64,000 nt of DNA from Chrysemys picta bellii (GCF_011386835.1 NC_088793.1:71114001-71178000); one strand, 5' to 3'. Shown: positions 1 through 64,000, numbered from the stretch's first letter. A program made the numbers and translations. Notes: generated by a model not told the origin, from the sequence alone.

Positions 1-497
1 GTTGCTGCTTTGGTTTTTAAGTGTAACAGGAATTTACTTTTAAAGTGTAGACAGGAGTGGAATTGGATTATTTTCATTAATTGGTTTAGGAATACACTTG
101 GTAGACCTATTATCTTTACGCAGTATAAACTGAGCTGGCTGCATAGGAAAGTTTTTTCCTATGACGATTATTTAGCAATACTAAATAATATAGAGATTAA
201 TATAATTTTGTCATGCTTAAGAACACTTCTAATTGTGTATGAAGTTGTCCTTTATTTATATTTTATTTTGCCAGACTACAGAGCTAAATTCTGTAACCTG
301 GCATTAAAAATCTACCTGGATCTACTTTGCTTGTTGTTGGATCTCATTAAAGAATGAGTACCAAATTCGAACCCATTGTGAGTGATCCTTAAAGATGCTT
401 TTAGTTTATGATATTGTTTTAAAATTATTGGTTAATCTAACTGTTCTGCTTTTTTATTGTACACACGCAGATGGGGAAGCTGTAGGGAATTAGTATA

Positions 498-546
498 ATG
501 GCAACAGATGATGATGGACTGACATTATGTGATATTCCTTGTGATG
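498..546 (+). CDS. CASP8AP2: CASP8AP2 first coding exon (exon starts 471; ATG 498): [16 protein letters not shown]
   Basis: Acceptor acacacgcag|471, donor G|gtaaga at 547; N-terminus resembles mammalian MAADDD. Confidence 0.8.
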
Positions 547-3500
547 GTAAGACCTTTATTAAATAGGTTGTTAATTTTTTACTTTGCAACATGAAGACAA
601 ATCCTCCACACCATATGTATAGTAATACTATGATGAGTGAAAAGAATAGAATGTGTCTTTAAAAATCAGTTTAATCTAATCTGGTACTGCAAGTACTAAA
701 ATGACATAATCATATGGTTAATGCATGGTGTCAGTACGGGCCAGAGTTAAGGTTGTGTGGGTATCTTAATGTGTGTAGAGGGTTTTGTAATGCAGGATTT
801 TGAGATAACTACAACATCCCAGTAGTGTCTCTTACCTTTAAGTTGCTACCCTCAACGTGAACTCCATTTTAATACAGTTTTTTATGTGGGAATATTATAG
901 GAGGTGTACTAGTTTGTGTCTGCTGTATATGCATGAGTACATTTACTTTCACAAGCAGTCAAGATACTGTAAACATTATTTTCCCAACCAAGAGAAAATC
1001 AAAACAAGGCACACAAGACCAGATCATAAATTTCAGATGCCCTGTGCATACCAATATCTTCAGTAGTAATAACTGTTTGTTGCATAATTGGAGGGGTTCA
1101 AAGAACACCAGTGAGAATGAGTAGAGGCATGAGAAGTCTGATATGAAAAGCTATTGAAAAGACTTGGATTGTTAACCTGAAAAATAAGACCAATAAAAGA
1201 TGTTATTCAGAATTTCTTGTGAACTGGGGGATTTGGAAATTTTTTCTTTTGGAAACACTGAAACATGGTGTTTCTAAAATGAAATATGCTCCTTGATACC
1301 CAGCAGCAGCTGAGTGAAATAAACATGATTCATATCAGTTTCATTGCTGCCCATCATTGAATAGCTGCAGTGAAACAGCTGTTGACACAATTCACATCAG
1401 CCAGAGATCCAGGGGTCTGCACTTGTGGGGCAGCCCTGCCATGCAGATTGCCCCGAGGCTGAGATCTCAGGGCTTCCAAACTTCTAGGCCAGCTGGCTGA
1501 CTCCCACAGCTTGGGGAGCTAGCTGCTTCAAGAGTCTGGCTCAGCCCAGGGAGCCAACTAGCCAAGGACTCTGGTTCAGCAGCAGGGAGCCTGACCGCTC
1601 CGGATTCATTTGGGGCTTTCAGAATCTCTGCTGCAGTGCTAGGAGCTTAAATGCTGAGAACCAAGTCTGCCAGGCTCCCAGCTGCGTGGCAGGGAACCTG
1701 AAAGCTATGGCTCCCAGTGCTTCCTGGCTTCTAGCTCAAGCCAGAGTTTTCAGGGCTTCTAGGCTCCTTGCTGCAGAACCAGGGCTTCCAGGCTCCCAGC
1801 TCTGCTGTAGGAAATCTGGAAGACCTGCAGTCTCTGGCCCAAAGCAGTCCACATGATGGGGCTCCCCTGAAGCCTGCCAAGGGAGCTGGTAGGGACCTCT
1901 GCAAGTTCTTCAAAGCAGGCTTGCTTTCATGGGAAATTTCAGTCTTGATGAACCAGCATTTTCCAGGTTTCAGAGTGGTAGCTGTGTTAGTCTGTATCAG
2001 AAAAAATAACGAGGAGTCCTTGTGGCACCTCAGAGACTAACGAATTTATTTGGGCATAAGCTTGTGGGTCTGATGAAGTGGGTTCTAGCACATGAAAGCT
2101 TATGCCCAAATAAATTTGTTAGTCTCTAAGGTGCCATAAGGACTCCTCGCAGCTTTTTCCAACGAGCTCTAGTTATATTATTAAAATGTTAGTAAACTTT
2201 AATCATATGAATAAGCTATTTGAATTGAAACACAGATTACATAAACAGATTGCTATATTAAATTTTTTATCAATGTACTATGAGGAGATTTAAATATAGC
2301 AGTAGTTTTCCGTCATTTGGTGTTATGATGCTTTTATCTAATTTCCAGAGTGGCCCAAGCTTTGGGTGTGAAGTGCCATTGGACTAGGGTTTCAAATTTC
2401 AATACGGCTGACTTACTGCTTACAAATTTATTTATGTGTAGGTCTTCTGTCTAAGACTTTGGGAACCACGGGTCTGTCTTTTTCTCATTGACACTAAAGA
2501 GTTGTTTTTTCATAGGAGTGGAAACTTGCCTTAGTGTCGTTGGCCAAAATGTCCCTGTCTCCCACCAATGTGTAGCAGTACAATGCTTACTTACGAAGTA
2601 GTTGGCAATGATAGGTGCTATACAAATGTAAAATATTGTTCATTAATACATTAGTGTTAATTGTAGTTCTGAGAAATGCACACTTGCATAGAAGAGTAAA
2701 GCTTAAAAGTTACTAAAAGTTTAAACATTTTGCTTTTGATCTTGCAGCTTCCTCTTTTAGGGATGATGATGAGAGCTCAGTGGATATTTACGATGGGTTA
2801 GACAGCACTTCGGTTGTTTCAGGTATGTAGATAGTAAACTGCTGCATTGTCTTATTCAGTTTGATCTACTGTGTGAGGATTCTTGATGCTACGCACAAAT
2901 AAAGTGTCACCTGCCTGATTGGATGCATTTTGTTAATAATATCTATTTGTATTATGGTAGCATCTACGAATTTCAGTCAAGGATTAGGGCCCCATTGTGG
3001 TAGGCTCATAACAAATAACAAAGAAGACAATCCCTGTCACAGAGATCTTGAAGTCTAGGTGACTGATGAACAAAACATATAGATAGGATGAGGGAGAGTG
3101 TTTGTCTGTGGTCTATGCTTCTGCATTACAGTGGAGCTAAAGCAAGTGAGTCAAGACTTGGAAAGGGACATAAAGCAACAAAGAGGAAAGTTTGGCAGTT
3201 ATATTCTAAATGCCCTTCATTGTGGAACATTCTTGGTTACTGGGTTGAGTGCTGAGACTGCCCCTTCTCTTTCTGAATGACCTGGCTGCTACCTGTATAT
3301 GTAACTCACAGGAGTCAGAGGCTGGGCTTTCTTGGTAGCTGGCCTCTGCTTCAGGAATCTTCTCCCACTGGAAATGTTTCTAAGACTGAACCCGGCCAGA
3401 TGCAGAATGCATTGCAAGACACACTTTGTTCTGGCTATCCATTAATTACTGACTTTAAAATCCTGGAAATTTGGCCTACCATCTAGATTTACCCCTTCTC

Positions 3501-6500
3501 GGCACACTTAAATTAAAGGACTTGCTATGCATTTGCTCTCTGTTTTAATTGTTAACCAGTTAGTATTAACCAATCATGTAAAATGCACTCACATTCAGTG
3601 AGGGTAGCTGTCCTATGAATCAGTAACAAGAATAAAAAATTTTAAGCAAAATATTTGCAAGTAGACTTTAAAACTAAATTTCATTCACTTTTACATTAGA
3701 ATGCAAATTAGGCCCTTAAATTTTCAAATAAAATAAAAGTAGCACAAATATTAAAGTGGGGGAGGGGGTGAGAGGAGAGAATCTTTTTACTGTTGTGACT
3801 TTTTCATTGAAGAATATGAGCCGTCTTGTTTAAAAGGCTTCTCCTCTGTGACAGAAGGCTGCTCACTGCATAACAAACTACTTTGATCATATTTTTTTCC
3901 TTTACTTAATGAGTAATTCTTATTTCAGACAATCCTGCTCAAAACTCTACACCCACAAGAAACTGTTTAAACTTATTTGATGAGATCCTGATTGAAGAAG
4001 GAACTGCAAAGGAAGCAACTTACAATGATGTGTGTATTAATATGATTACAGCTAATAGAAAAAATTGTCATATGCTAGCAGACTGCAAAAATTGTTTTAA
4101 AACAACACTGGTGGTCAAATCGTAGAAGAAAAAAAGAAAACTTTAATATAACAAAACTATGTACTAAACAATTTTATCTTAATTTCAAAGGTTATGTAAG
4201 AGAATTGGGCTCGTGTTTTAATTATGGCTCTATCTATTCTCATGTTAATGCAGGGGTAGGCAACCTATGGCACGCGTGCCAAAGGCAGCGCGTGAGCTGA
4301 TTTTCATTGGCTCTCACACTGCCCGGGTCCTGGCCACCAGTCCAGGGGTGGGGCTCTGCATTTTAATTTAATTTTAAATGAAGCTTCTTAAACATTTTAA
4401 AAACCTTATTTACTTTACATACAATAGTTTAGTTATATATTAAAGACTTATATAAAGAGACCTTGTTAAAATGTATTACTGGCCCGCAAAACTTTAAATT
4501 AGAGTGAATAAATGAAGACTCGGCACACCACTTCTGAAAGGTTGCTGACTCCTGTGTTAATGCATGAAGTGTCATGATGAGATTATACCCTTTGACATTT
4601 CAGTCTTCCTCCCAATTATATTATGAAAAAACTCTTGCACTGATTATGGAGAAACGGTCAGTATACTTAAGGGTGTGATTAGACTTATCAGGAAAGTAAT
4701 CTTGAAACTGCAAAACTTAAACTACTTTACCTTAAACCTCTTAATTGTAGTTCCTGAATAAAAAGAAAATAAATGTTTTGAAAATTTGGAGGCAGTTGGC
4801 TAAATTGTGATATAAGTATGACTGTTTGGAAAACTGCATATTCATTTTTATAAAAGTTTCCTAACTTCTGGATGATTCAAAAAGTATCTTAAATTAGAAA
4901 CTCTAAAACTTTGTTTATTCTTTTGACCTCAACAAGAACTTGTTCCTTGACTGTTTTTGGAAAGTTTGGGTTTTGGCATTTTTCATTATATTTATTTTAA
5001 ACTGAATCCTCTGCATTACATAAAGTCCACAGGGTCCCTGATGGGGACTCGTACTTTACAAAACCAGAGAAAGCTACAGGACTTGCTCTGCCCATAGAGC
5101 TCTTAAAGGTTGTAAGAGAAGGAATGCATGCAGAACTGCTGCTTAGCACAGCTTTTAAACTCATCAGAAGTTCCACTTCTGCAGAAGCTTGTTTTGTGAC
5201 TCCAGATAAACTCATCTTCATCTAGTGGCTTGGCTCCCTGTAACTCCCTAGCTTACTACCATTGTACATATATGCACATGTAAGTTTACTCTGCTCATGT
5301 GAAATTCAGTGAGCTTTTTCATAACTTTTTTAACATCCAAACTGGGGAAGTTATTTTATGTACTCACATGAACAGGCTAACATGATTTTTTTTTTTTTTA
5401 ATCTGACAGCTTTTTAGACAAGTTAATATTTTAAAATGAGAATGGTTTTGGGAAGAAATGTTATTTTATAAGCTACGTCCTTAACTACAGAACAATTTCC
5501 AGATACAAATCTTAGAACCATTAACTTAACCAACTTTTGCATAGTCAACCTCTATAAAGTGAAAACACCTTTATTTTACAGTTGAAGGAAGAGTATGGAA
5601 AATGTCAGCAGCAGATTAAAGAGTTGATGAAGAAGTTTAAGGAAGTACAGGCACAGGTACTGTGTGCTAAAGGGTATCTTTAAAACTTATCAATGAGAAT
5701 TCAGTTTGCTTTAAATACACTAATATGGCATCCGATGTATATTGCTTTGAAAGAATAACACAGCTATGACGAAATGGGTATTCACCCACGAAAGCTTATG
5801 CTCCAATACGTCTGTTAGTCTATAAGGTGCCACAGGACTCTTTGTTGCTTTTTACAGCTAATTAAATATCGTACCTTTCTGGTAGGTATCTACTGCAATA
5901 ACTTTGCCAGGAATCTTTAAAGCAAAAGACAGTCACTTGTGCCTTTAGTAGATTACTAGATAAATAAACTTGTGTTTCTAAAAATTACATACAAAATGTA
6001 AGCTAGCCTGTTAGGAACCCTAACTCTATACTTTAAAAAAAAAAAAAAGAGCGAGAGAGAGCTGGCTGGCTGCTTCTGGAATGATGTCCAATTCTTTTGT
6101 TGATAATGTCTATTTAATGTTTAGTGTCAGGGTCTCCGCAGCCATTCAGAGTAGTTAATCCTGAAGATTAGGGAGTTGAAAGCAAAAAATGAAGACCTGA
6201 TGCTGAACACCTCAACTCCCACTGATGGCCGTGAGAGCTGAAGATGCTCAATGCCTCAGAATTTGTTCCTATATAATTTTATTTTGTCATGCTTTGGTGA
6301 GAACAATCTGATGCCCACTATCAATTCCAGTAGGCCCGGTGTAGACTAATGTTGCCAGGAGAGAATTACGGTCACTGCCCTGTAGAGCTTACAAGCTAAA
6401 TTGTACACTTGACACAATGACAGTGAGAGCAACAAATAGTAGAGGGCCTGGAGCAAGGCAGGATGTGGATTAAATCAGTGCAATTCTATGGGCATGCCGT

Positions 6501-9500
6501 ATAAAACATGGTTACATCTTGGTGATTATATTTTTTAATATATCAAAAACACAAGGAACATAAGTAAGAGTGAAGACTTTTGACTCATGTAGAGACCATT
6601 CATTCGCTGCCTTTTACATCACTGTTGCAATACATTTTGTAGTCCGTTTTAATAGGAATGTCTGTTTTTCTAATTGCTATCATATGTGTCTAATGATGTT
6701 TTTATGCATGTATGAGGGTAAATATTTCAGGCTAATTCTCCATGCATTTTTTTTAAATAGAACTCCATTCTACAAAATGAAAATCAGGCACTTAAAAAGA
6801 ATATTTCAGCACTTATCAAAACTGCTAGAGTGGAAATTAATCGCAAAGATGAGGAAATCAGTAACCTCCACCAAAGGTACAAGTAGACAAGTCTAATTTA
6901 TTATTTACTTTTTGTTTGAACATAGGTTTATAGCCTTCTATTAAAAACTTTTTATGCATGAAAAATCACTGTTTAGTAAATGGGTTGTCTACTGCTAATC
7001 TTAGTACATTTTTTTTCTTTTTCTTTTTTGTCAGAAGTGCTGATCTGAACTCTCTGGATTCTACCCAGGGATCATTGACAATTTCTAACAGACTGACCAT
7101 ATGCTTAACCTTATCTTTGCTTCAAGTTTGAACTGGGGAGTTTAATCATCCCATTGTATGTGCGTTTCAGTGTAGACAAGTGATCTCCAACCTTTTTACG
7201 CATAAGATCACTTTTTGAATTAAGATCAACCCAGGATCTACCCTTCCCTGAGGCCCTGTCCCGCTAATTCCATTTCCCCCCTCCCTCCGTCGCTCGCTCT
7301 CCCCCACCCTCACTCATTTTAACCAGGCTGGGGCAGGGGGTGGGGGTGCAGGCTTTGGGCTGGGGCCAAGGGGTTCAGAGTGTGGGAGGGGGCTCCGGGC
7401 ACAGCCTGGGGTAGGGGATTGGGGTGCAAGCTCTGGGAAGGCGTTTGGGTGCAGGGGTCATACAGTCACATTATACCTAATCTCATAGAATCCACTGGAC
7501 ATTTCATGAATTTTACTTTTTATTAGTGTCATTGGTGGTTTATAGATCCAAAATCCTTCAGGGATTGTCACAAATCAGTATAACATTCTCAACTGTGGGG
7601 TGTGCATTGGCTGAGCCTGGGGTAGGGGGTTGGGGTGCAGGAGTGAGGGGTGCAAGCTCTGGGAGAGAGTTTGGGTTCAGGAGGGGGCTCCAGGTTGGTG
7701 CAGAGTGTTGGGGGTGCAGGAGAGGATGAGGGGTGTGGTCTCTGGGAGGGAGTTTGGTGCAGGAGGGTGCCCTGGGCTGGGGCAGGAGGATTGGGGTGCA
7801 GGATGGGGTGCAAAGTGTAGGCTCCGGCCGGGAGGTGCTTACTATAGGCAGCTCCCGGCCGACAGTGCAGTGGGGCTCAGGCAAGCTGCCTGCCTGTTGT
7901 GGCCCCACGCCACTCCCAAAAGTGGCTGGCTGATGGCATGTCTCTGCAACCCCTGGGGAGAGGGGGGCAGCAGGTCTCCACACGCTGCCCATGCCCGCAA
8001 GTGCCACCCCCGCAGCTCCCATTGACCAGTTACCTGTTGGGGAGCCCTGCTGCGCTGCCGGACTTTTAGCAGTCCGGAGATCGCAATCAACTGGCAGAGG
8101 CTCCAGGATCAACCAATCAATCATGATTGACCAGTTGGTGACCACTGATGTGAACTATCTCATCCATATTTCCACTTCAGGGCTAGTCTACTCTAGGGTC
8201 TCAGATGGATTAAACCCAATAAATATTTTTGGATACTTCTTGCTGGCCTTTCTAGCCAGATGTTGAAGAGCTCTACCTCCACTGTTAGTTGTGAGGGAGC
8301 TCTCTCTATTAGCAACTTGTCATACTCTCGCTGTCCTAGGCCAGGGAGTTCAAAGTACAAGCATGTAGACTAGAAAGGAGTTGGCTGGCTGGTTCTTGGA
8401 CTCTGAGGCTAAGGCACAGGACTGGGACTTTGGAGAGCTAGGTTAAATTCCCAGCTCTGTCACTCACTACCTCTGTGACCTCAGGCAAGTCCCTTAGTTT
8501 ATTTGTGCATCAGTTTATCCATCTGTAAAATGAAAAAAAAATCCCTATCTTATTAAAGGGTATTGTGAGACTAAAACCATTATTTGTGAGATAATCAGAT
8601 GTTGCAGTGCTGGAGGTCATTAATACCTAAATTGTATGAAGTTCTTTTTGAGATGATTATCAGAAGTGCTGTGACTGAGGTCAAAAAATGTAAATTTGTC
8701 CTTATTCGTAGTTGTCATAAGGTACTGTCCACATGAATGTATTTGAATAGTGTATAGTCTGATAAACACACATTGCCTTGTCCTGTTAGTTCTTTCAACT
8801 GATGGCTGTGACAAGTTAGCTGTTTTTTTTCCCACAACCTTGAATTTAGTATTCTAGATCTCAAAGCTATTGTTTTCTTTCAAAATCTTAATTTATTTTG
8901 AAAAACATTTTCAAACTATACTTCTATAAGTCCCCAAAAGATGAGACAATTATTAGCTACTTCAGAGGTGTCCATCATGCACTATAGGCTACTAGTCAAG
9001 TCATAACACACTGTCATCCCCATTTATCTGTCATTCCTTTAGAACATATTGTAGGAAATTCCTGGTCAAGGGCTGATTTAGTCAGCATAATGGACATTCT
9101 TATGGCAATTCCTGACAGACAAATTTTGGGCACATATTTCATGATAGACTTCATCATCATCGTGACTGAAATCTTTCTTTCTTTATAAGGAGAAGATGTC
9201 TTGTTGTTTGAGGCTTTGCAAAAACTACAAAGTGTTATATGCTTAGATACCATGGTGATGGTACAGTACAAGAACCTGAATAAAATACAATATACTGGAA
9301 CTCAAACAATGAAACAGAGTCTTAACCCTTATGTCCAAAAACTTATCTATAGCAATGGTAAATTTGTGAAAAAGTAAACTTCTCTGGGTCTTAAGAGACA
9401 AATCTGTAGAAAAATCAGACCCATGTATTTCAGTTTTGATGCTTTAATTCCACACAGTGGCCTACTGATAAAGAAGAATTGGTACATTGTGACAATATAC

Positions 9501-12500
9501 AGATTGTTAATCTTAAACCACTTTACATAGCTGTTGAGTGAGAGGGAAATAAAGTGGTTATTTAAAAAATTACTTAGATACCATCAAGTTCACAACAAAT
9601 GTAAGTACCCATATGCTTTTAGCTGTCAGGCTACATGTCTTTCAGAGTCTGTTGCTCTTGATGAAAATACTGTTCTCCTTGTATTGTTGCACTATGATGC
9701 CAGAACATAGGTTTTCTACAATTAGCATAATCAAAACAAGCTTATACAGGTATTCAGCAAACCCACAGGATTCGATGCAGATGTTGGTGAGTGGTCCCAG
9801 TGTAAATACTTTCTAGCCATATCAGGCTACTCTCTATTAGTGTAAAAGGGGACCAGGATTAAAACATCTTGGTGGACACAGTCACAGTGAACACTTAACG
9901 GTAGAAAGCTGAACTGGTAAAGGTGAGCTATTCTGTCTAATCAGATCTAGATTTCAAACCCAATTAACATAATACCTAAATAATACTAATGATTAGCATT
10001 TTTACTTACTTTGAAATGAGTTATTACATAATCTCCAATGTGACTTAGTCTCAGTCTAATAAGGACAGTGGTTTTTTTAGTGTATATTAAATTGAGGGCA
10101 AAATTAAACATTAGCACTAAATGAAAATCAGGCATACTAAAAAAGGAATAAAAATGACAAAAGTTCAAAACAAGCAGAGTGCAGAAAAATGGCTTTAGGC
10201 AATCACAGCAGCAACAATATTTTATTGACTGGAAAGCATAAGACCAAAAATAGGGACAACCACATTTTTTTCATCCATAGGCAAATTTCATATTTGGCTG
10301 CTAACTGGTCAGCAAATAACATTTCTCTGCTTGGCACCGACATGTGATTGTCTCTTTTGCCCTGAAGTTCCTTACAGGTTTGTTCTTAGCTTTGAAGGTA
10401 CACTTGGATTCAGTTTAGAAGTAGGTATCTCATCCCTGACTCTAAAAACAACTACAAGCATAACTTCTATATGTTATCACTATGCTCTTACTTTGTTTCC
10501 TGGATTATGGACTGGAATTCGTTTAGAGTTAGTCACGAGAGTGTAAGAAACATGGCGTTGTTTTTAACCAGTCCCTTTATGTGGAGTGCCATATGCTGGA
10601 CCTGGCACAAAAGTGAGTCTTTTCTGTTCTAGCTAGGTAGTTTTTACATGCCCCTCACTATCTGCATAGGCTGCGCTTTTTCTCCCCCCCTCCCCCCCCC
10701 CCCCCATTTGATGACCTTGCAGCAGTTGCACATGGCCTTGATGAGGCTTGATTATCGTAATTTACTTGTTTTCTATTGCGTGCAGCAAGTTCAACACAAT
10801 AGTTTATTTGCTTATTGGTTTGATCATATTACACCTATTCTGACTGTCTACATACTGGAAGGTTTGCTGTCTGAGTTAGTGTGGTTGATTTTTATGATTT
10901 TATATTTGAGACCACCTCTGAGTCTTGTGCTGATGGTTATTGCTTTTTCACTGCTTGGCAGTAATTTCAAATAATAAAACTGATATGTATAACATGCAAT
11001 TTTATCTTTCTTGCCCTGTGGTTCCTTATGCATTTGTTTTTGGGATATTTCACCACAAATCTTTTTTTTTTTTTTCAAATTAGTTGCTTTTTGAGACCAA
11101 GTGAATTGACTGTCCACTTTTAAATTTCCAGGCGTACTTTTAAAAATGTTTTTTTTAATGTCCTAGTTTTACCCAATTCTTCCTTCAAACTGAGAATTTA
11201 GAAAAATACGAAAAATATTCAGTGTAAATTGTGAAAGATCAAGCTAGGTAGAGCCTTAGGCTGCAATTCTTACTCTGTAGCAGAGATGGGCAAACTACAG
11301 TGTCCTGCCTGGCCCTTGAGCTCCCGGCCTGGGAGGCTAGCCCCCGTCTCCTCCCCTGCTGTCCTTCCTCCCCCGCAGCCTCAGTTCGCCATGCCGCCAG
11401 CACTGTGGGCGGCGGGGCTGAGCTCCTGCCAGGCAGAACTGCTGCAAGAGCTGCTGGCCTGACCCAGTGCTCTAGACTTCGTGGCGGCCATGGCTGGCTC
11501 CAGCCAGGCAGCGCAGCTGCCAGTCCTGGTGCTCTGAGCAGCGTGGTAAGGGAGCGGGTGGTCCCAGGGAGTGGTCAGAGGACAGGGAACGGGGCAGTTG
11601 GATAGACGTGGAAGTCCCGGGAGGCCTGTTGGGGTCGGGGTGGGGGTGTGGATAGCAGTAAGGGCAGTCAGGGGACAGGGAGCAGGGGGGTTTGGATGGG
11701 TTGGGGGTTCTGAGGGGGGCATTCAGGGGGCGGGAAGTGGGAGGGGGCGGGGGCCAGGCTCTTTGGGGAGGCACAGCCTTCCCTACCCAGCCCTCCATAC
11801 AGTTTCGGAACCCTGATGTGGCCCTCAGGCCAAAAGTTTGCCCACCCCTTCTTTATAGAATTTCACCTACAAAAGCTGCAAACTTGGAAATTTTAGGATA
11901 AATGCCTTGTATTGTAAGCTTTGCTGTCCTTTAGTCAGTTCTACTGAATAACAGTTTAAGAAAGAACCAAGGAGTTCGTAGAATTTTGGCTTTAGTTAAA
12001 TTATAACAAAAAACCTTAATATGATTCTTCTATCTGTTTACAAATAGGTTATCAGAATTTCCCAGTCATCGAAATAACTACGCTAGAACGTATCTTTCAG
12101 GATCAACTAATACAAGGTGCTCCGAGATAAATAAAACAAAAGATCCTAAATTCAGAGCTTCTTCTTTAGTAGACAATACAAAGACAGATCATAGACTGAA
12201 AACTGACTGTTCCAAAGATGTACATCACAGTTATTCATCTCATAATATGGAGGATGGAAAATCACACTCAGAAAGAAGAAACTCTCCATATTTACTCAGA
12301 TATCCTCCTGAAGAGCTTTGTAATGACAGTTCTCGTACCTGTTTCCAAAACTTTGACCACTACTCCAATAAGGGTAACAGGAGGGAAAGAGAAATGAAAA
12401 ATGGTGAGCAGTATAGCAAGGCTAATGACAACAGGTACAAAAGAGATACATACCAGAGCACTGGTAACAGTACAGATAGTGAACAGGGAATCACAGACTC

Positions 12501-15500
12501 TCATCAAAACTTGCAAATATATTCAGAAAAATCTGGTAAAAGTGAGCTGCAGCAAGAAAGTAAGAGCAAAAAGCTGAAAGGTAGCCCACCTGTGGAAAAT
12601 AGAACTGATAGGTGCGTTTCTACCTGGGAGAAACAAACAACCATTAAGGAGAGATCACAAACAGTTGAATCTCAAGGTGATGAAAAGGGTGAAAGGTCAC
12701 AAAACATAAACAAACAGGACCTTGAAACACTTGATAAAGATGAGAAGAATTTTGCACAGAAAAACAAATCAACTGGAAAGCAACAAGAACAACCAAGAAG
12801 GTCTGGCCGAGTGAATAGTCCACATTCAAAGAACGAAACTGCAAAGAGCCCACACAAATCACATAAGTGCCTCGTGGAAGACTGTAGAAGAGGAACAGAT
12901 GGAGACTGCAAGAAGGATAGGGGAGCAAGTGATCATAGTTCCCGAGAGGCAAGATCTTCACCTTCTACTTCCAGCAACAGAGAGCACAAACATACACGCT
13001 CCAAGGAAAATAGCAGCAGATATGAATGGGAAACTACATATTCAAAATCAGAGAGACACAGAACTGAAGAAAAAAGGAAAAGAGATAAAGAAAACCAGGA
13101 AGAAAGTAGGCATCCTAGAAATGAAAGAAAAGTAACAAAAGAAATTACACACCAGACTGCAAAAGAATCCAAGAAGGTTACAGATGCTACAAAAAATGAG
13201 AGAAACAAATCGTCTAAACCAGAAGAAACACCCAGAGTAGCAGATGGTTTAAAAGAGCACAAAGCTAAAAAAGCTAAAGAAGATAAAAATGGAACAAAAA
13301 AGGAAGATCTAAAACTAAGCTTTATGGAAAAGCTAAATTTAACTCTTTCTCCTGCTAAAACACAGCCTCTCTGTCAAAATAATGGAATTAAAACAGATTC
13401 CAAAAAAGCCAGTAGTGAAGATAGTACTGAGACCCCAGGGCATACAGAAATGTTAACACCTGCCCAACCTATTAGTATTGCTTCAATAGAGCAAACCAAG
13501 GTTCCAGTTCAAACAAACTTGGAACCAAAGACACCTGTTTCTGAGATCAAAACGAAAACTGAAAATGAAGCTTTGACAGAAACTCTAGACCTAGTGCAGC
13601 CTGAAGCTTTGGCAGAAACAGTGGATGCACTGCAACCTGAACTGACTAATGATAACACTGTGTCCTTTCCTGAGGCTGGAATAGAGATGGAAGAGGCAGA
13701 CAAAACATGCACAGCTCCTGAGCTAGAAAGCCCTATGAATCATGATGAAGCTCGGAACATTGATTATGATGACTTGGAGACCATCAGTTCTGATGATTTT
13801 GAGTCCCATAGTGTCGCAGATGATATTAGACAAACGAAGTCAGACTCATTAATGCAAGTGGTAGATACCAATGATGGTGTGTCTGGAGAAAATTTTGAGT
13901 ATCCCGCCAAGGAAAACAGTGCTTTGAAAACTATACCTTACAAGGAGGGCGTGACTACATCCGAGCCAACTGACGGGTATATACCAGCGGATGGGGGCGT
14001 ACCCGTAGTTGATCAAAACACTTGTAATTTGGAGCAAAACTTGCCAGAACCAGAAATCAATGTAGTAACATCTTCTCATAGTGATAAACTAGATCCTAGA
14101 ACTAAAGCAAGAGAAACTAACCCAGTTCCTGCTGACGATGACAATTCAATATTAAGCATTGATCTCAATCACTTGAGGTACATTCCAAAGGTTATCAGCC
14201 CACTGAATAGTCCAATGCGACCACTGGCTAAAGCACTCAGGATGGAGAGCCCTTGCAAAGGACTTGTGAAGAGTTATAACAAAGGTATTAATTTATATTT
14301 TATCCTAGTTTTGTTTTTGATTTTAGATATCTATCCAAAATATGCATTAGTGGGAAGTAAAAATGATTGTCTCTTTGAGATTTTTAAACCCAGAGAATGC
14401 AATTTTGCTTTGTCTATGCCATTACTCTTTCATATTCCCCTTTGTATGTACATTTTATAATGGGAGGGGCGGGGGTGTCTGTGATTGCCTGATTGCAGTG
14501 GGCAATTGGACTTCAGTGTTTGTGATTCACACACATTACATTGGAGTGAAGGAATTTGTATTAACCTCATGCAAAATAAACACACGCAACATTGCCATTT
14601 TAAAAACTTAGTCATTCAAAAGATGGACAGACCAATTAAGGTATCTCATGTAAGTATCTGTTACCTTAGAGTTTATACATTCAATTAGGGTTGATTCATG
14701 AAAATTCATTTTATACAGTCCATTGACAACTATAACTTTTTGATCCACAATGAATGCATAAAATCTTCCAACATATACAGTAATAATTGTATTTGTTGGC
14801 ATCTATATATCTGTTTTTTCAAAAGGATTTAAACCCTACCTTAAATGGAAAAAATGATAGTAACCCAAACTATTGAGTCATTACTGACACCTCCATAATA
14901 TTTTGCACTTCTGTGGCAAAGGATCTCACTGCTCTACAAACATTAGTGAATTAAGCTGTCCAACATCCAAGTAGAGGAGAAAGTAGAAGTAGCTAGGTCT
15001 GATTGAAAGTTTTCCATCAACATTGATTTTTAACAGAAGACTGGGGTTTTGTTTAAATGAATTGCTTTGCAAAAAGTGTTTGGTTTTCTGTGGAAAATTT
15101 AGATTTTTGTTGAAATACACAATGCTCACAAACCAAAATATTTAAGAAAAAACTGTGATTTTTGAAATGCTGCTGCAGTGTCTCATGGGAGTTGCAGTTC
15201 TGGTGCCGCACGCTCCCATTCTCTTTTATGAGCTAGGATCTGCAGCTGGACTTTATCTCCTGTGAGACACCTTGTCTTCTCTCCAAGAAAGGAGACTGAT
15301 GCATTATGAGAGATGTCCTACCAGAAAGATCAGCCTGTAGAGAGGAATGGGAGCACAAAGCACCACAGTGGCATTTCAGAATTGCATTTCAGCTGAAAAC
15401 CAAAACATTAAAATTCTTGCCTAAAATTTAAAAATTTCCATTGGGGGTGGGGGAACATGCACACACTTTCTGATCGCCTCTAATGATATCTCTAGTTACA

Positions 15501-18500
15501 GATGGTAGACTGGGATCAAAGGGAGCAAATTTTTAAAGGTACTGAGGGGTCTAAAGAGGCAGATCAATGCCTAGATGCTTTTGAAAACCCCACTAGATGT
15601 CGATCTCATCTTTAGGTGCCTAAATAACTTTTAAAAATTGGCACCAAATGACTTACCTGTGGGAAAGATGGGAATTGGAGCTGGATCTCCCAACTTCCAG
15701 AGGTGTGTGTTAGCCACTAGACTATTCTTCCCCTCAGTTAAATGAATTTGAATGTCTAAATATGTTTTATAAATATGAGATAGTCAGGATGAAAGTAGCA
15801 GAAAATTTCATACACAAATAATCATTAGAGTGTATTCATTGAGGAGAAATGGGAGAGGGTGAAGAGTTTTTAAATCCTTTTTCAAAGACTTTACTACACT
15901 TCTTTATAATCATTACTTTCTGCAAAACTCAGTTTACTTAGTCCTCTGGAACTCTGCCTATTACACTTGACCAGCGACTCTTACGCCTTTTCATCTGAAC
16001 AGCCATTCATAAATTTGCATACGTGATATTTAACATAACAGCAAATATAGCTGATACTAGTTATAAGAAAATAGAAATAGGGGACCTGAGGAGATTAGAC
16101 CCCAAGTAGATAAATGCCAAACGAAGGACTATCATTTTAAAGTGCATCCCTAGATTTTTTTTTTTTAAATGCTTCTGGTCTAGGACTTGAGCTGCCATAT
16201 TCCAAAGTGTGTGTGTGTATATTAGTACCTTTATAGCTCTGTGTAAACTTGTCTTTTTCACCAACAGAAGTTGGTCCAATAAAAGTTGTTACAGTACCTT
16301 ACCAACCATGTTTCTCTAATATCACGGGACCAACACGTCAATAGCAACACTGCACATATCTCAAAGTAGTAATTTTTATCTTTAAGTTAGACAAATACGG
16401 GGGTGGGCAAACTTTTTTTGGCCTGAGGGCCACATTGGGCTTCTGAAACTGTTTGGAGGGCCAGGTAAGGAAGGCTGTGCCTCCCCAAACAGCCTGGCCC
16501 CTGCCTCCTATCCGCCCCCTCCCACTTCCTGCCCCGTGACTGCCCACCTCAGAATCCCTGACCCATCCAACGTTCCCCCCCCTGCTCCTTGTCCCGACCG
16601 CCCCCTCCCAGAACCCCTCTCCCCAACTGCCCCCCCCAGGATCCCACCCCCTATCCAAACCCCTCCTGCTCCCTGTCCCGCCCCTATCCACACCCCCGCC
16701 CCCTGACAGGCCCCCCCAGGGACTCCCACACCTATCCAATCCGCCCACCCCCTTATCATGCCGCTCAGAACACCAGGACTGGCAGCTGCGCCGCCAAACC
16801 GGAGCCAGCCACACCGCCACACAGTCTAGAGCACCGGGGCAGGCCAGCGGCTCTTGCAGCCGCGCTGCCCGGTAGGAGCTCGCAGCCCGCCCAGAGCCCT
16901 GGGCCTGCTAGTGAAAGCAGGGGGCTGGACTCAATGACCTTTCAAGGTCCCTTCCAGTTCTATGAGATGGGGGAGGGGGGACAGCAGGGGAGGGGCCGGG
17001 GGCTAGCCTCTCAGGCCAGGAGCTCAAGGGCCGGGCAGGATGGTCCCGCGGGCCGGATGTGGCCTGCGGGCCGTAGTTTGCCCACGTCTGCTCTAATAGT
17101 AGTAGCCATTACATCTGTTTTTGATAGGCAAGAAGTTAGTGTCTCCCTTAGTCCTGAAATTCAGTACTCCTCTCTATTATAAATCCTGCTTAGTTCTCCC
17201 AGGATACACTTTATGCATATGCTTTATTTTGACACCTTTTACTTTTTGCTTTAGTTTATTAAAAGTTTGGTTAGGTGGAAAGTTCAGGAGAGTTATTGCA
17301 TAAAGAAAGCTGAAGAATATTGTTTAATAACAAAAGTTGCAAAACTTGTAGAAGGTAATTAAATGTTATGTAACAGTTAGATATCTTTGTCTCCATTCCT
17401 TTCCAAAAATCATTAATGGAATAACAGTTTTACTGCTCTGGAAGCGATATAAAATGAATGTCTAAGAACACTGGCTTCAAACAGAAGAAGGTTTGTTTGG
17501 GGAAAGTAATTATTTTGAATTCATATTTTCTCTTGTTTTTGACACTAAGTGTTGTGAGATGTCCGTGACAAAAGAATATCTAATACCTATGTAATTAAAA
17601 ATATAAAAATTTATTAAATATGGGTGACCAACAAACAAACCCAAACAGCTAAAAATCTTAATCAAATAGTATTTACCACTTAATTACGTATATGTAGATA
17701 TTTTCTTTTTATAATCGGGAGCCAAAATCTGTCTCTTGTAGCTTGATATTGTACTAAGCCTAACCAGATGACTTTTTTTTAAAAAACTCCCAATGGATTG
17801 TTTTTAAAATAAGGTATTAAAAATTGAAAGATCAAACAATTGGTACACTTGATTGTGAGGAGAGAAAAAAAGCAATTTTTGAGTTAGGAGTATTTAAAAA
17901 AAAAAAAAAAAATCCTGACCTTTCCCCTTGTCTCCCACATTTCTGTAATTCAAACAGCTAAACTAAATACTTGTTTATCAAAAATTAATAGGAGGAAGAA
18001 TCTCTTCTGCTGTAGAGTTTGGTTTAACCTCTGGAGTAATCTTTATCTTAAAGTTATCAGCAACTGAAATGAACTTATTGGGTCTGTAGTGCCTAGTGTG
18101 ATGGGGTCCAATCGTTACTTAGTAGATTCATAGATTTTAAGGACAGAAGGGACTATTACATCCCTTTTGGTAACCCTGATGCAGAGAAATGAATGCCAAA
18201 GTAAATGGATTTATGCTACATATTTTGACCTTTTTATGAAACCAGTAAAAGAAAATCAGAATTCATGTGTAAATCTTGTTACGCTTCGTGGTTTCATAGT
18301 TGGATTCTAAGGACACAATCTTGCACAATATTAGCATAACAAGTAACTTACTGGCATAAAGAGTAAAATAGTGAAAATTTTCAAGCATTTTATTTTTCTT
18401 CAAAATATTCAGTGCAGACAATAATATTTTCACCAAACAAAACTTGCATAATCCATACTGGTTTTTAATCTTAAAGACCTGAAAAAATCCCACTGACATC

Positions 18501-21500
18501 AATGGGAGCAGAATGAGGTACTTATTTTTTATCTGTAATCTGCTTTCTCAATGTTGTTCATATCTACCAGAGTTTAAGATCAAATATACTGAGTAGAAGC
18601 TGACAATTCTAAACAGTTAAGCACCCAGTTCTAATAAAAGGTAAACCACTGAGTCGTCTGGATTTTTCCTAAAATGTTTGCTCTGTGTGGAATTGTTTGT
18701 TTATGGATGGTTAACAAACTATTCTCTTTATAGATTTAACTCCTGAAAGCACAGTTGCCTGTCCCTCCAAGACTCTGTCAAATGAAGTAAATAAAGAAAA
18801 TCAAAAGCCAGTTTGCTCACCTGACAAACACTTAGAGATGGAGTCCCAGCTGAGCATATCCTCGGATGAATTAGAAGAAGGAGAAATTGTAAGTGATGAT
18901 GAAAAATCCAAATCAGAAAGAAACTCTGAGAATAGTAAAATATCAAGGGGAAGAGCTTCTCCTGAAACACACAATTTGAGCAGCAGTCCACATAACCAAA
19001 TGAATAAAACTGCATCTTGCAATGAAGATAGTGGAAAATTAGTTTACAAAAAAGGAAATGCAAACAAAAGTAGAGAAAAACATAAAAGTGGAGCTACCAG
19101 ATCGTCAAAGGAAAGAAAGAAAAATAAAACTGTGAGCATTGCTTGCCTTGAAAAAATAGTTCAAATTATTCTTGAACCTTCTACAGTACAAGAAATTATG
19201 CAGATGTTAAAAGCTATACGAAAACAGATAAGGAAAAATTATATGAAGTTCAAGATGCATTTCCCAGTTCAGCATTTTCACAGAATTATAGAATCAGCTA
19301 TTTTGAATTTTACATCATTGATAAAGTACCTCAACTTTTCCAAGATGTCTAGATTAGGTGAGACTTTAAAATTGACACTCTGTGAAACTATAGAGTCTAA
19401 ACTTAGGCATGTTAAAAAGAATGCAACAGTGGAACAGCTTTTTGAACAACAGCTGTCAGATATGAAAAAACAGTTGTGGAAATTTGTGGATGAACGGCTT
19501 GATTACTTATTTGAAAAAATAAAGAGAATTCTAGTAAAACTCTGTGATTTAGTAAGCATCGGAAATGAGAGTGATGAAGGAAAGCTTGAAATCAGAACTA
19601 CACAAAAACAAAAATGCACAACAGGTCATAAAAATGATGTACAGAAATCCAGGAAAAAGTCCCTAAAAGTAAAATCTCAAAAGTCTGAAGAATATGTTCT
19701 TCCTAAACCAGTGGTAAGTTATCAACCATTTAACAAGTGTCACCATGACAAAAATAAAACAGATGCACCAAAAAATGTGATTACAAAATGTCTAAATTCC
19801 ATTGATAATACAAGGAACTCCCAAACCCAAGTGCTGCCCTCTAAGGAAAATAATTTGCAAGGCACCCTAACTCCACTGAAAAGTGCAAGATATGAAAAGG
19901 AAGGCTTTCACATGGTCAGAGATGCTCACAAGTCTGATTTTAATTATGAACTTCTTACAGAACAGCAAACTTCTAGTCTTACATTTAATCTAGTGAGTGA
20001 TGCACAAATGGGTGAAATATTCAAAAGTTTGTTACAAGGCTCTGATCTCTTAGAAAAAAGCATCAGCAGCATTGATACAGATCAGTGGGAGTTCAGGACA
20101 CCAGAAAAACAAGTCCTGGAAAGTCAGAAATGCAGAAATAATCCTGCTTCTGTTATAGAAGAGGCAGTTCCAATAGAGGCCTGTGTGAAATCTAGAACAG
20201 TAGAGGGTATTAATTGGCCTGCAGTTTCACCTGAAAGAGCCTCATCTTTATCATCTAGACTTCAGATGCCAGTTGATCCAGATGTTCTGGATGAAAGCTG
20301 TATGTTTGAAGTTCCCCCAAGTGCAGTTTCCAGCAAAGATGATGAATGCAGTTTACAAAGGAATAAGTCATTTGTTTCCTCTATACTCCTTGAAGATCTA
20401 GCAGTTTCTTTAACTATTCCATCACCTTTGAAATCGGACGCTCATCTTAGCTTTCTGAAACCTGAAAACACATCCGGTTCAACTCCTGAGGGAGTTCTTA
20501 GTGCACATTACAGTGAAGATGCTCTTCTTGAAGAAGAGGATGCTACCGAACAAGACATTCATTTGGCTTTAGAATCTGATAACTCAAGTAGTAGATCAAG
20601 TTGTTCTTCATGGACAAGTCGGCCTATTGTTCCTGGTTTCCCTTGTGACCCCAGCCTACCAATGCAAGCAGTAATAATGGAGAAATCCAATGATCATTTC
20701 ATTGTTAAGATAAGACGTGCAGTGCCATCAACATCGCCAACCCTTGATCAGACTACCCTGACAGAGGAATCACTGGTATCCTTAACCAAGAAAGAAAAGG
20801 AAGAAAATGTATCTGCCAAAATAAAAAAAGATAATCAGGATACCACAGGCACAACTGTGGAAGAAAAAGATTCTAAGAGCGATATGAATGTTATTGATTC
20901 CACTGATGAGCTATGTAATGTCAGTTCTAGACAAGAACAAGCTCATAATTTGCCTGAGCCCCTTAAGGAGCCACATAGTGCCACTGGACAAGATGAAGCT
21001 CCTAACTTGTATAAGCCCTTTTCAGAAACATCAAACAAAAATAGCCATGGTAGTGAAAACACAAGTGAAGACTTTAAGCTGTCTCAGATGCATGAATTGA
21101 AAGTGCCTGAAAACAAGAGAGAAATATGTAACACTTCAGTAGAAAGTCCTGTTAAAGCTGAAGTTGCTTTTCCTTCTGAATGCAGTGTTGATGCATATAT
21201 AGATTTGACAGAAGATATTGCCAATGAAAGTGAAGTAGATTTATGTAATCTTGCAGTGGAATCGACTTTAAAAGTTACAGAACAGGAAATTCATATAGGA
21301 AACTTAGATAAAGGTGATACAAAGGAAGAACCATTAGAGTGCAGTGTTAATGCATATATCGATTTAACAGAAGAGCTTTCCAGTGAGATTAAAACAGATG
21401 AGGGCAACTCTAAAACAAAATCCACTTTAAATGTTGATTTGGGATGCCAGACAAGTCTTGATAAAACTAGCAAAAAGAGAAAAAAGGAGTCTGTAACAGA

Positions 21501-24500
21501 CCATTCCAAGTCAAAAAAAACAAAAAGGGAAACTGAATCATCTAGTGAAAGAAATGATAAAAGTAGTAAGAAGTCTGAGGAGAAAGGTTTAGCTCCCAAA
21601 AGATCTTCCAGTAAGAGGACTGAATTGCCTGAGAATAAAGATCCTTCAACTTCCTCCACGTCGCCACGTAGTCTATATGCCAAAAACATCATTAAAAAGA
21701 AAGGAGAAGTAGTTGTTTCTTGGACAAGGTAAGAGTATTGACAGTATACTCTCTTGGTGGAGGATGGGGTCTGGGGACATGTTTGAAGTATGGGGATGAA
21801 AATTAGTTTAATTGGTGACTGAAGTTCCATATTTCTACAGAATAAACAGTAATGGCCACAGCAATGCAAGCCTCCCCCTGTGCTGCTATAAGTTGAGCCT
21901 TCCTCAGCCTTGTTCAGAAAGGACCTCCTAGTTTGTGAGAGTGATCTAGTCTCCATAGCCATTTACTTCTTGATCTCTCTTCTGAGGGTGCCAGTTAATG
22001 GCGCTAGTGGTTGTGTGGGTTATCTTTTTTGTTTTTTAAACCATATTGACATCTGTTCACTGGAAATGGGTCTGAGACACTAACTCATTTCACAATCCAC
22101 TGAATGGCTATTGGAAGATGGTGTTTTTTCAGTCACTTTATGTGGGTTGGAATCAGAAAGGTGTCCTAACGGAAAAGTATTCCATATCTCATAATTTCTG
22201 ATTTATCTAGCCTCCCAGCAGTGATTTTTGTTTTGTTTTGTTTGGAATTACAGATGAAATTCAGTGTTGAGCAAATGAAATTCAGTGTTGATTAATGTAA
22301 AGTAAGGCATATTAGAAACCATAATCCCAACTATATACAAAACGATGGGGTCTAAATTAGCTGTTACCTCTCAAGAAAGAGATCTTGGAGCCATTATGGA
22401 TAGTTCTCTAAAAACATCCTATCAATGTGTAGCAGCAGTCATAAAAGCTAACAATGTTAAGAACCATTAGGAAAGGGAAGATAATGCCTCTATTTAAATT
22501 CATGATATGCACACACCTTGAATATTGCGTGCAGTCCTGGTCACCCCTTCTCAAAAAAGATATAGTAGAAATGAAAAAGGTACAGTGAAGTGCAACAGAA
22601 ATGGTTAAGGGTGTGGAACAGCTTCCATATGAGGAGAGATTGAAAACACCAGGATTGTTCATCTTGGAAAGAAGACAACGATATGATGGTCTATTAAAAT
22701 CATGAATGGTGTGGAGAAAGTGAATAAGGAATTGTTTGTTATTCCTCCTCATAACACAAGAACACAAGGGGTCAGCCAATGAAATTAATAGGCAGCAAGT
22801 TTAAAACAAACAGAAGGAAATACTACTTCATACAACACACACAATCTATGGAACTCGTTGCCAGGGGATATTGTTAAGGCCAAAAGTACCAAAAGTATAA
22901 CTCGGTTCAAAGTAGAATTAGATATGTTCATGGAGGAAAGGTCCATCGATGGCTATTAACCAGGATGGTCAGGGATGCAGCCCAGTTTTCTGAGTGTCCC
23001 TGAACCTCTGACTGCCAGATGCTGGGGCTGGACAGCAGGAGATGGCTCACTTGATAATTGTTCTGTTCTGTTTGTTCCCTTTGAAGCATCTTAGAGAGAC
23101 AAAGTAGGTCAGGTAATATCTTTTATTATTGGGCCAACTTTTGTTGGTGAGAGTGACAAGCTTTCGAGCTACACCGTGCTGCTGTTCAGGTCTGGGCTTG
23201 TGTGGCTTGAAATTTTCTATCTCTCTCTCCAACAGAAGTTGGTCCAAAAAAGAGATTACCCACCTTGCCTCTCTAATATTTGGGGATCAACACAGATGCA
23301 GCTGCACTGCATACAACTTTGAAGCATCTGATGTTGGCCACTGTCAGAAGACAGGATACTGTGATAGATGGACCATTGGTCTGACCCAGTATGGCCCTTT
23401 TTATGTTCTTGTATAACACTCCTAAATTTTTAACATGAAACCTTTTGACCTAACCATATTTTGTTTTATTTTGAAGTTCTCATTGATTTCTTCAGAAAGT
23501 TAGTTGTTCCTACAAGTGTGTGATTTTTAAAATCAAATATAACTGTTGCTTGAAACAAACAAATCAGTTAAGACAGGGGTGGCCAACCTGTGGCTCCAGA
23601 GCCACATGCGGCTCTTCAGAAGTTAATATGCAGCTCCTTATATAGGCACCAACTCTGGGGCTGGAGCTACAGGCATCAACTTTCCAATGTGCCAGGGGGT
23701 GCTCACTGCTCAACCCCTGGCTCTGCCACAGGCCCTGCCCGCACTCCACCCCTTCCTGCCCCTCCCCTGAGCCTGCAGTGCCCTCGCTCCTCTCCCCCAG
23801 AGCCTCCTGCATGCCTCGAGACAGCTGATCAGGGAAGGAGGGGGAGGCCCTGATCGGAGGGAGGTGCTGGGGGGCTGCTGCTGTAGTACTGTGGCTCTTT
23901 GGCAATGTATGTTGGTAAATTCTGGCTCCTTCTCAGGCTCAGGTTGGCCACCCCGAGTTAAGATGTTGAGAGTGCGCTACAATTTATGATTTATGAAATC
24001 TGTTCTAATTCAAATGCCTGAAGCTTTCTCCTCCTGCTGAACTACCTCCTAAAAGATTATGAAGAGTTCATTTTAAATAGCTAGTCATCACATAAGTTTA
24101 ATTTTATATACTTTGAGTTCTTGTGGAATTTCTAAATAACATACTTTGCACTTGTTGGCATGTAGAACATTTCATCCAAAGATTTCAAACAAACAACTGA
24201 CTCCTCACAGCCACTCTGTGAAGGTGGTATATATGCCCATTTTACAGATGGCTACACTGAAGCCTTGGCTACACTGGCGCTGTATAGCGCTGCAACTTGC
24301 TGCTCTCAGGGGTGTGAAAATGCACCCCCCCTCCCCCGAGCGCAGTGCTGTAAAGCGCCAGTGTAATCAGCACCTGCAGCGCTGCACGTTCGCTCGCAGC
24401 GCTGCAAGCTATTCCCCTCTGAGAGGTGGAGTACTTGCAGCGCTGCGAGAGAGCTCTCTCAGCACTGGCAGCGAGACTACGCTAGCGCTTCACAGCATTG

Positions 24501-26022
24501 CTGCGGCAGCACTGTGAATCCCCAAGTATAGCCAAGGCCTTAGGCACAAAGAGGTTATGAGCTATCCAAAGGTCACATAGTAAATCAATGGCAAATTTGG
24601 GAATAGAATCCTAACTCTCTTCTGCTTTGATCACTCTACTCCTATGTAGATAATAGGAGTGTGGGGAAATGAAATAACCGGTATTCTTAAGAGTAGCGTG
24701 TTTGACTTTTTGAGTCTGGAGCAGGGATCAGCAACCTTTGGCACGCGGCCTGCCAGGGTAAGCAACCTAGAGGGCCGGGCCGGTTTGTTTACCTGCCGCT
24801 TCCGCAGGTTCGGCCGATCACGGCTCCCACTGGCCGTGGCTCGACGCTCCAGGCCAATGGGGGCTGCAGGAAGCGGCGCAGGCCGAGGGATTCAAAACTT
24901 CAAAATGTGGGATCTGAGTTCTGCACAAATGGTAGAAAACTAGGGGTTAACCTGGTAGTACAGCCCTATGAAATTTGAAGACCATGGTTTTGAATACCAT
25001 AGACCTAGGTTCTAAGTCTCTAGGCTGAGTAAACTTCATTGCATCTTTTATTGTACCAATATAGGGGAAGAATGAGAATATTTTATTCCAAAAATTTAGT
25101 CTGCCTGTATATCTATATTAACATGTGCTTGTATGCAGCAACACTGCTGTTAGCTTTACATCAGTAAAAGGAAGTGCCTGCTATCAGTTTCATAGCACTG
25201 TTTTAATTAATGTTTCATAGTTTTGGATCAGTGGGGTTTGTGTGTCAAAGTAATGTTTAGAAATTAATTTAATCTTGGAATTTTTTCTTTAGAAATGATG
25301 ACCGAGAAATTCTATTGGAGTGTCAAAAAAATGGACCATCAGGAAAAACATTTATTTCCATAGCTGCCAGGCTAAACAAAAGCCCAAATCAGGTATATAT
25401 ATTTATTCTAGTTGGACTAGCTACTGTATTGCTACATTTCTGATTGCATAGTCCTGGAACAATATTTTTCTTCAAAGCACTTAAGGACAGAGATGTCAAG
25501 CTTCACAAATTAGGAATTATTTTTGTTCTTGTACATGTAGTTGGGGATTGGAAGAAGGGGAAATCTCTCAGATTTTTTTTTTTTTTTTTTTTTGAATCCT
25601 AAGCATTCGTCTTTTGTATGTCTCAAGTCCTTAGGCAGGAATACTATGTCGAAAATAAAGTAGTACTGGACTCCATCTGTCTTGAATCTCAGTAATTATG
25701 ATGGAGAATGAAGATTTCAATCACTGAAAGTGTAAAGTGGAGCAGAAGACCCATTTACTGTCATGTTCCTAAATCCTTTGGGCACTTTTGAATTTTAGGG
25801 GGCGATTTTTCAAAAAACAAACTAATGAGGAGTTGAGAGACGAAAGAACAAAAAAATCTAGATAGGTTTACATCTAGAAATTTTAATACTGGAGGATTAA
25901 TCTGACCTGGTAGATGTTGAAATCCAGAACACTAATAATGTGTGTTTTGTTTTTTCTCCCCTTAGGTTTCAGAAAGATTCAAGCAGTTAATGAAGTTGTT
26001 CAAAAAGTCGAAGTGCAAGTAG
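498..26022 (+). CDS. CASP8AP2: CASP8-associated protein 2 (FLASH), spliced CDS of 9 coding exons, 1934 aa
   Basis: Join 498-546, 2748-2822, 3929-4029, 5582-5656, 6761-6876, 12048-14284, 18734-21728, 25293-25392, 25966-26022 = 5805 nt, open frame, all introns GT-AG with matching phases. Recognisable FLASH motifs: [84 protein letters not shown]-terminal SANT/Myb-like [27 protein letters not shown]. Confidence 0.95.
1967..2157 (+). mobile_element. Fold-back Penelope-like element remnant with decayed hammerhead core
   Basis: gtttcagagtggtagctgtgttagtc head; 54-bp inverted arms 2010-2063/2096-2149 (51/54); CTGATGA..GAAA at 2070-2097. Confidence 0.7.
2748..2822 (+). CDS. CASP8AP2: CASP8AP2 coding exon: [25 protein letters not shown]
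   Basis: Acceptor cttgcag|, donor AG|gtatgt, 75 nt phase 1-1; matches the SLDIYAGLDS region of FLASH. Confidence 0.9.
3929..4029 (+). CDS. CASP8AP2: CASP8AP2 coding exon: [34 protein letters not shown]
   Basis: Acceptor tatttcag|, donor |gtgtgt; matches [24 protein letters not shown]. Confidence 0.93.
4251..4554. mobile_element. Non-autonomous hAT element (MITE)
   Basis: TIRs caggggtaggcaacct / aggttgctgactcctg; perfect 8-bp TSD tgttaatg. Confidence 0.9.
5582..5656 (+). CDS. CASP8AP2: CASP8AP2 coding exon: [25 protein letters not shown] (coiled coil)
   Basis: Acceptor ttttacag|, donor CAG|gtactg, phase 0-0. Confidence 0.93.
5765..5853 (+). mobile_element. Penelope-like terminal fragment with hammerhead-like core
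   Basis: tgacgaaatgggtattcacccacgaaagcttatgctc..gttagtctataaggtgccacaggactc, related to the 2070-2149 arm. Confidence 0.65.
6761..6876 (+). CDS. CASP8AP2: CASP8AP2 coding exon: [39 protein letters not shown] (Lsm11-binding coiled coil)
   Basis: Acceptor ttttaaatag|, donor AG|gtacaa; near identical to mammalian FLASH aa ~100-138. Confidence 0.95.
7178..8147. mobile_element. Degenerate or composite hAT-type element with G-rich interior
   Basis: Ends aagtgatctccaacct / cagttggtgaccactg; weak TSD gtgtagac/atgtgaac; the interior produces spurious GC-rich ORFs. Confidence 0.6.
8400..8590 (+). mobile_element. MIR/CORE-SINE
   Basis: aaattcccagctctgtcac..tgtgacctcaggcaagtc..cagtttatccatctgtaaaatg is the CORE domain. 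Confidence 0.75.
11281..11850 (-). mobile_element. Non-autonomous hAT element (copy A)
   Basis: TIRs cagagatgggcaaact / agtttgcccacccct; TSD ctctgtag/ctttatag (6/8). Confidence 0.85.
12048..14284 (+). CDS. CASP8AP2: CASP8AP2 large exon 7 (2237 nt)
   Basis: Acceptor caaatag|G TTA TCA GAA TTT (RLSEF); in frame with ORF 12247..14460; donor AAA G|gtatta after KSYNK. Confidence 0.93.
16230..16360. mobile_element. Penelope-like fragment (same family as 23092-23316)
   Basis: caccaacagaagttggtccaataaaag..ctctaatatcacgggaccaacacg shared with the 23.2 kb element. Confidence 0.55.
16398..17090 (+). mobile_element. Non-autonomous hAT element (copy B, inverted relative to A), with a CR1/SINE 3' tail at ~16920-16966 inside
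   Basis: TIRs ggggtgggcaaact / agtttgcccacgtctg; both ends match copy A in reverse complement; contains ggactcaatgacctttcaaggtcccttccagttctatgag. Confidence 0.85.
18734..21728 (+). CDS. CASP8AP2: CASP8AP2 large exon 8 (2995 nt)
   Basis: Acceptor tctttatag|, in frame with ORF 18838..21732; donor TGG ACA AG|gtaaga. Confidence 0.95.
22254..23412 (+). mobile_element. 5'-truncated CR1 LINE 3' end, interrupted by a Penelope-like insert
   Basis: Decayed ORF2 C-terminus (atgaaattcagtgttgattaatgtaaagta.., gaatattgcgtgcagtcctggtcacccc..) and 3' UTR ggaccattggtctgacccagtatggcc..atgttct. Confidence 0.85.
23092..23316. mobile_element. Fold-back Penelope-like element nested in CR1
   Basis: Inverted arms (tagagagacaaagtagg..ccaacttttgttgg / ccaacagaagttggtcc..cttgcctctcta); flanked by 13-bp direct repeat ctttgaagcatct (23079-23091, 23317-23329). 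Confidence 0.7.
23574..23955. mobile_element. Non-autonomous hAT element
   Basis: TIRs caggggtggccaacct / aggttggccaccccg; perfect TSD agttaaga. Confidence 0.9.
24261..24539. mobile_element. PIF/Harbinger-type MITE inserted into a MIR (MIR flanks ~24200-24260 and 24540-24640)
   Basis: TIRs agccttggctacactg / aagtatagccaaggcc; 3-bp TSD tga/tta; removing it restores MIR-like cccattttacagatg..actga|ggcacaaagagg..caaggtcaca. Confidence 0.75.
24722..24890. mobile_element. Truncated hAT MITE end
   Basis: cagggatcagcaacctttggcacgcggcc TIR-type start; no partner end found. Confidence 0.65.
25293..25392 (+). CDS. CASP8AP2: CASP8AP2 exon, SANT/Myb-like domain: [34 protein letters not shown]
   Basis: Acceptor ttttctttag|, donor CAG|gtatat. 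Confidence 0.95.
25966..26022 (+). CDS. CASP8AP2: CASP8AP2 last coding exon: [18 protein letters not shown]
   Basis: Acceptor ctccccttag|, TAG at 26020-26022; matches mammalian VSERFQQLMKLFEKSKCR. Confidence 0.95.
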   Translation, partial: VSERFKQLMKLFKKSKCK

Positions 26023-26408
26023 CTATTAAGCAAGCTGCTGTTGTGATACAGAGTTTTGCTGTTGTCAGCAACGACTGACTACTCCAAGTACACGCTTATG
26101 AATACTGTGGGAAGTATCCAAGTTGGAACACCTAGTTCAGTAAGCTGGTGCACAGTCATTTATTAGCTCACTCTTCTCCATACAGTTGAAATACTTTATC
26201 TCGGCTCAAATAGCAACAAGCATTCATTCTTTCAGCCTCGTCTCTCAATAGTATGTCAGCCATATGTGGGGAAAACAAAAACCAAACAAAACCAGCAGGC
26301 TGAATGAAGGAGAAAATTCCTGTACAAATGGAACAGTGTGAATTCAAAACTGTGGAAATTCGGTTGTTGGTTAAACTTGTTACATAACTGCGGAAACTTG
26401 CTCAGTCA

Positions 26409-26433
26409 AATAAAGCTAGTGAAACCTATTAAA
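26409..26433 (+). terminator. Candidate proximal poly(A) signals of CASP8AP2 (AATAAA 26409, ATTAAA 26428)
   Basis: Two hexamers ~390-410 nt after the stop codon. Confidence 0.45.
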
Positions 26434-28512
26434 GGTGCTGTAAACAGACTTTGTGACAATGTCAAAGATGGGTTTTGTAAACCTAAATAATTGCCTGGAG
26501 TCCAATTGCTAGGAAATCTTGGGTGTGTAAAACATCAAAATACTGTTTTGGGTTTTTTTGTTTTTTTTGTTTTTGTTTTGTTTTGTTTTGTTTTTTGGTT
26601 TTCCAAATGTGACTTTAAAATACAGTTCCTAATAGGAATAATCCTGAAGTCAGTTGTTCTAGTAACTGGATTATCACATAATGAGAGAGTTGATCCTTTC
26701 CTACTGCATGAATTGCTAACAGTGGAATTCATGTGGGGGAAAAATCGGACATTGTGTCAAGGAGTTAAACTAGTAATTAATTCAATGGCCAGTTTTTCAG
26801 ATGACTGCTTACGTTCTGCGATTGACTGCTGTGGAGTATTCCTTTACTAAGGGCTATTTTGAAGGTGAAAAGTGGCTGTTCAGACTCTGTTTCAAAAATC
26901 TTTGTCTGTTAAATTTTGAACAGCTGAATTTTTCCTTCAGAAGAAATGTATAGGTAATTTATCCTCTAACTTGCATCTTAGAAATAGCCATTTATTTAAA
27001 TAGCATCCTTCAATATGTGGGGGGCTTGGGCACTAAAATTTAATATGATTTAATCACCTTAATTTAAATGGTTTAGAAACATGGACTTTTGTAATTGCCT
27101 TGTAAAAGGCGATTTCATACCCGGGGGGAAATCCTTTTCTAAACAGCCACTGAAAGCCTACGTCCATTTAATATACTTGAGCATCATCATGTCAATCTTC
27201 AAAAGTTTCCTTGCATAAGATGTCTAACTGTATGTGTTTAACTCTTTAAAATCTTAGAAATTGTTATCTTATATGTTAGTATACTATCTTTAAAATACAC
27301 ATTACCATTTTATAGGTTTTTAATAAGTTTTTTTACAGATGCCTCTTTAATCACAGTCTGCTAACTATGCACTGGACAAATTTGTAATTTGAATGAATAG
27401 ATGTCAGGGTTCAGGACCAGATTCTGTGGTCTTTACTCCATCAAAACATAAATTGAAATAACCTGGAGTTTTGCCTGAATAAGAACCTTGCCCTGGTTTA
27501 CTAACTTCAGTTTCATGCTACAATTTAGGTTGGCTTGCATTTTTTCAAAAGCCAACAAACCCTTATTATACCATCAGCACACCATATGTTATTCCCCTGC
27601 CACATATGTCCTCAGAGGAACAACATATTAGACATACATATGTCAGAACAAACATATTAGAACTAGAAGCCCAGTAGACTGTCGAATTATTCCTTGACAA
27701 TTCTGCTGTTGTTTTCTGTTTTGCGAGTATTACCTATGGAGTCATGACTGTTATATTGCCAGAAAGTATGAAACCTATGTTTTATATAGCACCCTATACA
27801 ATGTTAGAAGTAGTGAATTATTTAAACATAGGTTGTGGTGTTGCAATTGGCAGTTTTCCATCTTATAGACACTTGCTACTAAAACTTGATTGCTTTTAAT
27901 GATCAAATTCTGTCCTAAGGCACACAAGGCCGCCCCCAGTGATTTCAGTGGGAGTTCTTGTATGCATATCTGTATTGGCCCTAAAAATTATTTGTGCCAA
28001 TTGTTAAAACTATAAGTAAATTGATTAACAAGTCTATTCTCTGTATATTCAGTTTGCAGAGTTGCATTTGCTTGCTCTTCTGGAATAATTAGAAGTTGCT
28101 GCTGGGGAATGTTCAAAAAAAATTCTCCTTATAGAACAAAATGTGTACAGTATCAAAGGCACTAAAGAAAAGCTAATGGCTTTCAGTGCTTGACCCGCCT
28201 CTTCCCCCTCACAAAAGCAAGCAATAAATATTATTATAAAGCACACTTGGCCCCTCTTTCTGTTTCTCTACGTTCATAACTAAGAAAAATGATTGGTTTA
28301 GTTCTGACTTGAATTCCTTTGTTGTAAATTGTTAAACTATTTTTTTAAATGTTGCCTATTGTAAGTATGTGTACAGGTTCCCATATGGCCATGTAAAATA
28401 TCTTGTGTATATATGTATATATAGTTTGTTTAGCCAAAGATTTTTAACTATGTAAAACTCCAAGTTTATTTTGTATAAACTGTTTGCTTACTGTAAGAGC
28501 AATGCAAAAAAT

Positions 28513-28518
28513 AATAAA
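28513..28518 (+). terminator. Candidate distal poly(A) signal of CASP8AP2
   Basis: AATAAA preceded by a TGTA-rich tract (28350-28500) and followed by T/GT-rich sequence. Confidence 0.45.
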
Positions 28519-30160
28519 ACCTTGTAAAGTTCACACTTATGTTCTTGTTGATCAAATGTTGGCTTGAAGTATTTTGTACCATTGTTTGTAATTTATTCAA
28601 TAAGAATTTTGATACCATATATGCAAAATGTACTGTCTGTAAACCTACAGTCTAACTTGTAAACCTCAGGTAAATGAAAACAACTTTGTCGCTAATGGTG
28701 TGGCTACTGCTATGCAGCAGCATTAAAGCTGCTTCTATAAAAAATGAGGATGTTGGGGAAGTTCTTCTCCCTTTCCTCCACCTGAACAATAAACATAAAA
28801 GTGTTTAGCCAGCACTCTGATTACGTGAATTATGTATTGGCTTATTTTTAAGTGAACTATTAATGTGTTAAACATTTATGTGTCTACAAAATGACTAGAT
28901 GGGAAACTGAGCCCTCCTTTAAAAACAAACTCAAATGTTTCTTAAAATATTTGAGAATTGTATAGTTTCCCCTCCCTCTTTCCAAAGTGTACGTGTTGCT
29001 GCTGTGAGATTAACATCTAAATTTAGTAACACATGAGGAAGATGGTTTTTCCATGGAAAGTAGATAATGTAGTAACTTCCCTCCCTCCTCAAAAAAAAAA
29101 TCATAATCTGACTTGCTATTTAGGAGTAAATCCTTTTATCAGGTAGGAGCATGGAGACACAAGCCACCTCATATAGACAGAGCTGAACCATTCTGTTGGG
29201 TAGAAACTAATACATTCAGTTGGCAATAGCATTAAAGGGTTTTCCACAGCAGAAATTCTACTTGCAGGCATGGTACCTGAGTAGGTTGCCCATACTGAGG
29301 CCCTTTTCTTGTCCTCTAATGGATGACCAGATTGCAATTAAATGCCTGTGTCAGCCTACTCAACATGGGGCTTCGGCTAAGGAGCTGTTTTATTGTGGTG
29401 TAGATGCTCAGGCTGGAGCCTAAGCTGTGAGACCTTCTCCCTTTGGGTATGAGTCAATCAACACAGGCCAGCTGCAGGTGTTTAATTGCAGTGTAGACAT
29501 ACCCTAAGTGTACTCCTTTCACATGGGAGGCCTATGCCTCCACTTTTCCTTGGGGTGAGATTGCACAATCCAACTACACTGATCAGGTCTCTGGGTTGCA
29601 GCCTCCTGTGTACCAACCAGGACTAATAGAGCAGGTCCAATTGGGGTTGGCTTCTGCAAGGATTTCCCTTTGCAAGTCAGACGCAACATATTTGTAGTGT
29701 TATAATTTGTTTTGAAGAAGCTGTTTCTATGATTTATTTTTCCCAATAGGTACACACAGCTCAGAGAAGTGTTTTTAAAAAAAAACACCTGCATCCATAT
29801 TCACTTAACTAAGCTTAACATCTTTATCTACAGCTTAGGTGGAGTTGGCTTATTCCCCAGCCTACATGGTTTATAGAGTAGCTCAGTCAGTCTGCTTTTT
29901 CACTGATACAGCCTGGCTCACCATTCTGACCACTTTCTCCTCTTTCTTTCTGCCAGGGGCTTTTTTCAAAAAACAGTGAAGATCTGATCTCAGGCTTATC
30001 CTTGGATAGAGTAAAACATCCTAGCCTACCAACTGATGGCCCAGCCCTTGTTGTCTTAGTGCCCTTGAAGCTAGGTTCCTGATAGGTAATCAGCCACAAC
30101 ACTTCCTGCTTGGCCCCTTACCCACTGTTTTACAGCCTCTTGATTTAACACTGCATTTAG

Positions 30161-30464
30161 CAGGGCCGGCTCTGGCTTTTTTGCCACCCCAGGCAAAAAA
30201 GCCGCCGGCCGCCCCCCCTTCGCGCCCCCCCCCCCCCCCGGGGAGGGCGGCCGGAGCCCTGGGAGGGCGGCCAGAGCGCAGGGGGCAGGGCGGCGAGCCC
30301 CAGCCAGGGCGCGCCGGGGGGGGGGGTGGCGGCCAGAGCGCCGGGGGGGGGTGGCGAGCCCGGCCGTGGCCCCGCTCTCCCCGGGGGCCGGAGTGCCGCG
30401 CCGCCCCCCTCCAGGTGCCGCCCCAAGCACAAGCTTGGTGGGCTGGTGCCTGGAGCCGGCCCTG
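30161..30464. mobile_element. Young GC-rich hAT MITE
   Basis: TIRs cagggccggctc / gagccggccctg; perfect TSD gcatttag; CpG-rich. Confidence 0.92.
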
Positions 30465-30594
30465 GCATTTAGGTAGGCAGTAATACACACTTGAACAGTG
30501 AACATAAAAAATACAGGCATTTCCCCTCAGAGGTGCTGTAGCAAAGTTAGTTGTATATCATTGTGGCGCTCTAATGTGTAGTAATCTTATTAAT

Positions 30595-30782
30595 ATTATA
30601 TGGAGATAGGTATATCTCATAGAACTGGAAGGGACCCTGAGAGGTCATCGAGACCAGCCCGCAGCCTTCAATAGCAGGACCAAGTACTGATTTTGCCCCA
30701 GATCCCTAAATGGCCCCCTCAAGGATTGAACTCACAACCCTGGGTTTAGCAGGCCAATGCTCAAACCACTGAGCTATCCCTC
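30595..30782 (-). mobile_element. Tortoise-type tRNA-derived SINE with CR1-derived 3' tail
   Basis: Minus strand: A box tagctcagtgg, B box gttcaatcc, tail gatgacctctcagggtcccttccagttctatgag. Confidence 0.85.
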
Positions 30783-31266
30783 TCCCCCTAAAATATTTTT
30801 CTTTTGGTTCTTGAGTCCAGCAACCCAAGAATCACCCAAAGTCCCAAAAGTCCAGCAACCCAAAAGTCTCTGTCCCTCATCAGTGCAGCCCCAGAGTTCA
30901 AAAGTTTATCTGCAGAGTTTTACACACACACACACACACACCCCCGGGTGGAAATGGGGAGGCCCGCCACAGGATGTTAAGGGGCACCTTACCTGGTCCC
31001 AAGGCCGACTGCCCCACGTCTCTGTGGGGTTCTGCTACAGACTTCACCGTGAGCCGCTCCAGCCGTCTCATGAAGTGCTCCGCTCTGCCAGCTGCTTAGC
31101 AATATAGCTTCAGGGCCCCCCACTAGTTAACACAGTGCTCAAGTGATTTCAGCTCTCAGTAATTTTAGCTCTTTAGTGATTTCAGCTCATAGCAGGGGAG
31201 CCCCAGTGCTGGTGCACCATTGGCCCAAAGTCAATTCAGCTCAGCAGCCTGTAACTAAACTTCTAA

Positions 31267-31553
31267 GGGTAGGTCTACACTACCCGGTAGTTCGGTGGCA
31301 AGCAAATCGAACTTCTGGGTTCGCCTTATCGCGTCTTGTCTGGACGAGATAAGTCGAACCCAGACGTGCTCGCCGTCGACTGCGGTACTCCAGCTCGGCG
31401 AGAGGAGTACTGCGAAGTCGACGGGGGAGCCTGCCTGCCGCGTCTGGACCGAGGTAAGTTCGAACTAAGGTACTTCGAACTTCAGCTACGTTATTCACGT
31501 AGCTGAAGTTGCGTACCTTAGTTCGAATTGGGGGGGTTAGTGTAGACCTGCCC
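31267..31553. mobile_element. PIF/Harbinger MITE
   Basis: TIRs gggtaggtctacacta / tagtgtagacctgccc; TSD TAA; internal hairpins; CpG retained. Confidence 0.9.
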
Positions 31554-33484
31554 TAAGAGAATCAAAATTAGGTCAGATATTCAACAGTGGAGAGAGAAGA
31601 AGAAGGTGCAATTGGTGTTTCGGGGCCCACACCACCACCAGGTACAAATACCTGTCCCCAGCCTCTCTCATTAAGAAACCTCCCTATTGTTTATAAGTGG
31701 AGATAGGACAGAACCTTGAGGGCTAGCATCAGCAGTGGATGTGAAATATAATAGTGTGTCATTTGGCAGTTATGACTGGACGTAGAAGGCACTTCTTCAG
31801 CTACTAGTTAGTTACCAAACCAACAACCCATGATCATTTGTATCAAAAACTTCTAGACAGCTGACAACCTAAAGCCAGCTTGCAATGGGTCATAATTAAA
31901 ATGCAGCCTTCCTTATAAAGGAAACTTGGAACCTACTTAGGTTGCCTGTAGGGTCCAAGGCACCTGGAATTAAATTTAGGGCATTCTCAGCTTTCCTAGA
32001 AAGGTATGAAATTGAGCAGCAAGTAACACGCAGTTCAGCAACAAAAGTGGGTTTCTTGAGATTAGCCTTCCACCTGCTTACGAATGATTGGTAGTCTTCC
32101 CTCTCTAAATGTAGCATTGAGCATTCCTGTCCATAAAGTCACTACTGTAAGCAACCACCGTCTAATGCAGGCTAGAGCCATAAGTGATGGGATTCAAGGA
32201 AATCAGACTGTATCAACATCTCAGCAGAAAACAAATGTGGCCAATGGATAACAGTCTGCAGGAGAAGGCAGTTCTCATAATCATAAAGGGCTAATACTGA
32301 TCTATTTATTTGCAAAGGCTATTGCAAAACTATCACAGCATGCAAATGAAGGGACTAGTAGCAGATGAAGGCTATCCACAGTAATTTGTGTTGTCCTTAT
32401 TTAAAAAGGCTCAGGTGGAGCGGTTGTGGAGTAACATGTCAACCTCAGGCAGAGTCCTTGAGTATGCGTTATCTATTTTTTGTTGTAAGAGTATAGTCGT
32501 GGTGCCTTTCCTTCCCAATCTATCTCTCTGTTCATGTCTCAGTGGCCACCAGAGTCAAGCTGGGTTCAGTGAGGGGTCAGCGAGTTAAGCACAGAGGGAA
32601 TTTAGGCTGAGAATTGCAATGCCTAAATTTAAGAGGCCCTGCCACCAAGTGGTAGGTGCCATACACTGCATGGAAAGAGTTAGGCACCTAGGAAGGGAAT
32701 TCACAGAAGACAGCCTGCTGAGGCGGAGATTTGGCTGTGTTAGCCAGGAGGAAATGCCAAGGAAAGGGGTATGGCCTAACCCTCATCCCTCAGAGGGAAG
32801 TAGACACCTAAGCCAGGTCAGATCTGGCTCAGGAAAAAACAAAAAGGTTTTAGTACAGTTTGCCCTTGTTGGCATTAGCTGGCCAATCTGTTACAACAGC
32901 TTCAAGTCAGAATTTTAGTATACATTACCTCAGTGGGGTGTTAAATTTAAAGCTTATAGTGGCTGTAAGACTAAACCATAGAACACCCATTATGCCATTA
33001 AAGTATTTTACATATATATATATATTTCTACCTGATGTTTTAAAGCATAGCTCTTGTTTTGCAACCTAACCTTATCTCTTAATTGGAGGCAGCTATGGCG
33101 CTGATGATGTATTGAGGCAGCACTCAGTAGAGAAGCATCAGGAAGGTGGTTTGGAAGAGTGGGTGAGACAACTCCACAATGACATGTTTCCCAAAACATC
33201 TCCCAAGCCTCCACCCTAGATAAAAAATCAAGCCTCCTAACTCATATCTTGCAACCCTGGTTCTCTATTTCCCAATCTTTCAGCTGCCAAGACACTATCA
33301 GACCCCCCACCACAAAGCCCCACACTTTACCCCACTCCACTGGCACCCTTCCATGGATGTGAATTTTACACAGGCCACCTATCAGGCAGTCTCGGTAGAA
33401 GGGTGTTTATCTTGGACAGAGTGGGCTGGCATCTATAGACAACAGCAGCAAATGGATGTAAGTAGTCTAACATTCATTTATCCA

Positions 33485-34675
33485 CTAACTCATCCCAGCC
33501 AGGGCTTTGTCAAGCCGGGCCTTTAAAACCTCTAAGGATGGAGATTCTACCACCTCTCTAGGTAACCCATTCCAGTGCTTCACCACCTTCCTAGTGAAAT
33601 AGTTTTTCTTAATATCCACCCTAGACCTCCCTCACTGTAACTTGAGACCATTGCTCCTTGTTCTGTCATCTGCCACCACTGAGAACAGCCTACCACCAAT
33701 CCTCTTTGGAACCCCACTTCAGGTAGTTGAAGGCTGCTATCAAATCCTCCCTCTTTCTTCTCTCCTGCAGACTAAATAAGCCCAGTTCCCTCAGCCTCTC
33801 CTCATAAGTCATGTGCCCCAGTCCCCTGGTCATTTTCATTGCCCTCCGCTGGACTCTCTCCAATTTGTCCTCATCCTTTCTGTAGTGGGGAGGGGGCCCA
33901 AAACTGGACGCAATACTCCAGATGTGGCCTCACCAGTGCCAAATAGAGGGGAATAATCACTTCCCTCGATCTGCTGGCAATGCTCCTACTAATGCAGCCT
34001 AATATGCCGTTAGCCTTCTTGGCAACAAGGCACACTATTGGCTCATATCCAGCTCCTCGTGAACTGTAATCTCTGGTCCTTTTCTGCAGAACTGCTGCTT
34101 AGCCAGTCGGTCCCCAGCCTGTAGCAGTGCATGGGATTATTCCATCCTAAGTGCAGGACTCTGCCCTTGTCCTTGTTGAACCTCATCAGATTTCTTTTGG
34201 CCCAATCCTCCAATTTGTCTAAGTCACTCTGAACCCTATCCCTACCGTCCAGTGTATCTACCTCTACCCCCACATTAGTGTCATCCATGAACTTGCTGAG
34301 GATGCAATCCATCCCATCATCCAGATCATTAATGAAGATGTTGAACAAAACCGGCCCCAGAACCGACCCTTGGGGCACTCTGCTTGATACCGGCTGCCAA
34401 CTAGACATCAAGCCATTGAACACTACCCATTGAACCCGATGATTCAGCCAGCTTTCTATCCACCTTACAGTCCATTCATCCAATCCATACTTTTTTAACT
34501 TGCTGGCAAGAATACTGTGGGAGACTGTATCAAAAACTTTGCTAAAGTCAAGGTATATCACATCCGCCGCTTTCCTAATATCCACAGAGCCAGAGCAATC
34601 AGGTTGGTCAGGCATGACTTGCCCTTGATGAATCCATGTTGACTGTTCTGATCACCTTCTTCTCTTCCAAGTGCT
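33485..34675 (-). mobile_element. CR1 LINE ORF2 (reverse transcriptase) fragment
   Basis: ORF 34043..34615: DVIYLDFSKVFDTVSH, VPQGSVLGPVLFNIFINDL, SKFMDDT (from FADDT); truncated at both ends. Confidence 0.93.
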
Positions 34676-34869
34676 GGGTTTAGTATAGTTTCATCAGTCC
34701 TTCATGCTCTTTTTTTTTGGTGATCAATGGCCCCAAAGTACTCTAAGGGAGATGGTTAGAGCATGGACACATTATATAAAAGAAAGAGTGATTAGCAACT
34801 TCCTTATCTCTTGCTGTATTAGTATAAAATGCAGCAGCTTCTACTGTAGACCAGGGAATAAAAGATTGA

Positions 34870-35134
34870 GAGTTTGTCTACACTAAAAGTGCTGCAGCTG
34901 TGCCGCTGTAGTTCTTCATTGCAGTTGCTACCTATGTGAACAGGAGGGCTTCTCCAACCAGCATACTCCAATCTTCCTAGAGGCGGTAGGACAATGGGAG
35001 AATTCTCCCATCAACCTAGTGCCGTTCTACACCAGGGGTTAAGTCGGTTTAACTGCATCGCTCAGGGGTGTGGATTTTTCACACACCTGAGCAACATAGT
35101 TTTACGGACCTAATTTCCTAGTGTAAACCAGGCC
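34870..35134. mobile_element. Older PIF/Harbinger MITE
   Basis: Ends gagtttgtctacacta / tagtgtaaaccaggcc; TSD tga/tga. Confidence 0.7.
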
Positions 35135-35622
35135 TGACTAACTGGTACATAATTTCCCCACATCAACAGATACTTCACTTTTTATAGCTGTGAAGGGCAT
35201 ATAACCTTTATTTTGCTCTCTCAGTACAAGCTTTAAAGACAATGAGACTCCTATTTCCTTGAACAGATTTCCCGAAGCAGACTCATTCAGTGAGATGGTG
35301 AAGGTGAAGAGGCTATAGAAGTGCCCAACTCTGCCACCTCCTGCATATCACCCATTCCTGACTTTGAATAGTCATCTAAGTGGTTATGATTTTCTATCAT
35401 AACCTAAGTGGAGGTGATTTTTCTATAATTTTCCCCCACACACTCTACAAATCCCAAGATGAAACTTTATCCCTTATAACCCAGGAAACCTTTCACAAAA
35501 AATAAACCCAGAAAAGCCTAATGACAGAGAGAAAAAAAGATGCTAACATTTCTGTCTGTCCTACAGTCAAACCCAGCTTCTTTCTACCCCCAAACAAAAC
35601 ACAAACAAAAATACCCTATAGC

Positions 35623-35947
35623 CAGGGCCGCCCAGAGGATTCAGGAGGCCTGGGGTCTTCAGCGGCAGGAGGCCCCCACGCCGAATTGCTGCCGGAGACC
35701 CGGCACTTCGGCGGTGGGTCTTCATGGCACTTCGGTGGCGGGTCCTGGAGCGGAAGGACCCACCGCCGCTGAATTGCTGCCGAAGACCTGGAGCGGAAGA
35801 AGCTCCGGGGCCCCGGGCCCCGCGAAAGTTTTCCAGGGCCCCCGGAGCGAGTGAAGTACCCTGCTCCAGGGGCTCTGAAAAACTCTCGTGGGGGCCCTGC
35901 GGGGTCCGGGCCACTTGCCCCCCCCCCCCCCCCCCCGGGCGGCCCTG
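35623..35947. mobile_element. Young GC-rich hAT MITE
   Basis: TIRs cagggccgcccag / ccgggcggccctg; perfect TSD cctatagc. Confidence 0.92.
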
Positions 35948-35954
35948 CCTATAG

Positions 35955-36350
35955 CAGTGGTTCTCAACCAGGGGTATGCAGAGATCTTCCACGGAGTACA
36001 TTAACTCATCTAGATATTTGCCTAGTTTTACAACAGGCTACATTAAAAAGCACTAGTGAAGTCAGTACAAACTAAAATTTCATACAGACAATGATTTGTT
36101 CATACTGCTCTATATAGTATACACTGAAATGTAAGTACAATATTTATATTTCAATTGATTTATTTTATAATTATATGGTAAAAATGAGAAAGTTAGCAAT
36201 TTTTCAATAATAGTGAGCTGTGAAACTTTTGTATTTTTATGTCTGATTTTGTAAGCAAGTAGTTTTTAAGTGAGGTGAAACTTGGGGGTACACAAGACAA
36301 ATCAGACTCCTGAAGAGGGTACAATAGTCTGGAACTGTTGAGAGCCACTT
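35955..36350. mobile_element. AT-rich hAT MITE
   Basis: TIRs cagtggttctcaac / gttgagagccactt; TSD ccctatag/ccctatat. Confidence 0.85.
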
Positions 36351-36830
36351 CCCTATATCATCACCCTTAAGTCCTGAACCAAAACAATGATACATTTTCT
36401 GGGAGCCTAATTTTATTAAAGGCACATCACAGTGCTGTTACAGATTTGCATCTGGGGACTTTGATGAAGTTATTTTTGCCAAGTGAAACTCTCAGCTTCC
36501 AGACACCTCCACCAATCTCAGTCACAAAATTACTTCCTAAACAGGGTATCAGCCATGAGTAGCGACTCTCCTTGATGTGGTCAGAGTTACAGATGGAGGA
36601 GGTGCCACAATGGGGCACAGCGAAACTATAGGCTCCTTTGTTCCTGAATCTTAGCAGGCTCTAGATGGAAGCGATCCCACAAGGTTGCCAATAGGGCTAC
36701 AGATGGGAGAGGCAGCACAGCAGTGGTTGCAGGAAGAAAAAGTATAAATAAGTTTGCCCCTTTACAGATGTTTACATTTCCACAGCTGTCTGGAAAGGGA
36801 AGTTGCCTTCACACAGGAAGATGAGCGTAG

Positions 36831-37082
36831 GGGCTGGTCCACACTAACCCCCCACTTCGAACTAAGATATGCAACTTCAACTACGTTATTCACGTAGCTG
36901 AAGTCGAAGTATCTTAGTTGGAACTTACCGCGGGTCCACACGGGGCAGGCAGGCTCCCCCGTCGACTCCGCGTACTCCTCTCACGGAGCAGGAGTACCGG
37001 CATCGACGGCGAGCACTTCTGGGATCGATCCCAGAAGATCGATTGCTCACCGCCGGACCCGGAGGTAAGTATAGACGTACTC
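36831..37082. mobile_element. PIF/Harbinger MITE, inverted relative of 31267-31553
   Basis: gggctggtccacactaacccccc..aagtatagacgtactc; aligns to the reverse complement of the 31.3 kb copy. Confidence 0.85.
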
Positions 37083-37724
37083 TGAGAGTCAGAACACTGT
37101 TTCATAGAGTATTGTGGCTTAGTTACAGGATTCTGCTTCGGGTAGTATGATCAGCAGTAGAGTTGTTCAGGATGCCTTTGTCTCATTTAAGATATTCTCT
37201 TGCAGCTCCTGCACTTTCTTTGTAAATGTTTGGTTTCATAGGGGACAGTTTCACAATGCATAAAGTAGTGGGTCAACCAGGGAAGAAACTATCCAAGATC
37301 CACTTCTTTCCACTTCTTAGCCTGCTGAAGCTGGGAAGAATTTAGACACTGTCCCTGGCTTTGGACCTCTAGGCAGGCATGCTAGGTATAGACCTCATGA
37401 CTGACACCCCTTCTTGGCAATGAGGACCCCCAATGGTCCAATTGCCTAGGTCTTGAAGCTTGTGCCATCTCTCCCAAGCCTCCCCAGCAGCTATTACATA
37501 TTCTCCAGAATCCCACTGTAGGCATGAGCCTTCTGTTTTACAGTTCATCTGTTATGGGGTACATGATAAAGTCCAGCAAAACATACACATGGCTGTACTT
37601 TGCACAGGAGTCTAAATACCCCATTGCTCTTTGCTAAGCCTGAAAGAAAGAGAATTTTAGGCAAAATAAACATACCTACATGCATTTTCCCTGCCTTGGT
37701 TTCCTCACTACTCTGGAAAGTTCT

Positions 37725-37815
37725 TCAGGTGTGGGATGTAAATGTAAACAAAATGTCTCGCGGCCCACCAGCAGATTATCCTGATGGGCCACGTGCCAAA
37801 GGTTGCCGACCCCTG
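37725..37815. mobile_element. hAT MITE end fragment
   Basis: ..ggccacgtgccaaaggttgccgacccctg TIR, related to the 24722 end. Confidence 0.6.
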
Positions 37816-40709
37816 GGCTAGAGTTTAGGTGCTGCTTTCACTTGGAGGCTGGTAAATTGCTAACTTTGGAGTGAGGATGCAGGCTAAATCACTTGAATGC
37901 TGATAGTCCTCTAGTGGCTTCCCACTATTCCCCCATGTGCCCAGAAGTACTGACAAGTTCTCCCACAATTCACTGGTAAAAAATCATATTGCTGCTTAGT
38001 TTACCGTAGCACAAGGGAACCATGGGATACACTCCCAGAAGTCCCCCATGGGGGAGGGCAGCACCAATGAGGATGTAGTAACCCGGGTATGGCCTTGCAG
38101 TGTGGCTGGTCACACCCAAGCTAGGCTAACTCGGGTGCCAATCGAGCCACGTATGCTGTGGCTCAGTTCTTCATCTGTAAAATCTATATCAGACCCAAAA
38201 AAAAATGATGGGGGAAAGGAAGTGCTATTTAGACTGCAAGCTCTTTGGGATTTATAATGTGTTTGTACAATGTCTAGTGAAATGGAGCCTAGATCTGAGT
38301 TGGGGCCTCTAGGCACTACTGTAGTACAGCTAAATAAAACAAGGAAAGCCCAATGTGTCTTCATGAGGAATGGCTGAAAAATGCAGCATCTATGTCCAGG
38401 GTGATTGTAGGAAAAGGCTGTCATATTACATCTACTGGAGAAGGGAGAGGAAATGGAATAAACAAGAGATAATGGAGTTAAAGACAAAAGGTGAGGAATT
38501 TAATTTTTAGTTGTACATTTACAGTCAGTCATTGTGACAGAGAGCACAGTTAGAAAAAAATACATGGAAAATATTACTGACATTGTGGAACTGAGATTGT
38601 GAAACTGAAGTGGGAAGTGATCCACATAAGAACCTCTCTCAAGAAATATTCCACTTTATGGGGGATTAAAAAAAAGAGAAGCCCTGTGCTAAAGCAAATA
38701 TACTATGCTGCAGAAAACCATTGTGAACTTTGCACCTTACACCGCAACTTTGAAAATCTGGGTCTCTTTGGATCACAAACACAGCATCAGAATTTGTTAA
38801 CTGTCAGGAAAACTGTGCAGCTAACAAAAGATTCTGAATAGTCTTTTACGGGTTTCCACTTTCATATATATCCATGTTCAACTGCCTATAGTTTCAAAGT
38901 ATCCCCCTAACAGATGCTAATTTAACTCACTAGGCAACAGACTGTGAAATCGGACATGACCGATTGATCACTCACCATTGATTCACATGGAAACTAATGG
39001 AATGTAAAGAAAACATATGAATCTCTAGCACAGTAAAGGGAGGTTATTTATTCATTTTACAAAATAAACTTTCATTTATGAATCGGATCAGCAAGGAGGC
39101 ATAGCCTTTGTGGATTTGAAGAAAATAATTAGCAGGGACGTTATAAAGCATTGAAGTACATGCTGAGCCTTGGGACATGGCTTTGTTAGAAGCCACTGAC
39201 TAAAATAATTGCATGATAATTCTGGCTAGGGGCACCATTCCATCACCAGCTGATCAAACTCTGCATATATAGTTTGGCTCAGTGATCCCAGCATTCACAT
39301 TCACAGAACTATGAATTGTGTTCAGCGTGCCAACTGTTCCACATCTATGTTTTTGGTCTTCAAAAACAAACAAACAAACAAAAAGAATATCAATTTCAAA
39401 GGAAGCTCTCTGGGCTATAACATTCAGCAACAGTCTAGAATCCATCTGTAATGTTCTAAGCTACTAATAACCAAGAAATTTCTCATAAGGTAAGCAGCAG
39501 AAAAATATCTTAATTCATGTATGGGGAAAGTGTGGAGCAGACAGATGTGTGTATGTGCTTGAAGTGAAGACATCCAAATTAAAACATGTAGAAATAATAC
39601 AGAAAAAGAATTGGTAAATTAATATTTCACTTTTTGCATAGAAATTATCCTTTGGAAAAGCTGGTAACTTAATCAGCAGTGATCTTGTAAATACTTTAGT
39701 GATAGGTTATAACAGCAGTCCATGTATCTTTAAAATATCTGTTAGAATTTAACCGGTTTGTAACTCAGCCTTTACAAATCATAGTGGATAAAACTGACAC
39801 ACATTCAACTGAGAAGTGATTTTTTTTTTAATTACATAAAAGAATCAAACTAAAATTTAATTAGAAAATAAATCAATAAAAAATGCCAAACTCACTTTTC
39901 CCCACAAGACAAATTGATTTTCCTCAATAATTTTTGTGCATGACTTTTAAAAGTTTAATATAAAAATAAAAATCACATTTGGACAGCCTGTAATGTCACC
40001 TGAGCCTTTTTGGTATTTCAAAAAGTGTAATTAGAAATGTCCAAGATATATAATAGCTATTGTACTTTTCATAATTTAAGAACAAAAATAAAAAAATCTC
40101 ACCATTGTATCGTAAGGGGATTTTTTTCCCTTCGCACCCAGCTACTTTGACTCTGAGACTGATATTAAAGATCAGATTGTTAAAAGGCGCCCAGATAATA
40201 CCACTGAAAGCAAGTGAGTTAGGGACACTGGAAAATTACTATTGCAACAATATTGCTGATCCTTTCATTTTAGGCCTTAACGCGGTTTTAGCTTTTTCTC
40301 CAGAATGACGGTTTTCATAAAAAGACTAGGTTTTCCATTGCAGGGAGAGCCTTCACCATATAAACCGCATTGTTGTTCTGCCAACCCAGCCATTCAAGTA
40401 AATAGTCTTCAAATAATATCAGCAGTAAAAGCGTGAACTATACCAGAGATTCTAGGATACAGCTATTTAAATACTGGCAAAGGCAAGCTAAGAACCAAAT
40501 GCTTTGCTAGAGTCAAGGCAGTATGTTCATGCCCCTCTATGTCCTCCCCAGAATGGATGCTTTGGCCTCCCATTAGCCAAAGGACATTATTGCTATTCTT
40601 CCTCTGCTAGAAAGATGCTAGGTTTCCCCTGCCTCTTCTTTCTTGGCATTAAAAGAAGGCTTTGTCTCCCCTTTGCTGTTGCATCTACAAGCCAGCACCT
40701 CACTTAGCA

Positions 40710-40830
40710 GGACAGGCACCAGCGAACGAAGCAGATGCTTGCGGTCTTCGGCGGCAATTTGGCGGCGGGCCCCTCAGTCCCTCTCGGAGCGAAGGACCCA
40801 CCGCTGAATTGCCGCCGAAAAAGCCTGTGC
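40710..40830. mobile_element. Fragment of the GC-rich hAT MITE family
   Basis: cggcggcaatttggcggc / gaattgccgccg motifs shared with the 35623 and 56327 elements. Confidence 0.55.
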
Positions 40831-42059
40831 AGGCCCTATCGCTTAGGGCCTGATCCAAAGCCCACTGACTTCAACAAGCATTAGATCAGGCTCTTGCAAC
40901 CCAGCAAATGTTACATAAGATTTCTTAGTTTCACTGCTGCACCTTCCATAGGGTGAATCACCTTTCCAGGGAAGCTGTGCAGTAACATAATCCGATCCAT
41001 CAGCAAACACCGCTAAGGAATACACAGCCCCTTGAATGCCTTAGGAGTGGAAGCTTGTGATTAGGTGTATCACTGGATCTCCCACTTTACTGCTGGATAT
41101 TTTATAATTTGATTGAATTCACTGAGGTCTAGGGGTGTTTGCTAACATGGCATTACTGTTTTTGTTGAATTCACAGACTATGAATCTCATTTGCAAGATC
41201 TGAAAAATAGGTCACGCAGTGCCCATTAAAAAAGCTTGTGATGTAACATTTTCTAGTGAAAGTTTCAGAATTTGCCAAACCTTTTCTCCCCCCAGATTTC
41301 TGTGGATTCTGAAGTTATATAGTAATATAGTTAATGTAATAGAAATCTGTTATATAACATAAGAAATACCAATACAGTATTCCACAAAGAGAGGGGAAAT
41401 TCATTACTATTTTCTTCTGAAGAGTTCCAATGTCTCTGGTTTTGTGGATAACTGGAAAAATAGAATGGAGCAGAGAAGGTATCCCAGATAAATCAGGAAA
41501 GCTAAAAGAATACCAGGAATAATTAGGTTTCCTGAACAAATTCTCAGTGTCAAAAGGAAAGTTCAAGTGAGGATTCAAATGGTCAGGAAAACAAACATTC
41601 TCAGGTTCAGGACAGAATTTCTGGTCTAAATCAGAGAGCTAGAGAAAAGGACCAGAATAGCCAAGTGTCTGAATGGTTAAGGTATTCACCTGTAATGTGG
41701 GATACCGACGTTGAAGTCCCCGTTCCAATCTTGGAGGGTGAGGGTGGTTAGCCTCTCCCTCTCAACTTTTCATTCAATTTTTTTGAAATGTCTGTTTCAT
41801 TCCACACTGGAATGAAAACAAATTCCAAAATCTCAAACATTTTTCCATGAAAATTAAATTCTTGTTTTCCAGTCATCCCTAACCATAAAGGATGTAGAAG
41901 GAAAAGAAAAGTCCAGAGCAGCTGGAAATGCTGAGAGAGTGTCCCAAAGAGGATAAAAAATGTGAAGATGGCAAGAAAGACTGAAAGAATGTGGCTTATT
42001 AGTATAATGCATGTTATTGAGAGTTTTCAGCCAAGACTATAAATACTGTAACAATGAAA

Positions 42060-42154
42060 GGTTTCAGAGTAGCAGCCGTGTTAGTCTGTATCCGCAAAAA
42101 GAAGAACAGGAGTACTTGTGGCAAGGTGCCACAAGTACTCCTGTTCTTCTTTTT
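42060..42154 (+). mobile_element. Collapsed Penelope-like fold-back (perfect 28-bp hairpin)
   Basis: gtttcagagtagcagccgtgttagtc head as at 1967; arms 42096-42123/42127-42154. Confidence 0.75.
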
Positions 42155-45100
42155 ACTGTAACAATGAGCCATTGTCAAAATTCTTATTTTTTGCCAGCAG
42201 GAAACCACTTCTACCATCTACTGGTTGTGTTATCTCTATGGTTAGAGACAGATACCACTCTCAAGACCTCCCCCGCTCCCCACTGCCTCCTGCTTTCTTT
42301 AAAGACCCACTTGGAGGGATAATTGGGTGTTATTTTAAATAATTAAAATGTATGATGGTTCAGGAATGATTTTAATAGCTTCACCTTTTATCTCTACATA
42401 CATTACTTTGTTTGTGTTGAAGTTTTGGGAGATAAACCATTCCAACAGATCTTTTATCCATTTATTAAAAGGTTAAGCAAGCAGTTAGAAAACAAATGTG
42501 AGTTTAAGCAAAATGTCACTAGCTAATTTAAGTTTACAATAAAAATGCAATCATCGAATCAATATTATAATTAAAGTATAAGCAATACATTGATGGTTTA
42601 ATTTATCTGGCTTGCCAATTACTACAATAAGTAACTACATTGAATGATTATAAACAAATTAAGGAAAACAATTCTCCTAGTATGTCACAGGAAGGTTAAG
42701 GGGATAAACTGTTCCCTTTGATTTCAGCAATTTTGCTAGGCCTCTGTTAAAAGCAAGAGCTAGTTCTTGCCTTGGTTTTAAGGAAGTACAGCTCTTAGAA
42801 TGATTTCCTAGTAACTTCCTCTTTTGGCTTTCTCTTGTTGAGTTTTACTGTTCACAGAAACTACATCAAACTGTGGTTTATTTAATCTGTTTCTCCACCC
42901 CGCTTGAACACAATGCCCACATCTTTCTGGCAGTCTGGCACAAATACAAATTTATTTCTAGAATCCCATACTCTGCATCTTTAGAACGACACTCATTTAA
43001 CCCAGAGATCGCTTGCTGTTTAGGTAACAGACTAAGGGGTTTAGTGTCTACTTTGGGGAACAGTTAGTGACAAACAAAGAGAAAGACACACACACTTGTA
43101 CTAATGGGACTTGGAACTATTCTAGTGTTCTTGAATTGCTCTGCAGAGGATTTTCACACGTTCTTAAAGTCTTCAGTTCACATGACTGGTATTAGTTTGG
43201 AACTAAGTTGATATTTACTGGTATCATTAGGATGAAATGAAGATTTTTTGCATGTGGGCGAGGGAGAATTTGGTCTCTCCTCTCTCTCAGTTGTAGACTT
43301 CAGGCTTGGCTTAGCAGAAGGTCAGACAGAGTCTTTCACCTCTTATTCTTTGGATGGCAAGTCCAGGGAAGAAAACTGAATATACCACTCTGGGTGTCCT
43401 TGTTGATGCAAGAGATCGCCTCCCTCCCTTTCTGTCTACATAGTTTAGTCTTTTATAGTGATCAATGTCCTTACTCCGCCTCAGGGGGTATGTCAATATC
43501 TTCACAGGCCAGTTAGATGTTAAAGGCTGGTAGTTGTAATTTGATGTGAGCCAATGACCTGGCATCTTGATCTTGAAGTCACATCAAAGATTCTAAGTTA
43601 GAGTGTGAATGTCTTTAACAATAACCACAAATGGATGTCTCTTGAAAACAGGATACAAGAAAGTACCATGTGTTAAGGAAATGATAGACTTTCACTTAGG
43701 CCCAAGACATCATTGTCTTCATTGTTTAAATATAATTAATAACTTGTCAGTGTTTACTTACCCACACATTCCCACACATCCTTATGACAGAGAGTTAAGA
43801 CACTGGGAAAAGAACTCTAAGAGGTGGGACAAAGTCTATGGAAAGTGGATGACCTTATTCTAATAACCTTTTGCCTACAAACCAGAAAGCTGCTTCAAAC
43901 ATCTCCTAGTAATCGAACTTTCATTAAACATTTGGCCAACTAAAGTTACTCAAGCCTAAATCGAAATATGGCTTAGGTTCCCTACACAGCTAAACCCACT
44001 TGTTTTTCCTCCTCCAAAGGTTGAGATGTTCTCTACTCCTAGGATGCTCTATCAGAACTTGGCAGTGAAAAACAATTTATAACTTCATTTAAACACTGTT
44101 TGTATGAGAAGAAACGAAACACATAAAGGAAGAACATTCGAACATAATCTCAAAGTCTCAGGCTAGTAAAAGCCACACTTGTACATCTTCCACTTTGCCT
44201 ACACTAAGGAATTTTAGCAAAAAATTCCCACCAATGCTAGGACTAGTTCAGCTGAACTGGTGTAAGCACAAGTGAGAGCCCTAGTGTAGATGAGGTTCCA
44301 GTGGCTTCCAGTATTTTACCATGTTAGTGAAATATAAGGGAAGTGATACTGAATATAACATCCATGTTCACATTAATTTTTTTTTTAAATATCAATTTGG
44401 GAACTTATATGAAGTTCCCACAGAATCTCCATAACCGGCTGCACTGAGGTGCCTCGAAACCAAGGGCTCTTGTTGCAGAATTTAGGTCCCATTTGGTGAA
44501 GAGCACAAGGGCCTTTGGACTTCAGCTAATTAAATGGATTCTCCCACACTCACTGTTAAAAATCTTTATATCACTCAGTTGTGTTCCTCATTCTATCTGT
44601 AAAGATACTCATAAATCCTAAAATTAGTGATCAAGCCAAAACCCCATTGACTTCTGTAAGACTTTGCCCTAATAAAATCTAAGCCTCCCTCCCCCTCACC
44701 CCCGCAAATTCTTTGCATGTGAGTATTCCTGTTGAATTGAATGAGACTACCCAGAGGTGTAAAGTTAGAAATGTGCTCAGAATGAATGAATATGAAAACT
44801 TCACATTTGTGCCCATAGATGGTAGGAAGCCATGGGATGAAAGGGTCTATTACGGATGTAAGGTACTAGCAATAAAAGTCTCATGTCAGGCCTACTTTTC
44901 AAAGTACCGTCAATGAGCTTAGTTTGCCTGCCTGAGTTATCGCCACACTGCCGTAGCGGTCTCATATTCAAAGCCAAAGCCGGCGCCACTGCCACAGAAA
45001 TTGAGTGGGTGAAGCTGCTGCCAGCTATAGCACGATTATATGAACAATGATAATGAAAAAGAAAATCAGCTGCTTCAGTAATAGTAAGGATGTGATGTAA

Positions 45101-45409
45101 ACCAATAAGTGAGGAAACAGCTTCAAAAGTTTATTGCTGAAAACAACCTCTAAGGGCTTAGTACAATCTTGCTTTTGCATCTTTCACCCCCCTCCTTAAT
45201 ATGATGTTAATTTTGTGTGTGTATTAATGAGCCATTGATTGGAAAACTCATGAACTTCTAAAATCTCTTCCCGTATGGGTGTATCATAAAGAAATATGAA
45301 CAAACATTATTGAACACAGCTGAAAATCTCCGGTTCCTATAGAAATGCAGCTTAATGTGGGATGCTTTAATGACATGGGATTTTTCATTTCAGACATGAG
45401 CCTCTGATG

Positions 45410-46939
45410 ATGGGGGATTGGAACTTGCTAGGCAGCATCCTCGAGGAAGTGCACATCCACTCCACCATCGTGGGAAAAATCTGGCTCACTATCCTTTTCA
45501 TCTTCCGGATGCTGGTGCTGGGAGTGGCTGCTGAAGATGTTTGGGATGACGAGCAGTCTGAATTCATTTGTAACACTGAGCAACCTGGCTGCAGCAATGT
45601 CTGTTATGACAAAGCCTTCCCCATCTCTCTGATCAGATACTGGGTGCTTCAGATCATCTTTGTCTCTTCCCCATCCCTAGTGTACATGGGACATGCACTT
45701 TATAGACTTAGGGCCCTTGAGAAAGAGAGGCAGAAGAAGAAAACCCATCTGAGAGCCCAGCTGGAAGAGCTGGAGCCGGTCCCGGAGGAGCACAAGAGAA
45801 TGGAGAGGGAGCTGAGGAAGTTAGAAGAACAGAAGAAAGTGAACAAAGCGCCCTTGAGAGGGTCCCTATTGCGCACCTACGTCCTGCATATCTTGACCCG
45901 CTCAGCGGTGGAAGTGGGCTTTATGATAGGTCAGTATCTTTTATATGGGCTTCAAATGTATCCCCTCTACAAATGCACTCGTCCTCCGTGCCCTAACACG
46001 GTGGATTGTTTTGTGTCTAGACCCACAGAGAAGACCATCTTTATGATTTTCATGCATAGCATCGCAGCCGTCTCCCTGTTCCTGAACATCCTGGAGATTA
46101 TCCACCTGGGGATAAAGAAGATAAAGAAGACCCTGCATGGGAGGCAGAGAAGAGAGGCAGCGATGGCAGAGGAGACAAGCATTTGCACCTTGAAGAAGAA
46201 CTCAGTGGTGCAGCAAGTTTGCATCATGAGCAATTCCTCCCCCCAGAGCAGCTATAAACTGTTGCCAAACCAGCAGGGTGGGCTGCCTGTTTACCTGCCC
46301 CCAGTACAGGGATACAAAGTGCTTCAGGCACCTGCTGATCACTGCCAGAGGCCAGGAGGGATGGGTGCTGAGCAGCGCCGGTGCAGCACAGACAGGCCTA
46401 GAAGCGAGCAGCACCATGGACAGGTCCCTCGTCTCTACAAGCACCCGGAGCACCCCCGGGAAAGGGAGCAGCACTACAGACAGCTCCCCAACCAGCACCT
46501 AGGACAGCCATCCCGACACCCTTCCTCCAGCAGCGAGGAGACCCACAAGCAGCCCCAGCAGGGCATCGAGAGCTGCCCAGGGAGCGAACAGCACATCCCG
46601 GAGCCACCCAGGAATGCTGTGCAGCCGGCCAAGACCCCCACTAGTGCCGGTCCGCTGGAGATTCCCCAAGCCCTCCGCAATGTACTCCGCAAACACAGCC
46701 GGGTGGGCAGCTGCAAAGACTACGGGGACGATCGCGGTGACTCTCCAGACAGCGGGCACTATCAGGGCAATCGCAAGGCCAGCTTCCTGTCCAGGGTGCT
46801 GTCTGAGAACCAGCTGGCCAGTGACTCGGAGAGCTCCGACTCCAGGAACGGCTCCAGCTCTGAAGCCAAATGCAGAGAGGAGAGCAGCCCACCCATCACC
46901 CCACCACCCCCTTCTGCAATGGGACGCAGAATGTCCATG
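45410..46939 (+). CDS. GJA10: Gap junction alpha-10 connexin (Cx62/Cx57 orthologue), main coding exon; unspliced reading ends at TAG 46969
   Basis: [19 protein letters not shown] start; E1 cysteines [14 protein letters not shown] and E2 cysteines [12 protein letters not shown]; 4 TM segments; acceptor ttcatttcag|45394; position between CASP8AP2 and BACH2 distinguishes it from GJA9. Confidence 0.93.
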
Positions 46940-48149
46940 GTAAGTAACGCCAAGTGTCCTGCTCTCTAGTGTGAGTTACTGCTCTTTGGAAGGTGTCTGA
47001 GCCTTAGACAGGCCTCAGGATGGCCAGGCTGTGGCTGGGGAGTTGTTTGGATACAGTGACAAACGACATACCTGGCCTCATGCTAGTAGAGGGCCAGAGC
47101 CATCAATGGATAAATGGCAAAGGGATTGAAAAGAAAAACACGCCATTATTTCCTATACATGCCTCACAATCCCTGGAGGTTTCAAATCAAACTATCTCTC
47201 TGCTTAATTGGGATTGTCTTTTGCCTCTAAAGTGAATATTATCAGTAACAGATCATTCATCATTTTATTGGCTTTGGTCACTGAGGTTTCTTATATATTT
47301 AAACTATATAAATATATCCCCCAATTGATCTTTAAAGGATTTTACCATATCCTAGTAGAGGTTCATTCCAGTACAAGAAATTAAATTAAAATCCTGTCCC
47401 CACTGAAATCAATGAGAAAATTCCCCTCAGCTTGAGGGGGCAGGATTTCTCTTGGACTGTATCTTTGGGTTAAACTATTGCCTAAATTAGATTGTTATGT
47501 CTTTATAAAAAAATGTAAAATTTCTACTAGATTAGGGTTTTTTTTTGCCATAAAACACTGAATAATACAGCAAGTGGGTAATTTCATATTTAGCAACTGT
47601 TCATATTCCAAAACCACACAAGCTGTCTGAAAATAGCTTGTTTACTTTCGATTTTAATAAACAATTGTAATTTGGATCCAGATGCCAACAAAGTTGCATT
47701 TTAAAATAATTTAAGCTCAGCGGTTGCAAACCCTTAGTGAGGCTCACTGGCATGGGGGGGGGGGCGCACAGATTTCAATGAGAATACTCCAGTAAGAATG
47801 GATTTGCAGACCTTCAGATACTATCTTATACATTCTGAGGCAAAAATGATTTTAAAAGAAAACAAGCTTAATTTCAAAACACTGTGGGCCCTCTAACATG
47901 TCATTCCATTCCCCCCTATTCTTTAATAACTACCCTTTTTACACGTCTGAACCTCTGCCAAACAAGCAGAAAGTATATTTGTACATTATTCAGCACATTA
48001 CCATTTATATCCGCCAGTTTCAATTGTGCCAGAGTTTCTATAACCCATATAGACAATCAGCAAATACCATACAGAAGAAAATATTCATTCTCTTAAATAC
48101 AGTATCATCATTTTCCCTTTGTTGTTTCCAAGATTGCCTGGAGAGAGGG

Positions 48150-48750
48150 CTCAGAGTCCATCTTGCTGGTTTTCTATGAGGCTAAGGTCTCTTTTCTCCT
48201 CAGCAACACAGACTATCACAAGCAAATCATACCTGTCCTCTGCTCCCTACAGTGACTTGCCATAGAATTTTGAATCAAGTTCAAGGTCTGGGTCCTTATC
48301 TTCAAGGAGCTCTATGGCCTGGGCCCAGAATATCTGAAAAACTGCGTACTGCTCCAGGATGAAGACATTGGATAACAACTATGATGCTCTGGCACAGTGG
48401 GACTTTCTATGATAAGGGTAAAGCTCATCCGTGCAGGAGTCAGAGCTTTTTCCTATCTGTCTGTGGAATGAACTCCCTCAGGAACTAATGACAAACCTCC
48501 CATTACAAGTACAAAGTGCATTTTCTTTGACCTTGCTATATAAATACATAACAACAGGCATATTTCTAAAAAACAAACCAAAACCCCTACCAAAACAAGA
48601 CACTCCACTGCACGTGTTTTTCCCATGGAAAGAGGATGAAAGAACAAACAATACATGACAGATGTTAGTCATGCTGCTTAATGCACTACTGGTAGGCATT
48701 CAGATACTATGATGATAAGTGCAGCATAAGGACTGGAATATAATAGAATG
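48150..48750 (+). mobile_element. L2 LINE 3' fragment
   Basis: Decayed peptide FKVWVLIFKELYGLGPEYL resembles the L2 ORF2 C-terminus. Confidence 0.55.
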
Positions 48751-49779
48751 GGATTATTTAAAAGATAATCAGTAAAACCAGAACAAACATGACAGAACTT
48801 AAGCAGCATCTTAATGAAAATTAATGAAAGTCTTGCCGGCCATTCTTAAATACTGGACATAACAGTATATGCTATTTTGCCTTTTGGGCCAGGTCTTCTA
48901 AAGAAATATATTCAACTTGCAAAACTAAACAATTTTAATGTTCTTGAAAGCAGCACACCCTGTTCAGCATGCCAGTGTTTGTGGTAAACACCCTTCATGG
49001 ATCACTGTCTGTGTGAATGTCACCAGCATTTTGAAATTTGTATACACACATCAGCTAATCTATCACTTCCTGCCCACAATGTATCCATGGGATCCCAAGG
49101 CAGACATGCTGTTACATACAATTTGATCACTATTGCAGCAAATGCAATTTGGTACAAATATTGCTAAGAGACTTGATGAAGATCAAAATCTTCCAATGCA
49201 CCATAAATAAATAAATAATATTGCCCTAGGAAATAAAAAAAACTATACCATAATGTGTCTAATGCCTCCCTATCCCTATGGTTTCTATACATTATGGCTG
49301 GAATTGTCAAAAGTACTTAGCATTTGCCAAACTTTGTTCCCATTTACATCAATGGGAGTTTTACCATACAATAAGGTTTAGTTTTTAAAAAATGATATTA
49401 TTTACCTACTTCCCCAACAGGAGCACTGGGAAGATTAATTATTTGATCTTAATATAAGACAACAAAAATGAAAACATTTTAAAAATTTAAACTGAAGTAC
49501 AAGAAAGACTATTTCTACTTCTGTTTAATAATGACTTCAAATAATAATCCAGACAAAGAATTGCCCCCCTGAAACCTGATAAACCTACACAGCACAAGAC
49601 CTAAATACATTTTCAAACAACAATTTAAACAGCCAGAAATATACTACTCCACTCTGCACTGCCATTGGTCAAAAAAATTCCTAATTTGGGCAACCAATGG
49701 AGGGAAAACACCCTCAGACAAAGGGGTTGATATGATCTCTTCTGTCTTTTATGATTACTTCCCCAAACTACCACTACCA

Positions 49780-50330
49780 CCTCTATCTTGGCTGGAATAG
49801 CTCTCAGATAGATATTTTTTGTTTCATCTATGCCCTAATCTCTACCAGATTTTGATTAAGGCACTCAGCAACATCACCTCAATTGGATGAGATACAGCCA
49901 GGCTGGTTATCATCTGCATCTGAAAACATCACAATCTTTGCCCTGTTAATCCTTCCAGGAGCCCCTCATTATAGCTAGAACCCTGCTGCACCCCATAGTT
50001 GAGATTCCTAGGAGAAGCAAAACAATTGCCTACAACTGTGGTCTAAACTCTCTCTCAGATAAAAAAGTTTGAATTTACAAAAGAATCAATGCCATCATTG
50101 CTGCTCGGGTCTGCTTGTGAGTCAACAACATCCCATGATTAATGATCTTGAAGGCAGCTGGCAGAACTAGCAATATCATCATAGATGCTTGATTTTTATC
50201 CATTACCAGGAGGAGATAATTGACCAATATAACCAGTGCAGTCTCCTGGCCAAACACAAGTTTCTATACAGATTGACAAGTGTCAAGAAGACCAGGAGCA
50301 TCTTCCTAGAACTTCCCTACTGGCCCTCAC
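49780..50330 (-). mobile_element. L2 LINE RT fragment
   Basis: GQETALVILVNYLLLVMDKNQASMMILLVLPAAF resembles GTETAL..LLDLSAAF; DADDNQ (from YADDTQ) near 49900-49925. Confidence 0.65.
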
Positions 50331-52037
50331 CAGTCAGGAAAAAATTGGACCTTAAACACAGATGTAGCACAAAGTTCTTCAACATCTGGAGTACCTCTAA
50401 GCAATACTGTCCTAAACTGAGTTTGCCACTTGGGATACAGCTCTGTGCTCCTGAATGCTAATGCATTGCTCTGGGTCAGCTCAATTATATTTGCAAAATA
50501 ATAAATTTCATCACCAAATGTGGGACTCAGACCAGCCATTGAGCAGAGACAGTCCAGATTAGTCAAGCTGTCTAAAGAACTCCTGTCTGAAATTTGGTAG
50601 AGACTAAGAGCCATTCCTTTGCTTCATGTACAGCCATGGCATAAGAATTTTAAAAATCTTTACTCAGCTTTTACCCAAGACTTTTACTATGAGCACCCTA
50701 CCACTTCATTTGTCAGAGGTGATTCATAAACCAAGGTAAGCTGTAAGAGTAAACCTGGGGAAAAGAACATCAAGGGGACACCGGTAGGGAAGGCCAAAAG
50801 ATTGTTAAAATATCCTCTGGACAGAGTGATTCTTTGGAGAAACAACATTTTCCCTCAGAGCTCTCTGAAAATCCTTTAGTTCCATTATCCTATAAGGCCA
50901 GACCACCAAAACGGGCCCTTCATTCTGACAGGAGAGAAGTGCTACAGCCACAAAGTTGGGAGAGAATATTCACTCCATGACACAGGTATAATTTTCAGTT
51001 GCCTTTACCTGAACCAAACACAACAACTACAGCATGACTTGCTGTAGGAGTGAGCTTGCAACAAGCTAAGATAATCTCATAGCTACCATTGTTGTCAAGA
51101 AGTCCTCATCTGACTCAGGGAGTTTGTCATCCATGTGGATGCTGATGTCAACACGAACAATCAGCCTCAGAGGTTCCAAAACCACAGTAGTGAGGAATTT
51201 CATCAGCTCCAACAGAACCTTTGCAGTGAAGCAGGGCAATCGGGACATGGATAGGAGGACATCTTAACCCCTGCCCAGGACTCACATGGAAGATGTACAC
51301 CGAGCTTTTCTGGGCCCAATCTGCCCTCAGTTACACAGCTATAACCCCCCCCCCCCATTTTAATCAAGGGGGATTACAGCCATGTAACTGAGGAGAAAAT
51401 GGAATCCTGCCTCAGGGCCAGATCCTGCAAATCTTCCTCACATCAGTGGTCCTCCCTTGGACAAGAAGTCACACTGACATCAATGCTAATGACCCATTGG
51501 CTTCAACACAATTACATTCATGAGTGAGGGTTTACTGAGGCTTCAGTCCTTCCTATCTACACTAGTGATATTTTAACCTTTGGGTTTACTGTGATATTAA
51601 CTAGATCAGCCACAAAGTAGACCAGTGAAGGACCTGATCCTGTAAACCTTTATGCCTGTAACTTTACTCTCATGAGGAGGCCTATTGATTTCAGTAGAAC
51701 TTCTCCCATGTCTGTGTCCAGGAGCAAGCGAGTGCAATGTACTTGTCTGCACTGAATGCCAGGCAACTGGGAGCTATTTGGTTCATGGTGTAGGAATTAT
51801 CTGAAACTTCTCAATGGGGAGCAGAAAATGAGGTATCAGAATTCTCCCTTGAAACAGTGAAGAAGGGGAGAGAGGAGAAATTTACTTTCCAAGCAGTCAT
51901 GAGTGGAAGGGCAAGATCCCTTACCCTTTCTGACTGGGACACAGCAGGAACGAAGATAAAGAAAAGAGGAGCTAATGCACGGGATAGCATTATAGTGTAG
52001 ACATGCCCTATTTGAGCTTGATCCCATTAGTTGCTAA

Positions 52038-52704
52038 GGGTATGTCTACACTATAAACTTATGTTTATAAACTATGTTAGGTCCATTTACAGCCCTCACA
52101 GTAATTACCCAGTAGGGAGCGGAGAGCCTGGCGGGGCAGCTGGGCTCCTGGCGGAGAGCTCTGCGCCTGGTGTCCAGTCAGCTGCTCCATTCCCGCTGGG
52201 GAGGAGGGAGCTGAGAAGCCTGGTGCAGCTGCCCCATTCCCGGCAGGGAGTGGAGAGCCTGGGGGGTGGAGGGAAGGGCAGCCAGGCTTCTGGGGGGGAG
52301 ATCCGTGCCTGGAATCTGGTCAGCTGCTGTGCTCCCAACGGGGAGCTGGGAGCCTGGGCGGCAGTGCAGATTGGAGTGGGGAGGCTGGCTCGGAGCAGGG
52401 AGTCAGGATCCCAGGGGGAAGCAGAGCTCCCTACAGGGAGCCTGGGCAGCAGCCCAGCTTGAAGCAGAGACTGGAAATTTGGAAACTGACAAGAATGACC
52501 GCTAATAGATGTAAGTAACGCAGTGTCTTACAGGGACACTGTGCCGCCCTAACTACACTGACATAAGCCCTACACCTCTTGTGGAAGTGGAGTTATGATG
52601 TTGGTATAGTAGGCCACTTACATTGGCAGGAGCAAGGCTGTAGTATATACACTGACATAATCCGGTTGACGTAAGCTGCCTAACACTGTAGTTTAGACCA
52701 GACC
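52038..52704. mobile_element. PIF/Harbinger-type non-autonomous element
   Basis: Ends gggtatgtctacacta / tagtttagaccagacc; TSD taa/tga. Confidence 0.7.
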
Positions 52705-53835
52705 TGAGTGTCCTCAATCTTCAGTGAAGATAATGGGAGTTGCATGTGCTCAGAACCTCATACGGTCAGGCCCAAATTGGATTTCTGATTTTCGTTTGCC
52801 AGGGAGAAGGTATCAGTGTGTGAAATCCTGGCCCTACTGAAGTCAGTGGGACTTGTCCCCCCGCTGCTTACGTCTCCATTTAGCTTTGGGTTATTTCCCC
52901 ACTGGGCAAATGGCTAGTAGTGACTGGAGAAAATTCAGACAGCTGCAGAGCCTGCTACTCCGCTTGGACTCTTACACACAAATGGTCACCCACCCAATGG
53001 AAACGACTGTATATTAAAATTATGTTATGGGTCTGTTTGATATTCAGAACAGCATGAATATGCCAGCTAAGCCCCCTCAAGACACAGCATTGGGATGAGA
53101 AATGAGCAAAGTTGCTCTGTTCTACTCAGATGTTGGAAAAGCTTGAAACGTTAATTTTTTATGGTTGTGTTCCTCCATCAGCTCTTGCTATTATTTTTCA
53201 TGCAGTTTGTTTCAATGTGACTGTCTTAATTCCTGCATGCTCTGGATTATTTATATGCTGCAAACTGAACTCTGCCCAGGAGTGCTCCAATGTAGTTTGT
53301 GATTAAGACAGGTGAAGTACCAAGGGCCTGTACAGTTTACTTGATCAATTAAACTAGCCATCCAGCAGGCTAACAGACCATGCAGGCTCAAAATGACAAA
53401 CTTGTGGGCTGATAAGAAATTGGCACTCAGGGCTCTCCTGTCTGAGGACTGTGTATATTAATACAGACCAGGCTGATTTTTAGAAACTGGAGCTCTGCTG
53501 AGTGTAGCTTTATCCAGGCATGTCTAGCAAACCTACAAAAAAGTTGTACATTCATTTGCTTGTATGTTTCCAGCATCAGGACTGCAGGATTGGGCCCTTC
53601 AGTAGAGTTACAGCAGTGATTAACTTGGTCTTTTATGTATAAATACAATAGGGACTTTCTTGTTACAATTGCAAAAGGCAGTATAATGTAAATGTATTAA
53701 AACAAACAGATTTTTTTAAAATTCCAACCATATTTTGAGGGAACCTGGGTTAGTAACGTTGGTTTAAAAAAACCAAACCTCTGTCTTCTTTAAGACCATT
53801 CAGTCTCATTCTCTCTTTCTCTTGTTATCTTTCAG

Positions 53836-53874
53836 AGCATGCTTCTCGAACTATCATCTATCATGAAAAAATAA
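53836..53874 (+). CDS. GJA10: GJA10 terminal coding exon SMLLELSSIMKK*
   Basis: Long pyrimidine tract then ttcag|AGC ATG CTT CTC GAA CTA TCA TCT ATC ATG AAA AAA TAA; phase 0 matches donor ATG|gtaagt at 46940; spliced product is 522 aa. Confidence 0.88.
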   Translation, partial: SMLLELSSIMKK

Positions 53875-54348
53875 TGCCAGTCTGGGGACAAGAAACAAAC
53901 CAAAGAATTGGGTACAAACCATTCCTCAGCAGGAAGCAAAAAAAGCAACCTCTCCGTTTATTCTGAAGCTAAAAAGCATGATGCAGTTCATGGAAGAAAG
54001 CCCTTGCTTTACACACCGCCAAGTTTTATGCCAGCACATGTAGCAACGTAGCCTGACTCCCATTGTGGGCTGACAACCTGCTTCAAAACTCAAGATTTCA
54101 CTCACATATACCAAGCAGCAGCTGCTTCATGTGTGCAGTAACTGCAGAAATAGCCTTGTGTCCTTGGAGAACATTTGGGAGGCACAACTTGTTGTTTAGG
54201 TCTGTAGTGTTTATCTCTATAAGATGCAAGATCTATACTTTCAAAGGAGTGGTAAGAGCAAAGATATTTGCAAGGAAGGGTTCGTTAGATAGGAAGGTTT
54301 TCTGAAGGATTCTTTTACATCTCACTCCCCGGGGCCTACTAGCCAGTG

Positions 54349-54354
54349 AATAAA
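54349..54354 (+). terminator. Candidate GJA10 poly(A) signal
   Basis: AATAAA ~475 nt after the spliced stop codon. Confidence 0.35.
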
Positions 54355-56326
54355 AGATGAAAGCAGCACACCAGGACTTTGTAGCACAGTCCTCCTGGTT
54401 TAACAAAGAGACCCGAATCCAAGCGGCTGCTCAGCAACCTGGGCTAAAGTGAAGCTCACATTCTTTTAGGGATTAATTGCCACTCTGACATTGTCTCCCT
54501 CATTGCCAACACCCTCACCGCAAAAACACAGTACACACAATCAAATTGGCTGATTGCTTTTTAATGTGCAGCTTATGCATTCTTCTTCAGTTTGCTAAAT
54601 GAGAGATCCTTAAAACATCTGCCCGGGATCATAAAGATCTCATTCCTTTGTTCATTCCATCAGTTCCTATATGGGCTGTACAAAAGAAAAAAACATGGCC
54701 TCACTATTTGATAGGAAATAGCTGCTTTGGATTATTAGATTTCTAATACGTGCACGACCCAGGACAATCGCACTTCCAACCCATGTATCTTAAAAATAAG
54801 GCACCTTCTCCCAGACTATCCATATCACTGTCCCCCATCACGTGCTCATCAACTCCTCCTATTCATTATTCAACGACACACTCTCATCTCTTGCCTTTGT
54901 TATCAATGCTCCATTTGTTCCAGTGGAGAATCACATTTTTAAGCAAGCTAGTTGGTTGGTATGTCAGTCTCCCTAATCATGCAAAGCCTTTGTGGTTCTG
55001 ACAGCTGCACCGAAATAGTAGTAAAAAGCATCCCCCCCCGCCAAAAAGCGCCAAGTGTAAAAAGCGATTAGGCTGCTCACTGAACTTGCATAGTGCTTTT
55101 ATCCTAGTTTTAATGACTTCCATCCATACTCCTCAAGGATGGATCATTGCCTCAGTTACACACTGTTTGGTTAAGCTATTGCTTGTTTTTTTTTTTTTTT
55201 TTTTTTTTTAAGTGAAAAATGAAACCGAAAACCCCAGCCATTAAAGAAGCAGCCGTGACTTCTTACGGATGGATAAACAAAGCTTGACTATAGACAGGGA
55301 GTAGAGTATGTGCTGTATGGAGATATAAATGATGAAGTATCTTCTGACAAACTTGAGAGGAAAGGGGCCTTTGCTGATGTATGTTCCAGCTTTTCCAGCA
55401 AGATTCTGGAGTGTAGTATCACTGTTCTTTTTTTCTGAAGGAGAGGGGTTATTTTACTTATAAGGACTCTGCTGGTTTAAAACTCACAGGCCAGGTTTAG
55501 TCCTGTAGAAGCAAAAGGGTGCAAGGGGCAGCGGCACTGGCAGAGGCATTTATCCTCAAAACTGGGCAGTCTGTGGTGTACTTTTTTGTCTATAAAAAGA
55601 CTATGGCTTTATAGGAGCTCTCCCCGATGGAGGCTTCCTGGGCAGTGCGCTGAATTAGTGTGCATCTCCCAGCGGGCCTAGCTAGGTCACACCCACTTTG
55701 GCCCTGATTCAGCAAAGCATTGAGCACGCTCTTAAGTCAAACTGAATCAAGGCTTTTGTGGGTTGTGCTGGCCAGCTCCCGGCCTCCAGATGGACTTGGG
55801 ATTGCAGGCAGCTCACATTGCTATCCCCTTCTTTCTGGCAATCTTAATGTGATGGCGGGGGGGGGGGGGGAGGAGGGAGTTGCAGCCTGGAGACTTTAAA
55901 AAAACGCATTAAACTTCCTTGTCTGAGTTACCACCACCTTAACAGTATTAAAACAATATAATTTGCTTTCTTTTGTTTACGCTCTTTATTTTTTGCATTC
56001 CTCTCAGCTTGAACAATGCTAACACATGAGCCAGACTCATTTCCAGGTTTCCATTCATTAGTGGAATGCTGCAATGTTTGGGCTGCAAATGCTGCAGGGA
56101 TTTTTGTTTGCTTGTTTGTTCTGGGTTGGAATTTTTGCTTTGTTTTGCATTTCCATAGAAACAATTCTATTTTCTCTTAGGTTTTGTTAAAAAATACAGT
56201 GGTTACTTAAGTGATGTTGAGAATGCAGGATGAGAACTAGCTTGAATCAGTACTATGGGAATATAGTTATGAGAGTTACTCCGTACACTCAGTCCTACAT
56301 CAACACACCTCTGGTAGTCCTGCAAT

Positions 56327-56578
56327 CGGGGTCGGCTCTAGCATTTTTGCCGCCCCAAGCAGAAAAAAAAAAAAAAAAAAAAGAAGCCGCGATCGCAATC
56401 GGCGGCAGCTCTACCGCCGCTTCATTCTACAGCGGCAATTCGGCGGCAGGGCCTTCGCTCTGAGAGGGAGTGACGGCCCCGCCGCCGAATTGCCGCCAAA
56501 CGGCCGGACATGCCGCCCCCCTCTTCATTGGCCACACCAGGCACCTGCTTGCTACGCTGGTGCCTGGAGTTGGCCCTG
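56327..56578. mobile_element. GC-rich hAT MITE
   Basis: TIRs cggggtcggctcta / tggagttggccctg; perfect TSD cctgcaat. Confidence 0.9.
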
Positions 56579-57026
56579 CCTGCAATGGACCTGCCTGCAG
56601 TACAGATAGCCAGTCGTACTGTACTCAGCCTAAACGGGTGGAGGTTTTGTCATGTGGTCAAAGATTAACTATGTTTCCCATATCCTCCAGAAATTAACCA
56701 TTACTCTTGCATTAATAAATAGGACATTAATTTCAGAGGCAAGAAAAGTTGATATACAATACATAATGATATGTCTTTATTTCATCAACAGAAATGGTGT
56801 CTAGACAAAATTCAGTTAACACTAGCAATTCAAATGAATGGAAAGTTTTTTTTTTTTGCACAATACTGTATTTACAATGAGTAAATGAAGTTTTAAATTC
56901 ATTAGTTCATAACAATGCTTTTTTTTCCAAAAAGGTAAAAATTCTTAGTAACAGAGAATAAGCATCAACAGCCATCTCGTTTATACAATAAAAATCACAA
57001 GAAACCACAGTCACCTAGAAAAAAAT

Positions 57027-57158
57027 NNNNNNNNNNNNNNNNNNNNNNNNNNNNNNNNNNNNNNNNNNNNNNNNNNNNNNNNNNNNNNNNNNNNNNNNNN
57101 NNNNNNNNNNNNNNNNNNNNNNNNNNNNNNNNNNNNNNNNNNNNNNNNNNNNNNNNNN
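57027..57158. other. Assembly gap (132 N)
   Basis: Run of N. Confidence 1.
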
Positions 57159-60100
57159 GAGAGGTACAGAGGATTATACAGGTAGATATGTGTGAAAACT
57201 GTCCATATACTGTTTGACCTGTGGAGGAAGAGAAGAGGGGTTGTACCCCCTTGCATACACGGATAAAACCCTGTTTTGAATATGGCCTCTGAAATCTGTA
57301 AGGCATATATTAGAGGTGCACTTGTATCCAACTGGTTCTGGAACAAACTCTTAGGGCAATTCCACTCTTGAAATCAAAAGGTGATGCTTGAAATTAATAG
57401 CAAATAACAAGCATCGAAGATCACCAAAGCGTTTAGTATAATTTCTGCTAGTCTGAAGGATCCAGATACTTTCGGTCAGAGCATGAGTAGCGAGTACAGT
57501 ATCTAAACACATACAATTCTTTCAGTTATAGTACAAATGCAGGATAACATTGTCTCAGGAAAATGCAGTGTTCTAAATATGATGGGTCCAAGAGAGAACA
57601 ACAATCCAGATAATGAAATTGCTCCCCCATCACACCATAAACTTTAGGGTTGTTGGCTTGGCCCTGTTATAGAGATGGGTTCAGCTGCGAAACCCAGAGT
57701 TCAGATTCTAGACTCTCCCAAAAGTCTGTGGATCCAAGCATCCCCGTTTGGTTTTGGAGCCATCTCCAGTTCTAAGAAGTGGACAAAATCAAATACTGAC
57801 AATTCTGTCTTATCCACTTTTTCAAAGTCAGTTATTTTCTGTATGCCCGTAATCAGCCCACAGCGACAATTTCGGCATTGCATGTGTGTTTTTTAATCAT
57901 GTGGGTGGATTACACCTACATAAACGGCTATTTCATATAAAGTTAACAAAACTGGAATAAGAATGGGATTTACCCAACTGTTATTTTTCCTATTGTTTGA
58001 TTTGGCTAATTATTATGTCACAGTTTTAAAAAAAGCATTTTAAGCATTCCTCACTGCCAAAAAAGGGGATTTTATTTGCCCAATGGCAGCATTATATGTG
58101 TATTACAGTAAAAAATTTGATATAAATACTACCTATCTTGGTGGAGTGTAGGAAAATACTGTACACTTTGTCATTGCAAGTAATGCCATTATATCTTTCA
58201 CACTAAAGAGAATAATTTATTATTCTACAATCCACCAACAATAGATTTTTTTATATAAAGAGTCACTTTTTGAATGCACATGTATATACACATATATTGT
58301 ATTCTGCAGCATCAAGTCTGATGCCTGAGTCATGAAATATTCCAAACAGTATTATAAATCTACATATATGTATTATAAACAGGTGAACATACACACACTA
58401 ACTGTAATTACATATATAACTAAGTTTTGGATTGCCTTGGCAGAGACAAACTACAATACAACCTTGATGTGTAGAGAAAATACACATTATATGTTGTAGG
58501 AGGCAACAGAATATAAATTCTTTGTGTTATTTTTATCTAAAGTAAGGTGTAGCTAGAAACATTAAGACATGCCATACTCAGCAGATCCTCTTGACTACAT
58601 CATCAACTCCATTGCTCTTACTGAAGCTAAACCTTTTCTAGACAGAATCTAAAAGACATACATTTAAAATGATGCAAATGTAGACTATGGAACCTGCTAA
58701 CAAACCATCACAAAACGTATTTCAAATTTGAAGGAGATGAAGATTGCTCCTCATTTAAATCAAGGTAATCAGTTTAACTGTGGAGGACTTGAAGTAGATT
58801 AGAATGCAAGCTTGTGTAGGCTTGACTAATATTCCCTATGTTTTATGTTAAAATACACTACAGTTCTGTTCTCTAATCCCAGATTTATTTCTATTTTAAC
58901 ATAAACAGCAATGGAATATATGACACCAGTGAGGATGTGATCTAACTTCTGGAATTACAGTGTTTCATCATGTTTTCCTTAAAAGGTCAAATTTTCTCTT
59001 ATAGGATTATGCCAATTCCAGCATACAGGTTTGTTTTCTTTCATTGGCAATCATAAGGTTAAATATTAAAAATCTAACTATACAAATATGCATTTCTATT
59101 TAAGCTTTTTAAAATAAAGACTCAACAAAATGTTGAAGTTAGGATTAACAACCATACTATCAGCATTAATAATTTCTCTGGCAGCCAGTTATTCTTTATT
59201 GACAAAGTTACTTTTATCTAGTTCCCACTCTCCCTTTTAAAGAGAGGTAGCAGTTGGCGTACTAATCACTGTGGTTTGCCTTTGCAACACAACATTTTTT
59301 ACTTCCTGGGGGTGGGGAGGAGGAATACAAGGATTAGATCCAAAAATATAGTGCATCTTAAAAGCAGCATATATCTTAGAAAGACATAATAAATTACGCA
59401 TACAATATATAAAATAATAGTTTTATACTGCAGCATCAAACTCTGACGCCTGAGTCATCATATGTTAGGAAGTCTGTGATATAAATACTGAGATGTCCTG
59501 ATAACATGGCTGACCTTTTTTCCCCCGCTACCTCTTTGTTCCAGAATCAGCTTTTAATGAACTTTAATTACTTCCAAGGCACCTCCAGATAACGCAGAGA
59601 AACAAATACATTATATAGTGTAGTACTCATTTGACACAAGTATAATAAGCCTAAATGAAATGAGGTTTTCTGGCAATACAAGTATAGCAAAGGTAAATAA
59701 AAAGGAGAACTAGATGTACTGGACAAAGCTAGATGGCTCAAGAATTCACACTCATGCTATATTGGTGCAGCATTCAATATGACAACCCGGCCCAATCTTG
59801 CACAAAATTTCAAAGCAATACATTAGAGACCAGAAACTGCAGCTTTCTTCATGAATAACTGCATGATCCTTATTTAAAAAGATACATTTTTGTTGGCTAA
59901 ACCTCTTAATTTGCTAAATATTGTAGTTAACTTTTTTTTAAAATTGGATTTTTGGTCAACTGTTTTAATATCAGATTATTTATTTCAACTCATGTCCAGT
60001 TCTGAAGCTAATTCTCCTAGATGTTTCCCTTTAAAGTTAACCCAATAACAGTTTTGAGAGCCACATGGTTCAGAAGAGCAAAAACATATACGCGTAAATA

Positions 60101-61754
60101 CAGGTCAAGGAAGCAATGACAAATCAGTCACTTCTAACGGTGAAGAATGAAATCAAACATCATGAAAAGCTTGAAAAGCGAGCGAGAGAGAGAGACTTAT
60201 TTGAGCAGTGGTTTTAAATATCAGTTCCCATGAAAAAGAAAATCAGGAGGCCCAGCACCAGAATGAGCCGGGTCGATCCCAAGAGCTGCAGCACATGTTC
60301 TGTGGGTGGCTTTTTTGTTTGTTTGTTTTTAACCGTTGGAATGAGGTCAAGAGTACCAGTTGCACATGAGTCGTTAGCAGGGTAAATCTTCATGTCAGGA
60401 TGCTAGTTCAAACTTTGTTTTATACTCATAAAACATTCCATCTATCTATATAGGTGGTCACTTAAAAATAAAAAAAAGGCAACAGAAAGTCTTTAAAATA
60501 CTGTCAGTTGACAAAAAAAAATAGCTATGATGCTATAATGTGATTCACATTTAGTTTTAAACTCTAGCTTTCACTATGGTCTCACAGAAACAAGACATCT
60601 CTGCCAAACACAGAGTTGTTCTGCAACGTCAATGAATTCAAAGGAAAATCAAATTCCCCAGAAAGAGCTTCTAGCTCAGTTTGCTGCACAAAATGGCTGG
60701 GGGTGGGAAGTGTTCCAATATATTTAGATCTCTATCTTTTAAAAGAAAGGATGACTTTCCCCCCTTCTTCAACTGTGTGAATTAGGAATTTGTGGCATTT
60801 GGATATCTCTGAACATTTAAAGATAAGGATTTTGCACAGAAACGGTTAATACTTAAACATAAATTATGATTTAAAAAAAAAATCACATATCCTACATTAT
60901 ATACTAATTTCTTTGTGCATGCAGAAAAAACATTTTTCAACAAACATGGCACATGCTATATGCATTTCCTCCTCCGTAGCTAGGCTACCGTCGTTTGGGA
61001 GAAGAGAGCAGAAGCAAGACTGGCAAGTCCGTGACGGCCCATGAGCACAATCTCAAAACACAAAAATAGAGGAGAGAGGGAGCTGATTCCTCCTCCAGGA
61101 AAAGATGCTGATTTACTGAGTGCCTCAAAAGAGCACCAGGACACACCCGTAGTGTAAACATTAGCACAACAGAACCTATTGTCACTTAGTGCTTGTGAAA
61201 AGCTGCTTTTTCAAACAGGTGTGCCCAGCTGGTCAATTTTGCAGCAAGAGTGAACAATGTCAATCTGTACAGCATGGGTGGTGTTGTCCAGGATAAAGCC
61301 TCAGTACTAGCCACACACCCTGGCGCAAATAGGGAAAAGAATCACAAAATATAATTCAATACACTTATAATACTACTAATACTGATACTATTACTACTAA
61401 TTCATAATAAAAATGTTAGGAGGACGTTTTTCTGCCTATGCTGTACATAGATGTTATGCTTGGAAAGCTGCTGTCCCACGCTATCATAACACAATTCACT
61501 GATTACCTGTTTCACCGTATCACTTGAGATACAAATTCAATACAGTTACAACTAAGCCAATTCTCTGAGCAGTCTCCTGTGAGACAGCACTCTTTTAGAA
61601 GTTGACTTGTGCTGATGGCAATGCTGTAGAATAAGAGGATTCTATAACACAACACTTCAAATGGTAAGCAACCAAATCAGGTAACGTTTTGCTCCTTAGG
61701 GTATACAGCATTCACTTGACTTCTGTAAGCAAACATCTGTAAGTCTCAGTTATG

Positions 61755-61903
61755 GGCCTGATCTTGCAATTCTTTCCTACATGACTAGTCAGATTTCAAT
61801 AGGCCTGATTCTGATCTCACACCAGTGAGAATCAAGAGTAAGTCCACTGAAGTAAATGGAGTAACACCCTGGTAAAACTGGTGGGAGATCAAAATCAGGA
61901 CCA
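61755..61903. repeat. Old palindromic MITE-like repeat in the BACH2 3' UTR
   Basis: ggcctgattctgatctcacaccagt..ccactgaagtaaatgg..actggtgggagatcaaaatcaggacc imperfect palindrome. Confidence 0.5.
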
Positions 61904-61915
61904 ATGCTACTATAC

Positions 61916-62083
61916 CAGTTGTTTTCAACCCACGGCCTGCTTGTGGCCCAATCAGCATATAGCTGCAGCCCATGTGACATCCTCAGGGCCATACAGGTAG
62001 TATATATATTTTATGGATGTGACCCACATAACACAGAGAGCTGCATATGTGGCCCAGAATGGTAAGTAGGTTGAGAATCATTG
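61916..62083. mobile_element. hAT MITE inside the BACH2 3' UTR
   Basis: TIRs cagttgttttcaacc / ggttgagaatcattg; TSD tactatac/gactatac. Confidence 0.8.
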
Positions 62084-63314
62084 GACTATACGTCTGAGTA
62101 GCGACAACTTGCCTGGGAAAGGGTGCAGATTCGGGGTCTGATCCAAAACCCACTGAAGTTGATGGGTGTGTTTCCATTTACTTCAATGGGCTTTGAGGAC
62201 CTTGGACCCCAATTTAGGAACATATGCTTGACTGACCCACTTTTTATATTTTATTAAAGAGCAAAATACATCTTACCATATAGTCCAAAATCATAATTAA
62301 CAGCATTTAAACTTTGTTTGGGAAAGAAAAAGAATATAAAAATATTCAAGCAGATTTTCTTTTACACATTATAGGGTGAATTCAGTATTTGGCAAGATTG
62401 TTCTTCCTACATAATCATCTCCTGAGTGTTTTTTCTATTAGCTAAAACTTTATAATTTTCTTTCAACTATAAAGCAAAGAATACAGTATACTCAAGTTAT
62501 ACTGAAGTCACAACTTCATTATGAAAAGAGGTTTGACCAGAAACTCAGTGCAAGTGGCAAAGTTGACCATTACTGTACAGTATCTGCAAGAAAATAAAAT
62601 AAATCCACATTGCTCAAATGGCACAACATGGCTGTGCCAAAATCAAAAACCTGGATATAATTAAAATCTCAGATAAGCTTCCAACATTAAAATTTTATAA
62701 ATAAGTACAAACTGAATGATATTGCTGAACTGTGAACCAAGAAAAAAAATCATGTAACAAGTTACCAAACTAGTTCTAGCATTAAAGACAAAAAAGGAAT
62801 GTTGGAACTTGTTTATACAATATAAATGAAAGTTTCCAGTTGTAGGATGAGAAAAATTGAGGCATGCAGGGACTTTTGCATATGGAGATATATATTTTAT
62901 ATATATTATATATAATATGTACAGTTTAGCTATAAAACTTTGATGTGTAAAGAAGCTGTCTTCAATGAAAAATTGAACATTCAGAGGAAATTCCTGAGTT
63001 AGGGTTTTGTGACATGGGTCACTGAGAAAAAAGCTGCAGTTGGGTCCTCAGAGGTGTTATGTCCATCCCTGTTAAGATTGAAATTAACATACAAAAACAG
63101 ACAGTGTTGCCACTGTTTAATTCCCTGCCTGAGCAAGGGATAGCACCATTGTGAAGATAACTCCTGCTTGTAGAGAGGAGGGAATACTTAAAAACAGTAT
63201 TGCTGCTAAGACCACTGTAGTGTGCACCAAATACGTTCTTCTAGACAACAAATGAATACTGCCACTGGCTGACTGAAGAACACCTGACCAGGTGTAATGT
63301 AAGGTTACAAGTCA

Positions 63315-63794
63315 CTAGGTGTAATCTTTCCTAGGCTGCTCATCTGTTGTACATTTATCAGTCATTTCCTGACAGAAGTCTACTGTCACTGTTTGGCTAC
63401 TCTGTTCTAGAGGGAGCTCTCTTTCTGAGTAAGTACCTTGGGCAGCTCCATCAAGCCCTCTTCCGGTTGTACAATTTTCGGAGACGTTGTTAGGTAGCCA
63501 GTGAGCTCCTAGTTGCACAGAGTCTTGCTCTGAGCAGCACTGCATGCCTTCCCCAACACACTGGGATGTCACTAGGTTTTGCTCTACTCCAGCTGGTGAA
63601 GGGTTGATATTGGTGGCTGTTGGTAGATCCATAGGCCTGAGAACAGGGCAATATCGGTGCAGGGCTTGGATCTGTTCAGGGCTCTGCATATCCCTACACA
63701 CTTCTTGGGAAAGACATGAGAAGTTATCTAACAATTCTCCCATGCATGCTTTCAGCTGATTCCTTTCAGACAGTAATTTCTCTTTCTCACACAC
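63315..63794 (-). CDS. BACH2: BACH2 last coding exon (end of bZIP zipper and C-terminal cytoplasmic localisation signal)
   Basis: VCEKEKLLSERNQLKACMGELLDNFSCLSQEVCRD..HRYCPVLRPMDLP..QTVTVDFCQEMTDKCTTDEQPRKDYT* is the BACH2 C-terminus; acceptor tttcag| at 63795; the first codon is GTG=Val, not a start. Confidence 0.97.
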   Translation of the reverse strand: MCEKEKLLSERNQLKACMGELLDNFSCLSQEVCRDMQSPEQIQALHRYCPVLRPMDLPTATNINPSPAGVEQNLVTSQCVGEGMQCCSEQDSVQLGAHWLPNNVSENCTTGRGLDGAAQGTYSERELPLEQSSQTVTVDFCQEMTDKCTTDEQPRKDYT

Positions 63795-64000
63795 CTGAAA
63801 AAGAAAGAAAGCATCTTAGCTTCATAAAAGGCCACTTACTGCAGTTAAGGCTCTATTCCAGTTTTACATGTTGCTTTATCCACTCTGTAAAATTACAGAC
63901 AACATTCTGATTTTGTATGGCACAGGATAAGTCACAGATACATGCAATACTTTGTCCTCTACCTGCTCTTCATGGACTTGTTGCTTGCATGCTACCATCT

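What the first reader, a model, noticed from the sequence alone, without database searches (positions are those of the whole stretch)
58304..59458. Duplicated 30-nt element in the BACH2 3' UTR: RNA hairpin plus TGAGTCA (MARE/AP-1) core
Seen: ctgcagcatcaa-gtctgatgcctgagtcat (58304-58333) and ctgcagcatcaaactctgacgcctgagtcat (59428-59458), 28/31 identical, 1.1 kb apart, with unrelated flanks and no TE hallmarks. On the mRNA strand both fold: GCAUCA-GACU-UGAUGC and GCGUCA-GAGUU-UGAUGC. The one stem change gives a G-U pair only on the BACH2 sense strand and the other differences fall in the loop, as expected for a selected RNA structure. Both also carry TGAGTCAT, the core of the site bound by BACH2-sMAF. 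Inference: an undescribed cis-regulatory stem-loop and/or an autoregulatory DNA site.
Basis: partly seen in the sequence, partly recalled or inferred. Interest (0 to 1): 0.7.

Follow-up and report, generated by a model that had tools for sequence, protein, structure and literature searches.

The report
Duplicated conserved element in BACH2 3'UTR
Two copies of a 31-50 base element in the tail (3' UTR) of a turtle's BACH2 gene are real and strongly conserved in a distant reptile or bird relative; they most likely act in the RNA as a small hairpin carrying a microRNA-103/107 target site, not as a BACH2/MAF DNA site.

Summary
The two copies (58304-58333, 59428-59458) are the only ones in the window. 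They extend to about 50 nt (58283-58333 / 59406-59458) and beat all 300 dinucleotide shuffles of the UTR.

They lie on the antisense of the + strand, 3.9 and 5.0 kb downstream of the BACH2 stop codon. Both are upstream of the first polyadenylation signal shared with the orthologue. The window is from a turtle (GJA10 is 96% identical to a sea-turtle protein).

One orthologous locus was recovered, metagenome contig L001, probably avian. It carries both copies at the same positions:
- Copy B sits in a 60-nt exact run, although the UTRs are only 78% identical overall.
- Copy A keeps all 7 stem pairs while 3 of 4 loop bases differ.

New here: on the mRNA strand both copies contain AUGCUGCA, the canonical 8mer site for miR-103/107, overlapping the 3' arm of the hairpin.

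The MARE reading fails. Only the plain AP-1 heptamer is present, and the Maf flanks are out of register. Roquin-type elements are excluded by loop size.

Verdict: a real, constrained 3'UTR cis-element, a new member of a known kind. The mechanism is inferred.

The parts
58304..58333 (-). Copy A core (30 nt). mRNA sense: AUGACUCA + GGCAUCA-GACU-UGAUGCU hairpin + CAG.
   Evidence: The orthologue keeps the stem 7/7, changes the loop GACU to AAUC, and reads CUGUAG where the window has CUGCAG.
59428..59458 (-). Copy B core (31 nt). mRNA sense: AUGACUCA + GGCGUCA-GAGUU-UGAUGCU hairpin + CAG.
   Evidence: It lies inside a 60-nt run (59401-59460) identical in the orthologue L001.
58283..58303 (-). AU-rich extension of the copy A similarity (3' of the core on the mRNA).
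   Evidence: Self-BLAST pair 58283-58333 against 59406-59458.
59406..59427 (-). AU-rich extension of the copy B similarity (3' of the core on the mRNA). It contains UUUUAU.
58305..58312 (-). AUGCUGCA, an 8mer match to the miR-103/107 seed, in copy A. It overlaps the 3' arm of the stem.
   Evidence: The miRNA sequence AGCAGCAUUGUACAGGGCUAUGA was checked in PMC3100319. In L001 the site reads AUGCUGUA, which gives a G-U wobble at seed position 2.
59429..59436 (-). AUGCUGCA, an 8mer match to the miR-103/107 seed, in copy B.
   Evidence: The site is identical in L001.
58326..58332 (.). AP-1/TRE heptamer TGAGTCA (copy A).
   Evidence: The heptamer is kept in L001. The MARE flanks are absent.
59451..59457 (.). 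AP-1/TRE heptamer TGAGTCA (copy B).
   Evidence: The heptamer is kept in L001. The MARE flanks are absent.
59324..59500 (-). Conserved island around copy B. It also holds UAUUUAU (59481-59487) and a second AUGCUGCU (59363-59370).
   Evidence: 13 differences in 180 alignment columns against L001. Both motifs are kept in L001.
58275..58380 (-). Conserved island around copy A.
   Evidence: 14 differences in 106 columns against L001, while neighbouring stretches fall to 44-50% identity.
58071..58076 (-). First AAUAAA downstream of the stop codon that is conserved in L001. Both copies lie upstream of it on the mRNA.
63315..63794 (-). BACH2 last coding exon (C-terminus). The stop codon is at 63315-63317.

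Best explanation
The two copies are an anciently duplicated cis-regulatory element of the BACH2 3' UTR, kept by purifying selection, that acts in the mRNA.

Each copy is a short stem-loop: a 7-bp stem with a 4- or 5-nt loop of free sequence. The 3' arm of the stem plus the next four bases spell AUGCUGCA, a canonical 8mer target site for the vertebrate-wide miR-103/107 family.

The most likely function is post-transcriptional repression of BACH2 through Argonaute loaded with miR-103/107. The hairpin would set or gate access to the seed site, or serve as a docking site for an unidentified RNA-binding protein. The invariant UGACUCA box 5' of the stem has no RNA-level explanation yet.

Shown here: the duplication, its position in the UTR, its conservation, stem retention with loop turnover, and the seed match.

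Inferred: that the region is in the mature mRNA, that miR-103/107 acts on it, and that the stem forms in vivo.
For: - The pair is not a chance match, and there are exactly two copies per species.
- Both copies are present at orthologous positions in L001. That locus shows 87% amino-acid identity in the BACH2 C-terminal exon and 78% identity over ungapped UTR columns. The duplication therefore predates that split.
- Copy B lies in a 60-nt exact run, the longest in the central 5 kb of the UTR.
- In copy A, 0 of 14 stem bases differ between species but 3 of 4 loop bases do (Fisher p = 0.005, a post hoc test).
- All 28 stem cells pair, and the only stem variation is A-U to G-U.
- G-U pairs, including the outer pair, exist only on the sense strand, and the sense strand folds better. 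The L001 copies fold the same way.
- AUGCUGCA is present in both copies. Three such 8mers occur in the UTR against 0.06 expected. The miRNA sequence was verified in PMC3100319.
- A further AUGCUGCU and a UAUUUAU are conserved in the same island.
- Both copies lie upstream of the first conserved AAUAAA.
- Six runs recorded as RNA, two of them polyA-selected, hold 11-35% of the sampled words of 58100-59520.
- BACH2 is listed among the genes with the most predicted miRNA regulators (PMC2374997).
Against: - No pair shows a compensatory change on both sides.
- With one orthologue there is no statistical power for covariation.
- Fold z-scores are only -1.5 to -2.2, and in a 110-nt context the minimum-energy fold of copy B does not contain the hairpin.
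- In L001 the copy A seed match is weakened (AUGCUGUA), so the miRNA site is not strictly kept in both copies.
- The hairpin would partly occlude the seed match.
- Neither the hairpin nor the miRNA site explains the invariant UGACUCA.
- No paper read or listed here links miR-103/107 to BACH2.
Confidence: 0.5

Rival explanations
1. The element acts in DNA. The conserved TGAGTCA heptamers are AP-1/TRE sites of an intragenic enhancer or silencer within the last exon of BACH2. AP-1, BATF or BACH2 itself could bind there (feedback), and the adjacent GCATCA...TGATGC inverted repeat could be a second, dimeric factor site.
For: TGACTCA occurs in the 6.7-kb UTR only at the two copies, and it is invariant in all four sequences. 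Neither the hairpin nor the miRNA site explains it. The MARE bound by BACH2 contains an embedded AP-1 site, and BACH2 is proposed to compete with AP-1 complexes for sites (PMC6959360).
Against: The Maf-type flanks are out of register on both sides, so this is not a MARE. The heptamer is not enriched in the window. The inverted repeat is imperfect in copy B at the DNA level (an A-C mismatch on the + strand), yet that copy is perfectly conserved. The surrounding islands carry strand-specific RNA motifs (UAUUUAU, AUGCUGCU, AAUAAA) typical of UTR regulation.
Confidence: 0.17
2. The similarity is a relic with no function of its own. It would be two leftovers of an old internal duplication, or of two insertions of an ancient mobile element, that sit by chance in slowly evolving parts of a generally conserved UTR.
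For: Large parts of this UTR are very conserved without any duplication, with exact runs of 131, 98 and 82 nt. A weak 23-nt repeat and an AATAAA pair share the same 1124-nt spacing, which hints at a larger old duplication. A genome-wide copy count could not be made.
Against: The similarity between copies ends sharply at about 50 nt, with no excess identity on the diagonal. So only this piece survived in both copies and in both lineages, which is what selection on the piece itself predicts. A 60-nt exact run at 78% background identity has a chance of roughly 0.002 over the UTR (my calculation from the numbers). Only the orthologous locus turned up in 241 million metagenome records, and only a chance hit in the prokaryote genomes.
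Confidence: 0.13
3. The stem-loop is the binding site of a specific structure-reading RNA-binding protein (a decay or localisation factor). On this view the miR-103/107 match is incidental.
For: In L001 copy A the stem is kept while the seed match is degraded. The pattern is a conserved stem with a free loop.
Against: No known family fits. Roquin needs tri- or hexaloops and rejects tetra- and pentaloops, and no Rfam family matches. A loop of free sequence and length gives a reader little to recognise. An exact 8mer in both turtle copies and in L001 copy B is unlikely by chance (about 0.0004 per family per element, by my calculation).
Confidence: 0.2

Closest known systems
Canonical 8mer microRNA target sites (miR-103/107 family) in 3' UTRs
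   Same: There is an exact AUGCUGCA on the mRNA strand in both copies. The local context is AU-rich, the location is a long and heavily miRNA-targeted UTR, and the site is conserved in copy B across a deep split. A second 7mer lies 66 nt away in the same island.
   Different: Conservation covers about 31-60 nt, far more than a seed site needs. Half of the seed match is buried in a stem. The copy A site is weakened in the orthologue. No experimental link between miR-103/107 and BACH2 was found in the papers read.
Structure-gated miRNA sites (for example the PUM1-dependent opening of the miR-221/222 site in the CDKN1B 3' UTR; from my own knowledge, not checked here)
   Same: A miRNA seed match is partly sequestered in a local hairpin.
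   Different: No partner protein site has been shown. The hairpin here is only 7 bp, and no switching has been demonstrated.
Roquin/Regnase-1 decay elements (CDE, ADE)
   Same: A 6-8 bp stem-loop in the 3' UTR of an immune regulator, with stem sequence of minor importance.
   Different: The loops are GACU, AAUC and GAGUU (4-5 nt). They are not YRU triloops or GUUYUA hexaloops, and Roquin discriminates against tetra- and pentaloops (PMC11609897).
Maf recognition element / NF-E2 site, TGCTGA(G/C)TCAGCA, bound by BACH2-small Maf
   Same: It contains the embedded AP-1 core TGA(G/C)TCA.
   Different: The flanking TGC/GCA are shifted by one base on both sides (GCC-TGAGTCA-T; TGACTCA-GGC). Only a plain TRE is present.

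Membership tests
miRNA 8mer target site (miR-103/107) | Perfect complement to miRNA positions 2-8 followed by A opposite position 1, on the mRNA strand | tested here: met
   AUGCUGCA lies at 59436-59429 and 58312-58305 on the minus strand. The miRNA sequence comes from PMC3100319.
miRNA 8mer target site (miR-103/107) | The site lies within the mature 3' UTR | tested here: inconclusive
   The copies are 3.9 and 5.0 kb downstream of the stop codon and upstream of the first conserved AAUAAA. RNA-labelled runs hold parts of the stretch.
miRNA 8mer target site (miR-103/107) | The site is conserved in orthologous UTRs | tested here: inconclusive
   Copy B is identical in L001. Copy A reads AUGCUGUA there. 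Only one orthologue was available.
miRNA 8mer target site (miR-103/107) | Repression depends on the miRNA and on the seed match | not testable with these tools
   This needs reporter assays, AGO-CLIP or miRNA inhibition.
Conserved structured RNA element (stem-loop) | Base pairs are retained across homologues | tested here: met
   28 of 28 cells pair in four sequences. The same hairpin appears in the minimum-energy folds of short windows.
Conserved structured RNA element (stem-loop) | Compensatory (both-sided) changes support the pairs | tested here: not met
   No pair has a change on both sides. One pair shows a one-sided A-U to G-U change.
Conserved structured RNA element (stem-loop) | The fold is more stable than shuffled sequence | tested here: inconclusive
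   Z-scores are -1.5, -1.75, -2.2 and -0.9. The hairpin is lost from the minimum-energy fold of the 111-nt copy B context.
Roquin CDE/ADE | A YRU triloop, or a GUUYUA-like hexaloop, on a 6-8 bp stem | tested here: not met
   The loops are GACU, AAUC and GAGUU. The rule is taken from PMC11609897.
MARE (BACH2-small Maf site) | A TGC or GCA flank directly abutting the TGA(G/C)TCA core | tested here: not met
   The flanks are GCC and T on one strand, and A and GGC on the other. The consensus comes from PMC6959360.
AP-1 / TRE site | The heptamer TGA(G/C)TCA | tested here: met
   Present in both copies and in both species. The heptamer is not enriched in the window.
AP-1 / TRE site | Occupancy by AP-1 or BACH2 in chromatin | not testable with these tools
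   This needs ChIP or CUT&RUN.
Dispersed repeat / transposable element fragment | Many copies elsewhere in the genome with unrelated flanks | tested here: inconclusive
   There are only two copies in 64 kb. The exact-pattern scan of metagenome contigs returned only the orthologous locus. The looser pattern gave one chance hit in a Planctomycete and none in viral contigs. No whole-genome search of this species was possible.
Rfam families | A covariance-model match | tested here: not met
   No hit at the element at E<=1 in 52000-64000.

The most novel reading that the evidence does not exclude
The element would be a previously undescribed, deeply conserved bipartite RNA module, made of a UGACUCA box and a 7-bp stem-loop and duplicated more than 200 million years ago. 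An unknown protein would read it and gate miR-103/107 access to BACH2 mRNA. It could also have a second life in DNA as an AP-1/BACH2-responsive site, giving BACH2 coupled transcriptional and post-transcriptional feedback.
Probability: 0.12. Interest if true: 0.7.

Novelty: new member of a known kind. Interest (0 to 1): 0.42.

Why it matters
BACH2 dosage decides lymphocyte fate (memory against effector cells, plasma-cell differentiation), and BACH2 is a recurrent autoimmunity and lymphoma locus. Its 6-kb 3' UTR is one of the most heavily miRNA-targeted known.

A duplicated element kept intact since before turtles and the L001 lineage (probably birds) separated gives two precise 31-nt targets for reporter and genome-editing tests of post-transcriptional control of BACH2. 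It also offers a clean natural case for asking whether a small hairpin modulates a miRNA site. If the element is only a pair of miR-103/107 sites, it is an ordinary, though well-conserved, addition to the list of BACH2 regulators.

Tried and rejected
- **The look-up of sequencing runs** with the 60-nt exact run alone failed because it held too few sampled words. The 1.4-kb query worked.
- **Read laying**: No read or contig mapping, RNA 3' ends, depth-based copy number or extra species were obtained.
- **Larger tandem duplication**: rejected, since there is no excess identity on the 1124-1126 diagonals.
- **MARE**: rejected on flank register.
- **Roquin CDE/ADE**: rejected on loop size.
- **3' supplementary pairing to miR-103/107**: inspected by eye; there is no CCUG upstream of the seed match.
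- **Other miRNA seeds in the left half**: compared only from memory. Nothing better than an offset 6mer (CUCAGG, miR-125) turned up, so this is not claimed.
- **Planctomycete hit L002**: a chance match with GC-rich, unrelated flanks.
- **Literature searches** for BACH2 with stem-loop, Roquin/Regnase or miR-103/107 found no description of this element.
- **Earlier scan notes** added nothing.
- The N run 57027-57158 was left untouched, and no human sequence was consulted.

Full report
**1. Observation**

The two stretches are in the sequence exactly as quoted: 58304-58333 and 59428-59458 on the + strand.
- Each half of the element occurs only at these two places in the window.
- A self-BLAST of the window extends the pair to 58283-58333 against 59406-59458. 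That is 54 columns at 83% identity with E 2.6e-4, and it ranks sixth among all direct repeats of the window.
- In 300 dinucleotide-preserving shuffles of the UTR, the best direct repeat never exceeded 36.4 bits against 43.8 observed.
- Outside these 50 nt or so the flanks do not align.

**2. Where it is**

The window carries CASP8AP2-like ORFs (12247-14460 and 18838-21732, +), a complete GJA10 connexin (45407-46969, +) and the C-terminal exon of BACH2 (63315-63794, minus strand).

GJA10 is 96% identical to a Lepidochelys cluster and 93% to Chelonoidis, so the genome is a turtle's.

The copies lie 3857 nt (copy B) and 4982 nt (copy A) downstream of the BACH2 stop codon on the BACH2 sense strand.

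Of all AAUAAA and AUUAAA hexamers between the stop codon and the copies, none is kept in the orthologue. The first conserved AAUAAA is at 58076-58071, 228 nt downstream of copy A.

Six runs recorded as RNA, in three studies and two of them polyA-selected, hold 11-35% of the sampled words of 58100-59520. Several very small runs of a closely related organism hold 92-98%.

Direct mapping was not possible. UTR membership is therefore well supported but inferred.

**3. An orthologue**

An exact-pattern scan of the metagenome contigs gave one locus, L001. L001 aligns collinearly with window 63819-56724 on the minus strand, so it is the BACH2 last exon plus 3' UTR of another animal.

Its BACH2 C-terminus has these identities:

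| Compared with | Amino-acid identity |
|---|---|
| The window | 87% |
| A 52-member unnamed cluster (P0002) | 95.6% |
| The lizard Phrynosoma (P0007) | 75% |

The turtle is 80% identical to the lizard. A lineage closer to turtles than lizards are, yet faster evolving, is most simply a bird.

The UTRs are 67% identical counting gaps and 78% over ungapped columns.

**4. Conservation of the copies**

Both copies are present in L001 at orthologous positions, about 1150 nt apart, so the duplication predates the split.

Copy B:
- It lies in a 60-nt exact run (59401-59460). This is the fifth longest run of the whole alignment and the longest in the central 5 kb.
- It sits inside an island, 59324-59500, with 13 differences in 180 columns.

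Copy A:
- It lies in an island, 58275-58380, with 14 differences in 106 columns. Neighbouring stretches fall to 44-50% identity.
- Within copy A the differences are A to G just 5' of UGACUCA, three of the four loop bases (GACU to AAUC), and CUGCAG to CUGUAG. None of the 14 stem bases differs.

A covariance model built from the four sequences finds exactly two copies per species and nothing else in 71.7 kb.

**5. Structure**

On the mRNA strand all four sequences form the same 7-bp stem: G-U, G-C, C-G, A-U or G-U, U-A, C-G, A-U. The loops are GACU, AAUC or GAGUU, and the energies run from -9.3 to -10.9 kcal/mol.

For the hairpin:
- All 28 stem cells pair.
- The only stem variation is A-U to G-U.
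- Both G-U positions are A-C mismatches on the other strand.
- The loop absorbs most of the change (3 of 4 loop bases against 0 of 14 stem bases; Fisher p = 0.005, a post hoc test).

Against, or neutral:
- No pair changes on both sides.
- A single transition favours one strand with prior probability one half.
- Fold z-scores are ordinary.
- In the 111-nt context of copy B the minimum-energy fold uses a different pairing.

The pattern equally fits two conserved linear motifs separated by a free spacer.

**6.

On the mRNA strand both copies read ...UGAUGCUGCAG.... AUGCUGCA is the reverse complement of positions 2-8 of miR-103/107, followed by the A opposite position 1. That makes it a canonical 8mer site.

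The miRNA sequences are AGCAGCAUUGUACAGGGCUAUGA and ...UCA, as printed in PMC3100319.

The UTR holds three such 8mers against 0.06 expected from base composition:
- 59436-59429 (copy B), kept in L001.
- 58312-58305 (copy A), which reads AUGCUGUA in L001.
- 59773-59766, not conserved.

The copy B island also keeps an AUGCUGCU (59370-59363) and a UAUUUAU (59487-59481). That is the usual look of a post-transcriptional control module.

The seed match overlaps the 3' arm of the stem by four bases.

BACH2 is listed among the human genes with the most predicted miRNA regulators (PMC2374997). I found no paper linking miR-103/107 to BACH2.

**7. The DNA reading**

The MARE bound by BACH2-small Maf is TGCTGA(G/C)TCAGCA, with an embedded AP-1 site (PMC6959360). 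The element reads GCC-TGAGTCA-T, and on the other strand A-TGACTCA-GGC. The GC of the Maf flank is displaced by one base on either side, so this is a plain AP-1 heptamer and not a MARE.

The heptamer is no more frequent in the window than in shuffles (8 against 10.2). Even so, within the UTR it occurs only at the two copies, is invariant in all four sequences, and is not explained by the hairpin or the miRNA site. A DNA-level AP-1 function therefore stays open as a minority rival.

**8. Other families**

- No Rfam family matches at the element.
- Roquin CDE and ADE elements need YRU triloops or GUUYUA-type hexaloops, and Roquin rejects tetra- and pentaloops (PMC11609897). The loops here have 4-5 nt.
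- No sign of a dispersed repeat was found. The evidence is two copies in the window, only the orthologue in the metagenome scan, one chance hit in a Planctomycete genome, and none in viral contigs. A whole-genome count in this species could not be made.

**9. Verdict**

The finding is a real, duplicated and strongly constrained element of the BACH2 3' UTR.

The best-supported mechanism is RNA-level: a small hairpin carrying a miR-103/107 8mer site (confidence about 0.5 for this specific reading, about 0.7 for any RNA-level cis function). The BACH2/MAF autoregulatory reading is not supported as stated.

The element is a new member of a known kind, a conserved UTR cis-element or miRNA site, with moderate interest. 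It would rise if broad alignments showed covariation, or if the UGACUCA box proved to be part of a protein-read RNA module.

**Limits**
- Only one orthologue could be compared.
- The N run 57027-57158 was left alone, and no human sequence was used.

Noticed in passing
window 62132-62211 (within 61772-62091 and its surroundings): A palindromic hairpin gives sub-threshold Rfam hits to the avian mir-1803 and mir-1677 families on both strands (E 3e-4 to 3e-3). It sits beside stretches (62091-61992, 61951-61900, 61865-61772) that the turtle UTR has and L001 lacks. This is probably a lineage-specific insertion of a hairpin-forming repeat into the BACH2 3' UTR.
   Followed up: partly
window 62500-63300: The first 0.8-1 kb of the BACH2 3' UTR is 85-100% identical between the turtle and L001, with exact runs of 131, 98 and 82 nt. 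That is more conserved than the adjoining coding exon (77-92%).
   Followed up: partly
window 59766-59773 and 59363-59370: Two further miR-103/107-type matches lie in the UTR. One is an AUGCUGCA 8mer not kept in L001. The other is an AUGCUGCU (a 7mer-m8, also a miR-15/16-type UGCUGCU) kept in L001, 66 nt downstream of copy B.
   Followed up: partly
window 58477-58499 / 59601-59623 and 58071-58076 / 59195-59200: A weak 23-nt repeat (78%) and a pair of AATAAA hexamers share the same 1124-nt spacing as the element. There is no general excess of identity on that diagonal. This is either coincidence or the last traces of a larger old duplication.
   Followed up: partly
window 57027-57158: A run of 132 N lies inside the distal part of the presumed 3' UTR.
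   Followed up: no
window 56755-56837: The reads tool would not lay these places (a filter). They coincide with an 86-nt run identical in L001 and with a conserved AAUAAA at 56781-56776, which is the likely distal end of the UTR.
   Followed up: no
window 34043-34615 (-): A fragment of a CR1-type LINE reverse transcriptase lies between CASP8AP2 and GJA10.
   Followed up: no
L001 (Ga0065711_1031203): A 30-kb vertebrate (probably avian) contig with the BACH2 last exon and 3' UTR sits in a JGI metagenome assembly. It is host or contaminant DNA, not microbial.
   Followed up: partly
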